Source of the DNA: Bispira polyomma
Lineage: Eukaryota
Assembly (NCBI GenBank): GCA_965649765.1
Contig: OZ287751.1
Location: 73,346,001-73,410,000, forward strand
DNA length: 64,000 nucleotides
Direction: 5' to 3'
A program made the position numbers and the translations under genes. The first letter of the stretch is position 1; each line of letters begins with the position of its first letter. This document shows positions 1 to 64,000 of the stretch, piece by piece. Below the pieces are notes generated by a model. The model saw only the letters and a list, made by a program, of their open reading frames with translations, did not search any database and was not told where the DNA came from.

Positions 1-260
1 GCACTGTACACCACCGGCATCAGCAAATAACTGCCAACCTCAGAGGTGGACAGAGTCAAAGACAAAGTTGAGGGTTTTACATCCCGTTCAACAGTCAGGG
101 TCATATTGGGACAGGCCCACAGCATTTGTCACTTGTGGGAGGCGAACCCACACAGAGGTGACAGCCTGTGATTAGATGCCAAACTTGCTAACCACATGGC
201 CACTGAGGACCTCGCCTCAAAGATGGAGGCAAGTGCATTATTCACTATGCCACTGAGCCA
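1..260 (-). mobile_element. tRNA-derived SINE, interrupted by the 62-212 SINE and running off the window edge
   Basis: Head ggctcagtggcatagtgaataatgcacttgcctcc (260-213); body ggttggcagttatttgctgatgccggtgg (56-1) resembles the SINE core at 42479. Confidence 0.55.
62..212 (-). mobile_element. tRNA-derived SINE (inner element of a nested pair)
   Basis: Minus strand reads gtcctcagTGGCCATGTGGttagc...GGGTTCGCCTCCC...aatatgaccctgactgttgaacgggatgtaaaaccctcaac: A-box, B-box and a SINE-type 3' end. Confidence 0.7.
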
Positions 261-420
261 ATCTCTGTGAATTTATCTAGCATTATTTAGTATTCAAAGT
301 CCTGATAAACCACCTTTCACTACTAGCACCATTCTAACTGATGAAACAGTTTTGAGGACCCAATAAGACCCAATGACAGAGGACCACCATTTTAAGTGGT
401 CCTTTATGTATATATGTCTG

Positions 421-492
421 TACCTGGCTCACCCAGGCTGGTATTGAATCCTGGTCCTCCGTGTTTCAAAGCAATCTTGTAACCCACCAGGC
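421..492 (-). mobile_element. Degenerate tRNA-like SINE head
   Basis: Minus strand ggaggaccaggATTCAATAcc resembles a T-arm/B-box. Confidence 0.35.
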
Positions 493-1622
493 AGATAATT
501 ACATATTTGTGATTCTGCTATATTATAAAATAAGGTCATTTTTTATCAAACTAAAGTTTAGCATGTAACTCAGCCTTAAAAAATCATTGGGAAACCATAA
601 TATCTTCCCAGTGTAAAATAACAATACTTTTGTTTGATTTTATTGGGGTTTTTTTTGTCAAGAATTGCAAATAGGTTTGAGCAATAATTAGTAATTATTA
701 GACATAGTCTCATGTATCAAACATCAATAATGATTAGGCAGAAGTCTTTGTCTCATCCAATGTTTTAGTTTATAGCATAATAATGCTTCGTGTTTGATTC
801 AAAACTGAGAAAAATATCAACGTTTTTGCGTGATGTTTACTACCTTTTAGCGAAGCCAACTGGAGTGGTTTACTATTTCCGGCTTCCTGGTTACAGAGTA
901 TTTGAGGTAGAAAACGAAAATAATGGATAGGGTTGCAACAAAATTTATACAAGTAGTAAACAATTATAAATTTGTTTAATATTTACAGCTACTCAAAGGG
1001 AATGACTACTTAATAATTTCAAATGCATTCTGAAAGTTAATTCACCAAGATAAATCTTCAGAAGCTATTTATTTAAGGGCCTTTCTGTAATGTTCGGCCA
1101 TCTTGGATTTAACAGGAAATCACCTAGTTCTATATTTTTTAAGATATCTAAAAAAAAAACAATAGTTCAGACCTATTTTCATTAATACTGAAATGTCAGG
1201 CTATGATTGATGTTTAATTTGGTATGATTTGTAGGGCCAGGTCTTCACCGGACTTGAGTATAGCTCAAAAGATATTATACAAGATATTATTTAATAGTGG
1301 TCTGACTCCAAACATAGAATTATACTCGATATACATACTTATTGTGTGACGTTGAACACTCCCTGTGTACTGATAATCAAGTAGTATTTCTGTGTGCAAT
1401 ACTTAATAGTTTCAAGTGTAACATATATTAAGTAGTTTGGGGGATTGATTTTGTGTGAATATATTTACATACTGTCTGATATTGAATACATATAGTGGGG
1501 TATTAACTTATCAATCAATCTGAAATGATTGACAACTTAATCATAGCTAAAGTATTAAAAATGTGTGTACTATGTGTACAAATTGAAATAAATAAATAGA
1601 TATTCCAACAACATATGCTTAC

Positions 1623-1706
1623 CTTTTGTTTTATGAGACATAGGATCATCCTAAGGAGTTCAGCTTTCCCTCTACCATCAAAATAATATAGCACTGCCTC
1701 GGGCAT
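1623..1706 (-). CDS. GST: Glutathione S-transferase (alpha/sigma-like), first coding exon; later exons not identified and probably left of the window
   Basis: MPEAVLYYFDGRGKAELLRMILCLIKQK matches the GST N-terminal LxYFxxRGRAExxR motif with the catalytic Tyr; followed by donor AAG|gtaagc (phase 0). Confidence 0.85.
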
Positions 1707-2109
1707 TTTGTAAATCAAAATATGCAAAAATTCAAACTCTTCAACACTGTATAACTAGGAGCTGTAAAGAACTGCAAGATGTGTATATATGTACTGCCCC
1801 GAGTAATGTAACAAGAAGACTGATGTCACCAAGGATATATCTGATATATATAGAAGTACATATCAGTACTTACACATGTGTACCATCGCATGCATGTGTA
1901 TTTGCACAGTGAGATAAGATCTTTGTTATTCTCTAGTCTCACCAAACACTGCTATATGTGCATATATATATATACTGTATATATACTTAGATCTCATGGT
2001 GCTGTTTATTCCCATAATAACACATATCTATAGCCATTAGATTTGCTTTGTTTTGGGTATTGACTTAGTTTTGTGATATGAAGTATCTAAATACAAAGTG
2101 TAATAAAGG

Positions 2110-2439
2110 ATCTTTACTCTTGTCAAGTATTATAGGATGGTTATCAGTATATTCAAGTAAGAATATAAGCTGTTGATTAAGTCTTGTAGAAACTTTACTT
2201 CTAAAAATGAAGTCCAACAAGGTAACTTAGAATGTCTATCAGATTTGCCCATGGTATGTATTTTCATATATTTGATCTTTACTCTTGTCAAGTATTATAG
2301 CATGGTTATCAGTATATTCAAGTAAGAATATAAGCTGTTGATTGAGTCTTGTAGAAACTTTACTTCTAAAAATGAAGTCCAACAAGGTAACTTAGAATGT
2401 CTATCAGATTTGCCCATGGTATGTATTTTCATATATTTG
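2110..2439. repeat. Tandem duplication, 2 x 165 bp
   Basis: 2110-2274 and 2275-2439 differ at 2 positions seen. Confidence 0.95.
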
Positions 2440-4699
2440 CCAATGAAAAAGCCTGTTTTGGGAAGGAAAAATCCATAAAAAGGTACTTTAAAAAAATTTT
2501 ACCCCACAGAATTTAATTTTTTTCTCCCCAGTTGTGGAAAATTACAAACTGTAACTAAATATGAGAAAAAAACAGGGGGTCACCGCGCTAAATTTTTTGA
2601 AATCTCAATTTGTTTAGAATTTTTAAAACCCAAAACCTTATGTTTCTATTGAAATAACAGGAAACATGGCGAATTGTTCTGAAGATAAACATTATATTTA
2701 TAGCAGAGTGGCTCAAAAAAAGGCCAAATAACACATCATTCCGAATAGACAATTTAACAAAACATATTTTCTGCAATTTTCATGAACAAGTATTGAAATT
2801 TATTTTTTTAGGGAAAAAATGGTAGTGAAGAACGTTAAACCATTTTAATTTCATTTTAAAAATTGAACTTTAGAAGGGTAAGACACCATTTTACTTTTAC
2901 AATAAATTTTGAAAAGCTTCTGTGGCGGAATTATGGACTTCATTTATACTGTGCTATCAATTTATTAATGACTATCTCAGGAGTTGCTTTGTTAATATGC
3001 TTTGTTTTATGCATGTACATTCTGCTCTTGTTGAGAAGTTTTTTTTAATTATTGTGACAAATATACTTGCCTTATCCTTACTAATGCTATAATTTTGTTT
3101 ACCTTTAATTGGCCAACTAAAAATAGAATTAATCTTCTTTTTAAACTAATTTTTTTTAAACTCCTGACAACTTCACTAATGATTTTAGTCGCCACACGTA
3201 CACATCACTCGACCACGCCTGGTTTTTGACTATTTAGGAAACAGAATTGGACCTTTTTAGAAGTTGGAAGGGGAATAACCTGGCTGATAATGCAGCAAAA
3301 AAAAAACAGTGTTCGGCCCCAAAATGTATGCCCATCATTTCTATGATTTTGACCAACATGGTTTTGGTTTGGCCTGCCGTCTAAAGAAGATTGGGGATGA
3401 TGTTTCATTTGACCTCGACAGATGATTGTTACTTGTGTATCCAGTTGACTGAGGATTACAAAAGAAAGTGCAACTTTTGGAAGAAGAGTTCATCGATGAG
3501 TCTGAGCCCCCAAAGTACTCTCTATCCACATCATCACAAGATCCCCTACAACTCATTCTTCAAGAGCTCTTTTATTTTGACTGCATAGAGAATTCAACAT
3601 GGTACATGAGTGGCGTTATGCACAGCGTTCCATATCCCAATGGCGCTGAGTGATGTATTGCTACCTAATTATACATCTATATAGGCCAAGTTTTCAACAT
3701 GAGAAATATGACTCAATATCACTGAAATATGCAGAATTTCTAGTCAAAAGAGCACATGGGTTGCGTCGATTTTATGGCCTGATTTCTTCATATTCATAGA
3801 AATTCCTGAGTTCTAATTAGAGGAAGGAGTTCTTACAAATTTACTCGAATAACAAAGTAATCTCTGGGTAGTTGGATCATTAATTATTTCCTGAAAGACT
3901 GTTTGATTCGGTCTTCATCTTAAAGTGAGAGTCACATCCGGAATTTAATCACAATACTTCAGTCCATGGGCTAGGTGAATGTTATACAAAGTCCGAATTC
4001 GATCCTACAGTGAACATTCCAGTCTTGTAAGATATTATCTGGACAGATCAAACAGAAATTTTTTACTAAAGATATCACAGGGGCTACGACATTCTACTCT
4101 ATCAAACAAACTGCAGTTATGCCTTATGTAGTACATGACGACATTATTGAGTCTCGCACTCAGGTTAGACGCATGACCTTAGGTCAATAGTAGCATCTCT
4201 GAAATTTAAAGGGGGAGTCTCACTAGACCAGATTCTGAATGTACCTTAGGCTTAGTGTTTAGTGTCCACACCAACTTTTATATCTTCATATTTCCAGTCA
4301 TATGCTGACAATCTGTGTGTTTCGCTTACTTTTAGTCCTCTTCCTGCGAGGTATGGAAGTAAATTTTGCGTTCAGTTTGCAAAAATGATACTATAGGAAA
4401 GACTGTTTCTTTGCATGAGGTACAGAGTGCAGTACATTCTCGTTTAAGTGGGTATTGGATAGCTTTTCATCAGAGTTTTTTTCACGATATATTATAATAT
4501 TACAATTATAGAGAACAGGAGTGTTATAATTATTTACATTTCCAACACAACATACATATAACAGTACAAAGAACAGATATACTTTTGTACACGCCTCCAT
4601 GTAATACATCAATTATATATCAATTATAAATATAAATTAAGAAAACAAGTAAATTAAATTATTATTTGTCCTAATACATGACATTAACATTAGAGGGAT

Positions 4700-5420
4700 A
4701 AATATATAATACAACTGGTAACTTTCTCAAAGGGCTGAGTTTTTATAATTATGATCACCTTAGATTTCTCCAAAAAGTGATTGCCAGAACGGCCATTTTT
4801 TATCAAATATATCGGATGCCAAAGTAAGTTCCGAAACACATTTTTTTTAAAAGTATCTGTTTTTAATCTGCTTTTGAAGACAATAAATGTCCAAATTATT
4901 TGTATTCTTTGAACAAAAGTAAATATAATATCTTGTGGATAAAATAACAAACTTTAAGGGCCAAAGATTGTCATCTTGAGTACAATATTCGAGAATTTTT
5001 ATGGTATCATCAAACTTTACATTATAATTTATCTTTCTATAGATCCACTGCTTAATATTTTCCCAGAGATCACTACTTTTGAACATTGTACAAAAAGATG
5101 TCTTATACTTTCGGGATGCTGTTACATAGTGAACACAAGTTACATTCGGCTATTTTGACCTTAAATATTTATTCTTTAGTATCTAGAATGTTGAATACAG
5201 TTTTGTATTAAAACCAAATTAGCTCATTGACTACAACAGATTTAAAACATACTTTAAATATCCATCATCATACTTCTTCTAAATCATTGTGTGTTCCTAG
5301 TAGTTGTATCCATTTTGTTTTAAATAAAGGTAAATTATCATCAATATCTTTAAAAATCTGTTTACATACTTTATTTTATTGTGTTTTTTTAGCAACTTTA
5401 GATGTAATGGACAAGTCGGT
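4700..5420 (-). mobile_element. L1/Tx1-type LINE ORF2 3' relic (zf-RVT region)
   Basis: Broken translation WIFKVCF..LIWF*YK..ILDT..CSLCNSIPESIRHLFVQC..LWENIKQWI..ILSTRYYIY, with stops and frameshifts. Confidence 0.8.
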
Positions 5421-5812
5421 CTGAAATACAATGTCGAGTTGCCTTTTTGCATGATTATGTTTTCCTGGAGAAAGAAGGAGATAGTGGAAGACCCTTGGTT
5501 ACACATGGTTACAACGTGTCAACAGGGTAATCTCTGAATCTGTAGGAATTTGTGTTTTTATATTTGGTATATATACACTCTTTTGTCTCTAGTTTGTATC
5601 GTTTTATGAATTTTTGTACTAATATTTTGATTCCATAATAATCTAATATATTTGGGTTATTTGGGTTGATTGCTTACTGATTCATAAGAAACTGTCCAGT
5701 AAAGTAATTTGTTATCCTCATAGGACAGCACTACTTACTATGAATTTGTTGGTAACATATTTACTGGTGCTTAAGAAATTGTCCAGAAACGTAACTTTCT
5801 TTATCCTTGTAA

Positions 5813-6060
5813 TGCCATGGTCACACTGGCCTTATGTTTTGCTTATGCACAAAAAATGGCTAACGTAAGGTAAAACATAGTGAAATGTAAGCAGAACGTA
5901 GCATACTTGAGTAAACGTAAGCATACATGAGTAAGATGGTCCCTTAATATCCCGTTTTTAAAAACGTCTTTTTTTTTTGGACTACTCAAAATTATTCCCG
6001 CACGGGTGGTGCATTAGCAGTAAACGTATGACATGTATTTAATGTGTATTTGACATGAAA
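5813..6060. mobile_element. Probable Harbinger-type MITE fragment next to the BEL insertion
   Basis: taa followed by tgccatggtcacact resembles the TIR of the MITEs at 25798 and 63335; second TIR not found. Confidence 0.35.
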
Positions 6061-6079
6061 AACGGGAGTAATACAAATT

Positions 6080-6704
6080 TGTAAATAATGTTAATTTCTT
6101 AATATTGTGAAAGTATATTTTTATTACACACATTAGTGCATTGTAGATGATACACCATTTACTGTCTTAAATGAGAGCATTGTATACACACTTGTTGAAG
6201 ATTCTAAAACTCTGCTGTATGTGTAATCTAATACCTTGTTATCAGTTAAGAGGAAATGACTCACCACACACAGGGATGGACTTTGTACTGTTCTGGCTGT
6301 TTTTTAGCTTGGAATATAGTAGGTGTTTTATATTTGTTTCTTTGTCTTTGGCTGTACACTGAATTATGTAGGAGTAAATAGAAGCATTTGTTTTTGGATA
6401 TATGCAGAACTTGGCCCAAAATAGTTGGTAAATATAACTTATTTCTTGTTTTCTGGCCTTAATAATTGTTAAGGTATTGTAAGTTCATATAATATGAAAC
6501 TACTGTAAAACAGACAAAATGTATAATGTAATAATGTGAGTAGCTTTGATTATACTAGAGTTTAGAAGTCAATGTTATTGTGTTAAAGCTGCTTTATGTC
6601 AATTTGGCTGTTGTATTTGTACTAAGGAAGTTTTATGTTTATGTTTCAGTTTTACGTGATCTGTGAGTGAATAAATTAGATATAATTGGACCTGGGCATT
6701 TACA
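6080..6704 (+). repeat. BEL 5' LTR (625 bp)
   Basis: Direct repeat of 12485-13131; TG...CA ends with 7-bp terminal inverted repeat. Confidence 0.97.
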
Positions 6705-6737
6705 GTAAAACAACTATTGTGTGGTTGAAATCTTGAA

Positions 6738-8684
6738 ATGGATAGAAGGCAGCCAGAAACAACACACACACCCTGCTATGAATCAGGATACACAGAGCAG
6801 GGGATTAGACCTGAAGATAGTGCCTCCCAAGTAACTCGAACATCTCGGTCATCACGGGTTAGTTCAAGGGCAGAGATACTTAAATTGGAAGATGCCAGAA
6901 GGGAGGCAGAACTGAGGGAAAGGATGGCTGCCCTCCAGGAAAATCAGAATTTAGAACGTGAGTGGAATATGGTACAGAAGAGGTCGTTATTGCGTGCCAA
7001 GGAAATTGAACTGGAAAGGATAAAATTAGACGCTGAAATGGAGGATACATTGGCAGAAATTGGAAGGAAAGAACAGCAGCTAAGATTAGAGACTGAAAGA
7101 AATGTGGTCAGAGCAAAATCAAGAATAACAGAAGAGCTGCAAAGTGAAATAGGTTCCTATGTGTCAAGGCCCCGAATAAGTGCCTTTGCCCCTGGCAGTA
7201 TGAATTTGGATAATGATTACCCGACTCTAACTCCTGCCTATGCTACTGGGTCTGAACCCTTTCGTGGTGGCAATGCTGGCATCAAACCACCTATTAATTC
7301 TACACCTGCTGATCTACCCAGAGATTTGCCGACCAGTCAGAACCAACTTGATTCATCAACCCTGTTGGCTTCTGCACTAGACACCCTAGCAGACAAAATC
7401 AGCAGCAGTAAACAAGATCGCTTGCCCAGGATGATGCCAGAAAGATTCACAGGAGAATACATGGAGTACCCATTGTGGATTAAATCATTCGAGAGCCTCA
7501 TCGAATGGAATGCAGAGACTGTTAGTCAGAAACTTTACTTTTTGAGAAAATGTACCGGTGGTGAGGCTTATGAAGCAATTAAGGGACTGTTGTCAATGAA
7601 CTCAGAGGAGGGGTACATGAAGGCAAAGTCGGTTCATCAAAGTAGATACGGTGACGAGTACATTGTAGCCAGAGACTGTATTCAGAAAATTAAAAGATGG
7701 ACTCCTGTCAAGTTTGGCGATGGGAGAGCTCTTCGGCAATTCTCGGATTTTCTAAATAACACTCTCACCAGCTTGAATGCATCTGGTCATTTGAAGTCTC
7801 TCGACACAGAAGAGCAAGTAAGCATCATGTTGGGGAAACTTCCCAGGAATCTAATTGATAGATGGAGTCGCTTTGTGGACAGATGGTTGAATGAATCGAG
7901 TCATAGAGGGTATCCACCTTTTGCAGAACTTTGTCAGTTTATTGAAAGGGAGGCAAGAATTGCATGCAATCCAATTAATCTGAGGTATGACTCGGAAAAA
8001 CCTAAAGCTGCAGCTGCCAATAGGGAGGATATCTCCAGGACAAGAACCGCCAGAAGTTTTGCTACAATGACAAGAGAAACAAGTTCAAAACAATGTGTCA
8101 TTTGTAACCAGGATCACAAGATTGACGAATGTGGTAACTTTATAAAACTCAGCTGGGAAGAGAAAAGAGATACCCTAAAGAAGAAAGGATTATGCTATGG
8201 ATGTTTGGAAGAAAGACATTTAATAAAAACATGTAAACAAAGGCAGAGTTGTGAAACTTGTGGGGGATTACATCCAACAGTGCTGCATCGGGATAAAAGA
8301 CCAGAGATACAAGTTCATGCCACTGGTCTCGAGAAAGACACTCAAGAAATGGAGCTACAGGCTACACTTACACTGCACACAGGTGCACATGATGACACTC
8401 GCAAGCATGAAAGTGGTCACTATCACTCAATGATAGTTCCAGTTTACGTCAAACACAGAGATAGTAAAAAACGTGTACTTACCTATGCACTCCTGGATGA
8501 ACAATCAAATTCGACCTTCATGGCAAAAGGAACACTAAAGGAAATGGGTATTGGGGGACGAAAAACCAAGATAAAACTGACCACAATGTTGTCAACAGTG
8601 GTAGTGGATAGCCAAGTGGTCAATGGCTTGTCTGTTGTTGGTGCTGGACCAAAGAGATCATCAACTTGGGATCAGTGTATTTGA
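6738..8684 (+). CDS. gag: BEL gag-protease portion of the polyprotein (frameshifted to pol near 8650)
   Basis: Coiled coil, gag core (FTGEYMEYPLW), three Cys/His knuckles (CVICNQDHKIDEC, CYGCLEERHLIKTC, CETCGGLHPTVLH), protease motif ALLDEQS. Confidence 0.92.
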   Translation: MDRRQPETTHTPCYESGYTEQGIRPEDSASQVTRTSRSSRVSSRAEILKLEDARREAELRERMAALQENQNLEREWNMVQKRSLLRAKEIELERIKLDAEMEDTLAEIGRKEQQLRLETERNVVRAKSRITEELQSEIGSYVSRPRISAFAPGSMNLDNDYPTLTPAYATGSEPFRGGNAGIKPPINSTPADLPRDLPTSQNQLDSSTLLASALDTLADKISSSKQDRLPRMMPERFTGEYMEYPLWIKSFESLIEWNAETVSQKLYFLRKCTGGEAYEAIKGLLSMNSEEGYMKAKSVHQSRYGDEYIVARDCIQKIKRWTPVKFGDGRALRQFSDFLNNTLTSLNASGHLKSLDTEEQVSIMLGKLPRNLIDRWSRFVDRWLNESSHRGYPPFAELCQFIEREARIACNPINLRYDSEKPKAAAANREDISRTRTARSFATMTRETSSKQCVICNQDHKIDECGNFIKLSWEEKRDTLKKKGLCYGCLEERHLIKTCKQRQSCETCGGLHPTVLHRDKRPEIQVHATGLEKDTQEMELQATLTLHTGAHDDTRKHESGHYHSMIVPVYVKHRDSKKRVLTYALLDEQSNSTFMAKGTLKEMGIGGRKTKIKLTTMLSTVVVDSQVVNGLSVVGAGPKRSSTWDQCI

Positions 8685-11600
8685 GGGAGAATATTCCAGT
8701 GCAACGTGAACTCATTCCACGACCAGAAACTGCTGAGGCCTATGGACACTTGAAACCCATAGCTAATGAGTTCATGCCATATCTTCCAGATGTAGAAGTT
8801 GGTCTACTGATTGGACTTGATTGCCCTGGAGCTATTAAAGCACAAAAACTGATATCTGGTCCTGGAAATAGTCCCTGGGCAATGAGAACTGGACTTGGTT
8901 GGGGCATTGCAGGCATTGTTGACCAAGTTAAACTGGCCAGTGTGACGGAGGATGAATCTTGTCACGTCGCATTTAGAACTCATGCAGCAGAGATCAGTCC
9001 AGCAGCTGTCATAAGAATGTTTGACCACGACTTTAATGAAGTTAGCCAGGATGAAAAGATTTCCTTAGAAGACAGAAGGTTTTTGAGGATCATGGAAAAC
9101 GGAATACAAAGATGCTCTGATGGCCACTATCAGCTGCCACTACCTTTAAGGGATGAACACTTAGCACTACCAAATAACAAAGAAGTTGTTTATAGAAGGC
9201 TAATGGGTTTGAGGCAAAGGCTTCAAAGGAACAAAGGGTTCAAAACAGACTACTGTGACTTTATGAACAAACTATTAGAAAAGGGACATGCAGAACCTGT
9301 CCCTAAGGATCAAGTTGATGGTCAGCAAGTATGGTATATTCCTCACCATGGAGTATATCATCCCAGAAAACCAGACAAAATTCGGGTGGTTTTTGATTGC
9401 AGCCTAGATGTATATGGAAGCAGCTTGAACAAGAATCTGCTACAGGGGCCTGATCAGACGAATAACCTTACAGGAGTATTATGCAGATTCAGGCAGGAAC
9501 ACATTGCAATCAGCTGTGACATAGAGGGGATGTTTCACCAGGTCAAGGTGAACGAAAGGCACAGAAATTTGTTGAGATTTCTATGGTGGAAAGATGGGGA
9601 CTTATTAAGGCCTCCCACAGAATACCGGATGACGGTACACTTGTTTGGTGCAACATCATCCCCTGGTTGTGCGAATTACGCGTTGCGTCACCTGGCTGAC
9701 ACTTACGAAGGTGACTATGGAATGACTGCTGCAAAGTTTGTGAAACATAACTTCTATGTTGATGATGGACTGAAATCAGTTGCCAAAGAGAAAGAGGCCA
9801 TAGAATTGATACAAGGAACGCATGCTCTATGTAAACAAGGTGGATTCAACTTACACAAATTTGTGAGCAGCAGCAAGGAAGTTCTCTCTGCTGTACCAGT
9901 GGAACTGCGTGCAAAGGAAGCTCAAAACCTGAACTTGGATTATGATCCATTACCAATTGAACGTACCCTAGGAGTAGAATGGGTGATTGAAACAGACTCT
10001 TTTCAATTCCGAATCACCATGAATGATAAACCATGCACACGCCGTGGAATACTATCAGTAGTTAGCTCTGTGTTTGATCCATTAGGGCTAGTGTCTCCAG
10101 TGACCATGGTTGGAACGAAGATACTACAAGATGCAATTCGAGACCAAGGGGATTGGGATGACCCAGTTCCTGAAGATATAAAAGGAAGGTGGGAAAAATG
10201 GAGATCACAGCTGCCCAGCCTGGCAAAGATTCAAGTTCCCCGCTGTTATAAAGAAAGGAACTTCGGCCAACAGGACTTGGTGGAGCTACATCATTTTTCT
10301 GACGCAAGTTTAGGAGGCTATGGACAATGTAGTTATTTGCGTCAAGTGAAGCATGATGGTTCTATCAACTGTGCACTAGTTCTAGGAAAGTCAAGAGTGA
10401 CACCACTGAAACCTGTTACAATACTTCGGCTTGAACTTACTGCAGCTGTTGTTTCAGCCAAAGTAAGTAAGTTTCTGGATAAGGAACTAGACTACGAAAA
10501 TTTGTCGCATTATTTTTGGACAGACAGCAAAATAGTGCTTGGTTACCTTCGCAATGAAGCTCGTCGATTCCACATCTATGTAGCCAATAGAGTTCAAGAA
10601 ATTCATGACCTGACAGATGTCTCAAATTGGAAGCATGTGTCAACAGATAGCAATCCAGCTGATGTTGCATCTCGAGGGGCAAATGTTGATCAACTACAAG
10701 AATATAGACCTTGGTGGAATGGACCTGACTTCCTGTGGAAAAGTGTACCTTTGGAACAAGATGATGTATTTCCAGAACTGAGGACATCGGATCCAGAAGT
10801 GAGACACACAGTTACGCACACTGCAGAAGTTAAAATAGAATTTGATGGGCTACTTGATAGGCTGAAATATTTCTCTTCTTGGTTCAGAACCAAAAGAGCA
10901 GTGGCTGTTTGTAGAAAGTTCCTTGACCTGCTTAAACTGAAGAAAGCCAAGAAACCTAAGTATTGTGTCCAGAGAGCGAACCTGAGTGCTCTGATCAAAC
11001 AGAACTATGTTCCAGTGAATGCTTTAGATTTACAGGAGGCTGGACAAGCGATACTAAGAGAGGTACAATCTCAGTCCTTCAATGAAGAAATAAAAGTGCT
11101 TCAGAACATACAGAGCATGGACCAGCAGTCTCCTAAACTTAGAAAGGTGACGCTGAGACAAGCAAGTTCATTGTATCGCCTGGATCCTTTCATAGGAGAA
11201 GATGGTCTAATTCGTGTCGGTGGCAGAATTAAACGAGCAAGTAGCCCTCGAGAACTGGTTTTCCCAGCAGTACTGCCACAGAAGAGTCATGTGTCTGGAT
11301 TAATAGTGAATGATCATCACCAACGCGTATGCCATGCTGGACGAGGCATAACACTCAATGAAATCAGAAGCTCTGGATATTGGATTATCAGGGCAAGGTC
11401 AGCAGTGATGTCATGCATCAATAACTGTGTGAAATGTAGAAAATACCGTGGCCTGGCAGTCCAACAAAAAATGGCAGATCTTCCAGAAGACAGGTTAGAG
11501 GCAACGGAGCCTTTCCGATTCTCTGCAGTGGACTACTTTGGCCCATTCTACATTAAGGAAGGACGCTCCACGAGGAAACGCTGGGGAGTAATTTTTGTAT

Positions 11601-12425
11601 GCATGGCTTCCAGAGCAGTACATGTTGAAAGTGCAAATTATCTTGATACAGATTCCTTTATCAATGCATACAGGCGTTTCACAGCCAGAAGAGGAGAGGT
11701 TCAACAGCTGAGATCTGACCGTGGAACAAATTTTGTGGGGGCAAAATCTGAACAACAAGCGATGCTGAATGAAATGGATCATGATAAAATAGGACAGACC
11801 CTACTCAAGGATTCATGTGACTGGATAAATTTTAAAATGAATGTCCCTCAGGCAAGTCACATGGGAGGGTCCTGGGAAAGAATGATTAGGTCAATCAGAA
11901 GTGTGCTGACTAGCTTGTTAGATGCCCATGTTGAACAATTGGATGATGAACTACTGAGGACATTTTTAACAGAAGCAGAAGCAATAGTGAACAGTAGACC
12001 AATCATATACCACGACACAACATCTAGTGAAGTCAAAGAAGCTCTATCACCGTATCAGCTATTGACTTTAAAGTCCCGCATAGTGCTACCACCACCAGGA
12101 GAGTTTCAGAGGGCCGACTAATACTGCAAAAAGAGGTGGAGGAGAGTTCAATATTTAGCAAACCAATTCTGGGCAAGATGGAAGACGGAATATTTGAGCT
12201 CATTACAAGAAAGGCAAAAGTGGAACAAGGTGTATGAAAACCTCTGTATCAATGACATTGTGTTGGTAAAGGACGAGTACACTCCGAGAGGTCAATGGCC
12301 ACTGGGACGTGTTGTACGAGTATTTAAGGCAGATGATCAACTTGTGAGAAAGGTAGCAGTTAGAATTGGACAGAAAGAGTATGAGAGACCAGTACAAAAA
12401 CTCGTATTCCTTTACAGATGTAAAA

Positions 12426-12430
<5 letters not shown>
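8666..12430 (+). pseudogene. pol: BEL pol (RT, RNase H, integrase); in-frame TAA at 12119-12121, frame continues to 12430
   Basis: KIRVVFD, FYVDD (RT); HHFSDAS, LELTAA, WTDS, NPAD (RH); HHCC zinc finger, VDYFGP, SDRGTNF, GSWERM (IN); BEL-type tail RGQWPLGRV. Confidence 0.95.

Positions 12431-12462
<32 letters not shown>
12429..12462 (+). repeat. Poly(A) tract (~34 nt) between pol stop and PPT
   Basis: Direct read. Confidence 0.9.
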
Positions 12463-12465
<3 letters not shown>

Positions 12466-12484
12466 ATTTGATTTTGGTGGGGAG

Positions 12485-13131
12485 TGTAAATAATGTTAAT
12501 TTCTTAATATTGTGAAAGTATATTTTTATTACACACATTAGTGCATTGTAGATGCTACACCATTTACTGTCTTAAATGAGAGCATTGTGTACACACTTGT
12601 TGAAGATTCTAAAACTCTGCTGTATGTGTAATCTAATACCTTGTTATCAGTTAAGAGGAAATGACTCACCACACACAGGGATGGACTTTGTACTGTTCTG
12701 GCTGTTTTTTAGCTTGGAATATAGTAGGTGTTTTATATTTGTTTCTTTGTCTTTGGCTGTACACTGAATTATGTAGGAGTAAATAGAAGCATTTGTTTTT
12801 GGATATATGCAGAACTTGGCCCAAAATAGTTGGTAAATATAACTTATTTCTTGTTTTCTGGCCTTAATAATTGTTAAGGTATTGTAAGTTCATATAATAT
12901 GAAACTACTGTAAAACAGACAAAATGTATAATGTAATAATGTGAGTAGCTTTGATTATACTAGAGTTTAGAAGTCTTACCAGTAATATATTTGGTTCAAT
13001 GTTATTGTGTTAAAAATGCTTTATGTCAATTTGGCTGTTGTATTTGTACTAAGGAAGTTTTATGTTTATGTTTCAGTTTTACGTGATCTGTGAGTGAATA
13101 AATTAGATATAATTGGACCTGGGCATTTACA
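12485..13131 (+). repeat. BEL 3' LTR (647 bp)
   Basis: Matches the 5' LTR except about 4 substitutions and a 22-bp indel. Confidence 0.97.
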
Positions 13132-13979
13132 AATTATACCTACAAATAATATAAGCGGGTTTAAACAAAAGTCATCCCTAAAATTAGGCATTACTTATTA
13201 TGGATTAAAGGATATTATTGGTGGAGTGCTTGATGGTTTTAGGCAATGGTTCAGTAAAGTACTATCACTTGAATGTCTACACAGATTTATGCATATAATA
13301 ATGACCTATATGTCTCTTATTTTCACTCCTTTCATTGTTAAGTAAATAAGTGAAGATATCTGCTATTCGTGCTTACTGTCTATGTAAAGTTTTTCAGTAT
13401 GTAGCTTGCCTTCTTATCCTCGACAACTAATGTAACAAAATTATCAAAATCTGTAAGAGGGGCATTATCACACAAATAACTCTCCTCCATTAAGGTTGGA
13501 ATCTAGCATTAGTGAGGATAATGTAAGTACATGTGTCGCAAAAAATGTCAGTGCCTTACCAGTGACCTTTAATTTGATGTTATGTATGAAGACAATATAA
13601 GAGGCAAAGTACGGATATTACTTTTAATGACTATATTATATTCTAGCATTTATTCATATACTGAGCTAACATCGTAGCATGAATAGTTTAAGTTAATAAA
13701 ACAAGGTAGCTTTAAATTGACATAACAACTTAAAGTGACCATAAAGATTTGATTTAAGAGTAAAGGTAGCCTTAACTTCAAACAATGAGACTACCTTAAA
13801 GTGTGTAAATTTTGAGTTTTTAACTTTATGTGAAGGCTACACTTAAGATTTTTTAAAGATGTGTGAATTAAAGTAATGGTTGAAAAGGGCAGTGCTAAGG
13901 TGGCCCAAACATATAATCTATATTTTAGACATTTAACAGATATGTTTAATGTTTAGTATAGAACAAATGTAAATGAAAA

Positions 13980-15660
13980 CCCTAAGGCCAAAGTAGGTAG
14001 CAGTAGAGTGGGAAAGGAGGGCCTGAAAAGCCAGAGCCACCTCTTGGGAGGCATTGTGGTCTTGAGTGATGTATTTCCAGGCGCACTCCGACGTCCAGGT
14101 GCCATGACTCTATATCCTGCTGGCACCAGAACGCCGGAACGCATGGAAGATAATATTGGACTGCTGGAGCCCTTAACACTGGATTATAGTAGCCAGGTTT
14201 GCAGGAACTTGGGTATCGATCAATGGAATCCAGCTAATGTGCTTCTTAAATTGGCACAGAGGGGAGTTTCTGTGGCCGGGGTGATGGCTAGCAAGACCCT
14301 GACTGCTGAAACTGGGCAGAGAGGAGAGGATACTAAGGTTGGAATTTTAAGTATTTTGCTACATTTTTGGACTGCAGGGTCTTAGTACATTTTATTATGG
14401 GGTAAAGACCAGGAAGAGCAAAACTTAACGGCACTTCTGGCCAGTTGGACTAGGGGAGAAAACTGTGCAACAGCATGGGGAACCAGGTTGAAATCCTTAA
14501 GAAGAAAAAGAAAGCAACTAAATACAGTGCCTCAAAGACCTGGCCCATATACATAGCATCACAGGAATTAATAATTTGACTGAGATGGGGTACATCAATA
14601 ATTCTTTTAATTTTTGCCCTGAAGGGGCTGTTAAGCAGAACTGATTTTTGATAATATCTGATTCTGGAATCAGAGAAAGCAGAGAACGGTGCTATTTTGG
14701 CTTTGATTGCAGAAAGGTAATTGGAAATAGAGAAAGCAGAGGCGTGGTTAACCACCAGAACTTCCAGAAATGATAGCAAAATTATTGGAGAAATGTGCGA
14801 AACAACAATAAACCAAAAGTACTTTAATGTTTGCATCAGTATCAGTAGAGGGTCTAAAGGCCTGGTTAACCCTTTGTGTTGGCTATCTGTTTGAGATGGA
14901 AGGGCACATCTGCAATTAAAAAAACCAATCTATATTTAACATATTATCATGGACCTAAAACCACTGTGGATTAGGAGTTAAGTTTGTGATTTTTTTTATT
15001 TCTATCTTGGGTCAGTTGCCATCTAGACAACAGATCCGCCACATGATTGTTTCTCCCCAAAATATGGATGGTTCTTAAGCTGATATCAACAGCAGTGACT
15101 TCCATAAAAATGTTTCTCGCCATAGCTGCCAGTGTCAAATCCTTGGTCTTACCTGAACCCAAGATTGTGACCACAGCTGCATTATCGCACTGAATTACCA
15201 GTCTTTTGCCTGCCCATAGGGACTTCTAGACCCGTACGGCTACCAATATATTCAGCATTTCTAAATGCACGATGGTGAGGTCGAGGTAACACAGAGGGAG
15301 TGAATACTCATATGCTTGGTGATTACACCTACCCCCGAGGCCTTCGAGACAAGCATCTAATTGAATGCAGTCAGTGGTAGGTTAATGGTGCCATTAAAGA
15401 CAGGCAGAAATTTTTTCAACCAGTTGATGTCTTGGTGGAATTCAGTTGTCAATTTATTTTTTTGGTTGCTACAGTCTACCCTAAGCACGTCTAACATACG
15501 ATTTATAAATACACGTGATACCCTCACACACTTTGAAACATAAAGTAATTTGCCTAGTAGTGATTGGAGTTCCCCTTTTGAACAACATTGTTTTGCCTGC
15601 CAATTTTTAAGTAGGGAAATGGTTTCTGCTAGTTTTTCTTAAGGAAGTGATACAGTGAAA
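13980..15660 (-). mobile_element. Decayed Ngaro/DIRS-type YR retrotransposon fragment (RT end, RNase H, tyrosine recombinase)
   Basis: LDACLEG, IVHLEMLNI, CDNAAVV, NHVADLLSRW (RH); AFFFFLRIS, HAFRRSGAS, HGTWTSECAWKY (YR); many stops and frameshifts. Confidence 0.9.
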
Positions 15661-17973
15661 TCTAAAATACAATATTATGCAATTTATCTTTTTGTATGAT
15701 AAATACTTACCATATCCACTAACCCCACTATATTTGAGGATAAGCATTTATCTCACAAAAAGATAAATAAAAAATATTACAATTTGAGGGCTAAATATTT
15801 TATACTTTTGGTCTTAATTCTAGTCATACTTTACAACCTTTTACGCCCTATGCCCTCCACTTATTACACATATTCACAAATTATTGCACCAATTTAATGG
15901 TATAATGGCAATCCATTCGAATCGACCAGTTACTATTAAGTCTATATAGATGCCTCATCAAGTATTGTGGGTGATTACTGGGATAGGAGTATGATGTATG
16001 TGCATGTGAAATTCCCCAAGATATTTAAAAGGTCATATCCACAGTACATTTATAAGCTGCTACTATTTTGGTAACTCTGAAATTATGGGCTGAAAGTTGT
16101 AAAAATGCCAAAATGATGATCTGCGTGATAATTTTTTTGCATTTTCATCAACCAAAATTTAAGGTCCTTGATTTATGGCTTGTGCTAGAAAAAGTTGGTT
16201 ATATACAGCTGCTTTTGAGGATTTGCAAGTTAAACATATAGAAGGTCGGATAAACAAATGCATGTATGAATATATTATATCAAGATCAAATGTCTATGAC
16301 CATGTAAATATATCAGAGGAGGTCACATTTCTAAAATGATGTCATTGGAAAAATGTCCAAGGACATTCTATTCTAATTTTCAAATTAAAAAGATGTTATG
16401 TTAGTTTCTGTTTATCCTGGGTTACTTTAGACCCAGTACTTCTATCTTTATACTTGTATTTGACAGGAAATGGTTCGCTGTTGTACTACAGTGTCAAACT
16501 GAAACCAGGATTCGTCAAGGCTTTCGTCATAGGACTTAGGCCTCTTATGATAATAACCTTTTTCTCCCTGAAGTCATCTCACAAATGTTGGTGTTGACTT
16601 AGTTCTGGATTACATAAGCATTTCAAGTTGATAGTTACTGATTATTTAGACATGAAGATCGATTTTATTGACACTTATTATAGCTACTTTCTCTTATCTG
16701 GATGTCCCCTAGTTTGGCTTGGCTTTTACATGACTTTTTTTATATTGAGTGAAGTTACGTGTATCGTGCTTATCTTATTCTTATATCTTACCAACATATA
16801 ATATATAAATATACATATATCTATGTGTGTATATATAGGTGTGAAAAGTGATTCGGACAGTTTCCATCGAACATCTTCATTTTTAAGGAAAAGGTGGATA
16901 TTATATTGATATTAACTATTCGAATTAGAGGTAAAATTTCATGTTATGATGAATGTGAAGGAGGAGATGAAGATGCAATAATTAATTGTGACTATTAACC
17001 GCCCAAAAGCTATTGTATGCATAGGATATTTTCCAAATAAAGCGTACAGTCATTGCGGACACTGATATAAAAACAGTAAAGTAAAGAATTATGTTACCAG
17101 TTAATTGTAAATAAATATTTATTTCCCAATATCCCATAAAGCAATAGAGTGCATCTTTTGATGACATCAATAAAAAAATTAAATGCCATGTAATCAAAAG
17201 TAGGTAAATCTTGGTGGAGCACTTGGATAAATATCACAGAGAAAAATGTGTTGTAATTATTTTAATCATTATTTTATATATATCTTGTATAAACAAAATT
17301 TAAAACATGCCACATTTTAAGACCATATATCGAGTACATAACTAATACAAGTACATGTATGTATTTGTAGTTTAAATATGTTTATCAAGCAATTTAAAAG
17401 TCAAAAATGCAGGGACATTAGGTCCATAAATTGATTTTTGCTTCTATCACAGTATATAATTTTTTAGGTGTAGTATTTTCCCCTGTGTGGTCCTGAACCG
17501 GACTCAGCGGTGAATATTATTATTAGCCATTAATGAATTTGTTATTGCTATTAAATGAAAATAACATTAAATGCAGTAAAATCTGATTTAAGTACACATA
17601 TATTCCTACGAGATGGTGTTTAATGATATGGATAACTATAATAAACCAAAGTTTTGTGAAAAATTTAACATTTTTTCCTAGCATTTTAGATTTATATATA
17701 TATACATATTGAACATATTTATTGCAACTATGAACCACTGACATGCAAAAACATGGTTGGGTAAGAAGGTTTATGCACATAAGTTCTGTTAAAAGGTCCT
17801 CCTCTATCGTTTGACTTGAGGATACTTGTATGTATTTGTGTGAGAACTTGTGTGTAAATGCCTTTAGGGCTTAACAGAACATGCGATTGCCAATTTTGTG
17901 ATAATTCTATTTTGTTTTCATGTATAAACATCTGGGCTCTGGTTAAGTACAACAACATTGTACCTGTATAGTT

Positions 17974-18175
17974 TGTATAACACTACTACTTTAGGGTTCT
18001 GTTAATTCAGTACAACATAAGAGTTTTACAACTTTAAAACCTTAGTTTACACCCAACCTTTATTTTCTTGTTTATTCTCTTACTACCAATCAGATCCAAG
18101 CTCAACCACCCATGACTCCTCGTTTCCATCTTTATAGCATTATTAATTCGATATTTGAACGAGCAACATCCATTT
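17974..18175 (+). repeat. Repeat A1 of decayed Ngaro
   Basis: Diverged direct repeat of 24805-25008. Confidence 0.85.
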
Positions 18176-18250
18176 CAATTATTGGCAATGTATATGGAAC
18201 TTTTATGCGTTTTATTTTAGTTTGTTTTTAATTTACATTTATACAACCAA

Positions 18251-18288
<38 letters not shown>

Positions 18289-18575
18289 GTTACATCATGA
18301 GATGATGAAGGCGAAGAAGATGGGCAAGGCGAAGAAGACACCATTGACGAAAGTGACCAAGCCAAGGACAAAGAGAGCCGCGAAAATCTCAACGGCCAAG
18401 GGCCAGCAGGTATCTGACATTATTGTTTCAAAACTATAAGCCCAGCTAGCAGCTTTATCCACTCGGACAACCGACTTTTCTCCAGATTTTCTTTCTAGTC
18501 TAGTAGACAAACCCCCAAAATTAACTGAAGTGTGAAATTTAGTAAGAACACGTTTCTTTCCAGAAATCATATCTT

Positions 18576-21335
18576 TAGAGGGTCTAGTTAGATAATTTGA
18601 CGGGTGCCACTCTGGCATTGTTGAGCAATTTTTTTTTATTCACCGAAATTCAAGATGGCCACCATACAGATCCTTTAATTATCATTAAATTGTTATTTCT
18701 TTGTCAACTTTTAGGTGTAATATATAATTTTCATCAGAAATGTACACTCTTATACATCCCTGAAACATTTCCAGAGATACTAGGGAATTCAAGTTGACTA
18801 CCATACTACAAAACCCAGCTAAAAATCACCATGACATTGTCATTTTTTGCAAAGTGTTAATTGTAAAGGCTGCTTTGCACATAAACATTTTCAGAAATTT
18901 TTTTTATTTATTTACTTCAATTCAATTTTTGTGTGCTTGTAAGAAATCATCTAAAATATGTTTCAAATTACTGTTATAAATCCTACAGTACAAGAAGAAA
19001 TGTTTCAATTGTATCATCTGCCAAGTGTCCTGACTGCAATTCAGAATAATCCTGGAAGAATTTTGAATTCTATCAAACTTTATTATATCTTTTCACAGAA
19101 ATTGTGATGAAGAAACAGAAACTTCTGTTAAATACAAAAGCAACAAACGTAAACAACGAGTTTCATTGATAAAAAAGCTTAAAACCTATTTTGGTGATAC
19201 GTTAATAGTAATGAAAATCAATGGATGTGCAAGTCTACTATGTTTGAGAGATCAAGTGCCAAATAATTTTAAGATTATATCTGAAAATGACAAACACTAT
19301 ATTGGAGATGTTCTCAAAATTGTCTCAAATGAAGTGAAGGAAGTACAAAAGCCTCAACAATATGACATTAATATGCTCACTCTTAGTAACACAATAGAAT
19401 CTACCAACAGTACTCTTCTGCATCTTATTAGTGATTTAGGTTCACCAGGCTCTGCTACCAGGAAATCACTTTGTATTTTGCAATCAATACAAAGTTTGGA
19501 GAGTGGCACATTGAATCAAATCACACTTGGCCTTGCTATCAAACTACATCACCAATTTGGGTTAAGGAAAGACACTTTATTTGCTAGTGGTTTCATTAAT
19601 TCTTATGATGAGGTCCTGAGATTTAAGAAATCAGCAGCTAAGATGACTGCCCAGGACACAAGTGTTCACAAGGAATTCTTGCACTGACATTCTGTTAAGT
19701 GCCTGATTTGACAACTTTGATTTAAATGTTTACACCCCAAATGGCACCAGATAATCTCATTGCATGGCAAGAGCGTATAATCAACCATCATAGAATGTAT
19801 TTTCTGCCTTGTACATAGTTTATAAATTTTCTTTAAGGCTTAAAAGGGTTTTAAATATATAACCTAATGTAATGACTTTTAGGCAGGGTTATCCATTGGT
19901 TAGGTCTTGAGTTTCATTTGGGCAAGAACATAGCGAAAAAATTACATCTGCACTTCAATCAGATTTATCTTGGCTGTTAACACTGTTAACACTGTTGTAA
20001 AGTAAATCCCAGATACCAGAATGGTCTGATTTTATGGCATCAGTGGTTAAAAACAAACACACTCTAGTCCTGCAACAAAATATCTGGTTGGGCCATTAAT
20101 AGATTCTCCACCATCACACCCTGACACAGTTATAACCACTTTATTGTACATTGAGGATTTTATGAAACAACTAAACAAAATCCACATTTGTGCAGATGTG
20201 CAAATCTACAAAAGTGATCAAATGGTCAAACTCCAGTAGATGGCAACAATATAGTTGTACATCGTGGCGAGATGCACACTATTTCGTCTTTCATAGGCTA
20301 CATTCGTACCCTGATGGCAAGCAATGGTCTGGAAAAGATTTTGAAAGAGATTTTAGAAAAAAACATACAAAGGTGTCACAAACATATTATTGGAAGTCTT
20401 TGAATGGTTGTTTAAGCCCTTCTAGAACCATTTGTAGATTATGGCAACATAGGCCTGGACTAGATGGAAGAAGTCTTTTTAAGTGCAAGACCCTCACGAA
20501 CTGGCTGTTTATGGGTGGACTGTCCAATAGATCCAGTTATTATTATTCTCCTTTTATCAGAGTAGAGAGAGAAGGTGACTGGTTGCTACACTTGTACAGC
20601 TTGAAAAGAATGTTGCAATACTTTGTTGCTGCTCCTCATTGGACCTATGCACGATATATCCAGTGGTATCTTTTGGAAATGTCTGTTCTTCGTCAAGGTA
20701 TAATAGAGGAATTTCTGTGTGTGTCGCCATAAAAAAGGTGTGGAATTCTTTGTTTGTGGATCTATTTGGTGAGCAAACATACATTAGATATGAGAAAGGT
20801 AACAGTGGTCTTGTTGGAAACAGTCTTAAACATCTTATCATCTTTGCAATACGTTTTCTCTGGTGTATGATAAAATGTATGAGGAGTCCCCTTGAAGGAT
20901 CCAACCCAGAAACCCACAACGATGAAGGTATATGGGGAAAGCTGAAGACTAGATATTTAAGACAGAAGTAAAATCATAAAATCATTGCAGCAGTTAAGAA
21001 ATGCAAAAAATCCACTGTCAACTAAAGAACAAGATCCGCTTATAAATGTTGTGACAGGCCGTGTGGCCCCAGTGATAATAAATGTGGACAATGCACTTGC
21101 AATTGGTAAATCATTGACAGCTTAGTTCTACCCTCCCGTGAGGATTCTATTCACCTTTAGGAGAAAGGGTAACAATGATGGAAGTAGTAAGCAAAAATAG
21201 TTTGAAGGTTGGGGCAGGAAAAACTTACGACATGGAAAAGCTCTATGAAAGACTATTGGTAATTTCACAAAAAGAGACATAAACTAACAAGCCCTACTTA
21301 AGTAGGAACTTTCTCCTGTGCCTTCATCTTTGATT
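18576..21335 (+). mobile_element. Academ-like DNA transposon, 3'-truncated and decayed, inserted in the Ngaro gag region
   Basis: Left end TAG...ataatttgacgggtgcc...caagatggccacc; motifs GLAIKLHHQFG, SYDEVLRFKKS, DNFD, PPSHPDTV, EREGDWLLHL..YF..HWTYARY, DLFGEQT; superfamily assigned from recalled family motifs. Confidence 0.7.
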
Positions 21336-24300
21336 TATTTTCCTCGCTATCCACCAATGTAGAAGCGGCTTATGCCCAGGCCACACCTTCACAGGGCACT
21401 TTATATGTTAACATAGATACTATATTTCCTTACACCACGGGCTAACAAGCAGTAGACAGGGATCCCGCTTATGCTAGGGTTACACCTTCACATTTCCCCA
21501 CTCTAACAGGGTCAGCTACCAACTTCTGTCGGGGGCCAAATCGGGATCCAAGAACTTTGAGATTCTAGCTGTCCTGAGATGTTTGGAAATGTCAAACGCT
21601 GAGTTAACCAAATGAATAGACAGGGTAGAGACAACGCAGACACAACTGGCCCCCACCAAGTCACATGTTACCACCAGCCCCTGTAGGAGGTGCTCTTGTG
21701 GCAAGTACGAGTTTGCTTGCACAACTTCCTACCCAACAAGACTTCGCGAAAGACGGCGTGGAACCTCAACTGGACACACTTCGGGCGATGCCATCAATAC
21801 AGGCAGTGATAGCCAAGCAGCTGGTCGGCTTCAAGATAAAACACCAGCTGAGCAAAAGTCTGGCCATTACAGCAGTTCAGACATTACCACAGTTGACCAA
21901 AAACTGCGATGGCTCAACGAGGGCTGGGTAGGGGCGAATGCTAGGCGGAAACCAACTTTGCCCCAGTGGGCTGCCAGACAGTTTAACAACGCCCTTCTTA
22001 TCACAGACCCTGCATTGATGAAACGTATGACACAGCAAGTTGTTTGCACACTTACGGGTGCAGCTGCCTTCCCCTGGCCGATGGTTCGCACAGCCTAGGG
22101 CCACAGTATGCAGGCAGCCGAAGAGGGGCGACTGACGTGGGACAACAACGCATAATTGGCTTTGAATAGGTATAGCACATCTCAGATGGCTTTAAAAGGC
22201 AATAACAGTAATAATTTCAGGAATGACTTGACTAGGGGGAAACAGAATTTAAGAAGATTTCCAAGTTATATAAGATACAGAGATAGATAGATTTGCAGGT
22301 TATATAATAATGAAAAATGTTCTTACAAAGCTGATCATGCCAACTATAGGCATATTTGTTAGCACTGTTCAAAAACCTTGGGTAAAGATGCAGTGCATCT
22401 GGAATTCAAATGTTTTGAGTCCAATTCAAATAGAAATACAGATCAACAAATAAATAGTCGCTAGGGACGATACCGTTTGCCAATCAGTGGAATAGAAGTT
22501 TATAAAAATAAGCACAATATTGATAAAACCAATTTGGGAAATAAAAATGAATGATATCATTTGAAACATTTTGTGATAGAAAATATAAGCCCAAAAATAA
22601 CATTGCCAACAATGTGCACATACAGGTTCTTTATAATATGTCATGTGTCCATAATTATAATGTAAAAAGTCAATTAATGTGAACAATACTGTTAACAATG
22701 ACTATATGTACTTGTTAAAAAATGTTTTAGAGGCAAATAAAAATACCTTGACTAATGTTTCTAGGTTTTCAGCCGGTTGCAAACAATTTTGACCTCACCA
22801 CTAGTGAAAACACTCCTGATGGGGACAGTGTACTCTGGCAGAGACTGCATAAACAGACCAATGAGTCTGTTAGGGTAAAGGTTTCAGTTAAAAACTGCTA
22901 TGAAATTTAAGATTATGGAGGGATACAGGCCCCTGTGACCTATATCAGTGATGAAAACAAGGGGAAATTTAGAAACGGATTCTACTGTCTCTGCCATTGT
23001 GTCACTAATAACTGTATGGTATATTCACCCACTGTGATAACATCTCAAGGAAATCTGCAGATCCTAGATATATATTATACAGAAATCTGTGCTGAAAATC
23101 TAATTGCGGAAAAATCTATTATTGCAACAATGATCTGCAGAGTTCCACTCAATATGATTGCAATTATACATCATATATGAGAATGTGGTTGATAATCTTA
23201 TCACTCAGACACAGATAGCAGAGAACAGGTTAGTAAAAGTGACTTAAATACAACCAGTGCAAGCTGCAAACAGGAAAAGGTTAGTGATGGAGACTTACCA
23301 ATCACAGATAAGTATAAAGACGTTAGTCTTCTCCAAACATTCTGTCATTGCAGATATCCATGATCATAAGGGCTTTACCAACATTAGTATTATTGACATA
23401 AATAATCCAGACAAAACTACTGGTTTTATAACACTTTCCTCCCTAAGATTTGAATTTATGGGTCCAGAAAAGCAACCTGTCAACATATACTCAGTAGATA
23501 AAATGATTCAAATAGGCAATTTAGTTAGTGACACTGGTCTTTCCAACTTCACAAATTTTAATAATGTAAAAATAAAAAACAATTTTTCTGCTTTACAATA
23601 CACTGAAGCAGTTGGTCAATATCTGGACAAAGAAGAAAAAATGGAGCCAAGCTCGGCCCAGTCAAAGCCATACACTCTTCACAGCTTCACCGTTCACCAC
23701 TATTAACCCATCCGAAAGAGGTTGATAAAAGTTGAGTAATATTGAATCTCTCTTATCCTGAGGGAAATTCTCTAAATGATAATGTCAACAAAACCTCATT
23801 CAACTTCAAACTAAAATTTCCCACTATTGACAATATTGCACATGCAATTCATTATACTCAGGAACCGATTTTATTCAAAATTGACATTTCAAAGGCATTT
23901 TGTAACCTCAGAGTCGATCTGGGCGAAGCAATAAAACTTAGGATATCTTGGGACAAATTGTATCTTGATCCGGGGATCCCATTCGGCTGGGTTCATGGCA
24001 GTGCTACCTTTCAGAGAAGCTTGGACGCAGTTGCTTACCTTATGAATAAGTCAGAGTTCGACTTATACTGTTATATCAGTTTGCCTTACACCTAAACATA
24101 AGGCTCAGCAGGGCTTTAAGATTTTGAATTACTGGACAGACTGGGCTTTCCAATGAACAGTGAGAAACTCACTCCTCTCACACACAATATTACATGTTTG
24201 GGCATTGGCATAGATGTAAAAAAGGCATAATTTCTATAACCAAAGAAAAAAATAACCTAAATTTGGAATTTGTGTTTTGAAATTTACAATAAAAAATTCA

Positions 24301-24615
24301 TTTTTAAAAACAAATTTAAATCTCTTTTTGTACTGCAGCTAATGCACCACTATTTGCATCAACTACCCCTCCTTTTCACCCAATTGTGGACTCCCATGTG
24401 AGGGCAGCTCTTCAAAAAATTCTAGAACATATAGGAATAAAATACAATCCCATCGCTTTCACACATTCAGGCGCTTATGTTTCCCTCCGAAATATAGTCC
24501 CATGACTTGTGGAAATCCTCAGCTGTATGGACCTACTTACAACAAAGTTCAGAAACAGCTTCTGCAGTACCCCTCACATTTGCCTCCACAATTCCTTATT
24601 TCTCTTAGTTGTGCT

Positions 24616-24804
24616 TGGGTGTCAAAATTTCAAAAAGTTTTTACTATTATCTTACATTTTATCTGTACTTGTATACATATTAATTTGTACAAAAACATTC
24701 TCAAACATGATTTTACTGACTTATATAATCAAACGCTTTTTAAGTTACTTCCTGAAACTTCATGACTTAACCTCACCTTAACTTTACATCTTACAAATTA
24801 GACT
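24616..24804 (+). repeat. Repeat B1 of decayed Ngaro
   Basis: Starts just after the YR stop; diverged copy at 26941-27145. Confidence 0.85.
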
Positions 24805-25008
24805 GTGTATAACACAACTACTATAAGGACCTGTTAATTCAGTACAACATAAGATTTTTACAATCTTAAAACCTTAGGTTACACCTAACCTTTATTTTCT
24901 TGTTTATTCTCTTACTTCGAATTAGATTTAGGCTCAAACACACACGACTCCTCGGTTCCATCATTATAGCATTATTAATTCAATATTTGAACAAGCAACA
25001 TTCATTTT
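24805..25008 (+). repeat. Repeat A2 of decayed Ngaro
   Basis: Abuts B1; matches 17974-18175. Confidence 0.85.
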
Positions 25009-25492
25009 AACCCACCACCTCCACTTACCACAGCAAAGGTTAAAGACTTTATCAATTTTGGGCGATAGGCGGTAGAGTTGGCTCGGGGTCGTGTCCACCC
25101 TTGAACTGTGTGATAGTTGGTTCCTACTCTCATATACCTGCCCTTGGCGTGGCTTCCAAGGGAATTTGGAGCTCTGCTGGTAGGAACTAATTTGTTAGGT
25201 GCCTTGGTGCCATAGGTTCCACATTTAAATCCTCCCAGGCCAATTCGTGTGCTCTGACGCCTGATAAGTGAATAGTTTAAATGATTATAGTTAGGTTAAC
25301 TGATAGTTGTAAGAACAAGGTTATGTACAGGAATAAATATTCTCAAAGACTTACCATAGGTATCCTTGTCTTTAATTTGCTGAAAACAAGGTCAGGTAAC
25401 CCATCACATGACCTCAGGAAATTAGAGAAATTAGAGTAGAGTTAGAAATGTAGGCACCCGAAAAACTCCATCATAAGGCATATTTCCATCTT

Positions 25493-26540
25493 AAGGCATT
25501 GTATCCCTCTTAAGTTGCCACCTACAGTAAGTAGAGTAAAATAGACTGACTTCAAGGAAAGCTGGGCACCCCTGAGCTGTCGCCAATATCAGAAGCTTGC
25601 TTCATGTGTGTTAATTATTTTGCTAAGCAGAGAGCTTAAGCGTATAATATCTGAAATGTATGATAAGGCATTATATACCCCTCAGTTACTACCTACAGTA
25701 GGTAGAGTAAAATAGACTGACTTCAAGGGAAGCTGGGCACCTCTCAGCTGTCGCCAATATCAGAAGCTTTCTTCATGTGTGTTAAATATTCTGCTAATGG
25801 CCTGGTCACACCTACACTTGCTAACATTCCACAACGTAGAAAAGCAATATAACTAAAAACGTGGTAGTTTTGTGTCAAAGTGATGTCATTTTCATAAAGT
25901 TGGAGTCGATTGTGATGTTTTGTGATGATGTTGGTGATTATGTAAATCTACTTACTGCTGCATTCAGCTGCAATCTGCTATTTAGTGAAATGTTCCAGAA
26001 CGAATACAGACAAGTAGAGACGATATCACTACTTACTGCTACTTATCACTATGTACTGCTACATTATGCTGCTTATACAGACGAGTGGAGACATCCTTGT
26101 GAAATGGAGAGCTCTGCCACAATTATTTTAAACAGTTTAAGTAATCGCGGCAGTGGACATAACAAAGACACTTCCTGAACGATATCATCTGTTAAGCAAC
26201 GCCAGGGAACAAACGCACCAGGGATTCTCACTTTTGCACTACCTTCTACTACGTTTATACTAGGTTTCAAAACAACTGAAAACATCACACACACGTAGCT
26301 CCAGCACATGTAGGTGTGACCAGGCTTTAAGCAGAGAGCTTAAGTGTAAGATATGTGATATGTATAATAAGGCATTAGATACCCCTCCATTACCTACCAC
26401 AGTAGGTAGAGTAAAATAGACTTATTTCAAGGGAAGCTGGGCACCCCTGAGCTATCGCAAATATCAGAAGCTTGCTTTATGTATGGTAATTTTTTTTGCT
26501 AAGCAGAGAACTTTAGCATATAATATGTAAAATGTATGAT
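25493..26540 (+). repeat. Tandem array, 3 x ~172 bp, unit 2 interrupted by a MITE
   Basis: Units start aaggcatt at 25493, 25665 and 26369. Confidence 0.92.
25798..26327. mobile_element. PIF/Harbinger-type MITE (530 bp) with TAA target-site duplication
   Basis: TIRs gcctggtcacacctaca / tgtaggtgtgaccaggc; TAA at 25795-7 and 26328-30; empty site gcTAAgcag present in sister tandem units. Confidence 0.93.
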
Positions 26541-26940
26541 AATTGTGTGATTCAAACGTTTGGGAAAGCCCATAATGTTGAAAATATAAAATAAATGGTC
26601 ATTTACGGCATATTTATTGCCCAGAACAGGGGTAATCATGTTATTTCTAAATACAGGTTTATGGCCTTGTGCTACATTAGAAACTAGCTTGCTAGTATGT
26701 CAGGGGAAAGATAGCTCTGGGCAAATAGTTGTCTGATGAATGCGTAACACACCCTATGCTTATACATTACGTGAAATCGATTCATAATTCAAGGCTAGTC
26801 TCTTATTTACTAGGTTTTAGTTAGTATGATTGTTAACTTTGTTATATGTTTTACTGTAACTTTTTAACTGTGTTTGTAACTGTTATGATTGATATTGGAC
26901 ACTTGGATATTGTGTTCCTTGTACGTTATTGGATAATGTA

Positions 26941-27145
26941 TGGGTGTCAAAATTTAAAAAAATATTTACTATTATCCTACCTTTATCTGTACTTGTGTAT
27001 ACATACTCACTAATTTGTACACAATAAAACCTCAAATATGGTTATACTTTTACTTATAAAACTTCATATCAAACGCTATTATAAGTTACTTCCTGAAACT
27101 TCATGACTTAACTCCACCTTAACTTTACATCTTAGCAATTGGACT
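26941..27145 (+). repeat. Repeat B2 of decayed Ngaro (3' terminus)
   Basis: Matches 24616-24804. Confidence 0.85.
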
Positions 27146-27379
27146 TGAAGTTTAACTCTCGAGATTTGTCAAACCGTCTTGTTATAAACAACCTATTTAT
27201 ATATATTAAAAAAATTAGACTTTCAACTGGCTTTAAGGTTAAATCTCTTTAACAAAACTTACAGGATATATACTTCTCCTGTTAATTATACAACACACCA
27301 GCTACCTTAAAGAAAGTCATTTTTTTTTGTCTGCATTGTTACTTGCAAACATATGTAATTATAATACAAATAACTGCAG

Positions 27380-27473
27380 ATGGCCGAGAACCCAGACCAG
27401 TCAGATGCTAAAACACAACACATAAGACAAGGTTACCTAAAATGGGAACAATATTTCATGGGAGTAGCACTAC
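27380..27473 (+). CDS. DCTD: dCMP deaminase coding exon 1, 5' part
   Basis: cag|ATG then MAENPDQSDAKTQHIRQGYLKWEQYFMGVAL. Confidence 0.9.
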
Positions 27474-27704
27474 AGTCCCCATAATTGGAGGGATATAATT
27501 GAAATCAAAGGTCAAGATTGTTGAAGGTCAAGTTGCGATCAATAAGGTCATGATATGTTGTAAATATGAGAAGAAGGTAGTAACAGATTCAGTTTGAGTA
27601 TTTATTTTTTACATGTTAGTATATATATATATTTACATATGACCTTAACATAGTATAAGAAAAGCTTAAAAATGTTTAAAATAAAAGTAAAATTTTTAGC
27701 CCCA
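27474..27704 (-). repeat. Ngaro repeat B2
   Basis: Same as 28631-28859 except one TA unit. Confidence 0.95.
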
Positions 27705-28413
27705 CAATGAAGCTATAATCATCACCAACTTTAAATAAAGGCCACATATAAAAAAAAAAAAAAAAAAAAAAGTTACGTCTAAAATACTACAATAACATGT
27801 GCTGATATTATATCATATTGCATTGCACATAAATTAGCCTTTATCATATTAACTTTGCATTATATATACCATCCACATAATATTATAGTGGTTTACAAAG
27901 GGGCTTGCCCATACAAATTGAACATGACAAGAATATCTAGTACTTCACATATATCGAGTTACATATTGGTACATTATCCTTCATAGCTCATTCAAGGCAA
28001 CAGCCAGTGTTAGTTACAATGATCGTTGAAGATCTTTCTTTTCATACCCATATAACCTACTTTATATTTATCCTTACAGACACCCTTAAATGTCTCATAA
28101 CTTGGCGTAGTCCGTCCTGTCTTTTAAGCCATAAAAAGGGGGCTTAAACTCCGTCAAATCAAAGTCTGTACGACCATTTGTCCAGTTTAGTCATCCATAA
28201 CGTCTGTCTTGACACATAATCGCGTCTCTACCATGTGTACATCATAAATGCCCACCGAGAGGCAGCTAAATAAACATAAATAATTTCTAGTCATCTCAAC
28301 CTTATAATCGCGTCTTTACATGTGTTCATTCTGAATGCACACAGAAAGGCCGACGGCAATGGAAATAAGTCACATTACCTATACCTTATGCTGAGGTGAG
28401 GGGAGGAGGTGGG

Positions 28414-28630
28414 TTTTTAAAATGAACTTGTTGTTCCTTCAAATTCGGAATTTAATATGGTGGCTTTATGTTTTTGCGGGAAGAAGGTAGCATTCGAGCC
28501 CTCTCATTGGCTAGTGTAGAGATGGACAGATGGCTTAATAAAAGTCGTTCTAACTTGATGGAATTTAAGGTAGCAGAGTAAAAGTGTGTGGACTGACGTA
28601 GCAGTCCCCTAAAGGTGTCCTGCTTACCAC
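28414..28630 (-). repeat. Ngaro repeat A2
   Basis: 217 bp; 2 differences seen from 34377-34593. Confidence 0.95.
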
Positions 28631-28859
28631 AGTCCCCATAATTGGAGGGATATAATTGAAATCAAAGGTCAAGATTGTTGAAGGTCAAGTTGCGATCAAT
28701 AAGGTCATGATATGTTGTAAATATGAGAAGAAGGTAGTAACAGATTCAGTTTGAGTATTTATTTTTTACATGTTAGTATATATATATTTACATATGACCT
28801 TAACATAGTATAAGAAAAGCTTAAAAATGTTTAAAATAAAAGTAAAATTTTTAGCCCCA
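28631..28859 (-). repeat. Ngaro repeat B1
   Basis: Follows the YR stop and abuts A2. Confidence 0.95.
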
Positions 28860-28866
28860 AGCCAAA

Positions 28867-29817
28867 CTAGAAAACAGAAGGGATGGTGGCCGCGAAAGTC
28901 AAAGGGACCACAGAAGCTGCTTGGGAGGTTTTTTGTAGATAGGTCCACACGGCAGAAGATCTCCAAAGACCATGGGACATGATGTTTTGAAGGGATACAT
29001 TATTGTTAAAAGCGAAAGTGGCTCCCGACCTTCTGAAAGTGTGAAATCCATGGGAAGTATATTGCAGTCCAATGTGCGAAAGAACTGTTTGCAGTGCTGT
29101 TCTAACGTGTGAGTCCACTATTGTGTGAAAAGGTGCCTTGCCCTGTGCAAATAGAGGTTGGCTATTGATCAATTTCCTAGATTGGAGGAGAGCCATTAAA
29201 GCCCTTACTGGACAAAGTAATTTGTTCTGAAGGGCTGGAATTTGAATAATATGGGTATCCGTTCTATTTTGTAAGTTTTTCGCCCACTTTAATATGATGT
29301 GGGCTCCCGGATAACCGAAAACCACATCTTGTCTGAGGAAATGTCTGGATGGATCAAAGCTTGCCCTAGAATGAGGAGCTATATTTGATAGCCTTAAAAA
29401 CCCGAAAAAAGCCACCAAGAATATTGCCCTAAATAAAATTGGGTCATCCAAAATCTCACATGTAGCTGAAATCTGCTGTAATTGCTGAATAGTAAAAATC
29501 CCCTTAGGTTTGGGTTTAAATGTAGAATTGTGAGATAAACTCCTGAGGAAAAGAGACACTGAATTGTGCGTGAAAGGAGAGAGGTCCCAAGAATATTTAT
29601 TCGCAATAAATCTAAGAGCAGCCATGTAATTTTTTATGGCTCCAGGAGATAAAAGATTTTGTGCCAAATACTCCAAAAAGGCAATGACAGCATGTATAGT
29701 AATGTGTTGGATACCTGAGAACTGTAAGAAAGCTAGAAAAGTTTTAAATTGTCCTTCATATGCTGAATTAGACTTTGGTCTTAAAGCAGTATTAATCCTG
29801 TCCCATGCTGTGTCCAT
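28867..29817 (-). CDS. Tyrosine recombinase (intact)
   Basis: Catalytic set FFGFLRLSN (R), KWAKN (K), HTFRR (HxxR), HGLW, WTYL (Y). Confidence 0.95.
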   Translation of the reverse strand: MDTAWDRINTALRPKSNSAYEGQFKTFLAFLQFSGIQHITIHAVIAFLEYLAQNLLSPGAIKNYMAALRFIANKYSWDLSPFTHNSVSLFLRSLSHNSTFKPKPKGIFTIQQLQQISATCEILDDPILFRAIFLVAFFGFLRLSNIAPHSRASFDPSRHFLRQDVVFGYPGAHIILKWAKNLQNRTDTHIIQIPALQNKLLCPVRALMALLQSRKLINSQPLFAQGKAPFHTIVDSHVRTALQTVLSHIGLQYTSHGFHTFRRSGATFAFNNNVSLQNIMSHGLWRSSAVWTYLQKTSQAASVVPLTFAATIPSVF

Positions 29818-29849
29818 AAGCTGCTGTGTAATTGGCGTAGAACCTGAAA

Positions 29850-32648
29850 TTAAATTGTCAAGTTTAAGTTAAAATATTCAAGTGGGACTGACCTCCAAAC
29901 ATTATTATCTCTAATTGATTGCAATAAATTATTGTCAATGCCTCTTACTGAATATATTCTAGATAATGCATCAGCAATTATGTTGTTTTTCCCAGGAATG
30001 TGTTTAATCTCAAGCGTAATATCATATGCTGCTGTAATTAGCCATATGTTTCTTAAGCAAAGTGCTAAGAATTTGTCTCTAGTTTTCTGTGATTCAACTA
30101 CCAGAACCACAGCCATATTGTCGCAGTTGATGCTCAATTTCTGGTGTTTCCACTGTTCGGCCCAAATTTTTAATGCGATGATGATATTCAACATTTCCAA
30201 ATGAACAATTGTCAATTTGCCGTTGAAAATATCATGGAACGGGGTGGCATATACTTCATTATTCCATACTCCCCCGAATCCGGTGAGACAAGCATCCAAA
30301 TGCAACTCGTTTGCGTGTGAGATAATATCTTTTTGTATATATGTTATCCCATTGAATTTTTCCAAAAATGTTATAAACCATTGGATGTCCGCTTGCATTT
30401 CATTGCTGACCTTAAATCTTTTGTTCATGCTATTATTTCTAAAAGCAGCTAATAATCTGTTAATGAATATCCTGGCAGGGACGACGCATTTATGAATATA
30501 CAGCAATTGGCCCAGGAGCGATTGAAATTTTTTTCTAGAAATATATTTTTTACTATGCACTTCGAGGCATGTTTTGTGAACTTCCTGTAATTTCTCAAGC
30601 TGAATACTAATGGTGCCTGCTGTAATGTCAAAGTCAATGCCGAGACACGTAAGTTTCTTAGTGGGAGGAGTAAGCTTATCCGCGTTAAGAGGTAAACCTA
30701 GTTTCATCATGATATCATATAGCATATCAAAACCCGCTTGAGCATGTTCTTTTGAAGCAACGCAAACGTAATCGTCTATGTATCCGAATACTTGGTAACC
30801 ATGGTTACCCATAAATGAGGTTATTGCGTCGGTACATCGCTGGAAGGCCGTGCTGCCGTGGACCCAGCCAAACGCAATTGCCGGATCAACATAGTATACA
30901 TTGTCCCAAAATATTCCTAGTTTCATGGCGTCGACTGGGTCAACACGTAAGTTCCGAAACGCGCGTGCCACGTCAATTTTAAACAGTACCGGATCATCAG
31001 TATTACGAATTGCTTCTGTAATGTTATCTATGTTTGGAAACTTTAATACAAACGCCACTCCATCAAAATTGTCCCTGTCAACATTGTCATTAACCGAGGC
31101 CCCTTTTGGGTAAGAAAGGTTCAATATGACTCGACGCTTTGTAATATCTTTTGGCCTAGTAAGAAGTGGTGAACAATTATATTGAGGGTCCGGAATGTCC
31201 CTAGTAGGCCCCAACATGGCCCCCAATGATGTTTCCTTTTCCAAGTATTGCCTTACTGCATCAGGGTACTGAGAAGCTGAGAAATGATTAGTTACCTTAT
31301 GATTTCTTATACCCTCTGGTTGTGTCAAAGACAGAGGGAATCCAAACTTAATGTATTGAATTAATAACTGGTCAGGATATTCCTGTAATAAGTCCTCCCA
31401 TGCTTTGATATGTAAACCTGAGTTGATAGGTATCCTAGCCTGTCTATAATTGGGAAGCCCTGTTTCCTTAATGATTTCAGCAACCCTTGAAATTTCTGAA
31501 ATATCCTTAATGGTAACTGCCTGCCTGTCAGGACCTACAAACTCAAAATTTGTGGGGGACAGAGCTATGAACCCTACAACCTTATTGGGATTGTTAATGT
31601 CAGTAGTTTTCCTGATAACAGGTAGATTGGCCATTTTAAGCATGTCCCTAAAATGTTCTGAAGAAGTCGGATTTGTGATGACATCACAAAGCGGACGACT
31701 CTTACCTGTTTCGTTTTTCCCGGTCATGTTGCCGGTCTCCTTGTTCCTTGTTATACATTCATCATTATTTACATTATCTGTATTATTATCAGTCCCTTTA
31801 CAGTCATCAATCATGCAGTCAATAATTTGTTCCATATATGTAGTATAGTCAATGTTATATCTGTCCAAACATGTGATATCTCTGTCATAGAACAATTTAG
31901 TGTCCTTCGCTTGTTGTTTGTCTTTTGCAGAAACATAATTGTATTCAATACCATACTGGACGTCTTGACATTCCTGATATTGTAACAGTGCAGAAAACGA
32001 ATTTAAAATTGTTAGTAAACCAGAAGGTTTAAATTCGATTTGGTCATAATAATGAACACCAGCAGCCTGATCCCAGATTTGACAGTAGAAATTTTTAAAG
32101 AAGCCGTTATGACTGTGAATATACACTATGGGAGAAGAAAATTCCCCCTTGTTATTCATGTAATTCCAATTTGTGATGTCTATTCTTACTTCACATGTTT
32201 TACTGCTGTTGTTCATATATACCTGGTTATATTTTAGATCTTTAGCGCCATCAGATCTGACGTACTGACCAGTGTTCTTATGTTCTGCTTGTGACCCATC
32301 TGTGCTGGGTACATTATGGCCCCTACCTGTAGAACCTTGTACAAGAACGTTATGACTCACACTATTTCCCTTATGGTCTGCTTGTGACACATCTGTGTTG
32401 TGTACATTATAGCCCATATCTGGAAAACCTTGAACAAGAACATTATGACTTACATTATTTCCATTAATGACATTTATCACTCTGTAATAATTTGACATAT
32501 CATTCCCAGATTGGGTAACAACTGTATCAATTTTAGCATTATTTACTGTCTCAATATGTTTGTAATTGTTCTTATCGACAATTAATTGCTTATCATTCTC
32601 TATTACCTTATTAGCAATTAAATGACTGTTCTTTCTGTCCTTCTTCAT
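29850..32648 (-). CDS. Reverse transcriptase + RNase H with a ~350-aa N-terminal extension (intact, 932 aa)
   Basis: KIDVARAFRN, FGWVHGS, YIDD; RNase H motifs HLDAC, HLEM, NCDN, IADALSR. Confidence 0.95.
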   Translation of the reverse strand: MKKDRKNSHLIANKVIENDKQLIVDKNNYKHIETVNNAKIDTVVTQSGNDMSNYYRVINVINGNNVSHNVLVQGFPDMGYNVHNTDVSQADHKGNSVSHNVLVQGSTGRGHNVPSTDGSQAEHKNTGQYVRSDGAKDLKYNQVYMNNSSKTCEVRIDITNWNYMNNKGEFSSPIVYIHSHNGFFKNFYCQIWDQAAGVHYYDQIEFKPSGLLTILNSFSALLQYQECQDVQYGIEYNYVSAKDKQQAKDTKLFYDRDITCLDRYNIDYTTYMEQIIDCMIDDCKGTDNNTDNVNNDECITRNKETGNMTGKNETGKSRPLCDVITNPTSSEHFRDMLKMANLPVIRKTTDINNPNKVVGFIALSPTNFEFVGPDRQAVTIKDISEISRVAEIIKETGLPNYRQARIPINSGLHIKAWEDLLQEYPDQLLIQYIKFGFPLSLTQPEGIRNHKVTNHFSASQYPDAVRQYLEKETSLGAMLGPTRDIPDPQYNCSPLLTRPKDITKRRVILNLSYPKGASVNDNVDRDNFDGVAFVLKFPNIDNITEAIRNTDDPVLFKIDVARAFRNLRVDPVDAMKLGIFWDNVYYVDPAIAFGWVHGSTAFQRCTDAITSFMGNHGYQVFGYIDDYVCVASKEHAQAGFDMLYDIMMKLGLPLNADKLTPPTKKLTCLGIDFDITAGTISIQLEKLQEVHKTCLEVHSKKYISRKKFQSLLGQLLYIHKCVVPARIFINRLLAAFRNNSMNKRFKVSNEMQADIQWFITFLEKFNGITYIQKDIISHANELHLDACLTGFGGVWNNEVYATPFHDIFNGKLTIVHLEMLNIIIALKIWAEQWKHQKLSINCDNMAVVLVVESQKTRDKFLALCLRNIWLITAAYDITLEIKHIPGKNNIIADALSRIYSVRGIDNNLLQSIRDNNVWRSVPLEYFNLNLTI

Positions 32649-32693
32649 ACACTCAGTACTTATGGCATGTGACTCTGCTAGTTGAAAATTTAC

Positions 32694-34283
32694 CTATTTA
32701 TTTGACACAGAATTTTCTGACTGTTTGTTGGCATTAGCCCTGTAGCATTTGAATTCCGGGTGACTTTGTTCTTTACCTAGCACCTTATTGCAATACCAGC
32801 AGTTATGCCTATAATTACCGTGGTCTGATTTATGTGAACATTTACCAGTGTTAAACATTTTGCAGATCACCTTGGCCTCGTTCGAACTCCCTCCTTGCGT
32901 CGTGCGGTTACTGTCATTGTGTGTACTGTTAGCCATCGCGAGTTGAGAGGCATTAAGCCTGTTCAATGCCCATTGCGTATTTTCCTGCCAGGACAGCCGA
33001 CCCTCCTCCACCTCTTGCATGTTGAGGGCCCAGGCTGTCCTGACCACTGGCCATGGTAATGAAGCGGCATCCCGCATAGCATATACGAGCTGAAGCATCA
33101 TGCTCCTCATAAGCGCGTTGTCTTGAACTTGCAGAGCATTGGAGATTTGCCCCTGAGAGTTCGTCGTAGGTCGGACGTTTTCGGGCGGTACCCCCGACCC
33201 ATCCCTCATTCGGCCACCGAAATTGAGCATCCCCCATCGTGACGTCGGTACTGTTAAACCTACCGGACTTTGTTCTCGAGTTCACCTTACCTTGGAGCAA
33301 GTGTTTGTGGGCCAATGCTTCGTATTCGGCCAGTTGGCCGAGACAGCAGATTGGACACTGGGTATGGACCTGAGAACATCAACACTGGGCACTATTCCGT
33401 CCTTCTGATAATCGTGAGCATTAATCGGCTGTTGCTGGATCTGCTGAGCCTGATGCAAGCCAATCCCTGTCTGCAGTGTCAGCGCGTTGTGAGCCGGTGT
33501 CTGCACAGTGTGAGGGGTAGTTAAAGACGGTTGTAGCTGTTGCTGGATCATGGGGTTGTATATACCCGCTACACCCGAAGGCGTGTGCGCCGTTAAATGT
33601 GTTGTCGGTTGTGTGTGAGCAGCACTTAACCCCAGACCACTGTTAGGCGGAGCAAGGGAATCTGACGCTGTATTCCGTAGTGGCGGTTGGGTGTGAACAG
33701 CACCTAATCCCATCCCATTAGTAAGCATAGCCGTGTGCTGGTTAGCAAGCGGATTCGGCAGCGTGGATTGTAGTGACGGTTGAGTGTGAGCAGCACCTAA
33801 CCCCATTCCGTTCGTCGACATCGCTGTGTGTCTGTTCATAAGATGGTTTGGCAACGTGGATTGTAGTAACGGTTGAGTGTGGACAGCACTTAACCCGTTA
33901 GGCGGGATCACTGTGTGCTGGCTTTCCAGCGCTAAGCTATCTGAGGAGTTGCTTATGGGCCCGTTATTTGCCGTTCTAGCCTCCACTCTTTCTATACGCT
34001 GGGACAGTGATATGTTGGAGGACTCGAGTCGTCTTAATATGGAGAGCATCTCGTTCGAGCCCTGCTCAGAGGTAGTAGGCGGGATCGTGTCAAAACAAGT
34101 GTTACCTGCCAAAGACTGTGTACCCTGTCCAGTATTTGTAGCAGGATTTGCTGAAGTAGCATTTAAAGAAGTCGATACCTGTTCTACTGTGTCCTTTGTC
34201 ACCTTCAGTACTTTGGTAGCTCGAGTCATGGGCTTCTTTTGTTTAACAATACTGTGTAAGGCACCCTTTGTATTTTTCCCCAT
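32694..34283 (-). pseudogene. Ngaro gag-like ORF1, broken by 2 frameshifts (~33335 and ~33155)
   Basis: Three overlapping ORFs reconstruct one protein: coiled coil, 31-aa repeats, QGK..KSGRF..RWPNEG..YDELS, C-terminal Cys/His finger. Confidence 0.88.
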
Positions 34284-34376
34284 GATTCACTATATCAATT
34301 TAGCACTAACTGTGTGACACAATATGTAAAAATAAAATACAATTCGATGTAAATAAAGTAAAATAAAAGTTTGTTT

Positions 34377-34593
34377 TTTTTAAAATGAACTTGTTGTTCC
34401 TTCAAATTCGGAATTTAATATGGTGGCTTTATGTTTTTGCGGGAAGAAGGTAGCATTCGAGCCCTCTCATTGGCTAGTGTAGGGATGGACAGATGGCTTA
34501 GTAAAAGTCGTTCTAACTTGATGGAATTTAAGGTAGCAGAGTAAAAGTGTGTGGACTGACGTAGCAGTCCCCTAAAGGTGTCCTGCTTACCAC
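34377..34593 (-). repeat. Ngaro repeat A1 (5' terminus)
   Basis: Matches A2. Confidence 0.95.
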
Positions 34594-34628
34594 TTTCTGC
34601 TAAACGGAGCAAGGACCCAAAAACGCAG
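34594..34628 (+). CDS. DCTD: dCMP deaminase coding exon 1, 3' part
   Basis: (L)SAKRSKDPKTQ|gtaac. Confidence 0.92.
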
Positions 34629-35414
34629 GTAACATATATATTACCCCATTAGACTGAGAGGAAAAATATACATTTTCGCTGTTTCTGACAAGTAATTATA
34701 TTGTTGGAAAAAAATGAATCATGTGACTTGAAATAATGGAATCAATAATTATAAAAAAGAAAGCTAAAATGTAAGTGGTTTTGTGCTATTTTGGCATTTT
34801 TAATAATAGACAAGCAATTCATTAAGCTTATCATTAAGATTAATATTAGTACACCTACATGTGACAAGCTAAAATGTATAAAGTTTTTTGGACAAGCAAT
34901 TCAGTAAAATTAATACTAGTAAACATACATATCTTACATTTTAATTAGTAGTACAATCATTTAGATCTTATTACAATTACTTCTTCTTGTTTTTTGGTGC
35001 TATGTTTTGTATGGCCTGGTTCTCAATCATTATTTCCCTCTTAAGGATTAAACAATAAATATGGGAAAATCGGTTGTTGAGCAGCTCGAATGTTAAATTT
35101 TCTTAAAATATTCACATGAATATTTTGCAAAAAACAAGCATACGGTTAACTGTACAAAAATATTTTAAGGTTTTAAACTTTGTGCTGCCTCAACCCCTGC
35201 TCTATAAATTATTGAACATTATGGTCGTGTTCAAGTATAATATGCATTTATAGCTGCCCCAGATAAATCAACTAAATCGTTCAAATATCATTTTTGGAGC
35301 TGCAGCGAACTGCAGGACTATCTAAATGTAACTTTCACACGTTTCATATGTTTATTACACCTTTACCATTTGGTACTTCTTTTCTTACCCTTTTTGTGTG
35401 TCTTCTGTTTTCAG

Positions 35415-35544
35415 GTTGGGGCATGTATTGTAAATGAAGATCGTATCATAGTGAGCACTGGTTACAACGGCATGCCAAACGGGTTGAGTGATGACGACAT
35501 GCCATGGGGAAAAGGAGATGGTCTAAAAAATAAACACCTCTATG
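35415..35544 (+). CDS. DCTD: dCMP deaminase coding exon 2
   Basis: tttcag|[23 protein letters not shown]...KHLY G|gtatga. Confidence 0.95.
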
Positions 35545-36719
35545 GTATGAATATGGTTAGGGTATTTTTAGGGCGAAAAATTACCCTGCATAGGTAGTTT
35601 TTAATGGACTGGAGCTTTTAAATCTGTGACTTGTTTACTCCAAACAAAATAGAGTTGCAGTAGTCGCGGCGGCTGCTCACAAGGGTGTTAGCAACAGTTA
35701 TAGCAGTGTCCAGTGATAGTTGGTTTCGGATTCTTTTGATGCCACGGATGTGGTAATATCAGAAGCCAGACGTTGGCAATATGAGTGCCAAACAAAAAGG
35801 CCTAGTCGAAAGTGACACCAAGGTTTTTGGCATTTTCGGAAGGTAGTTTATCTTTTCCCAGAAGGGAAATGGGGAACAATCATTTTAGGAATTCACTGTC
35901 TTTTTTTGTTTCCAATAAGAATGAATTCATTTTTGTTAGGATTTAATTTCAATTTGGAGTAGTTCATCAATGCCTAAAGAGAAGATAGACAGTCTGCGAG
36001 TAGATCAATATTTTTATTTGCATTTTTACAGTTAACAGTTACCAGTTAATTGAAAGGGCTAAAAGATGCAACTATAGGGATACCACGAAAGAGCACATTA
36101 GGAAACAAGTAGTTGATAAATGAAACTCTATTATTATGCAGAGAAAATTTGACAACAGTCAAATAAAAGCAATAAAGTCGCAAAATGAAGCAAACTGTGT
36201 TACCAGAAGTAGGAAGTATATCTAACTTTAACATAAAAATACCCAGCTCAAAGCTCAAATAAGGGGTTATTCCACCTCTAAAGTAAATAAAAGTTGATAC
36301 AGATGTGATGTGGAACAAGTGGTCGTTTTGGTAAGAATGACAACTACACGGCAAGGGGAAAAGAAATAAATTAATGTCACGAGAAAGGACATTTTGTATA
36401 TTGTTGTAAAACACAGGTAAGAGGCACACCTACAACCAAAAGGAACTTTGCACATTATGTAGAATGCCAACAGTATGTTATGTAATTAGGCCCACAGTGG
36501 ACTGAGTGGATGAAATTCTGCAAGACATAAACCAAAGTATACCTTTTTTAAAATGTGACATAAAATGGCCTTTTCATAGAGAGATATCACAACATTTGCT
36601 ACAGAGCAAGACCTATACAGCTACAAGCAGCTTATGTTCGGAATTAGTTTACTGTCAGAGTTTAAACAAAACAAAAAACAATCACAGAAGTACTTCGTGG
36701 TTTGAAAGGCATAAAAAAT

Positions 36720-37120
36720 ATTGCAGATAACATTATAGTGCTTGCACCAAATGTTGCTGACTGTCATGAAACTTAAGAGAGATTAATGGCAAAAGGGATT
36801 ACTGTGAACTCAGAAAAATGTGTCTTTTGTATGACAAAATTGAAGTTTTTAGGACATGTATTGTTAAAACATGGCATTGGTCCAATAGAGGAATATGTAA
36901 ATGCTATCAGGAATACCAGTCCACCTAAACATTTGCCAGTAGGCAGGAGTTTTCTAGGAAATTTTAGTGCCAAGTATTTACCATATCTAGAAACAATCCC
37001 AGGTCCACTGAGAAGGCTAACCAGTGTTTAATTTACATGGTGAATCGAGCAGCAGAAGTTGTTTATTAACTCAGTTACTTGGTCAGTCATAATCACTGGC
37101 ATATTTTAACCAGAAGACAA
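36720..37120 (+). mobile_element. Gypsy RT relic in DCTD intron 2
   Basis: IADNII..GITVNSEKCVF..KFLGHVL..RSFLG..PLRRLT. Confidence 0.8.
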
Positions 37121-37200
37121 AGTTTTGCATAATTTTAGTTTCTTAGTTTATCAATACCATACTTTCCTTTTACAAACTACAGGAATGTTTCATATTTCAG

Positions 37201-37414
37201 TGTGTCATGCAGAGCTCAATGCTGTTTTGAACAAAAACAGTTCTGGCATCAAAAAGTGCACAATCTATGTGACACTATTTCCTTGCAATGAATGTGCTAA
37301 ACTTCTCATCCAGGGAGGTATTAAAGAAATAGTGTATCTTTCTGACAAGCACAGTGGGCGTGACATGACCAACGCCTCTAAGTTGATGCTTAACAAAGCA
37401 GGGATAAAGTTCAA
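37201..37414 (+). CDS. DCTD: dCMP deaminase coding exon 3 (Zn-binding HAE and PCxxC)
   Basis: tttcag|VCHAELNAVLN...TLFPCNECAK...AGIKF AA|gtattt. Confidence 0.95.
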
Positions 37415-37854
37415 GTATTTATGTCAACACTACTTTTTGTACCAGTTTCTAGTGTTGTTTTTAAATTTGATTTGTAAAAGCAGAAAATAATTTTTATTAA
37501 CAAATTTTATCAAAGTTGAGATTTACATATGTGTATTTAGGCGTATTGTGTAATCAATTAAAAGTTATACAAGTAATAAATTTTTCAAACAAACATTGGA
37601 AATGAAAACTAGTTTTAATGAAAAAGTTAATTGGCTAGCAACAATTAAATTCCAGTAAAATATTCAAAAATGAAAATTAAACATATTGCAAAGAATGACA
37701 TTTTTTCTCAAGTTTGACTGTCAACCTTTTGTGTTGAATATTTGAAGTTTATATTTTATGTTATGTTAAGGAATATTTGACAGTTAAATTATAATTTGTG
37801 GTATATAAATTTAATGCCTATTTAATTAATCAAATTTCTGTTATTACTTTACAG

Positions 37855-37909
37855 AGAGTATGCTGCAGAAAGGAAAAAAGTAATACTTACTTACCCTAAG
37901 GACGATTAG
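37855..37909 (+). CDS. DCTD: dCMP deaminase last coding exon
   Basis: tttacag|A then EYAAERKKVILTYPKDD*; phase compatible with exon 3. Confidence 0.8.
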
Positions 37910-38701
37910 TACAATCAACTTGTCTGTACCATGTGTCAGAGAATGTCAAAGAAAGTCATCATCTGTATATTGTCACAAACTAGCAGTACTGATAAGGCAT
38001 GCCTGTTTGTGTTAATGATAATCTAAAACTCAAATAAAATCTCTATTCATGCATATTTGTATAACTATAATATGTCAAAATATTCTTCAGTGAGATTACT
38101 TCCTTCAAAGTACATAGCACAAAATAATTCATAGGGTGAAGTTCATTTTAATAGTGTATTGTGTGTAGCAGTATTACATGTTCTAGTTTGATTTTCTAAT
38201 TTGTAACTGATAACGGATGAAAGTATGATGGCTAGACAGAGTTCCCTTCACATTATGACTATTGTGTGCATAAAAATACTAACTGAATTGCACACTAAAC
38301 TAAACAGCAAATCCTTTCACACAATTCTAATTTGAACTAAGTAAGAATATGTAACACTTTATTGTATGTAGAAATAGGTTTTGTACGATATCCCACAGTA
38401 TTCTTTTATTTTAGCATTACAATTTTTTATTAAATCTACCAACATCTTCGTTATACTTATAATACCTTAATACAAATAATTATTTAAATATGACCTCAGT
38501 TATTTTGAGCAAAAATAAATTTAATGACAAAGTACATTTCAGCATAAACTTTTTCTTTTCTATCTATCCGCAGATGTTCCCTCTTTTCGTACTTTGGTTT
38601 CACAAAGAGGCTTTCTCAAGAATTTTGAATGATTGTACATAATTTGAAAAACATATGTATGAATGCATCGCAACTGGCACAGAGCCTGATTTCAAATTAG
38701 G

Positions 38702-38753
38702 ATTGAGGTTGATAATTGGTTGTTGACGTTGACAACTCAGTATCAACCTCAAT
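38702..38753. repeat. Hairpin/inverted repeat, likely within a non-autonomous DNA element (~38670-38910)
   Basis: attgaggttgata / tatcaacctcaat is a perfect 13-bp pair. Confidence 0.6.
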
Positions 38754-39006
38754 TCCATGTCTAAAAATTTCCATGAAATCATAGTGTCATTACTGACTTA
38801 AAACCCAGGTTGATATTTAGTTGTCGATGTTGAACAATGAAAACAAGACCAGAAACCAACGTCAATTAATCAACAGGTTGAAAATAAGTTATTACATCTA
38901 AAACGTCAACAAAGAGAAAGTATACATCCAGAGAACATGTTTCATGTATGTGGAACATTCTTGTTTTGGTTTATTTAATAAAAAAAAAACTGCCAGTATA
39001 TACAGT

Positions 39007-39156
39007 TGTAATGTTGTAACGGGTTAGGCACTCGGTTATTAGTATGCACCATACCGGAAGTGATTAGACGTTCTGGAACGTATCATCCAAGGTGTTAAAT
39101 AAATAAAGGGATTCTATCTGCAATCATCTGCTGTGTTATTATTAACAAAGAACACA
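39007..39156 (+). repeat. Gypsy 5' LTR
   Basis: 4 differences seen from the 3' LTR. Confidence 0.95.
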
Positions 39157-39260
39157 CTGGCCACGAGGATGGGCACAAAACATTGAATGTTACATATTTG
39201 ACATTAGTTTCAAAGGATAATTAACACAGATAAACATTCATTATAAACTACTCATTTACA

Positions 39261-42200
39261 ATGGCTACAAGCATTCCATCGTCGTGTACCTTCCCATCAT
39301 TTGACTGTAATAGCACTGAAGGAATAAGTGTTAGATGGAGCAAATATAGTGCAAGATATAAAAACATGATGAAGGGTTTCAATGTTATTGAACCGGCACA
39401 ACTCCTTGCAATATTACTACACTACGGTGGTGAAGATCTCTATGATGTGTATGAAGCGATTCCAGATGCGGATAAATCAGATGTCATTGCAGCTGAAGGT
39501 GTAGAAGCTGTGGACGTCTTCAAGAGGAGCACACAAGCATTGACCTCGTTCCTCACTCAAAAGCAGAACACAGAATATCAAAGGTATGAGTTCTGTCAGA
39601 GTAAACAATTACCAAGTGAAAATCTGGATTGAAGTTTGTGACACGGCTACCTGCACTGGCTTCCACCTGTGAATTCCATGATGCAGACTGTGAAATAAAG
39701 TCCTAAGTCATTTCGGGCTGTACTTCCCAGCGACTCCGCAGGAAAGGTCTTAGTGAAAACGAATGAAGATTACTAAAACTAAGTGAAGCAGGCAAAGCAT
39801 ATGAACTATCTTAATTGTTGGCACTTGACATAGAACGAACCACTGAATCAGTCCAGGCACTCAGTGTTCGTCCGAAAATCACAAACACAGACACACGTTC
39901 TGTTACAAATCACAGAGAAAACGGAGAAAGCAGCACCAACACACGATGATGTACGAGTTGCAGCAGTTGTTTTCCTCATCAAGGGGTATGCCCAGCAAAA
40001 GGAAAAACATGCTTCAATTGTCAAATGTTAATCACTTTGCCAATTCCCGAGACTGCCCAGCAAAAGGTAAAGCATGTGGAAATTGCGGTAGGTTAAACCA
40101 CATTGCAAGAAAATGCAGAACAACAAGGTCTTCAAGGGGAGTTACAAGAGGCAGAGGCTCAAGGCCTTCTTACCATCATGAACGAGTGCGAGCAATAGAT
40201 GAAGTACCTTTAAGTGAAAGTGAAAGCGAAAATGACTATGCTTGGTCAGTTGGCCAGACTGATAATTCAAATTCACGACCAATGTTTAATGTTCTTCTGA
40301 ATGAAGCAGAAATCACGATAATGGCAGACTCTGGAGCCACAGTGAATATACCATTTGCAAAAATCAAACCATCCCCGAAATTATTACCTCATAAGAGACG
40401 CATATTGGCTTATGGCAGTAATACTCCACTGAAGATAAAAAGACAATTTGTTGAAAAACTACAATCTTCTAAAGTTGTATGTAAATCTGTAATAGTAGTG
40501 TGTGAAGATTCGGATAAGTCACTGCTGAGCTGGGAGACTTCAAAACAACTCCAGCTAATTGACACTGTGAACACACTGAGTGCAGAATCTCTGAGAATGA
40601 ATAAACTTCTTGAAGAATTCTCTGACATCTTCCATTGGGTTGGAAAGGTCAAGGTCAAACTACATATCGACGATAATGTACGACCCATTGCCCAGCATCA
40701 CAGATGGTCACCCTTCCATGTCAGAGGGGACATTGAAGAACAAATGCTAGCAGATGAGGCAAGCGAAATAATTGAAGATTCAACGGGCCCAACCCCATGG
40801 GTCTGAAATGTCCATGTTGTACCCAAAAGCACCCCGGGGAGCAAACGTGTTGTTGTTGACATGCGTGCTGCAAATACAGCAATAAAAAGGGAACACCATT
40901 GCACACCAACTCTAACTGAAATTACACATGCTCCAAATGGAGCAAAAGTGTTTAGCAAAATAGACCTCCGTCAAAGTTATAACCAAATCGAACTTCATGA
41001 GGAATCACGATATATTACCACATTCTCGAAACACCTAGGAAAAAAAAAGATATCAACAGCTCTTCTTTGGCATAAATAGTACAGCAGAAATCTTCCAGAA
41101 TGAAATCAAAAAGGCGTTAGCTGGATTAAAAGAAGTACTTAATATCATTGACGATATATAATGTTATGGTGATAGTGATACTGACCACTACTCCAACCTG
41201 AGGGGTCTACTAGAACGAATACGCGAGCGAGGCCTGATTTTTAGCATCGGGTGAAGAAGCAAACAAGTCAAAGATTCAATCTATCATAGAAATGCCGCCA
41301 CCATAAAATCAATCTGAGGTGAGAAGCCTGCTTGGAATAGCCAATTATCTGAAATACATGTTAATGAATTGAACAATTTAAAGGCTGAGCTCACCCAAAT
41401 ACCATCTCTTGGCTACTTTGATCCAAACCGTGAGACAGAACTTTATCTGGATGCTAGTGCAGTTGGTATATCTGGTATTCTGATGCAAAAAGACAAAGAT
41501 TCTGATGTTAGACAAAACGTATGCTTCGCGAACAGGGCGCTAACTCAAACAGAGCAGAGGTACTCACAGATCGAGAGAGAGGCCCTATCAGTAGTTTGGG
41601 CTTGTGACCATTTACACATTTACCTTTATGGGCCAGATTTCAAAATATTCACAGACCGTAAACCCCTACTGGCCTTATTAGGAAATGCCAGATCTTCACT
41701 GAGTTCAAGAATTCAAAGTTGGGCACTGAGGCTGCAGCCCTACACCTATACAATTAAATACAAGCCAGGTGATAGAAACCCTGCGGATTACCTCTCAAGA
41801 CATGTCAAAACAACAGATCAGATCAACCACAGCAGCAGGGAACAAAGGCTAGCAGAATCTGTTGTTAACTACATCATGGCCACACCTAAGCCTTTACCTA
41901 TCGAAACAATCAGTAAGGCGACACGTGAGGACCCGTCAATACAAGCTGCAGTGAAAGCCATGCATTCACGAAGATGGCATACCCACTGACTTGAATCTGG
42001 AGTGGATACCAACTTCTACAACAGATTAATGAAACTACAAACAGAGCTATCTTTCAACATTAATGGGGTATTCTTCTAAGAGGCAACCACATTGTTATGC
42101 CAACCTCACTACAAGACAAGGTCATTCAACTAGCCCACATTAGTCACCAGGGTATGGTTAAATCTAAATCACTATTGAGGGAAAAGGTTTGGTTCTGTGG

Positions 42201-42950
42201 AATTGATAAAAGGGTAGAAGAATTAGTGAAAAATTGTTTCTCATACCAGATCTCAACAGAACGACCTCAAAGAGAACCCCTACAAATGTTTCCACTCCCA
42301 AAAGGGCTGTGGGCCGAATTGAGCATGGATTTTGGATATATTTTAGGTGTATACTTATTTGTTGTGATGGATGATTATAGTAGATACCCATTTGTAGAAG
42401 TCATTAACTCAACGTCCGCAAAATCTATTTAACCTAAACTGGATAACATTCTTTCAATGATGGGGATACCACAACAAATGTGGGAAAGGTGGTAGTTCCT
42501 TACTGTGGGCTGCTGGTTTCTCTGCAGAACCTTAAACGACTGTATGCAGTGTTTCCTCCAGCGTTTCCAACTACCCGTCCCAATATAACCTACTAAAAGG
42601 TACTAGAGTGGACGTGAAATATCCAAATTCAAATTCAAATGATCACTGCCGAAAGAGGGATAAAGAAGGTAACTCGAAACTCATCATTCTTCAAAGCATC
42701 TCCACGTCCACCTACTACTAACACTGAGAGTGATCCAGAAAGTGATGATGAACCCAAGTCAAATGAGAGTAATGTTAACCCATGTGCAGCACCTGATCCC
42801 ATGGCTGAATCACCACAAGACCTGAGTTCGACCCACGATAGATTACCACATAGCAGAAGTAAACCTAAAAATCAGCCACGCCCAACAGTCTGTGTTTTTC
42901 CGCAGCGTGACCGAAGACTCCCTGCGAAAAATGTGCAATACAAAATGTAG
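39261..42950 (+). pseudogene. Gypsy gag-pol pseudogene
   Basis: LLHYGG, CCHC knuckles, ADSGATVN, FSKIDL, LDASAVG, YSQIEREAL, NPADYLSR, AHISHQG, DDYSRYP; many stops, frameshifts and deletions. Confidence 0.92.
42479..42640 (+). mobile_element. 5'-truncated SINE inside the Gypsy integrase
   Basis: Core tgtgggaaaggtggtagtt...gtttcctcc..aatataacc..gacgtgaaa with a (caaatt)n tail. Confidence 0.7.
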
Positions 42951-43629
42951 TTGGATACCTTCTCGTTTGTATTGGATATATTACTGTAATTTGTTGATCA
43001 TAATATGCTCAAGGTGTGAGCCTAGCGTACCCTTAAAACGCATCATTATTGGATAGCTGTTGAATCCTGAAGTAAAAGTGATTTTCATCATGTGCCTTGT
43101 AATATACAAAAGGTGTGAGCCTAGGGCCGCCTTAAAATGCTCCATTATTGGATAGCTGTTTGATCCTGGAATAGTTGGGATTCTCATCAGAATAATTTGT
43201 GCTCATACTAATTGACTCGGGTATATGGAGGGGGAACAGCCCGCTCTGTGCCCTTAAAGTATTATTTTAAAAGGACATTATAGTATTACTAGACTTTCAT
43301 GGTATTCATGTGTTGCAGCATTATTATTATTATTATTTTTTCATTTTATCTTAAAAGATATTTCTGGAATATCTTGATTAAAGTATATATGTTTGGAAAG
43401 TGATGGCTTTAAGATCACTGATTATATGTTTATAGACATAATTATGCAATGACTAGATAAGACAAATAATTGGACAGTTATAGCTTCAAGTTCACGGATT
43501 TGTATTTTATTTTGTGTAGAAAGTATTTGATAGCTTGACCTTAAGGAGGGTGTTTAATATTAAGAATAGTTTTTATCTGGGGTTTGAAGGGTGTTATTCA
43601 GAATAGTTTTCAACTGGGGTTTGAAGGGA

Positions 43630-43779
43630 TGTAATGTTGTAACGGGTTAGGCACTCGGTTATTAGTATGCACCATATCGGAAGTGATTAGACGTTCTGGA
43701 ATGTATCATCCAAGGTGTTAAATAAATAAAGGGATTCTATCTGCAATCATCTGCTGTGTTATTATTAACAAACACCACA
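43630..43779 (+). repeat. Gypsy 3' LTR
   Basis: Direct repeat of 39007-39156, followed by ACAGT. Confidence 0.95.
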
Positions 43780-44129
43780 ACAGTTTGTAGACTTTGTTGG
43801 TGAGACATTGAGAAAGTGAGTGGAGCTTAGCTGATTTGTGGAAAGGTTTATGTTGGCCCACCTCAAAATTTGTCCTTGATTCGTCACAGTTTAAAGTGAT
43901 GTCAGTTGCATGATGTATGCTTTTTTATTCTGCAGGTTTGTTTTTTTGGAACGAGTTTATCTTCAGTTAAGGTAAGTAAACTTATTGTTTCTATTGTAAG
44001 TATATTTAAGCATCATATATCAAATTAGTACAATTAAACAACAATTCTAATACAAAAAAATAGTGTATTTAAAAAGTATGCATTTTATTTTCCAGAGAGT
44101 GATAATGGAGGATATAACTTTTCCCAGTT

Positions 44130-44700
44130 GAACAAATAGGCTAACGTTGGCCCACAATGTCTTCCACAAGAGTTTTAGTACAATAGTACAATAATGTGAT
44201 TTTGTAGGTTATTTTTAGCATCACAACATTAATCGTTATAGGTTTCATGAGGGCAAAGGTATTATCTCCAATAATGAATTAGGATGTGTTTCTGTCATCC
44301 CCTGACAGTTGCTATAATAGTTTCCTTCAACTCTGAGTTGTTAAATATTTGAGCATCTGAACAAGAGCCTTTGGTGCCGGAATCTGCTCACAGGAACTTC
44401 TGCATCCACCAATTAAGGCCAATAGTATGATAGAGTGGAAACCCTTGTAATTGTAATAAATGGATCCACCATTTTTTGGACATCTTATTGCTACATGCTT
44501 GCTAGTTATGGTTCCGGAGGGGGGGGTGGGGGGGGGGGGGGGGTGCAAATTCCATCTGGTTGAAAATTTCACTGCTATTTCTTTCCAGGCATCAGATGTT
44601 CTACGGAGGACCATAACCTCTGCAGCGTACTTGTCAAAGATGGCATCACAGCAATGTCTAATAATTTGTGACACAGAGAAATGGCAAAAGTTCCAATATT
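44130..44700 (-). mobile_element. PIF/Harbinger transposase relic
   Basis: WKEIAVKFSTRWN..KHVAIRCPKNGGSIYYNYKGFHSIILLAL; further on FIIGDNTFAL. Confidence 0.88.
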
Positions 44701-46210
44701 GGATAAGTTATTACCCTATATTAGTTCAGTAATTGTGTGTTTCACCATTTTGATGTCTTTATGAGAAAACTATTAATGCAAAGGTTTGTTAAAAATGTAT
44801 CTGATAAGTGCTGAATACCTCTCCACCTCCGAAACTTTACTGTCATTGCTGATGTATATGATGTTCACTGCTAAAGATCCTGATTCAATATGAAAACCGC
44901 TCTAAAAAAACAGCCCCTATATATACTGCTAGGGCAATCCCCTCCAACGCTGATATTTGCCCTGTCCTTGTAGTCACCATCCTCGCCATGTATTTGCCAA
45001 CATCTCTGTATATTCTTCATTTCTCGGCCCCTAATCACCAATCGTATTTAACTTGCGTGCACTGGTGATGGTTTGGCAATGCATTCTTCCTAGATCTCAA
45101 TTAAAGTGTACTGCAGTCGCCAAAACTATAAAATATTTTCAAAAATAACGGATTCAAAACCCGAGTGACGAATCTCAATTTGACAACATTCACCTACTTA
45201 TTCGCCCTCTCCACAGTTGAACCTGGGCATAATATGTACATATTTGTGTGTATGTTCCTTTGCCCAGAGAGTTTTCGCCTACCCATAAGAAAAAAACAAA
45301 ACCAACAGTAACAATAGTCAAAGTTTAACTTTCAGTATCTCAATACTTTAAGATATTTTAATTCAGTAAACACTTTCTGAAACTACAACATATAGCCTTT
45401 ACTTATAAATATTTTGGGTATTTTCATAAGGCGGTTAAGAATTAATTCTTTGCTTTTAAATATGTGCATGGAGACTTACTTTTTAAGTTAAGAAAATAAT
45501 AGGAAAATGGATATTTTGGAGTGGGAAACTTTGTTCTTTACATAGGTTCCGTTTCCTTACAAACCGATTAGCATGAAATTTGGTGAAGGGATGAATACGG
45601 AACAAGGGCTAATCCGGTAAGAAGGGTAATTCCAGAACTGACTATGTTTTGATGTATGTACACTTCTGGTTTTGACAAGTTCTAAATAATGGTAAAACTT
45701 AGTGAACCACAGACACATCCTCATTGTTACACAAGATTAGGTGATTCCTTTCATTGTATTTTTATGCATTCTCAGAGCAGTGAAACTATTTATTTCTTTG
45801 TCTGGATTACATATTAAGTATGTGACAAACCCAAATATGTGTTCTTAGATGATAATTGGTGGCACCCATACTCTGGAATAGTCTATCCAATGAAATATAA
45901 TGCCCTGTAGAAGAATATTAAAAAAAAAACTACGTAGCATTGTTGGGTTATGTGTACAACCTCTGGCGAATACTAATTCACCTTCTTGATGACAACCTGG
46001 CTCATGAATTAGGACCATGCACTTTGATTGGGTGCATTAAAATATATACATTAACAGTACCCATAACATACACTGTTGTTACTTCAGATAAAACACTAGT
46101 ATTTGACATCAGAAATGCCTTTAATGAGTACTACATAAATATATTATAAAGTGTAAAGATATATATGCTACAATGTTCAATAACATGCATTGCTCGCTTC
46201 TTCTTTTAAT

Positions 46211-46404
46211 TTAGTTTCGGTGGTATACATCCACACACGACTTCTTGAACCAGTTGTAGTGGAATGTTCCAGAGCCCCCGATCTCTGCCTGGTGGTCTTT
46301 CACTGTGTAGAGGGTACACAACCCAGTACCTGTGTGCCTCATTGAAGTACATGCGGTGTCAACCTGACACTTTCTGCTGCATGTAAACTGATTCACTGCT
46401 ACAT
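46211..46404 (-). CDS. Same gene, last coding exon (PAN/apple-like Cys pattern)
   Basis: ttttcag|(D)VAVNQFTCSRKCQVDTACTSMRHTGTGLCTLY...*; total CDS 744 nt / 247 aa. Confidence 0.72.
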
Positions 46405-47170
46405 CTGAAAACAAACAATAAAATTTCTCATTCCAGAAAAAGAAACTCCACAAAATGGCTTCATCTGTTACATTCTTAAAATGCTCGTTTAATGTTCTGC
46501 AAATTATCTATTACAATAATACATAGTTAATATTTTTTAAGGGGTTGCAGCCGTTTTAAGTCACTATTTTTGGTATTGACAACTCTGCTGTCACTATCTT
46601 AACTTAGACTCTTTATTTACAAATATAAGCATTTGCCTTCAGAAAAAAAATCTCCATTTTATTCTTCTGCTCCTGTCCCACGTTACAACAACGTTATACT
46701 GATGTCATAATGACGTCATAAAACGGCGAACATGACGTAATGATGACTCTCCTGACGTATCTTTGCACGTGCTTGCCTCCAAACGCCGCTTGTTTTAAGA
46801 TGCAGGTAAACATATTTGTAGGTAAACATAGTTTTTAGATGTACAATTTGTATATATATTTTGATAAATAGATATGCAATAAAAGATACAGTTTAGTACA
46901 CACGTTACAAATTAAACTTGTCTAACTTTTTGGAGCTTTCTTAATGTAAGCAAAAATTCTATATTTATGAGTCACCAACAGGAGTTTTAGTGGATGAAGA
47001 AAGTTTATCAAGTGAAAGTGAAGGAGAGCCTCGGAGATCAGACAGTGCCGCCAATGTTGTTCTTTAAACTGTGGCCAGGCTCCTCTTTTCCTTCTTAGTC
47101 ACTTTAAAAGAAAACAGTGGGATATAAGCTCCCAGGGCAAGTCCAATTTTAGTGAATCCTGCCTTCCATG

Positions 47171-47371
47171 TTACTTGCGTACTTCTTTGTCTTTATCAAA
47201 ACACCACCCTTCAAAATGGTCTTCACACACACGGTGGTTGTGAGTGGCGTTGCAGTTCTTCCTGCTCGAACTCTCTTTTCCACCTTTTTTCAATACATTT
47301 TCAGTTGGAAAACGAAACAGGGCCTTACCATGCCTGTTTTGACAGTTTAATGCAGCACAATGAGGCATATT
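47171..47371 (-). pseudogene. THAP zinc-finger relic of a DNA transposon in intron 2
   Basis: MPHCAALNCQN..LFRFP..RVCEDHFE (C2CH THAP); short, with the conserved W region lost. Confidence 0.75.
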
Positions 47372-47856
47372 AACACCACAAAAAAAAACTTTTAAAAAGT
47401 GAAACAATAAACGCGGGACAGCACAAATGAATACAATATGGCTGATTGTTTACATTTGTTTGGCTCCACTGACACATCGAATTACGGAGTTTGACGAAGA
47501 CAAAATTATGGTGGCACTTGTAGAAAACCACAAAAATAAGGAAGTAAATATTGTAAATACAACATATTGGATATATGTATATCTTTGGTTACATAAAGTA
47601 TATGTTTATGTTTGGTTACGTAAAGATGACACACACTTTACAAACTTTCCCATTTTTGATTCCACTGTCCTATGGGACGCTTAAAGGTCAATATCTATGA
47701 CAGATTCAGCTTAAATATATTCACACATATGTAAAATGTACATATATGCTAAATTTGAATCTATATAACCTCACACACAATGTTCTTTTTTTTTTTAAAA
47801 ATATAAATAAAGTTGAGGTTCAGTATTTTATTTTTGTTTTTCTGGCAAAGTATTAC

Positions 47857-48045
47857 CTTGGACATCCACTTGTACTTTAGATGGCCCCTCATCTGGTGTA
47901 GCAAACATGGCGGCCACATACTGACAATTAGGTCTGGCCACCAGTGCAATAGACGTATTTGTTTGGTTCAGAGAACTGTCCGGGATTCCCAGTTCCCGCA
48001 GGACCTCTTTGCCACTTTCAAGTAACCCGCTGTCATAGGCGTCAG
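47857..48045 (-). CDS. Same gene, coding exon 2 (ILEI C-half)
   Basis: caacag|(A)DAYDSGLLESGKEVLRELGI..SIALVA..GPSKVQVDVQ G|gtaat; open 189 nt, phase 1/1; absent from the ORF track. Confidence 0.8.
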
Positions 48046-48313
48046 CTGTTGTTTAAGACATCAACAATAATAGTATTATTAGCTAGTTCAAAGTTCAGAT
48101 GAGAAAGGTTCTACTGTTTCCTTATTTTTTGTAAAAGTTGCAAATATCCACAGAAACTTTAAATAACTACATCATACCACACAGAAAAAGTCACAGTAAC
48201 AAACACAATGAATTTATACAACAACTATACACAGAGTAACACAGAAAGAAGTAAAGAACCATACAGACTTCTAAAATGAGCCTTCCATTGTTTAGTTTAT
48301 TTTCCTCGCTTAC

Positions 48314-48674
48314 CTGCAGCCAGCAGAAGCAGTAGCTCTTCTGCATCCATTGCAACAGCATTGACATAGTCTAGCAGACAGGCATTGCCCTCGAAGCTCT
48401 GGGTGGTGTTGCAGTGCACTGGTTGACCTGTCAGAGAGCAGTTGCTTGTGTTCACCAGACCAAGGTGGAATCCTTGGACGGAGTCTTCCTGGTAACCCAT
48501 GCTCGTGGAGATGTTGTAGTGTGTGCTGTCATCCAATTTAAAGTAGACCTGGTGTAGGTCTGAGCCGTTTGTACCATAGGCAGACACTTCCACTGTGCAT
48601 TGCCTAGCCTTGACCTTGGTAAGCCAGATCAACAACAAGAAAGGGGTCAGTACGATTTCATTTACTAGCTTCAT
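48314..48674 (-). CDS. Secreted ILEI/PANDER-like + PAN-like protein, coding exon 1 (signal peptide and ILEI N-half)
   Basis: MKLVNEIVLTPFLLLIWLTKVKA signal-like; QGFHLGLVNTSNC..LLDYVN..LLLLAA G|gtaag. Confidence 0.8.
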
Positions 48675-48779
48675 TGTGTTTTGTTTGGTTATTACTAAAT
48701 CCCCTGTCAAGAATTTATTTTAAAAATATGTCTCCTTTTGTATTGGTTTAATGGTGTTTTCCGTCTTGAATTGAATAGA

Positions 48780-49660
48780 CCTGAAAACGTCAAATTGTAC
48801 ATGTAAAATACTTTTGCTGTTAGTTTAATGGCTCTTAATGTACATATCTGCACATTTCTAGTTATAAATCTCTTTTAGTTCTAAAAGAATACAGTAGAAA
48901 CGTCTATCATCCAAACATTACATTTTATGAACTCTATTTCTGTCTCCCAAATGTATAGTTGCCTATTGTCTGGGTTTTTTTCTGTTGGTTTATTCTTTTT
49001 TTGTGTACAAATATGCAAATCTCAGATTGTCATTAATGGATTTCTTCTAGTTATATGGATTTGGTCACTAATTTAGAAGAATCTCTGTTACCCTAACTGA
49101 TAGCATCCAAATAATTTGATTTGATGGATTTGTATTATGATACTGAAACACGACAAACTATCTAATTATCAGAACAATATATCACTGTCCCAATAATATG
49201 TTCCACTGTACAATCTTGTCTAGAATGTAAAGCCTGTCTGTGCGTTCTTTTTTTTTATTTAAACTGATTGTCCCATTATTGTCTCTTGAGTATGTTGAGA
49301 AGATTTTATAGACTTTTTCTAGACATAATTGTTAAGCAAATATGAAGCAATCTCCGTGTTTAACTTCTTAATATGTGATGCTAACCCCCTAAGCATTTAA
49401 TTGATTGCATGTGTGCTAATATATCAAGTTACAATAGGCCTGTGGTTTAAATTATTGACCTTTTGTTGTAGTCCTGCTGTCTAATTGCTTTTGGGGGCGA
49501 TTAACAATTGGAAAAAGTGCAAAGTAGAACAAATAATCTGTCTAATATAGTGAGATTCCTTTTACTGTTATTTGGATAGGATAAAAATGAGAAGGGGGCT
49601 CCAATCGGCGTTCTAGCAGTAAAATACAGCCGTATATTAAGCAACAGAATACTCTTGTCT
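48780..49660 (-). mobile_element. Probable very decayed L1/Tx1 ORF2 C-terminal relic
   Basis: Fragments such as IWETEIEF and LRAIKL; weak by-eye similarity only. Confidence 0.4.
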
Positions 49661-50627
49661 AAAGTTTGGGTTAAGCTATGTTCACATGCATACTAACACC
49701 CAACACGGTATACACGACTATTACCAGTACTGATTACCAGTACATAAAGTTTTGTGGTTTGTTTTTAAACCATAACTTTCTCACTACCTTTAACACACTT
49801 GGTAATTCTTTCAATATTAAATGACGAAAATGATCCAACAAGCCTATGTGTCCTACAAGTACACGATTACTTTTATTAAATTCTGTACAGGTAAGCACTG
49901 CAATTTTTGTCATTTACACGAGCCATACAGGCCAAACAAATATGTAAGTAGCCAAAATTTTGTGTGAATAGGTGATCGTAGTTATACTTTCATCCTTAAG
50001 GCTATGTTGCATCTAATATATACATATATACTGAAAATTGAAATGACATAAATGTACACAAATATGCACCACAGTGTATTTTAAGGATTTTGGTGAGATC
50101 AAGTTAAGGACTTTGCTTAATATCATATCTGGCATCCTTTAACTTGATATATTAGCTACCAACAGGATAAAATATTGGGCCAAGTGTTTCTATACAACAA
50201 AGGTAGTCATTTATAAAATATGCTCGTGTATTAAATATCGCATATTTTAATTAGGCAATTATGTATGAAATGTGAGGACAGATGACTTCATCCTACTGGG
50301 GTTTTACTTGGTTTAAGGAATCATGCAGGTCAAATGAAATACTTGATTTGCCTAATAGTAAGACTGCAATAATAATTGTTCATTGTATTTTGTGACCTAT
50401 CATTCAAACTTACTGAATGGTATATCACATTTAATTCAAGCCAAAAATACTACTTTTCAACGTAATGTGGTAGATTAAAAATAAAGTAGTTTTGTGATCA
50501 TCATAGTTAATTAATTAAACTGTTAGAAACCAATATATTGTGTATTTTTTGCATTTTTGTGTTAAAGCGAATATGTTGACTTACTATAAAATGCTGATCA
50601 GACTATTCATGTAATATGATCTAAATG

Positions 50628-51090
50628 TATCCACCGGAAAACTATGGATACTATGGATTAGTCATCGTTACGCCGCCGCCACATCAGTATGTGTAGAGAT
50701 TTTACCGTTACCGCTCTCCTGGGAAAACTTCTACACCTAGGCTCCTGAAATTTACAGGAAATGTTCTTTTTTACAAAAGCTTGCCTGGGAGTAATTTTGG
50801 CCTTATTTTGACAAACAAAATGGCCGCCACAGGCGTTTCTTTAAAAATAATCAGGTTTTTAACCGTGTCTGTTTCTCATCTGTGTCTGTATTTTTAACGG
50901 ATATATATGTCCTTTATAAGCATGCAGACATTTGACCCTGAATCTCCTCATTCAAGGTGATCGACAGAGAGCCAAATTACCCCAAGTTACTGATTTTGCC
51001 CAAACTTTCCCTAGTGCCTATATCTCACTTAATATTGGTCCTAGAGTTTTGGGATCTGAAACCAACCTATAGGAAATCATAAGAAGGGAA
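50628..51090. mobile_element. Probable non-autonomous interspersed repeat (Helentron/HINE-like start)
   Basis: atccacc..ggatactatggattagtc..cgccgccgcc start and internal aaaatggccgcc motif. Confidence 0.35.
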
Positions 51091-52664
51091 TCTTTTATTT
51101 AATTTTTATAATCTATGTATAATTTAGCAATTTATCGAAAAATCGGACAAGTTAATGACAACTCATGTAGTCATTTTAAATAACAACACATCAAGGTGCT
51201 CACTTCAAATTTTTATGACCATATCTTAAACTCAATTTAAGGTGACCCTGTTAAATTAAGGGCACATCAAAAAGTAACTTTAGATGACCCTCCAGAAGTA
51301 ACGGCACCTTAAAAATTAAGTATGATATAACAAAATCAGTATTAGGGCATGGAGGAAATATGGCCTGATACAAGATGTTTTTTATCATCTAACAATTATA
51401 TTTCAATCTCATTCAATGAAGATCTGATCAGAGGCAATGTCAAGTTACAGTTTTCTGTCCCTGAGGTACTTTTTGGCTTGTTTGGTCATATGGTACAACC
51501 GGTATACCGGCCAGTATGCTGGTGTAAAAGTGGTACTTATTTTTAGGTGGTATCAGAAAATCTGTAGAATATAAGAAGATTATTTACTTATGTGGTAAGT
51601 CAAACTGTTTGTCTATTAGTGTTTGGGTCAGCACCATTTACATGAATGTTTCTGTAACTAACAATCGATTTTATGTTTTTACGATAGGCAAGGATTTGGT
51701 TTAAATCTAAATATATGATCCTAGTTATTATATATTCTCTATTTCTGATAATTACTCAATAATATTTAGGAGACTATGTTTTAGTCATTTCTTTTGATTA
51801 TTGTTCTTTTTTAAGGTTGATAGTATTCATCAGTGAATTCCTTTTTGTTTTTTAAGACAATAAAACGAAAATAAACTGCCATGTTTGTTTTAGTTATAAA
51901 TTTGATATTTATTAAATATATGTATCTTTTTATTCAATATGTGAATAAAAAATTCCAATTAACGTGATATTTATTTATTGATGTACACTCTTATTTAGAA
52001 GTCCACAGGGGTGATTTCTTCATCTAATGTGATATGGGGTCGATTATGTACTCCCAATTATCACATGGGGGCATGTTTATTTTCCTAACAGAGGGAAACA
52101 AGGAAGGTATGTTGCTCTTTTTGGAGCAAATGCCTGTATGAGTCTTCTCATCCAGGTTCATCCTTGAGGGTTCGGAGGTATTGATTTGGAGTGGATCTTA
52201 AATTCTAAATTCTGATCTCGGTTTAGATGGTCCTGGTTAAGGGGATCCCTGCTACAGATTGGGACTGATGGGGATTAGCATCTTTTTTAATTTACTTAGC
52301 TTAGTTGGTGCGTAAGTAACTTCTGTTTTGATATCAACTGTTTGGTGAAGATCTGGTTTGAAGTGTGCTTTGATTATTTGAGACTTATTACATTCTAGTC
52401 TCTTTTCAGCCTCCCTGCTTTAATATATTTGGGAGCATCAGTTGATGATTTTTATTACAATTGTGGCACCAGTAATTCCATCTGTTAGTAATGAGAGGAT
52501 CTTAATGTGTACAGTCTGTGCACTGGCAGGAGGAGTTGCAACAGTTTTGTTTTTGTTCAGCTGCCTTGTTTTTGAATGGCATCACTTTTTAATTAGGTAT
52601 TCGGTAGTTCTGCCTATATTGAAAGCTACTTTACTCTTTGGGTTTTTAACACTAATTTTGGGTG

Positions 52665-52810
52665 GTATTTCAATAAATCATGCTTCCTGGTGAGGAAAAT
52701 GTGACACTTCTTACATTGATATTTTAAAGAGTAGTGTATTTCCTGCTTATGCCTATTAAGACTGCTATTGCTTTCATGTGCTTTATTACATTCACCACAT
52801 TTATATCCGG
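52665..52810 (-). pseudogene. Two tandem C2H2 zinc fingers, probably part of a TE ORF relic
   Basis: YKCGECNKAHESNSSLNRHKQEIH and YQCKKCHIFLTRKHDLLKYH (second finger degenerate). Confidence 0.65.
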
Positions 52811-55124
52811 GTTTTTTACATAATAAGAACCACTGTGTGTGAAATGTTGTATCATGAATAATGGTGTGATTGGTATCCAATTTGTGACGTAATATAATTG
52901 GTATGACATATTGGTGACCAATTTACATCACGGTCAATTGTGACATATGGTTTGTATGTGTCATATATGTGTGCATATACTTTTGGGGAATTTTTAAAAG
53001 TATCAAAAATTGTCAAAACTTTGCCTGAAATATTACTGTTATATTATATTACTTATTCTTATTAATAATATAAAGTATATGACATATTTATCTTATGCGA
53101 TAATTAACAGTAATTATGCGATAATTAACAGCGTTTATGCAATAATATTATCTTTTGTATGATTTGGGCATATATGAAGGGAGAAGTCATACAGAGTCCA
53201 ATATGTGACAAAATATACCAACAATCACATATATGGTTGATGCCAATTGGTGCTAAAGTGTGTAATTTGCAGGTGTGGGTTTAATTGCTGATGCTTTATG
53301 TTTATAAATTCCTTTTCTAAATGCTCTTCTTTTTGCCGCAATTGGTATAATTAATTAAGTAAATTATATTATTTAATTAAATGTGTTTAGGGAGTTTGTT
53401 AACTGGGGATTTAGATTTGTTGAATGCACAATGTACTTCCTTAATCTGATGGATTAGTTGACAGTATTTATACCTTCCCAATCTGGCACACACCCTGTGT
53501 TTTGGTATTGCTAGTGGTAGGTCTTCCTAAGGATACTGAATATTTGCAGTAGTTAATTTGTCACGGAAATTGGTGGGTTTGGGAAGACCAAACAATAGAA
53601 TCCCATGGAACAGAAATAAATGCAATTACCTTTAACACTATAGATCTTATTTCCCATTACACTACTTGGAAATGATATAAAGCCCTATGATAACTTAAAG
53701 AACCTTGGGGCGGTATGCAAGGATCAACTTCAGATCAAAGAAAAAAGTTTAAAGTTATCCTTCAGTGATTACCTTAAATGGTGGTTCCACTATGCCGATT
53801 TGGTCCCTGACCTTTTACAATTTTGAGGTCTGGGTGTGTCCGTATAGGTCCGGGGGCAAAAACAGGGTAGTCAGGAAGGATATTCAATATTTTTGATATT
53901 TTCTAAAAGTACCCCGACTTACCTCCCCGACCTCTAAAAGTGGGACGGTCGGCATCGGCAAATAAATTCAATCGGATTGTCATTATGTTCTGTCTGATAG
54001 GTCTTATCTTACTCCAGGCCTGTGCTAACACTGGCCTGTTAAAAAGTATAAGTTGGGGGCAAACGGGGCGTTCGGGAAGAATATAAAACCATTTTGTCAG
54101 TTATTTTGCCATAACACTCCCGACTAATTTTGGACGTACGATCCTGATGGTCGTGGATATGGATCTGTCAGATCCTATTGGCAATGCGTTCGATCCTAGG
54201 GCGATAGGTCAGATCCTATTATGAGTAAGTTCTATCCTAACCTGGGTCGGGGAGGACGAGGCAGTTTAAGTACAGACTTCAATTTTGATTGTGGTCAGTG
54301 TTTCGTCAGTGTTTCCAGGTGTGGTTTATTCATGATCAATTCACTAGAGCTTGTGTCAACAAATACTTTGATGATGTTTTTCTGGAAGGTGGCTATTGCC
54401 AGCCCCTCGTTGAAATTCATGACCTCATCTGGTGTGAGTGTGATCAAAGGATCTGTATTGCAACTTTTATCTACAGATTTAACCCTGCTTTCATCTGTGT
54501 TGAAAGCAATAGATCTGGAGTTTTTATTACTGAGTGATAAATCAAGGTGTTTAGCCATAATTTGTATTTTAGTGTCATCTGATGCACTGCTTTCTGAGTT
54601 GCTCAATTCCAGGTCGCACTTAACAGTCTCTATTCGTATGATTGTTGATCTCAATATTCTTTAGATGAGCTGAGGATGTCTCGGCTCTGTTCTCAGTTAG
54701 CTCAAAAATGTCATTGATTTCTAATTGAGAGACAAACTTTAGAAAGTTTGATCATGTCTTTATGCCTCCTATATTTTTTGTTACAAATCAGGCCGTTGTG
54801 GGTTGCTCCATGAGTATTGATCTTATGTCTTTTTAACTAGTATTTCTAGTAAAAGCCTTCTGGCATATCCCACATATAAACCTTGCTCTAAAATCGATAT
54901 TCAGAACACAAAATAAATAACTTAATATTGTTGAATTGAAAATATATCCAGCCTTACTGTCAGGGCAGATGGTAAACTAGAAACGGTAATTATATGTCTT
55001 TCATCAATAATAGTTTTATATATGTTGTTTCTATTATTTTTGTGTACCCTGCTTATTTAAGGGAGTCCATATACAGACAAATAATAATACATAAGTGTGC
55101 AAGAATGACAAAAATGGCCTCTAG

Positions 55125-56370
55125 TTAAATAAATTGGTTAATTCCGACTGGATGGATAGCCACAATTTTCCACATCCGCCATTTCTCTGTCATTTTTCTA
55201 TGATCTGATTTGGGAGTGTTATATTTTAGGGAACACCATTCCAATATAGAGAATTGCATGTCCTTAAAAGAATGTCTCGTGACATTTGGACTGTTTGGAA
55301 ACATAGTAGAAGGTAATGCCAAAGTGATGATCCCTCGTGCGTTTGTTCCGTGACATTGCCTAACGGATGATATCGTTCCAGAAACGTCTCCGTTTTGTCT
55401 TCTGTGACGATTGTTTCAAACTGTTTGAAACAATCATGTCACAGCCCCGTTTCTCTGTTCATCCCAGAATGTTTCTGAAAGTAGCTCTACATAGTAGTAG
55501 GTAGCAAGGAAGTCCCAGTAAGAAGTGAGATCGTCTCCACTCGTCTCTGTTAGTCAAGAAAAGTTTCACTAGGTAGCAAAACGCACCAAAACGCAGCCGT
55601 AAATAGCATACAGTAAATCTACGTAGTAGTAGGTAGGGATATCCTACCCGTAAAGTCTTTGTTTTTTTCTTCCGCTCGTGAAGTGTCTAGATACAGGAAT
55701 AATTCTGTTATCCTTTGGTTTGGAGACAGATAGTCTGTGTTCATATATCCTTGCTCTAAAAGAGCGACCTGTCTCAACAACATAGTACTTACCACACTTT
55801 TCGCATGTGATTAAGTATATGTCACTTAGTTCAAATGTGACTCGTTTGGGAAGATTAGTAGTAAATATCTTCTCATTGGATATTTTTCCTACTATTTCTG
55901 TTTTTTGTTTGATCAGAGGACGGTAGGTGCACTTGCCAAGTCTTGTGCAGTGTTTTGAAAGGATTTGTTTGGTTTGTAGCCCATTGGGTGGGTAAGAGAT
56001 TGAAGCATTGGTAAGTAGATCCCTGAGGTTGGGTAATCTCCTGAAATGAATTAGTAGTTCTTTACTGAACGTTTTAGCACAGTCATTACTGTGTTTCATG
56101 ATGTTATTGAATGAATCCTTTGATGTCTGGGTTGTCAGGGTTACATTTTGTGACCATGACTGGGTTGGTTGAGGGAATTTTTCTGTTTTACCTCAAGTAA
56201 TTCATCTTGTGTGAATTTGGCAGCCTTAAGCATGTGCTTTTTAAGTGGTTTAAGTGGGTACCCTCTGGTTAGGTAGTGCTTAAGCATGTTGATTCTATGG
56301 TGTATGAAATCCTCGTTTTTGGTGCAAATTTTTCTGATTCTTAAAAATTGTCCAAAGCGTCCCTTAGTGT
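55125..56370 (-). mobile_element. Penelope-like element 3' relic (RT thumb, linker, GIY-YIG endonuclease)
   Basis: GQFLRIRKIC, YLTRGYP, RRLPNLRDLL, IYLITCEKCGKYYVVETGRSFRARIYEH, VSRHF, HPVGIN*. Confidence 0.9.
55273..55677. mobile_element. TIR-less internal fragment of the Harbinger MITE family, inside the GIY-YIG domain
   Basis: Aligns to about 63370-63632 and to 25798-26327 in reverse. Confidence 0.8.
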
Positions 56371-56420
56371 GGCAGGGTCTATGATGGGCTGATGACTCCT
56401 TAATTGCCTCTCCTCGTCAA

Positions 56421-57450
56421 GTGGCTCATATTCCAAATAAAGTGCAGTATAAGAGGTACCCCCATATAATCATGTCTGACCTCCGTTCTCATCTCAAAAA
56501 TACTTCCTTCGTTAAGTCTCTAGCCAATTCTGTAGTCGATCTTTATGAACAACACATACATGATTTAGGTGATGTTGTCGATAGGCATGCACCATTTGTA
56601 TCTAGACTGACAAAGAAAGATTTTGCGCATTGATTGTCTGATTCTTACTGACTTGCAAAGTCTATTAGGCACCAATTCGAAAGAACTTGGTGAAGGGCCA
56701 AGAATCCATGGAATAGAAGTCGGCTATGTCACCGAATTGCTCGGTGCAATATACTTGTAAACAAGGATAAGTCAGACTATAACAGAAAACTGATCTCAGA
56801 CAATAGTCACAACTCTAGAAAGTTATGACATGGGCTGTGCAAGACCCTGACTATGGTTTCCAAAGTGACAATTCCATCCCAGGAATCTGATAAGTCATTA
56901 ACTGACCAGTTTGCTTCCTTTTTTTTAGACAAAATTAGAGATACTTTGGTTCTTGCTGGCACTGAAAATGATGTTAATCCTCATTCTGATCCTCCAGAAA
57001 TTTTTACCTTTACCAAAGTCTCTGAAGATGCTGTTAATAAAATAATTAGTAACTCACCAGCAAAATCCTGCATGATGGATCCATGGCCAACATCTCTCAT
57101 CAGGAATGTAGTGATATATTACTCCCATCAATTACAAAGTTGGTTAACTGCTTACTTATTGAGGGACATGTACCTGATGGTTTCAAAACCGCTGTGGTTA
57201 CTCCTCTTGTTAAGAAGGCTTCTCTCCTACCTGATAATTTAAAGGACTATCGCCCTGTATTTGGTCTTAGTTTCATATCAAAACTGGTTGAGCATGTTAA
57301 ATCATATCCATGTCCACGACTTAGACAAGCCATACCAGTCTGCATTTGAAACAGGTCATTCAGACTGAGACAGCTCTTCTGTCCATAAAAAATAAAGTTC
57401 ACTTATCCTTGTCAAGAGCCGAACATACTGCCTTGGTGTTGCTCTACCTC
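56421..57450 (+). mobile_element. L2-clade LINE ORF2 relic
   Basis: VDRHAP, KSCMMDPWPT, FKTAVVTPLVKK, YRPVFGLSFISKLVE, YQSAF, TETALL, VLLYLS. Confidence 0.9.
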
Positions 57451-57606
57451 TCAACTGTTCAAAGGTGGCAGATGTATTCTTCTGGGATAGGTGCACATAA
57501 ACCTGGGTGTCATTTGCGTAAAAATGAAACTTAATATCTTTATATTTGCCAATCACCAAACTGAGAGGAGCAGTGTACAATGAAAACAACAAAGGGCCCA
57601 AAACAG
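57448..57606 (-). mobile_element. Inverted L2 RT core fragment
   Basis: SVLGPLLFSLY..FHFYANDTQVY on the opposite strand. Confidence 0.85.
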
Positions 57607-57899
57607 ACAAACACAAACACACCACATTGTATGAGACTTTACCCCCTTTACATATTAAGAAGTTGCCTTTTTTTCACATATCGCGTTTCAAACCATTCAA
57701 TATTATTATGTCCATAAAAGTTGAAACTACGAGTTTTGCTATTTTTAGGAGACTTTCCTCCCCTTGTTTATTTACAACTATTACTGGTAATACTACATTG
57801 AACAGTTGACAGTTCTTGTTTTACCTTTGAAAAACTGAAATAATTTTTGCACCACTGGTTTTCTGAACAATTAAATCCCTAAATTTAGAACCATATACC

Positions 57900-58830
57900 A
57901 TTCTGGTGAATACTCTGTGCTTATTTTTAACCACTGCACTCCTAAATTTTTTGATACTGTCTCAGTACATACATTGGTCTTATGACTGCCGTGGCATGTC
58001 TCACACGTGTGCTTATAAAACTGGGTGCCCGTTTTGTGGCTAGCCGGATATTTACACGCCCTGTCAGAACCTACATGCAACCAACCCTTCTTTAGCCCGT
58101 TTTTTTTCAGTCCGTTGTTGGCACCATGGGTAACCGAATTTGAAAAAGCAGTATTAGAGACCACATGCCTCTGAGCGTCGGCCCTGCGAATTCTTTCAAC
58201 TTTGTGGATATCCGTCCAATTTAGCTTGTCCATCTCCATGTTGGTTAATATAACTGCATGGCAAGCTTTGGCGGGTTCCCAGGAAAAAACCCTGAGCATT
58301 CTCCATTAAACTCCCTATGTAGTCCAACATGACTGACCTGACCTTGGGACATTTTTTGTCCGGAATTACGCGCGTGAATCCCCAGACCCATTGGACCAAA
58401 GACAGGTCATCATACATGAGCTTTGAACTATCGGACAAGACGTGGTTCTGAGGCCAGTCAACAGCACGTTTTACAATATCATCCACACTACCCCCCTTTG
58501 GGATTAAACCCTACCTAGAGAGAGGTTTTTATTGCCGGTCTTTAGTTCAGTGAACCACTGCTCAACTTGGGTCTGAATTAAGGAAATCAAAGTTGGGTAT
58601 AATACTATCATTATTCTCACCCACAGGGCCACTGTCAAAGCTCACAGAACTAGATACAGAAACAGGATTACCAGCCTTTGTCGTGTTGGTTGGCGATGTC
58701 TCGATTAACTGCACCTGCTTGTCTATCTTATCCATGACATGGCTTATATTCTGTAACTGTTGTGTGATAGCTTCCAAAACCGAATTCTCACCAATAGAAG
58801 AGGACTGCAGGGTACTGCTGCCTTGGTAAG
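57900..58830 (-). mobile_element. Ngaro/DIRS-type gag relic (fourth YR element)
   Basis: SQRGG..DWPQNHVL..YDDLSLVQWVWGF..FSWEPAKACHAVIL..RIRRADAQRH..HTCETC..H. Confidence 0.8.
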
Positions 58831-59163
58831 TCTGAATACCAACAATACAATGCTTCCCCGTTGGTCGTTCATGTTTCTATAAGCACTTAGAACAAGAGTA
58901 GACTTTTGGAAGAGGCAGAACTAGGTTTTCGAAATCAATGTAAAATCAAAGATAAAATACTAAAAAGCTAAAATAAACAACATATAAATCCCAGTATGCC
59001 ACGTATAATCAAGTTTTTAATTACTTATTGTTCTGCAAACTTCGAAAAGGCGGCAAAAGTATGGGGGCGTTTGCTTTTATACCCAGTGACAGAGCTCTGC
59101 CTTCTCACCATTAACCTGGTACCCCAGCACTGAATTTGGTATCACTGAGGCGTTACCCCATAA

Positions 59164-59358
59164 TATGGTCAGTTTATTACAGTCTGTCTACTATATGGTC
59201 AGTATATTACAGTCTGTCCACTGTATGGTCAGTGTATTGAGGTCTGTCTATTATATGGTCAGTGTATTGAGTTCCGTCCATTATATTGCCAGTGTATTAC
59301 GGTCTGTCCGCTATATTGTCAGTGTATTGAGGTCTGCCCATAAGATGGTCAGTGTATT
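59164..59358. repeat. 30-bp minisatellite, ~6.5 copies
   Basis: Unit approximately tatggtcagtgtattgaggtctgtccatta. Confidence 0.93.
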
Positions 59359-60573
59359 AAAACTGCTTAAAATTTATGATATGTAAAATATTACAGCCCA
59401 ACAGGCTAATAACATGATAATAATAGCCAACTAATATATAGACTAAAAATAAAATTAGATTAAAGAACTTCTAATATAAATAAGCCATATGTCTCTATAC
59501 CTAAAGGAAGACATGGTCCAACCCCTCTAAATCAAAGAGTTATAATAGAGCTAGCCATTCAAGGACATATAATAACTTTTTAACGAATAATTATTGGTCA
59601 ACATTTTTAAAAGTTCAAAAGCATTGCCATTGGCCAATAAATAAGATTATTAGAATCAGCCACAATATCCGAACTTGCGTTTCAATAGTACCAGTCCGTT
59701 TCATAAGCTCTGAGTTGACATCCGTCAACGAAAGTACCGCCTGCGTCAGCTGTTCAAATTGTTGAGCCACATCTGTCGTCTGGAGGGTATCACTGCCATT
59801 CTTCTGCTGAATAGTATCACGGTCATTCTTCTGGAGAGTGTCACTGCCATCCATCTGAAGATTAAGCTCTGTAACTGGATATCTGCTTTCAGCCTCCGCC
59901 CTCGTTCTGACTACACTTCTTGTCCCTGTACGTCAACTAGGAATCAAGTGGTCTGCTGAAGCTGCCACAGCTACTGGCATTGTTACATTAACCGGACCTC
60001 GACCCTGTGCTCCACCTGACGGTCCGAACAAGCTGTCACTAGTCCCTTTCTGTTTTGTTTTCTTAAGCTTTTCCCTGATACACTGGCCATTGGTGGTACA
60101 GTGATTCTGCTGGTTCTAGCCGATTCTTTCCGACCAACACTTATCCCTTGCTTCAGTTTCTTGAAACTCCTCATAATTAACACTAGAAACAGTCAATTTT
60201 AAAAGCGAAAACACGGCTAGTTATGCGACAAAATCAGATAAAAAACCTTGACACCATCTTGGAATTCACATACAAATATTATAATTCATTTTGCTGTAAA
60301 ACTTTCAATAATCCATGCTGTTTTTAAAACACTATCTGATGTTAACACATCAACAATAAAATTATATGTCCGTCCCAGTTGGTGCCAAAAATGAAATGCG
60401 ATGACCAACGCTGCCTACGAAAGAAGTGCGGCTCAGTGTCCCTAACCTTAGTCATTGAATGTGCTTGCTACTAGCCTGCGTTCTCTAAACCTTACCAAAC
60501 TTTAGGTAACAAAACTCTCATTGATCTTTCTACCTCTGTAACTATCTGCCATACATACTATTTCTTCTAATTA

Positions 60574-61174
60574 TGGGGCTGTCCCACTATCCCGATAATA
60601 GCTCCTGACCGTCCCGATTATACAATCGGGAGCTAATCAGGCCAATAATCGGAGCACTCGGGAAGTTGTTCCGACTTATCGTGGTCACCTGTGCCAATTA
60701 ACTAACATGTTAGAAAACCTCTGTGATTAGATGACCTGTGGCCGATAGGTAGGGGTCAATCATAAGCGGCTAACGAGTTATCTTTACCTTATAACGACTT
60801 ATCTTTCCCATCGATCTAAATCGTGAGTAAATTTTGCCATTTTGAAAAGGATTAATCGTCCCATCCATCCCGATTGGTCGGGAGCATTTAGCAGTTATCG
60901 TCCACTTCTCTTGAGTTATCCTGTCAAATGTTGAGGATAGGTCTTAAGGAATGCCCCGATGGTAAAGATAACTCGGGAATGTCATAAGAATAGGTCGTTA
61001 CCGTTGTAAAGATAACTCCGGAGAAGCGGTCAATAAATTGTAAAGAAGCCCGGACCGTGAAGATAGGTCGGGGCGACTAACGATAGGTCAGGCGGAAATA
61101 AATTGGGAGTGAAAGCTATAACTCTGGGGAAAATTGGGGGCGGGAGCGGTCCACTACCAGATGGGACCTTCAGC
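60574..61174. mobile_element. Probable Harbinger-type non-autonomous element; related sequence at ~53840-54250
   Basis: TTA on both flanks, imperfect TIRs sharing gtccca/tgggac, CpG-rich ccga/tcgg repeats. Confidence 0.45.
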
Positions 61175-62989
61175 TTACATTCCTCAACCACCACAGCAGG
61201 GACACTACATTTATGAACCACCCCCACAACCGTCACAAGCAACACTATAGTGCTCTCACGCCTTGGTGCCACAGCGGCTTGAGTCGGGTCCGATACCGGC
61301 GAATCAACTCCAGTTCAACTCGAGTCACATTTCTAATTAACAAGCAGCATTGGTGTCAGGAAAAAATATTTTGATTATGGTACACGTTATTTTCTAATGA
61401 CAGTTCAAATAAAGATATATAAAACAATATATTATCTTTATTATCCTTGGTTGTTAAAAGAGGCGGCCATGACATATTATCTATGGAAGGATCTGATTGG
61501 TTCAATGTCCAGGTGAGTAAACAGGTATAGTATTCTCACAAAAAATGGCCCGTTAAGGTAGTATTGAACATAAAGTAAATTACAAAATTCAGTTATCATT
61601 TTAAATATTTTAATGAATAAAACATCCAATACAGGGAAAATTATCACTTTAATGAACAAAACATGTAATACAGGGAAAATTGTACAGTAAGTTTCGAACA
61701 CCTTCACAAATTTAAAATTTAATCTGCAAGTATCTTTAGTATTTTAAGTTCATCATGATACTCCAGCATTCTTTACCAAATTTAATGTTCCAAATTTATT
61801 GTCCACTAGTTAGTTGAAGGTTAAGTAATGACTTAATTACTATTTATCAGTGTCATCTATTCTTAAGCAAAATGTCCACCACCACATAACTTGAATAAAC
61901 ATAACAAACAAGCAAGTTTTAACTTCACCAGTTCTTATGGAAAAACAGCAATTTGTCAACATTTACAGGCAACAGTGTTTCTTAGTTAGAAGATTGCCTG
62001 CAGCTGAAATCCAAACATTTATATAATGAGCAGTCACTGTCAAATAAGACTGACATGCTCCTGATGTCCAGAAGTCACATGTGGAAGATACTTCCTGCTG
62101 ATTCTACTAAATGGATTTCAGTGAACTTGCCTCCACATCGTACACCTTAGCCATTTTGTTGGTGAAGTAGGTTTGTGCGGATAGCTTATATCTGGAATTA
62201 AGACCTTTGACCATGTTCCGGAAATGAAGAGATGTCACAATAGAGAGAGGTTTCAAGTCTTTAATAATTTGAGGTTAAAATGTCAAATTGTTCATTTTTG
62301 AATAGCTTGTAAGTAACATTTGGGACTCGAGTTGTAAAATGGTATAACCATGTGGGCGAGTTTGGACATTGTCGAGTACTGACTCGAGTCGGCCAGTTAG
62401 GGCGAAAGCACTAAGTAACACCACAGCCTCCTGCACAGCAACAGCCTGGCCTACATGTGATTACAACACAAACAAAACACAAACATTACCATAGTTGGCC
62501 AGCACCAGTGGTCTTCAGAGCCAGCAAATGATATCTGGAGGCAGCACGACTAGTGGGACTAGTGCAATGTACTATAACCCAATGTCAGTGAACCCACCGC
62601 CAGTGGACAGTGACATCCTGAATACATTGGAAGCTTTGTCATTTGCCAGAGGATTCAGTTTAAACACACCAGACACCAGCTACCAGAACATTAGGACTCC
62701 TGAAGGCTTCGGGGATACTGCTGACAACTACCTCAACCACCACTGCTTCAACATCATTAACCACCACCGACGACTAGCCACTCCTCTCCTCGTCTGTCGG
62801 TCATGTGACCACCAATCGGCCCTTTTCAGGGCCACCCAAATTATCTAAGAACATGATTTGAGCTTTTAATGTTAAAAAAACTCTCATGACAAGAAGCAAA
62901 CTGGCCCCACAAATAACTTAGACACAAAACAAAATATACTTGCCCCCACAAACATGAATGATAATAATTTCTAAAATATCAAACATACG

Positions 62990-63130
62990 AAAGCCCTTCC
63001 AAATAAAATCCCCTTTATAATATGAAGCCTTTCCAAATATAATCCCCTTTATTATAATATTAAGCCCTTCCAAATAAAATCACCTGTTTAATATGAAGCC
63101 CTTTCAAATATTATTGCCTTTAAATTTGAA
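62990..63130. repeat. ~35-bp minisatellite, 4 copies
   Basis: Unit approximately gaagcccttccaaataaaatcccctttataatat. Confidence 0.85.
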
Positions 63131-63334
63131 AACCCATTTAAGTGGAATTTTTTTTTAAGACAATGACGCCTTAGAAGAGTTCTACTTAAAGTGGTTTATA
63201 AAGTTAAAGAACTAAGAAATTTATTTTAATGCTGTTCAAATAAAAGGGAAATAATTTAACAGACTTATATACAAAGGGGTTTGACCATTATTTATTTACT
63301 TGGTTTCAAAATAAAAGGGGAGAGTTTTACTTAA

Positions 63335-63789
63335 AAGCCTGATCACACCTACACGTGCTGAAGCTACGTGTCTGTGACGTTTTTACCTGTTTTGAAACGT
63401 AGTAGAAGGTAATGCTAAAGTGGGGATCCCTGGTGCGTTTGTTCCATGATGTTGCCTAACAGATTTTATCGTTCCGCAAACGTCTCCGTTGATACTGTCT
63501 CTACTCATTTGTACCCGTCGTGGAACGTTTCACTAAGTAGCAGAATGCACCAGTAAGTAGCAGTATAGTAGCTCTACGTAGTAGTAGGTAGTGATATCCT
63601 ACCAGTTAAGTGTTCGATTTTTGCCCCCGCTCCATGTGTACAAGTACCAACATCGTCATGAAACGTCACAATCGTCTGCACCTTTATGAAAATGACGTCA
63701 CTTTGACACAAACTACTATGTTTTCAATTGATATTGCTTTACTACGTTGTTGTTGTGGAACGTTAGCACATGTAGGCGTGACCAGGCCA
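63335..63789. mobile_element. PIF/Harbinger-type MITE, same family as 25798-26327, opposite orientation
   Basis: TIRs aagcctgatcacacctaca / tgtaggcgtgaccaggcca; TAA at 63332-4 and 63790-2. Confidence 0.92.
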
Positions 63790-64000
63790 TAAAGGGGTTT
63801 AAGATTGGATTTTACAAGTTTTTACAAGGGTTTGGACAGTTATAAATTTTATTTTATTGAGTATGTAGGGGGGCGGGGGGTTGGGGGGGGGGTGATAATG
63901 TTTTGTTCTTTGTCTCTGTAGGGTGGATTTTTGTGCGGGGCCAATTTGTTTTTTGTTACGAGGGGTTTCTGCCATGGCACTGCCCCCTCGTTTATGAAGT

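What the first reader, a model, noticed from the sequence alone, without database searches (positions are those of the whole stretch)
27380..37909. dCMP deaminase gene knocked out by a recent antisense Ngaro insertion in coding exon 1
Seen: removing 27474-34593 restores ...GTA GCA CTA C|TT TCT GCT AAA (VALLSAKRSKDP) exactly. With the insert, the frame reads L-Q-S-P-stop after 34 aa. The other exons, splice sites and catalytic HAE/PCxxC motifs are intact, and the element's repeats are about 99% identical. Established: DCTD supplies dUMP for thymidylate synthesis and balances dCTP/dTTP pools. Inference: a young, probably polymorphic null allele, or a redundant paralog just starting to decay. Annotation from the ORF track alone would miss both halves of exon 1.
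Basis: partly seen in the sequence, partly recalled or inferred. Interest (0 to 1): 0.72.

Follow-up and report, generated by a model that had tools for sequence, protein, structure and literature searches.

The report
Retrotransposon breaks spare dCMP deaminase copy
A young 7-kb jumping gene sits inside the first coding exon of an extra copy of a DNA-building-block enzyme gene and likely destroys it, but the animal's main copy is intact elsewhere, so this is likely an ordinary early step in the death of a duplicate gene.

Summary
A 7,120-bp Ngaro-type retrotransposon (split direct repeats, gag, RT/RNaseH, tyrosine recombinase, no methyltransferase, no target duplication) lies antisense in the first coding exon of a dCMP deaminase gene and gives a stop after 34 codons. 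Without it the gene reads as an open 175-aa frame with HAE, PCNEC and GYNG.

The gene is not the housekeeping DCTD. The assembly holds five DCTD-like loci, and a complete canonical copy sits on C1. The window gene, a decayed sister and an H-to-C variant form a separate divergent clade (97/95).

The window gene and its sister show past purifying selection (omega 0.29). The frame also stayed open after an older Ngaro element (repeats 11-13% diverged) landed 234 bp upstream of the ATG. It was probably functional until this insertion, which is about 0.1-0.35% substitutions old.

Contigs from three public runs of one study carry junction sequence and show no empty allele. They cannot settle polymorphism. 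Expression is untested.

Verdict: real and precise, but a known kind of event: transposon-triggered pseudogenisation of a dispensable paralog.

The parts
27380..27473 (+). dCMP deaminase paralog, first coding exon, 5' half (ATG at 27380)
   Evidence: 72% DNA identity to exon 1 and upstream flank of the C1 sister paralog
27474..34593 (-). young full-length Ngaro-type tyrosine-recombinase retrotransposon, 7,120 bp (27473-34592 by the family's own ends); no target-site duplication
27482..27484 (+). premature TAA read from element sequence after 34 codons
27474..27704 (-). split direct repeat B2 (element 3' end)
27734..27771 (+). AATAAA followed by a 22-A run on the host gene's sense strand; a candidate premature polyadenylation site (inferred); also seen, with shorter A-runs, in the 3 closest copies
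28414..28630 (-). internal repeat A2
28631..28859 (-). internal repeat B1 (B1|A2 is the circle-junction copy, downstream of YR)
28867..29868 (-). tyrosine recombinase ORF, 333 aa, open
   Evidence: Phage_int_SAM_1 E 1e-5; Phage_integrase E 0.011
29850..32693 (-). RT/RNaseH ORF, 947 aa stop to stop, open; no methyltransferase hit
   Evidence: RVT_1 E 1.4e-7; RVT_3 E 9e-6
32694..34286 (-). gag-position ORF (no Pfam hit), broken in this copy by two private deletions into 334 + 195 aa pieces
34377..34593 (-). split direct repeat A1 (element 5' end)
34594..34628 (+). first coding exon, 3' half (encodes the SAKRSKDP stretch), intact GT donor
35415..35544 (+). coding exon 2 (GYNG allosteric motif)
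37201..37414 (+). coding exon 3 (HAE and PCNEC zinc motifs)
   Evidence: PF00383 46.8 bits, cut-off 25
37855..37909 (+). coding exon 4 with stop
17967..27145 (+). older, decayed Ngaro-type element (A1 17967-18178, B1|A2 24616-25010, B2 26941-27145; gag/RT/YR remnants 21740-24596, nested inserts) ending 234 bp upstream of the ATG
   Evidence: the homologous flanks are ~116 bp apart in the sister paralog

Best explanation
A young Ngaro-type retrotransposon sits in the first coding exon of a divergent duplicate of dCMP deaminase and stops its frame after 34 codons, which likely made a null allele of a gene that was likely still working but likely dispensable, because a complete canonical DCTD exists on another chromosome. 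Shown: the structure, the stop, the paralog set and the junction geometry. Inferred: the element integrated as a circle through its tyrosine recombinase (no target duplication, 0-3 bp overlap with the circle junction). Inferred: transcripts are cut short at the sense-strand AATAAA/A-run or degraded through the early stop, and no plausible splice restores the frame. Inferred: the gene arose by duplication from the C1 cluster, stayed under purifying selection through an older Ngaro insertion upstream, and is now at the first step of pseudogenisation. Whether the allele is fixed or still segregating is open.
For: Exact empty-site reading, confirmed by the uninterrupted paralog. Exon-3 and exon-2 searches each give the same five loci. 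C1:79.79 Mb copy P2 is complete from its ATG exon, with HAE/PCNEC/GYNG, and has a processed pseudogene on C4. Window gene + P3 + P4 form a clade (97/95) apart from P2; window vs P2 is 54% aa identity. Window vs P3: dN 0.13, dS 0.49; GY94 omega 0.29, LRT 20.3 against omega=1. Old element's repeats differ by 11-13%; in my simulation a dead 528-nt frame stays open for 6.5% divergence in 0.5-8% of 1,500 runs per setting, against 76-87% for 0.35%. 14 other places match the internal repeat junction at 97-100% among 40 scored of 523 candidates. The 9 in-frame splice combinations all use donors scoring -2.5 to -9.9, against 0.1 to 3.4 for the real donors. Contigs of X1/X2 carry both junctions with 0 differences.
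Against: No expression or enzyme data. Omega is pairwise and includes P3's branch; only 15 changes could be polarised to the window branch (7 synonymous, 8 non-synonymous), with 31 ambiguous. Intron 3 divergence (JC 0.20) is far below dS (0.49), so constraint measured against the intron is weaker (dN/intron ~0.65). The old element 234 bp upstream may have affected expression. The simulation and splice scores use my assumed parameters. Junction contigs hold only 28 and 30 element letters, under the tool's 31-letter bridging rule, and probably come from the assembly's source. Redundancy with P2 is assumed, not tested.
Confidence: 0.78

Rival explanations
1. The paralog was already silent, for example after the older Ngaro element separated it from its promoter or 5' exon, and the young insertion is a passenger in a dead gene.
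For: A 9.2-kb old element sits 234 bp upstream of the ATG. The locus lies alone among transposons: 1 of 50 further open frames scanned had a Pfam hit, a THAP domain. Sister P3 is already dead. dN relative to intron divergence is ~0.65.
Against: The frame, all splice sites and all three motifs are intact. Survival of an open frame since the old insertion is 0.5-8% under neutrality in my simulation. Omega 0.29.
Confidence: 0.13
2. The allele is leaky: the element is spliced out through cryptic sites and a near-normal protein is still made.
For: In-frame donor-acceptor pairs exist; one (27464 to 34578) would give a net 2-residue insertion.
Against: Their donors score -2.5 to -9.9 on a simple matrix. 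Most products lose the first helix or the RSKD stretch. Eleven AATAAA hexamers lie on the gene's sense strand inside the element.
Confidence: 0.04
3. The insertion removes the animal's housekeeping dCMP deaminase and unbalances dNTP pools.
For: The window gene has all DCTD motifs named in PMC12088426.
Against: P2 is complete, closer to canonical DCTDs, and has a processed pseudogene, which implies germline expression. PMC12088426 (passages) reports fertile Dctd-knockout mice in the authors' hands.
Confidence: 0.03
4. Assembly chimera: the element was mis-joined into the exon.
For: No listed contig spans the whole 12.3-kb stretch, and the junction contigs fall just under the 31-letter rule.
Against: Unique-flank contigs run into the element at the left junction in 3 of 3 runs and at the right junction in 2 of 3, with 0 differences. 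The ends match those of 8 other insertion sites, and this copy has its own private changes.
Confidence: 0.02

Closest known systems
Ngaro superfamily of tyrosine-recombinase retrotransposons (Ngaro1_DR type; as described in PMC4157794 and PMC9210276, passages read)
   Same: [quoted passage not shown]
   Different: No extra SGNH-hydrolase ORF as in the Xenopus families (only four ORFs of 150 aa or more). Gag and RT lie in one frame separated by a stop; only RT and YR overlap. Placement against reference Ngaro/PAT RTs was not tested.
PAT-like DIRS elements
   Same: Split direct repeats, YR.
   Different: PAT elements encode a methyltransferase domain; none was found even at E<=10, and RT/RH runs straight into YR. 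PMC4157794 notes one MT-less PAT lineage in C. briggsae, so structure alone is not final.
Human DCTD (PDB 2W4L)
   Same: HxE, PCxxC and GYNG motifs; only PDB match for exon 2 (E 6e-10).
   Different: The window gene is a divergent paralog (54% to the genome's own canonical copy). It has S-T in place of G-I/G-V before GYN, seen in 4 of 121 motif occurrences among fetched relatives. Best database identity for exon 3 among the listed hits is 70-73%.
Transposon-induced pseudogenisation of duplicate genes / birth-and-death gene families (recalled general knowledge)
   Same: Duplicate with an intact parent, one decayed sister, one processed pseudogene and one freshly interrupted copy.
   Different: The agent is a rare YR element, and two Ngaro insertions of very different age lie within ~330 bp of each other at the same gene start.

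Membership tests
Ngaro retrotransposon | Split direct repeats A1-B1-A2-B2, internal pair downstream of YR | tested here: met
   definition from PMC4157794 passages
Ngaro retrotransposon | gag, RT/RNaseH and tyrosine recombinase ORFs on one strand | tested here: met
   gag is assigned by position only (no Pfam hit) and is broken in this copy
Ngaro retrotransposon | No methyltransferase domain (separates Ngaro from PAT/DIRS1) | tested here: met
   no such Pfam hit at E<=0.01 in four ORFs or at E<=10 in RT and YR; RT/RH overlaps the YR frame
Ngaro retrotransposon | Integration without target-site duplication (recalled property of YR elements) | tested here: met
   window plus 8 independent other sites: no duplication, 0-3 bp overlap with the circle junction on the right
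Ngaro retrotransposon | RT/YR phylogeny inside the Ngaro clade | not tested
dCMP deaminase (DCTD) family | HxE and PCxxC catalytic motifs, G(Y/W)N(A/G) allosteric motif | tested here: met
   HAE, PCNEC, GYNG; motif definitions from PMC12088426 passages; PF00383 over cut-off
dCMP deaminase (DCTD) family | [quoted passage not shown] | not testable with these tools
   needs an enzyme assay
Canonical (housekeeping) DCTD ortholog | Being the genome's conserved copy | tested here: not met
   P2 on C1 is complete and canonical; the window gene groups with P3 and P4 (97/95) in a 48-row tree whose deep nodes are weak
Polymorphic insertion allele | An empty-site allele exists in the species | tested here: inconclusive
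   no exact empty site in the assembly; no loose end at 34594 in X1/X2, and X3 has no cover there; one study, contigs only

The most novel reading that the evidence does not exclude
The window gene is the last HAE-intact member of a lineage-specific, fast-turning-over DCTD subfamily with a changed allosteric-site neighbourhood (S-T before GYN, echoed in clam and fish DCTD-like duplicates). The subfamily has a role apart from housekeeping, such as unregulated or defence-related dCMP/dCTP depletion. The Ngaro allele is a natural, still segregating knockout that would allow this role to be tested in the wild.
Probability: 0.12. Interest if true: 0.62.

Novelty: new member of a known kind. Interest (0 to 1): 0.3.

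Why it matters
It is a clean, dateable snapshot of a duplicate gene dying by one event, caused by a rarely documented class of transposon, and it corrects annotation: ORF-based callers would miss both halves of the exon. It shows a recently active Ngaro family acting as an insertional mutagen in this animal. It does not show loss of an essential metabolic enzyme. Interest would rise only if the paralog clade has its own function and the allele segregates.

Tried and rejected
(1) Expression: the look-up of sequencing runs listed 3 runs, one study, no RNA holder listed; this is no evidence either way.
(2) Empty allele in reads: no joint 27473>34594 among the 15 joints shown (51 more not shown); none in the narrow lay, where X3 has no cover at 34575-34739. 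X3's contig starts at a GAATC, which I read as a Hi-C enzyme cut (recalled, not on record). Depth was too noisy to tell homozygous from hemizygous.
(3) Orthologs of the paralog in other species: two protein searches with exon 3 gave at most 73% identity (best 120 of 1,870 hits listed) and 70% (53 hits). No close ortholog was found; this is weak evidence.
(4) Programmed read-through in gag: rejected; the internal stop is private to this copy, and 5 of 9 other copies have one 536-aa frame.
(5) Dating by all 25 private substitutions (0.35%) is rejected as too old: 10 of the 16 classified coding changes are synonymous, so many arose in an unsampled active source. Three changes in the second gag piece were not classified.
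(6) Family preference for older Ngaro relics: no Ngaro protein or old-element DNA hit in the short flanks (about 45-1,800 bp) of 8 other sites.
(7) New start codon from the element into exon 1b: an in-frame TGA lies 12 codons upstream (read).
(8) Copy L036 was dropped from the alignment because only 5.9 kb of it aligned in the fetched stretch; L042 and L045 share flanks and count as one site.
(9) IQ-TREE codon runs printed no omega, so a pairwise GY94 fit was used.
(10) Earlier findings: two look-ups returned nothing.
(11) Paper searches (listings only) showed no title or abstract start on invertebrate DCTD paralogs or on an exonic Ngaro insertion. The library lacks most subscription papers, and no supplements were read.
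(12) No structure prediction was run.
Full report
OBSERVATION. The window is G000:C4:73,346,001-73,410,000 of a 1.035-Gb assembly in 75 contigs, an animal judging by the gene and transposon content. An ATG at 27380 opens a dCMP-deaminase-like frame that breaks at 27473 and resumes at 34594. Leaving out 27474-34593 and joining four GT-AG exons gives 528 nt, 175 aa, with HAE, PCNEC and GYNG. With the insert the frame stops after 34 aa. The empty-site reading is not chance: the closest paralog carries the same exon uninterrupted. A 20-nt empty-site pattern finds it with one mismatch and finds one unrelated 2-mismatch hit (control 1), with no exact match.

THE INSERT. It is a 7,120-bp minus-strand element. 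In its own sense it reads A1 (34593-34377), gag-position ORF, RT/RNaseH (947 aa), tyrosine recombinase (333 aa), B1|A2 (28859-28414), a spacer, and B2 (27704-27474). No methyltransferase domain was found. This is the Ngaro layout as defined in PMC4157794 and PMC9210276 (passages); an RT tree with reference elements was not run. The internal repeat junction matches 14 other places at 97-100% among 40 scored of 523 candidates. I fetched 10 of them and aligned 9 (8 independent sites); they differ from the window copy by 0.7-1.9%. Three of the nine keep all three frames open, so the family was recently active. No site shows a target duplication. All have a C at the left junction, so the family's ends are 27473-34592, which is equivalent for the empty site. 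Integration of a circle by the recombinase is inferred from this and from general knowledge of YR elements.

AGE. The repeats differ by 2 substitutions in 446 bp plus a TA slip, about 0.2% per copy. The window copy has 25 private substitutions (0.35%) and two private deletions that break gag. Ten of 16 classified coding changes are synonymous, so part of the 0.35% predates insertion. The insertion is young (about 0.1-0.35%) but not new this generation. No calendar age is given because no mutation rate is known here.

EFFECT ON THE GENE (inferred). The stop comes before every motif. Eleven AATAAA hexamers lie on the gene's sense strand inside the element, one followed by a 22-A run at 27734-27771. 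I paired all 23 GT donors in 27383-27799 with the AG acceptors in 34200-34628 and with exon 2. Nine pairs keep the frame, all with donors scoring -2.5 to -9.9 on a simple matrix of assumed frequencies, against 0.1 to 3.4 for the real donors. A null allele is likely; expression was not measurable.

WHICH GENE IS IT. Exon 3 and exon 2 searches each find the same five loci; a PF00383 search added only more distant deaminases. P2 (C1:79.78-79.79 Mb) is complete from an ATG micro-exon with a GT donor through HAE/PCNEC/GYNG. P5 (C4:25.98 Mb) is its intronless, frameshifted copy, 93-94% identical in the two central exons. P3, next to P2, is the window gene's sister (76% aa, shared intron sequence) and is dead: 1-bp deletion in exon 3, PCNEC to PSNEC, and a stop in the nearer of two exon-4 copies. 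P4 (C1:7.85 Mb) has an open frame with CAE and PCVHC; its last exon is my tentative assignment. In a 48-row tree (4 paralogs plus 44 of 120 fetched relatives, chosen by hand) the window gene, P3 and P4 form a clade (97/95) apart from P2; deep nodes are weak. So the hit gene is a divergent paralog, and in this assembly it was the last member of that clade with HAE and PCxxC both canonical.

WAS IT ALIVE. Window vs P3: dN 0.13, dS 0.49; GY94 omega 0.29, LRT 20.3 against neutrality. Against this, the estimate is pairwise, polarised changes on the window branch are few (7 synonymous, 8 not; 31 ambiguous), and intron 3 is only 0.20 diverged. A second clock is an older Ngaro element at 17967-27145 (plus strand), ending 234 bp before the ATG and absent from P3. 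Its repeats are 11-13% apart, its ORFs are decayed, and its best full-length junction matches elsewhere are 71-74%. In a simulation with assumed indel ratios 0.05 and 0.15, a dead frame stays open through 6.5% divergence in 8.2% and 0.5% of 1,500 runs, and through 0.35% in 87% and 76%. The gene therefore probably outlived the old insertion under selection and fell to the young one.

READS. One search listed 3 runs, 2 samples, 1 study, library not on record. A contig 27116-27501 runs into the element in 3 of 3 runs, and a contig 34564-35605 runs out of it in 2 of 3, all with 0 differences. They hold 28 and 30 element letters, just under the tool's 31-letter bridging rule, as expected where a contig stops at a repeat. 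No loose end or joint for an empty allele was listed, but contigs drop rare variants, X3 lacks cover at the right junction, and X1/X2 may be the assembly's source. A chimera is unlikely; polymorphism is undecided.

COMPARISON AND VERDICT. DCTD motifs and regulation are taken from PMC12088426 and PMC12386326 (passages); the first also reports fertile Dctd-knockout mice in the authors' hands, against an earlier consortium report of infertility. The window clade has S-T before GYN, found in 4 of 121 motif occurrences among fetched relatives (2 Mya, Scomber-like, Thunnus-like); those do not group with it in the tree, and any functional meaning is untested. Paper searches (listings only) showed nothing on this case. 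The event is a new instance of a known process, transposon-triggered pseudogenisation of a duplicate. Interest 0.3; the bold reading (a functionally distinct DCTD subfamily with a segregating natural knockout) has probability about 0.12.

Noticed in passing
window 17967-27145 (+): Older decayed Ngaro element ending 234 bp upstream of the same ATG, with nested inserts (about 18200-21300 unidentified; 25450-26550 repeats). Two Ngaro insertions within ~330 bp may mark an accessible gene start.
   Followed up: yes
G000:C1:7,841,000-7,852,500 (L031-L032): DCTD paralog P4 with an open frame but HAE changed to CAE and PCNEC to PCVHC; it may still bind zinc with three cysteines; activity unknown.
   Followed up: partly
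G000:C1:79,795,000-79,814,500 (L027-L029): Decayed sister paralog P3 in tandem with canonical P2, with a duplicated exon-4 region (one copy with a stop, one open).
   Followed up: partly
G000:C4:25,975,300-25,976,600 (L034): Processed pseudogene of canonical DCTD; its tail is longer than P2's, which has a short deletion after the catalytic domain.
   Followed up: partly
window 6080-13131 (+): BEL/Pao LTR element with two long open frames (651 and 1,169 aa) and LTRs 96-99% alike.
   Followed up: no
window 14020-15656 (-): A third, truncated Ngaro remnant (RNaseH and YR pieces).
   Followed up: no
window 35572-36026: Very high-copy short element in intron 2 (summed contig depth over 1,000 times the flanks), also present at 79% in the P4 locus.
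   Followed up: no
window 39007-43779 (+): Gypsy-like LTR element (150-bp repeats 97% alike; RT_RNaseH hit) just downstream of the gene.
   Followed up: no
window 47174-47449 (-): THAP domain fragment (E 4e-5), probably a DNA transposon relic.
   Followed up: no
window 59130-59369: 30-bp tandem array.
   Followed up: no
G000:C10:32.42-32.49 Mb; C2:10.81-11.27 Mb: Clusters of near-identical copies of the young Ngaro family; two on C2 share flanks, so they are segmental duplicates.
   Followed up: partly
P0009, P0010, P0038, P0070, P0080, P0023, P0037, P0061, P0069: DCTD-like duplicates recur in oyster, clam and several fishes, some with tandem domains or an altered GYN neighbourhood.
   Followed up: partly
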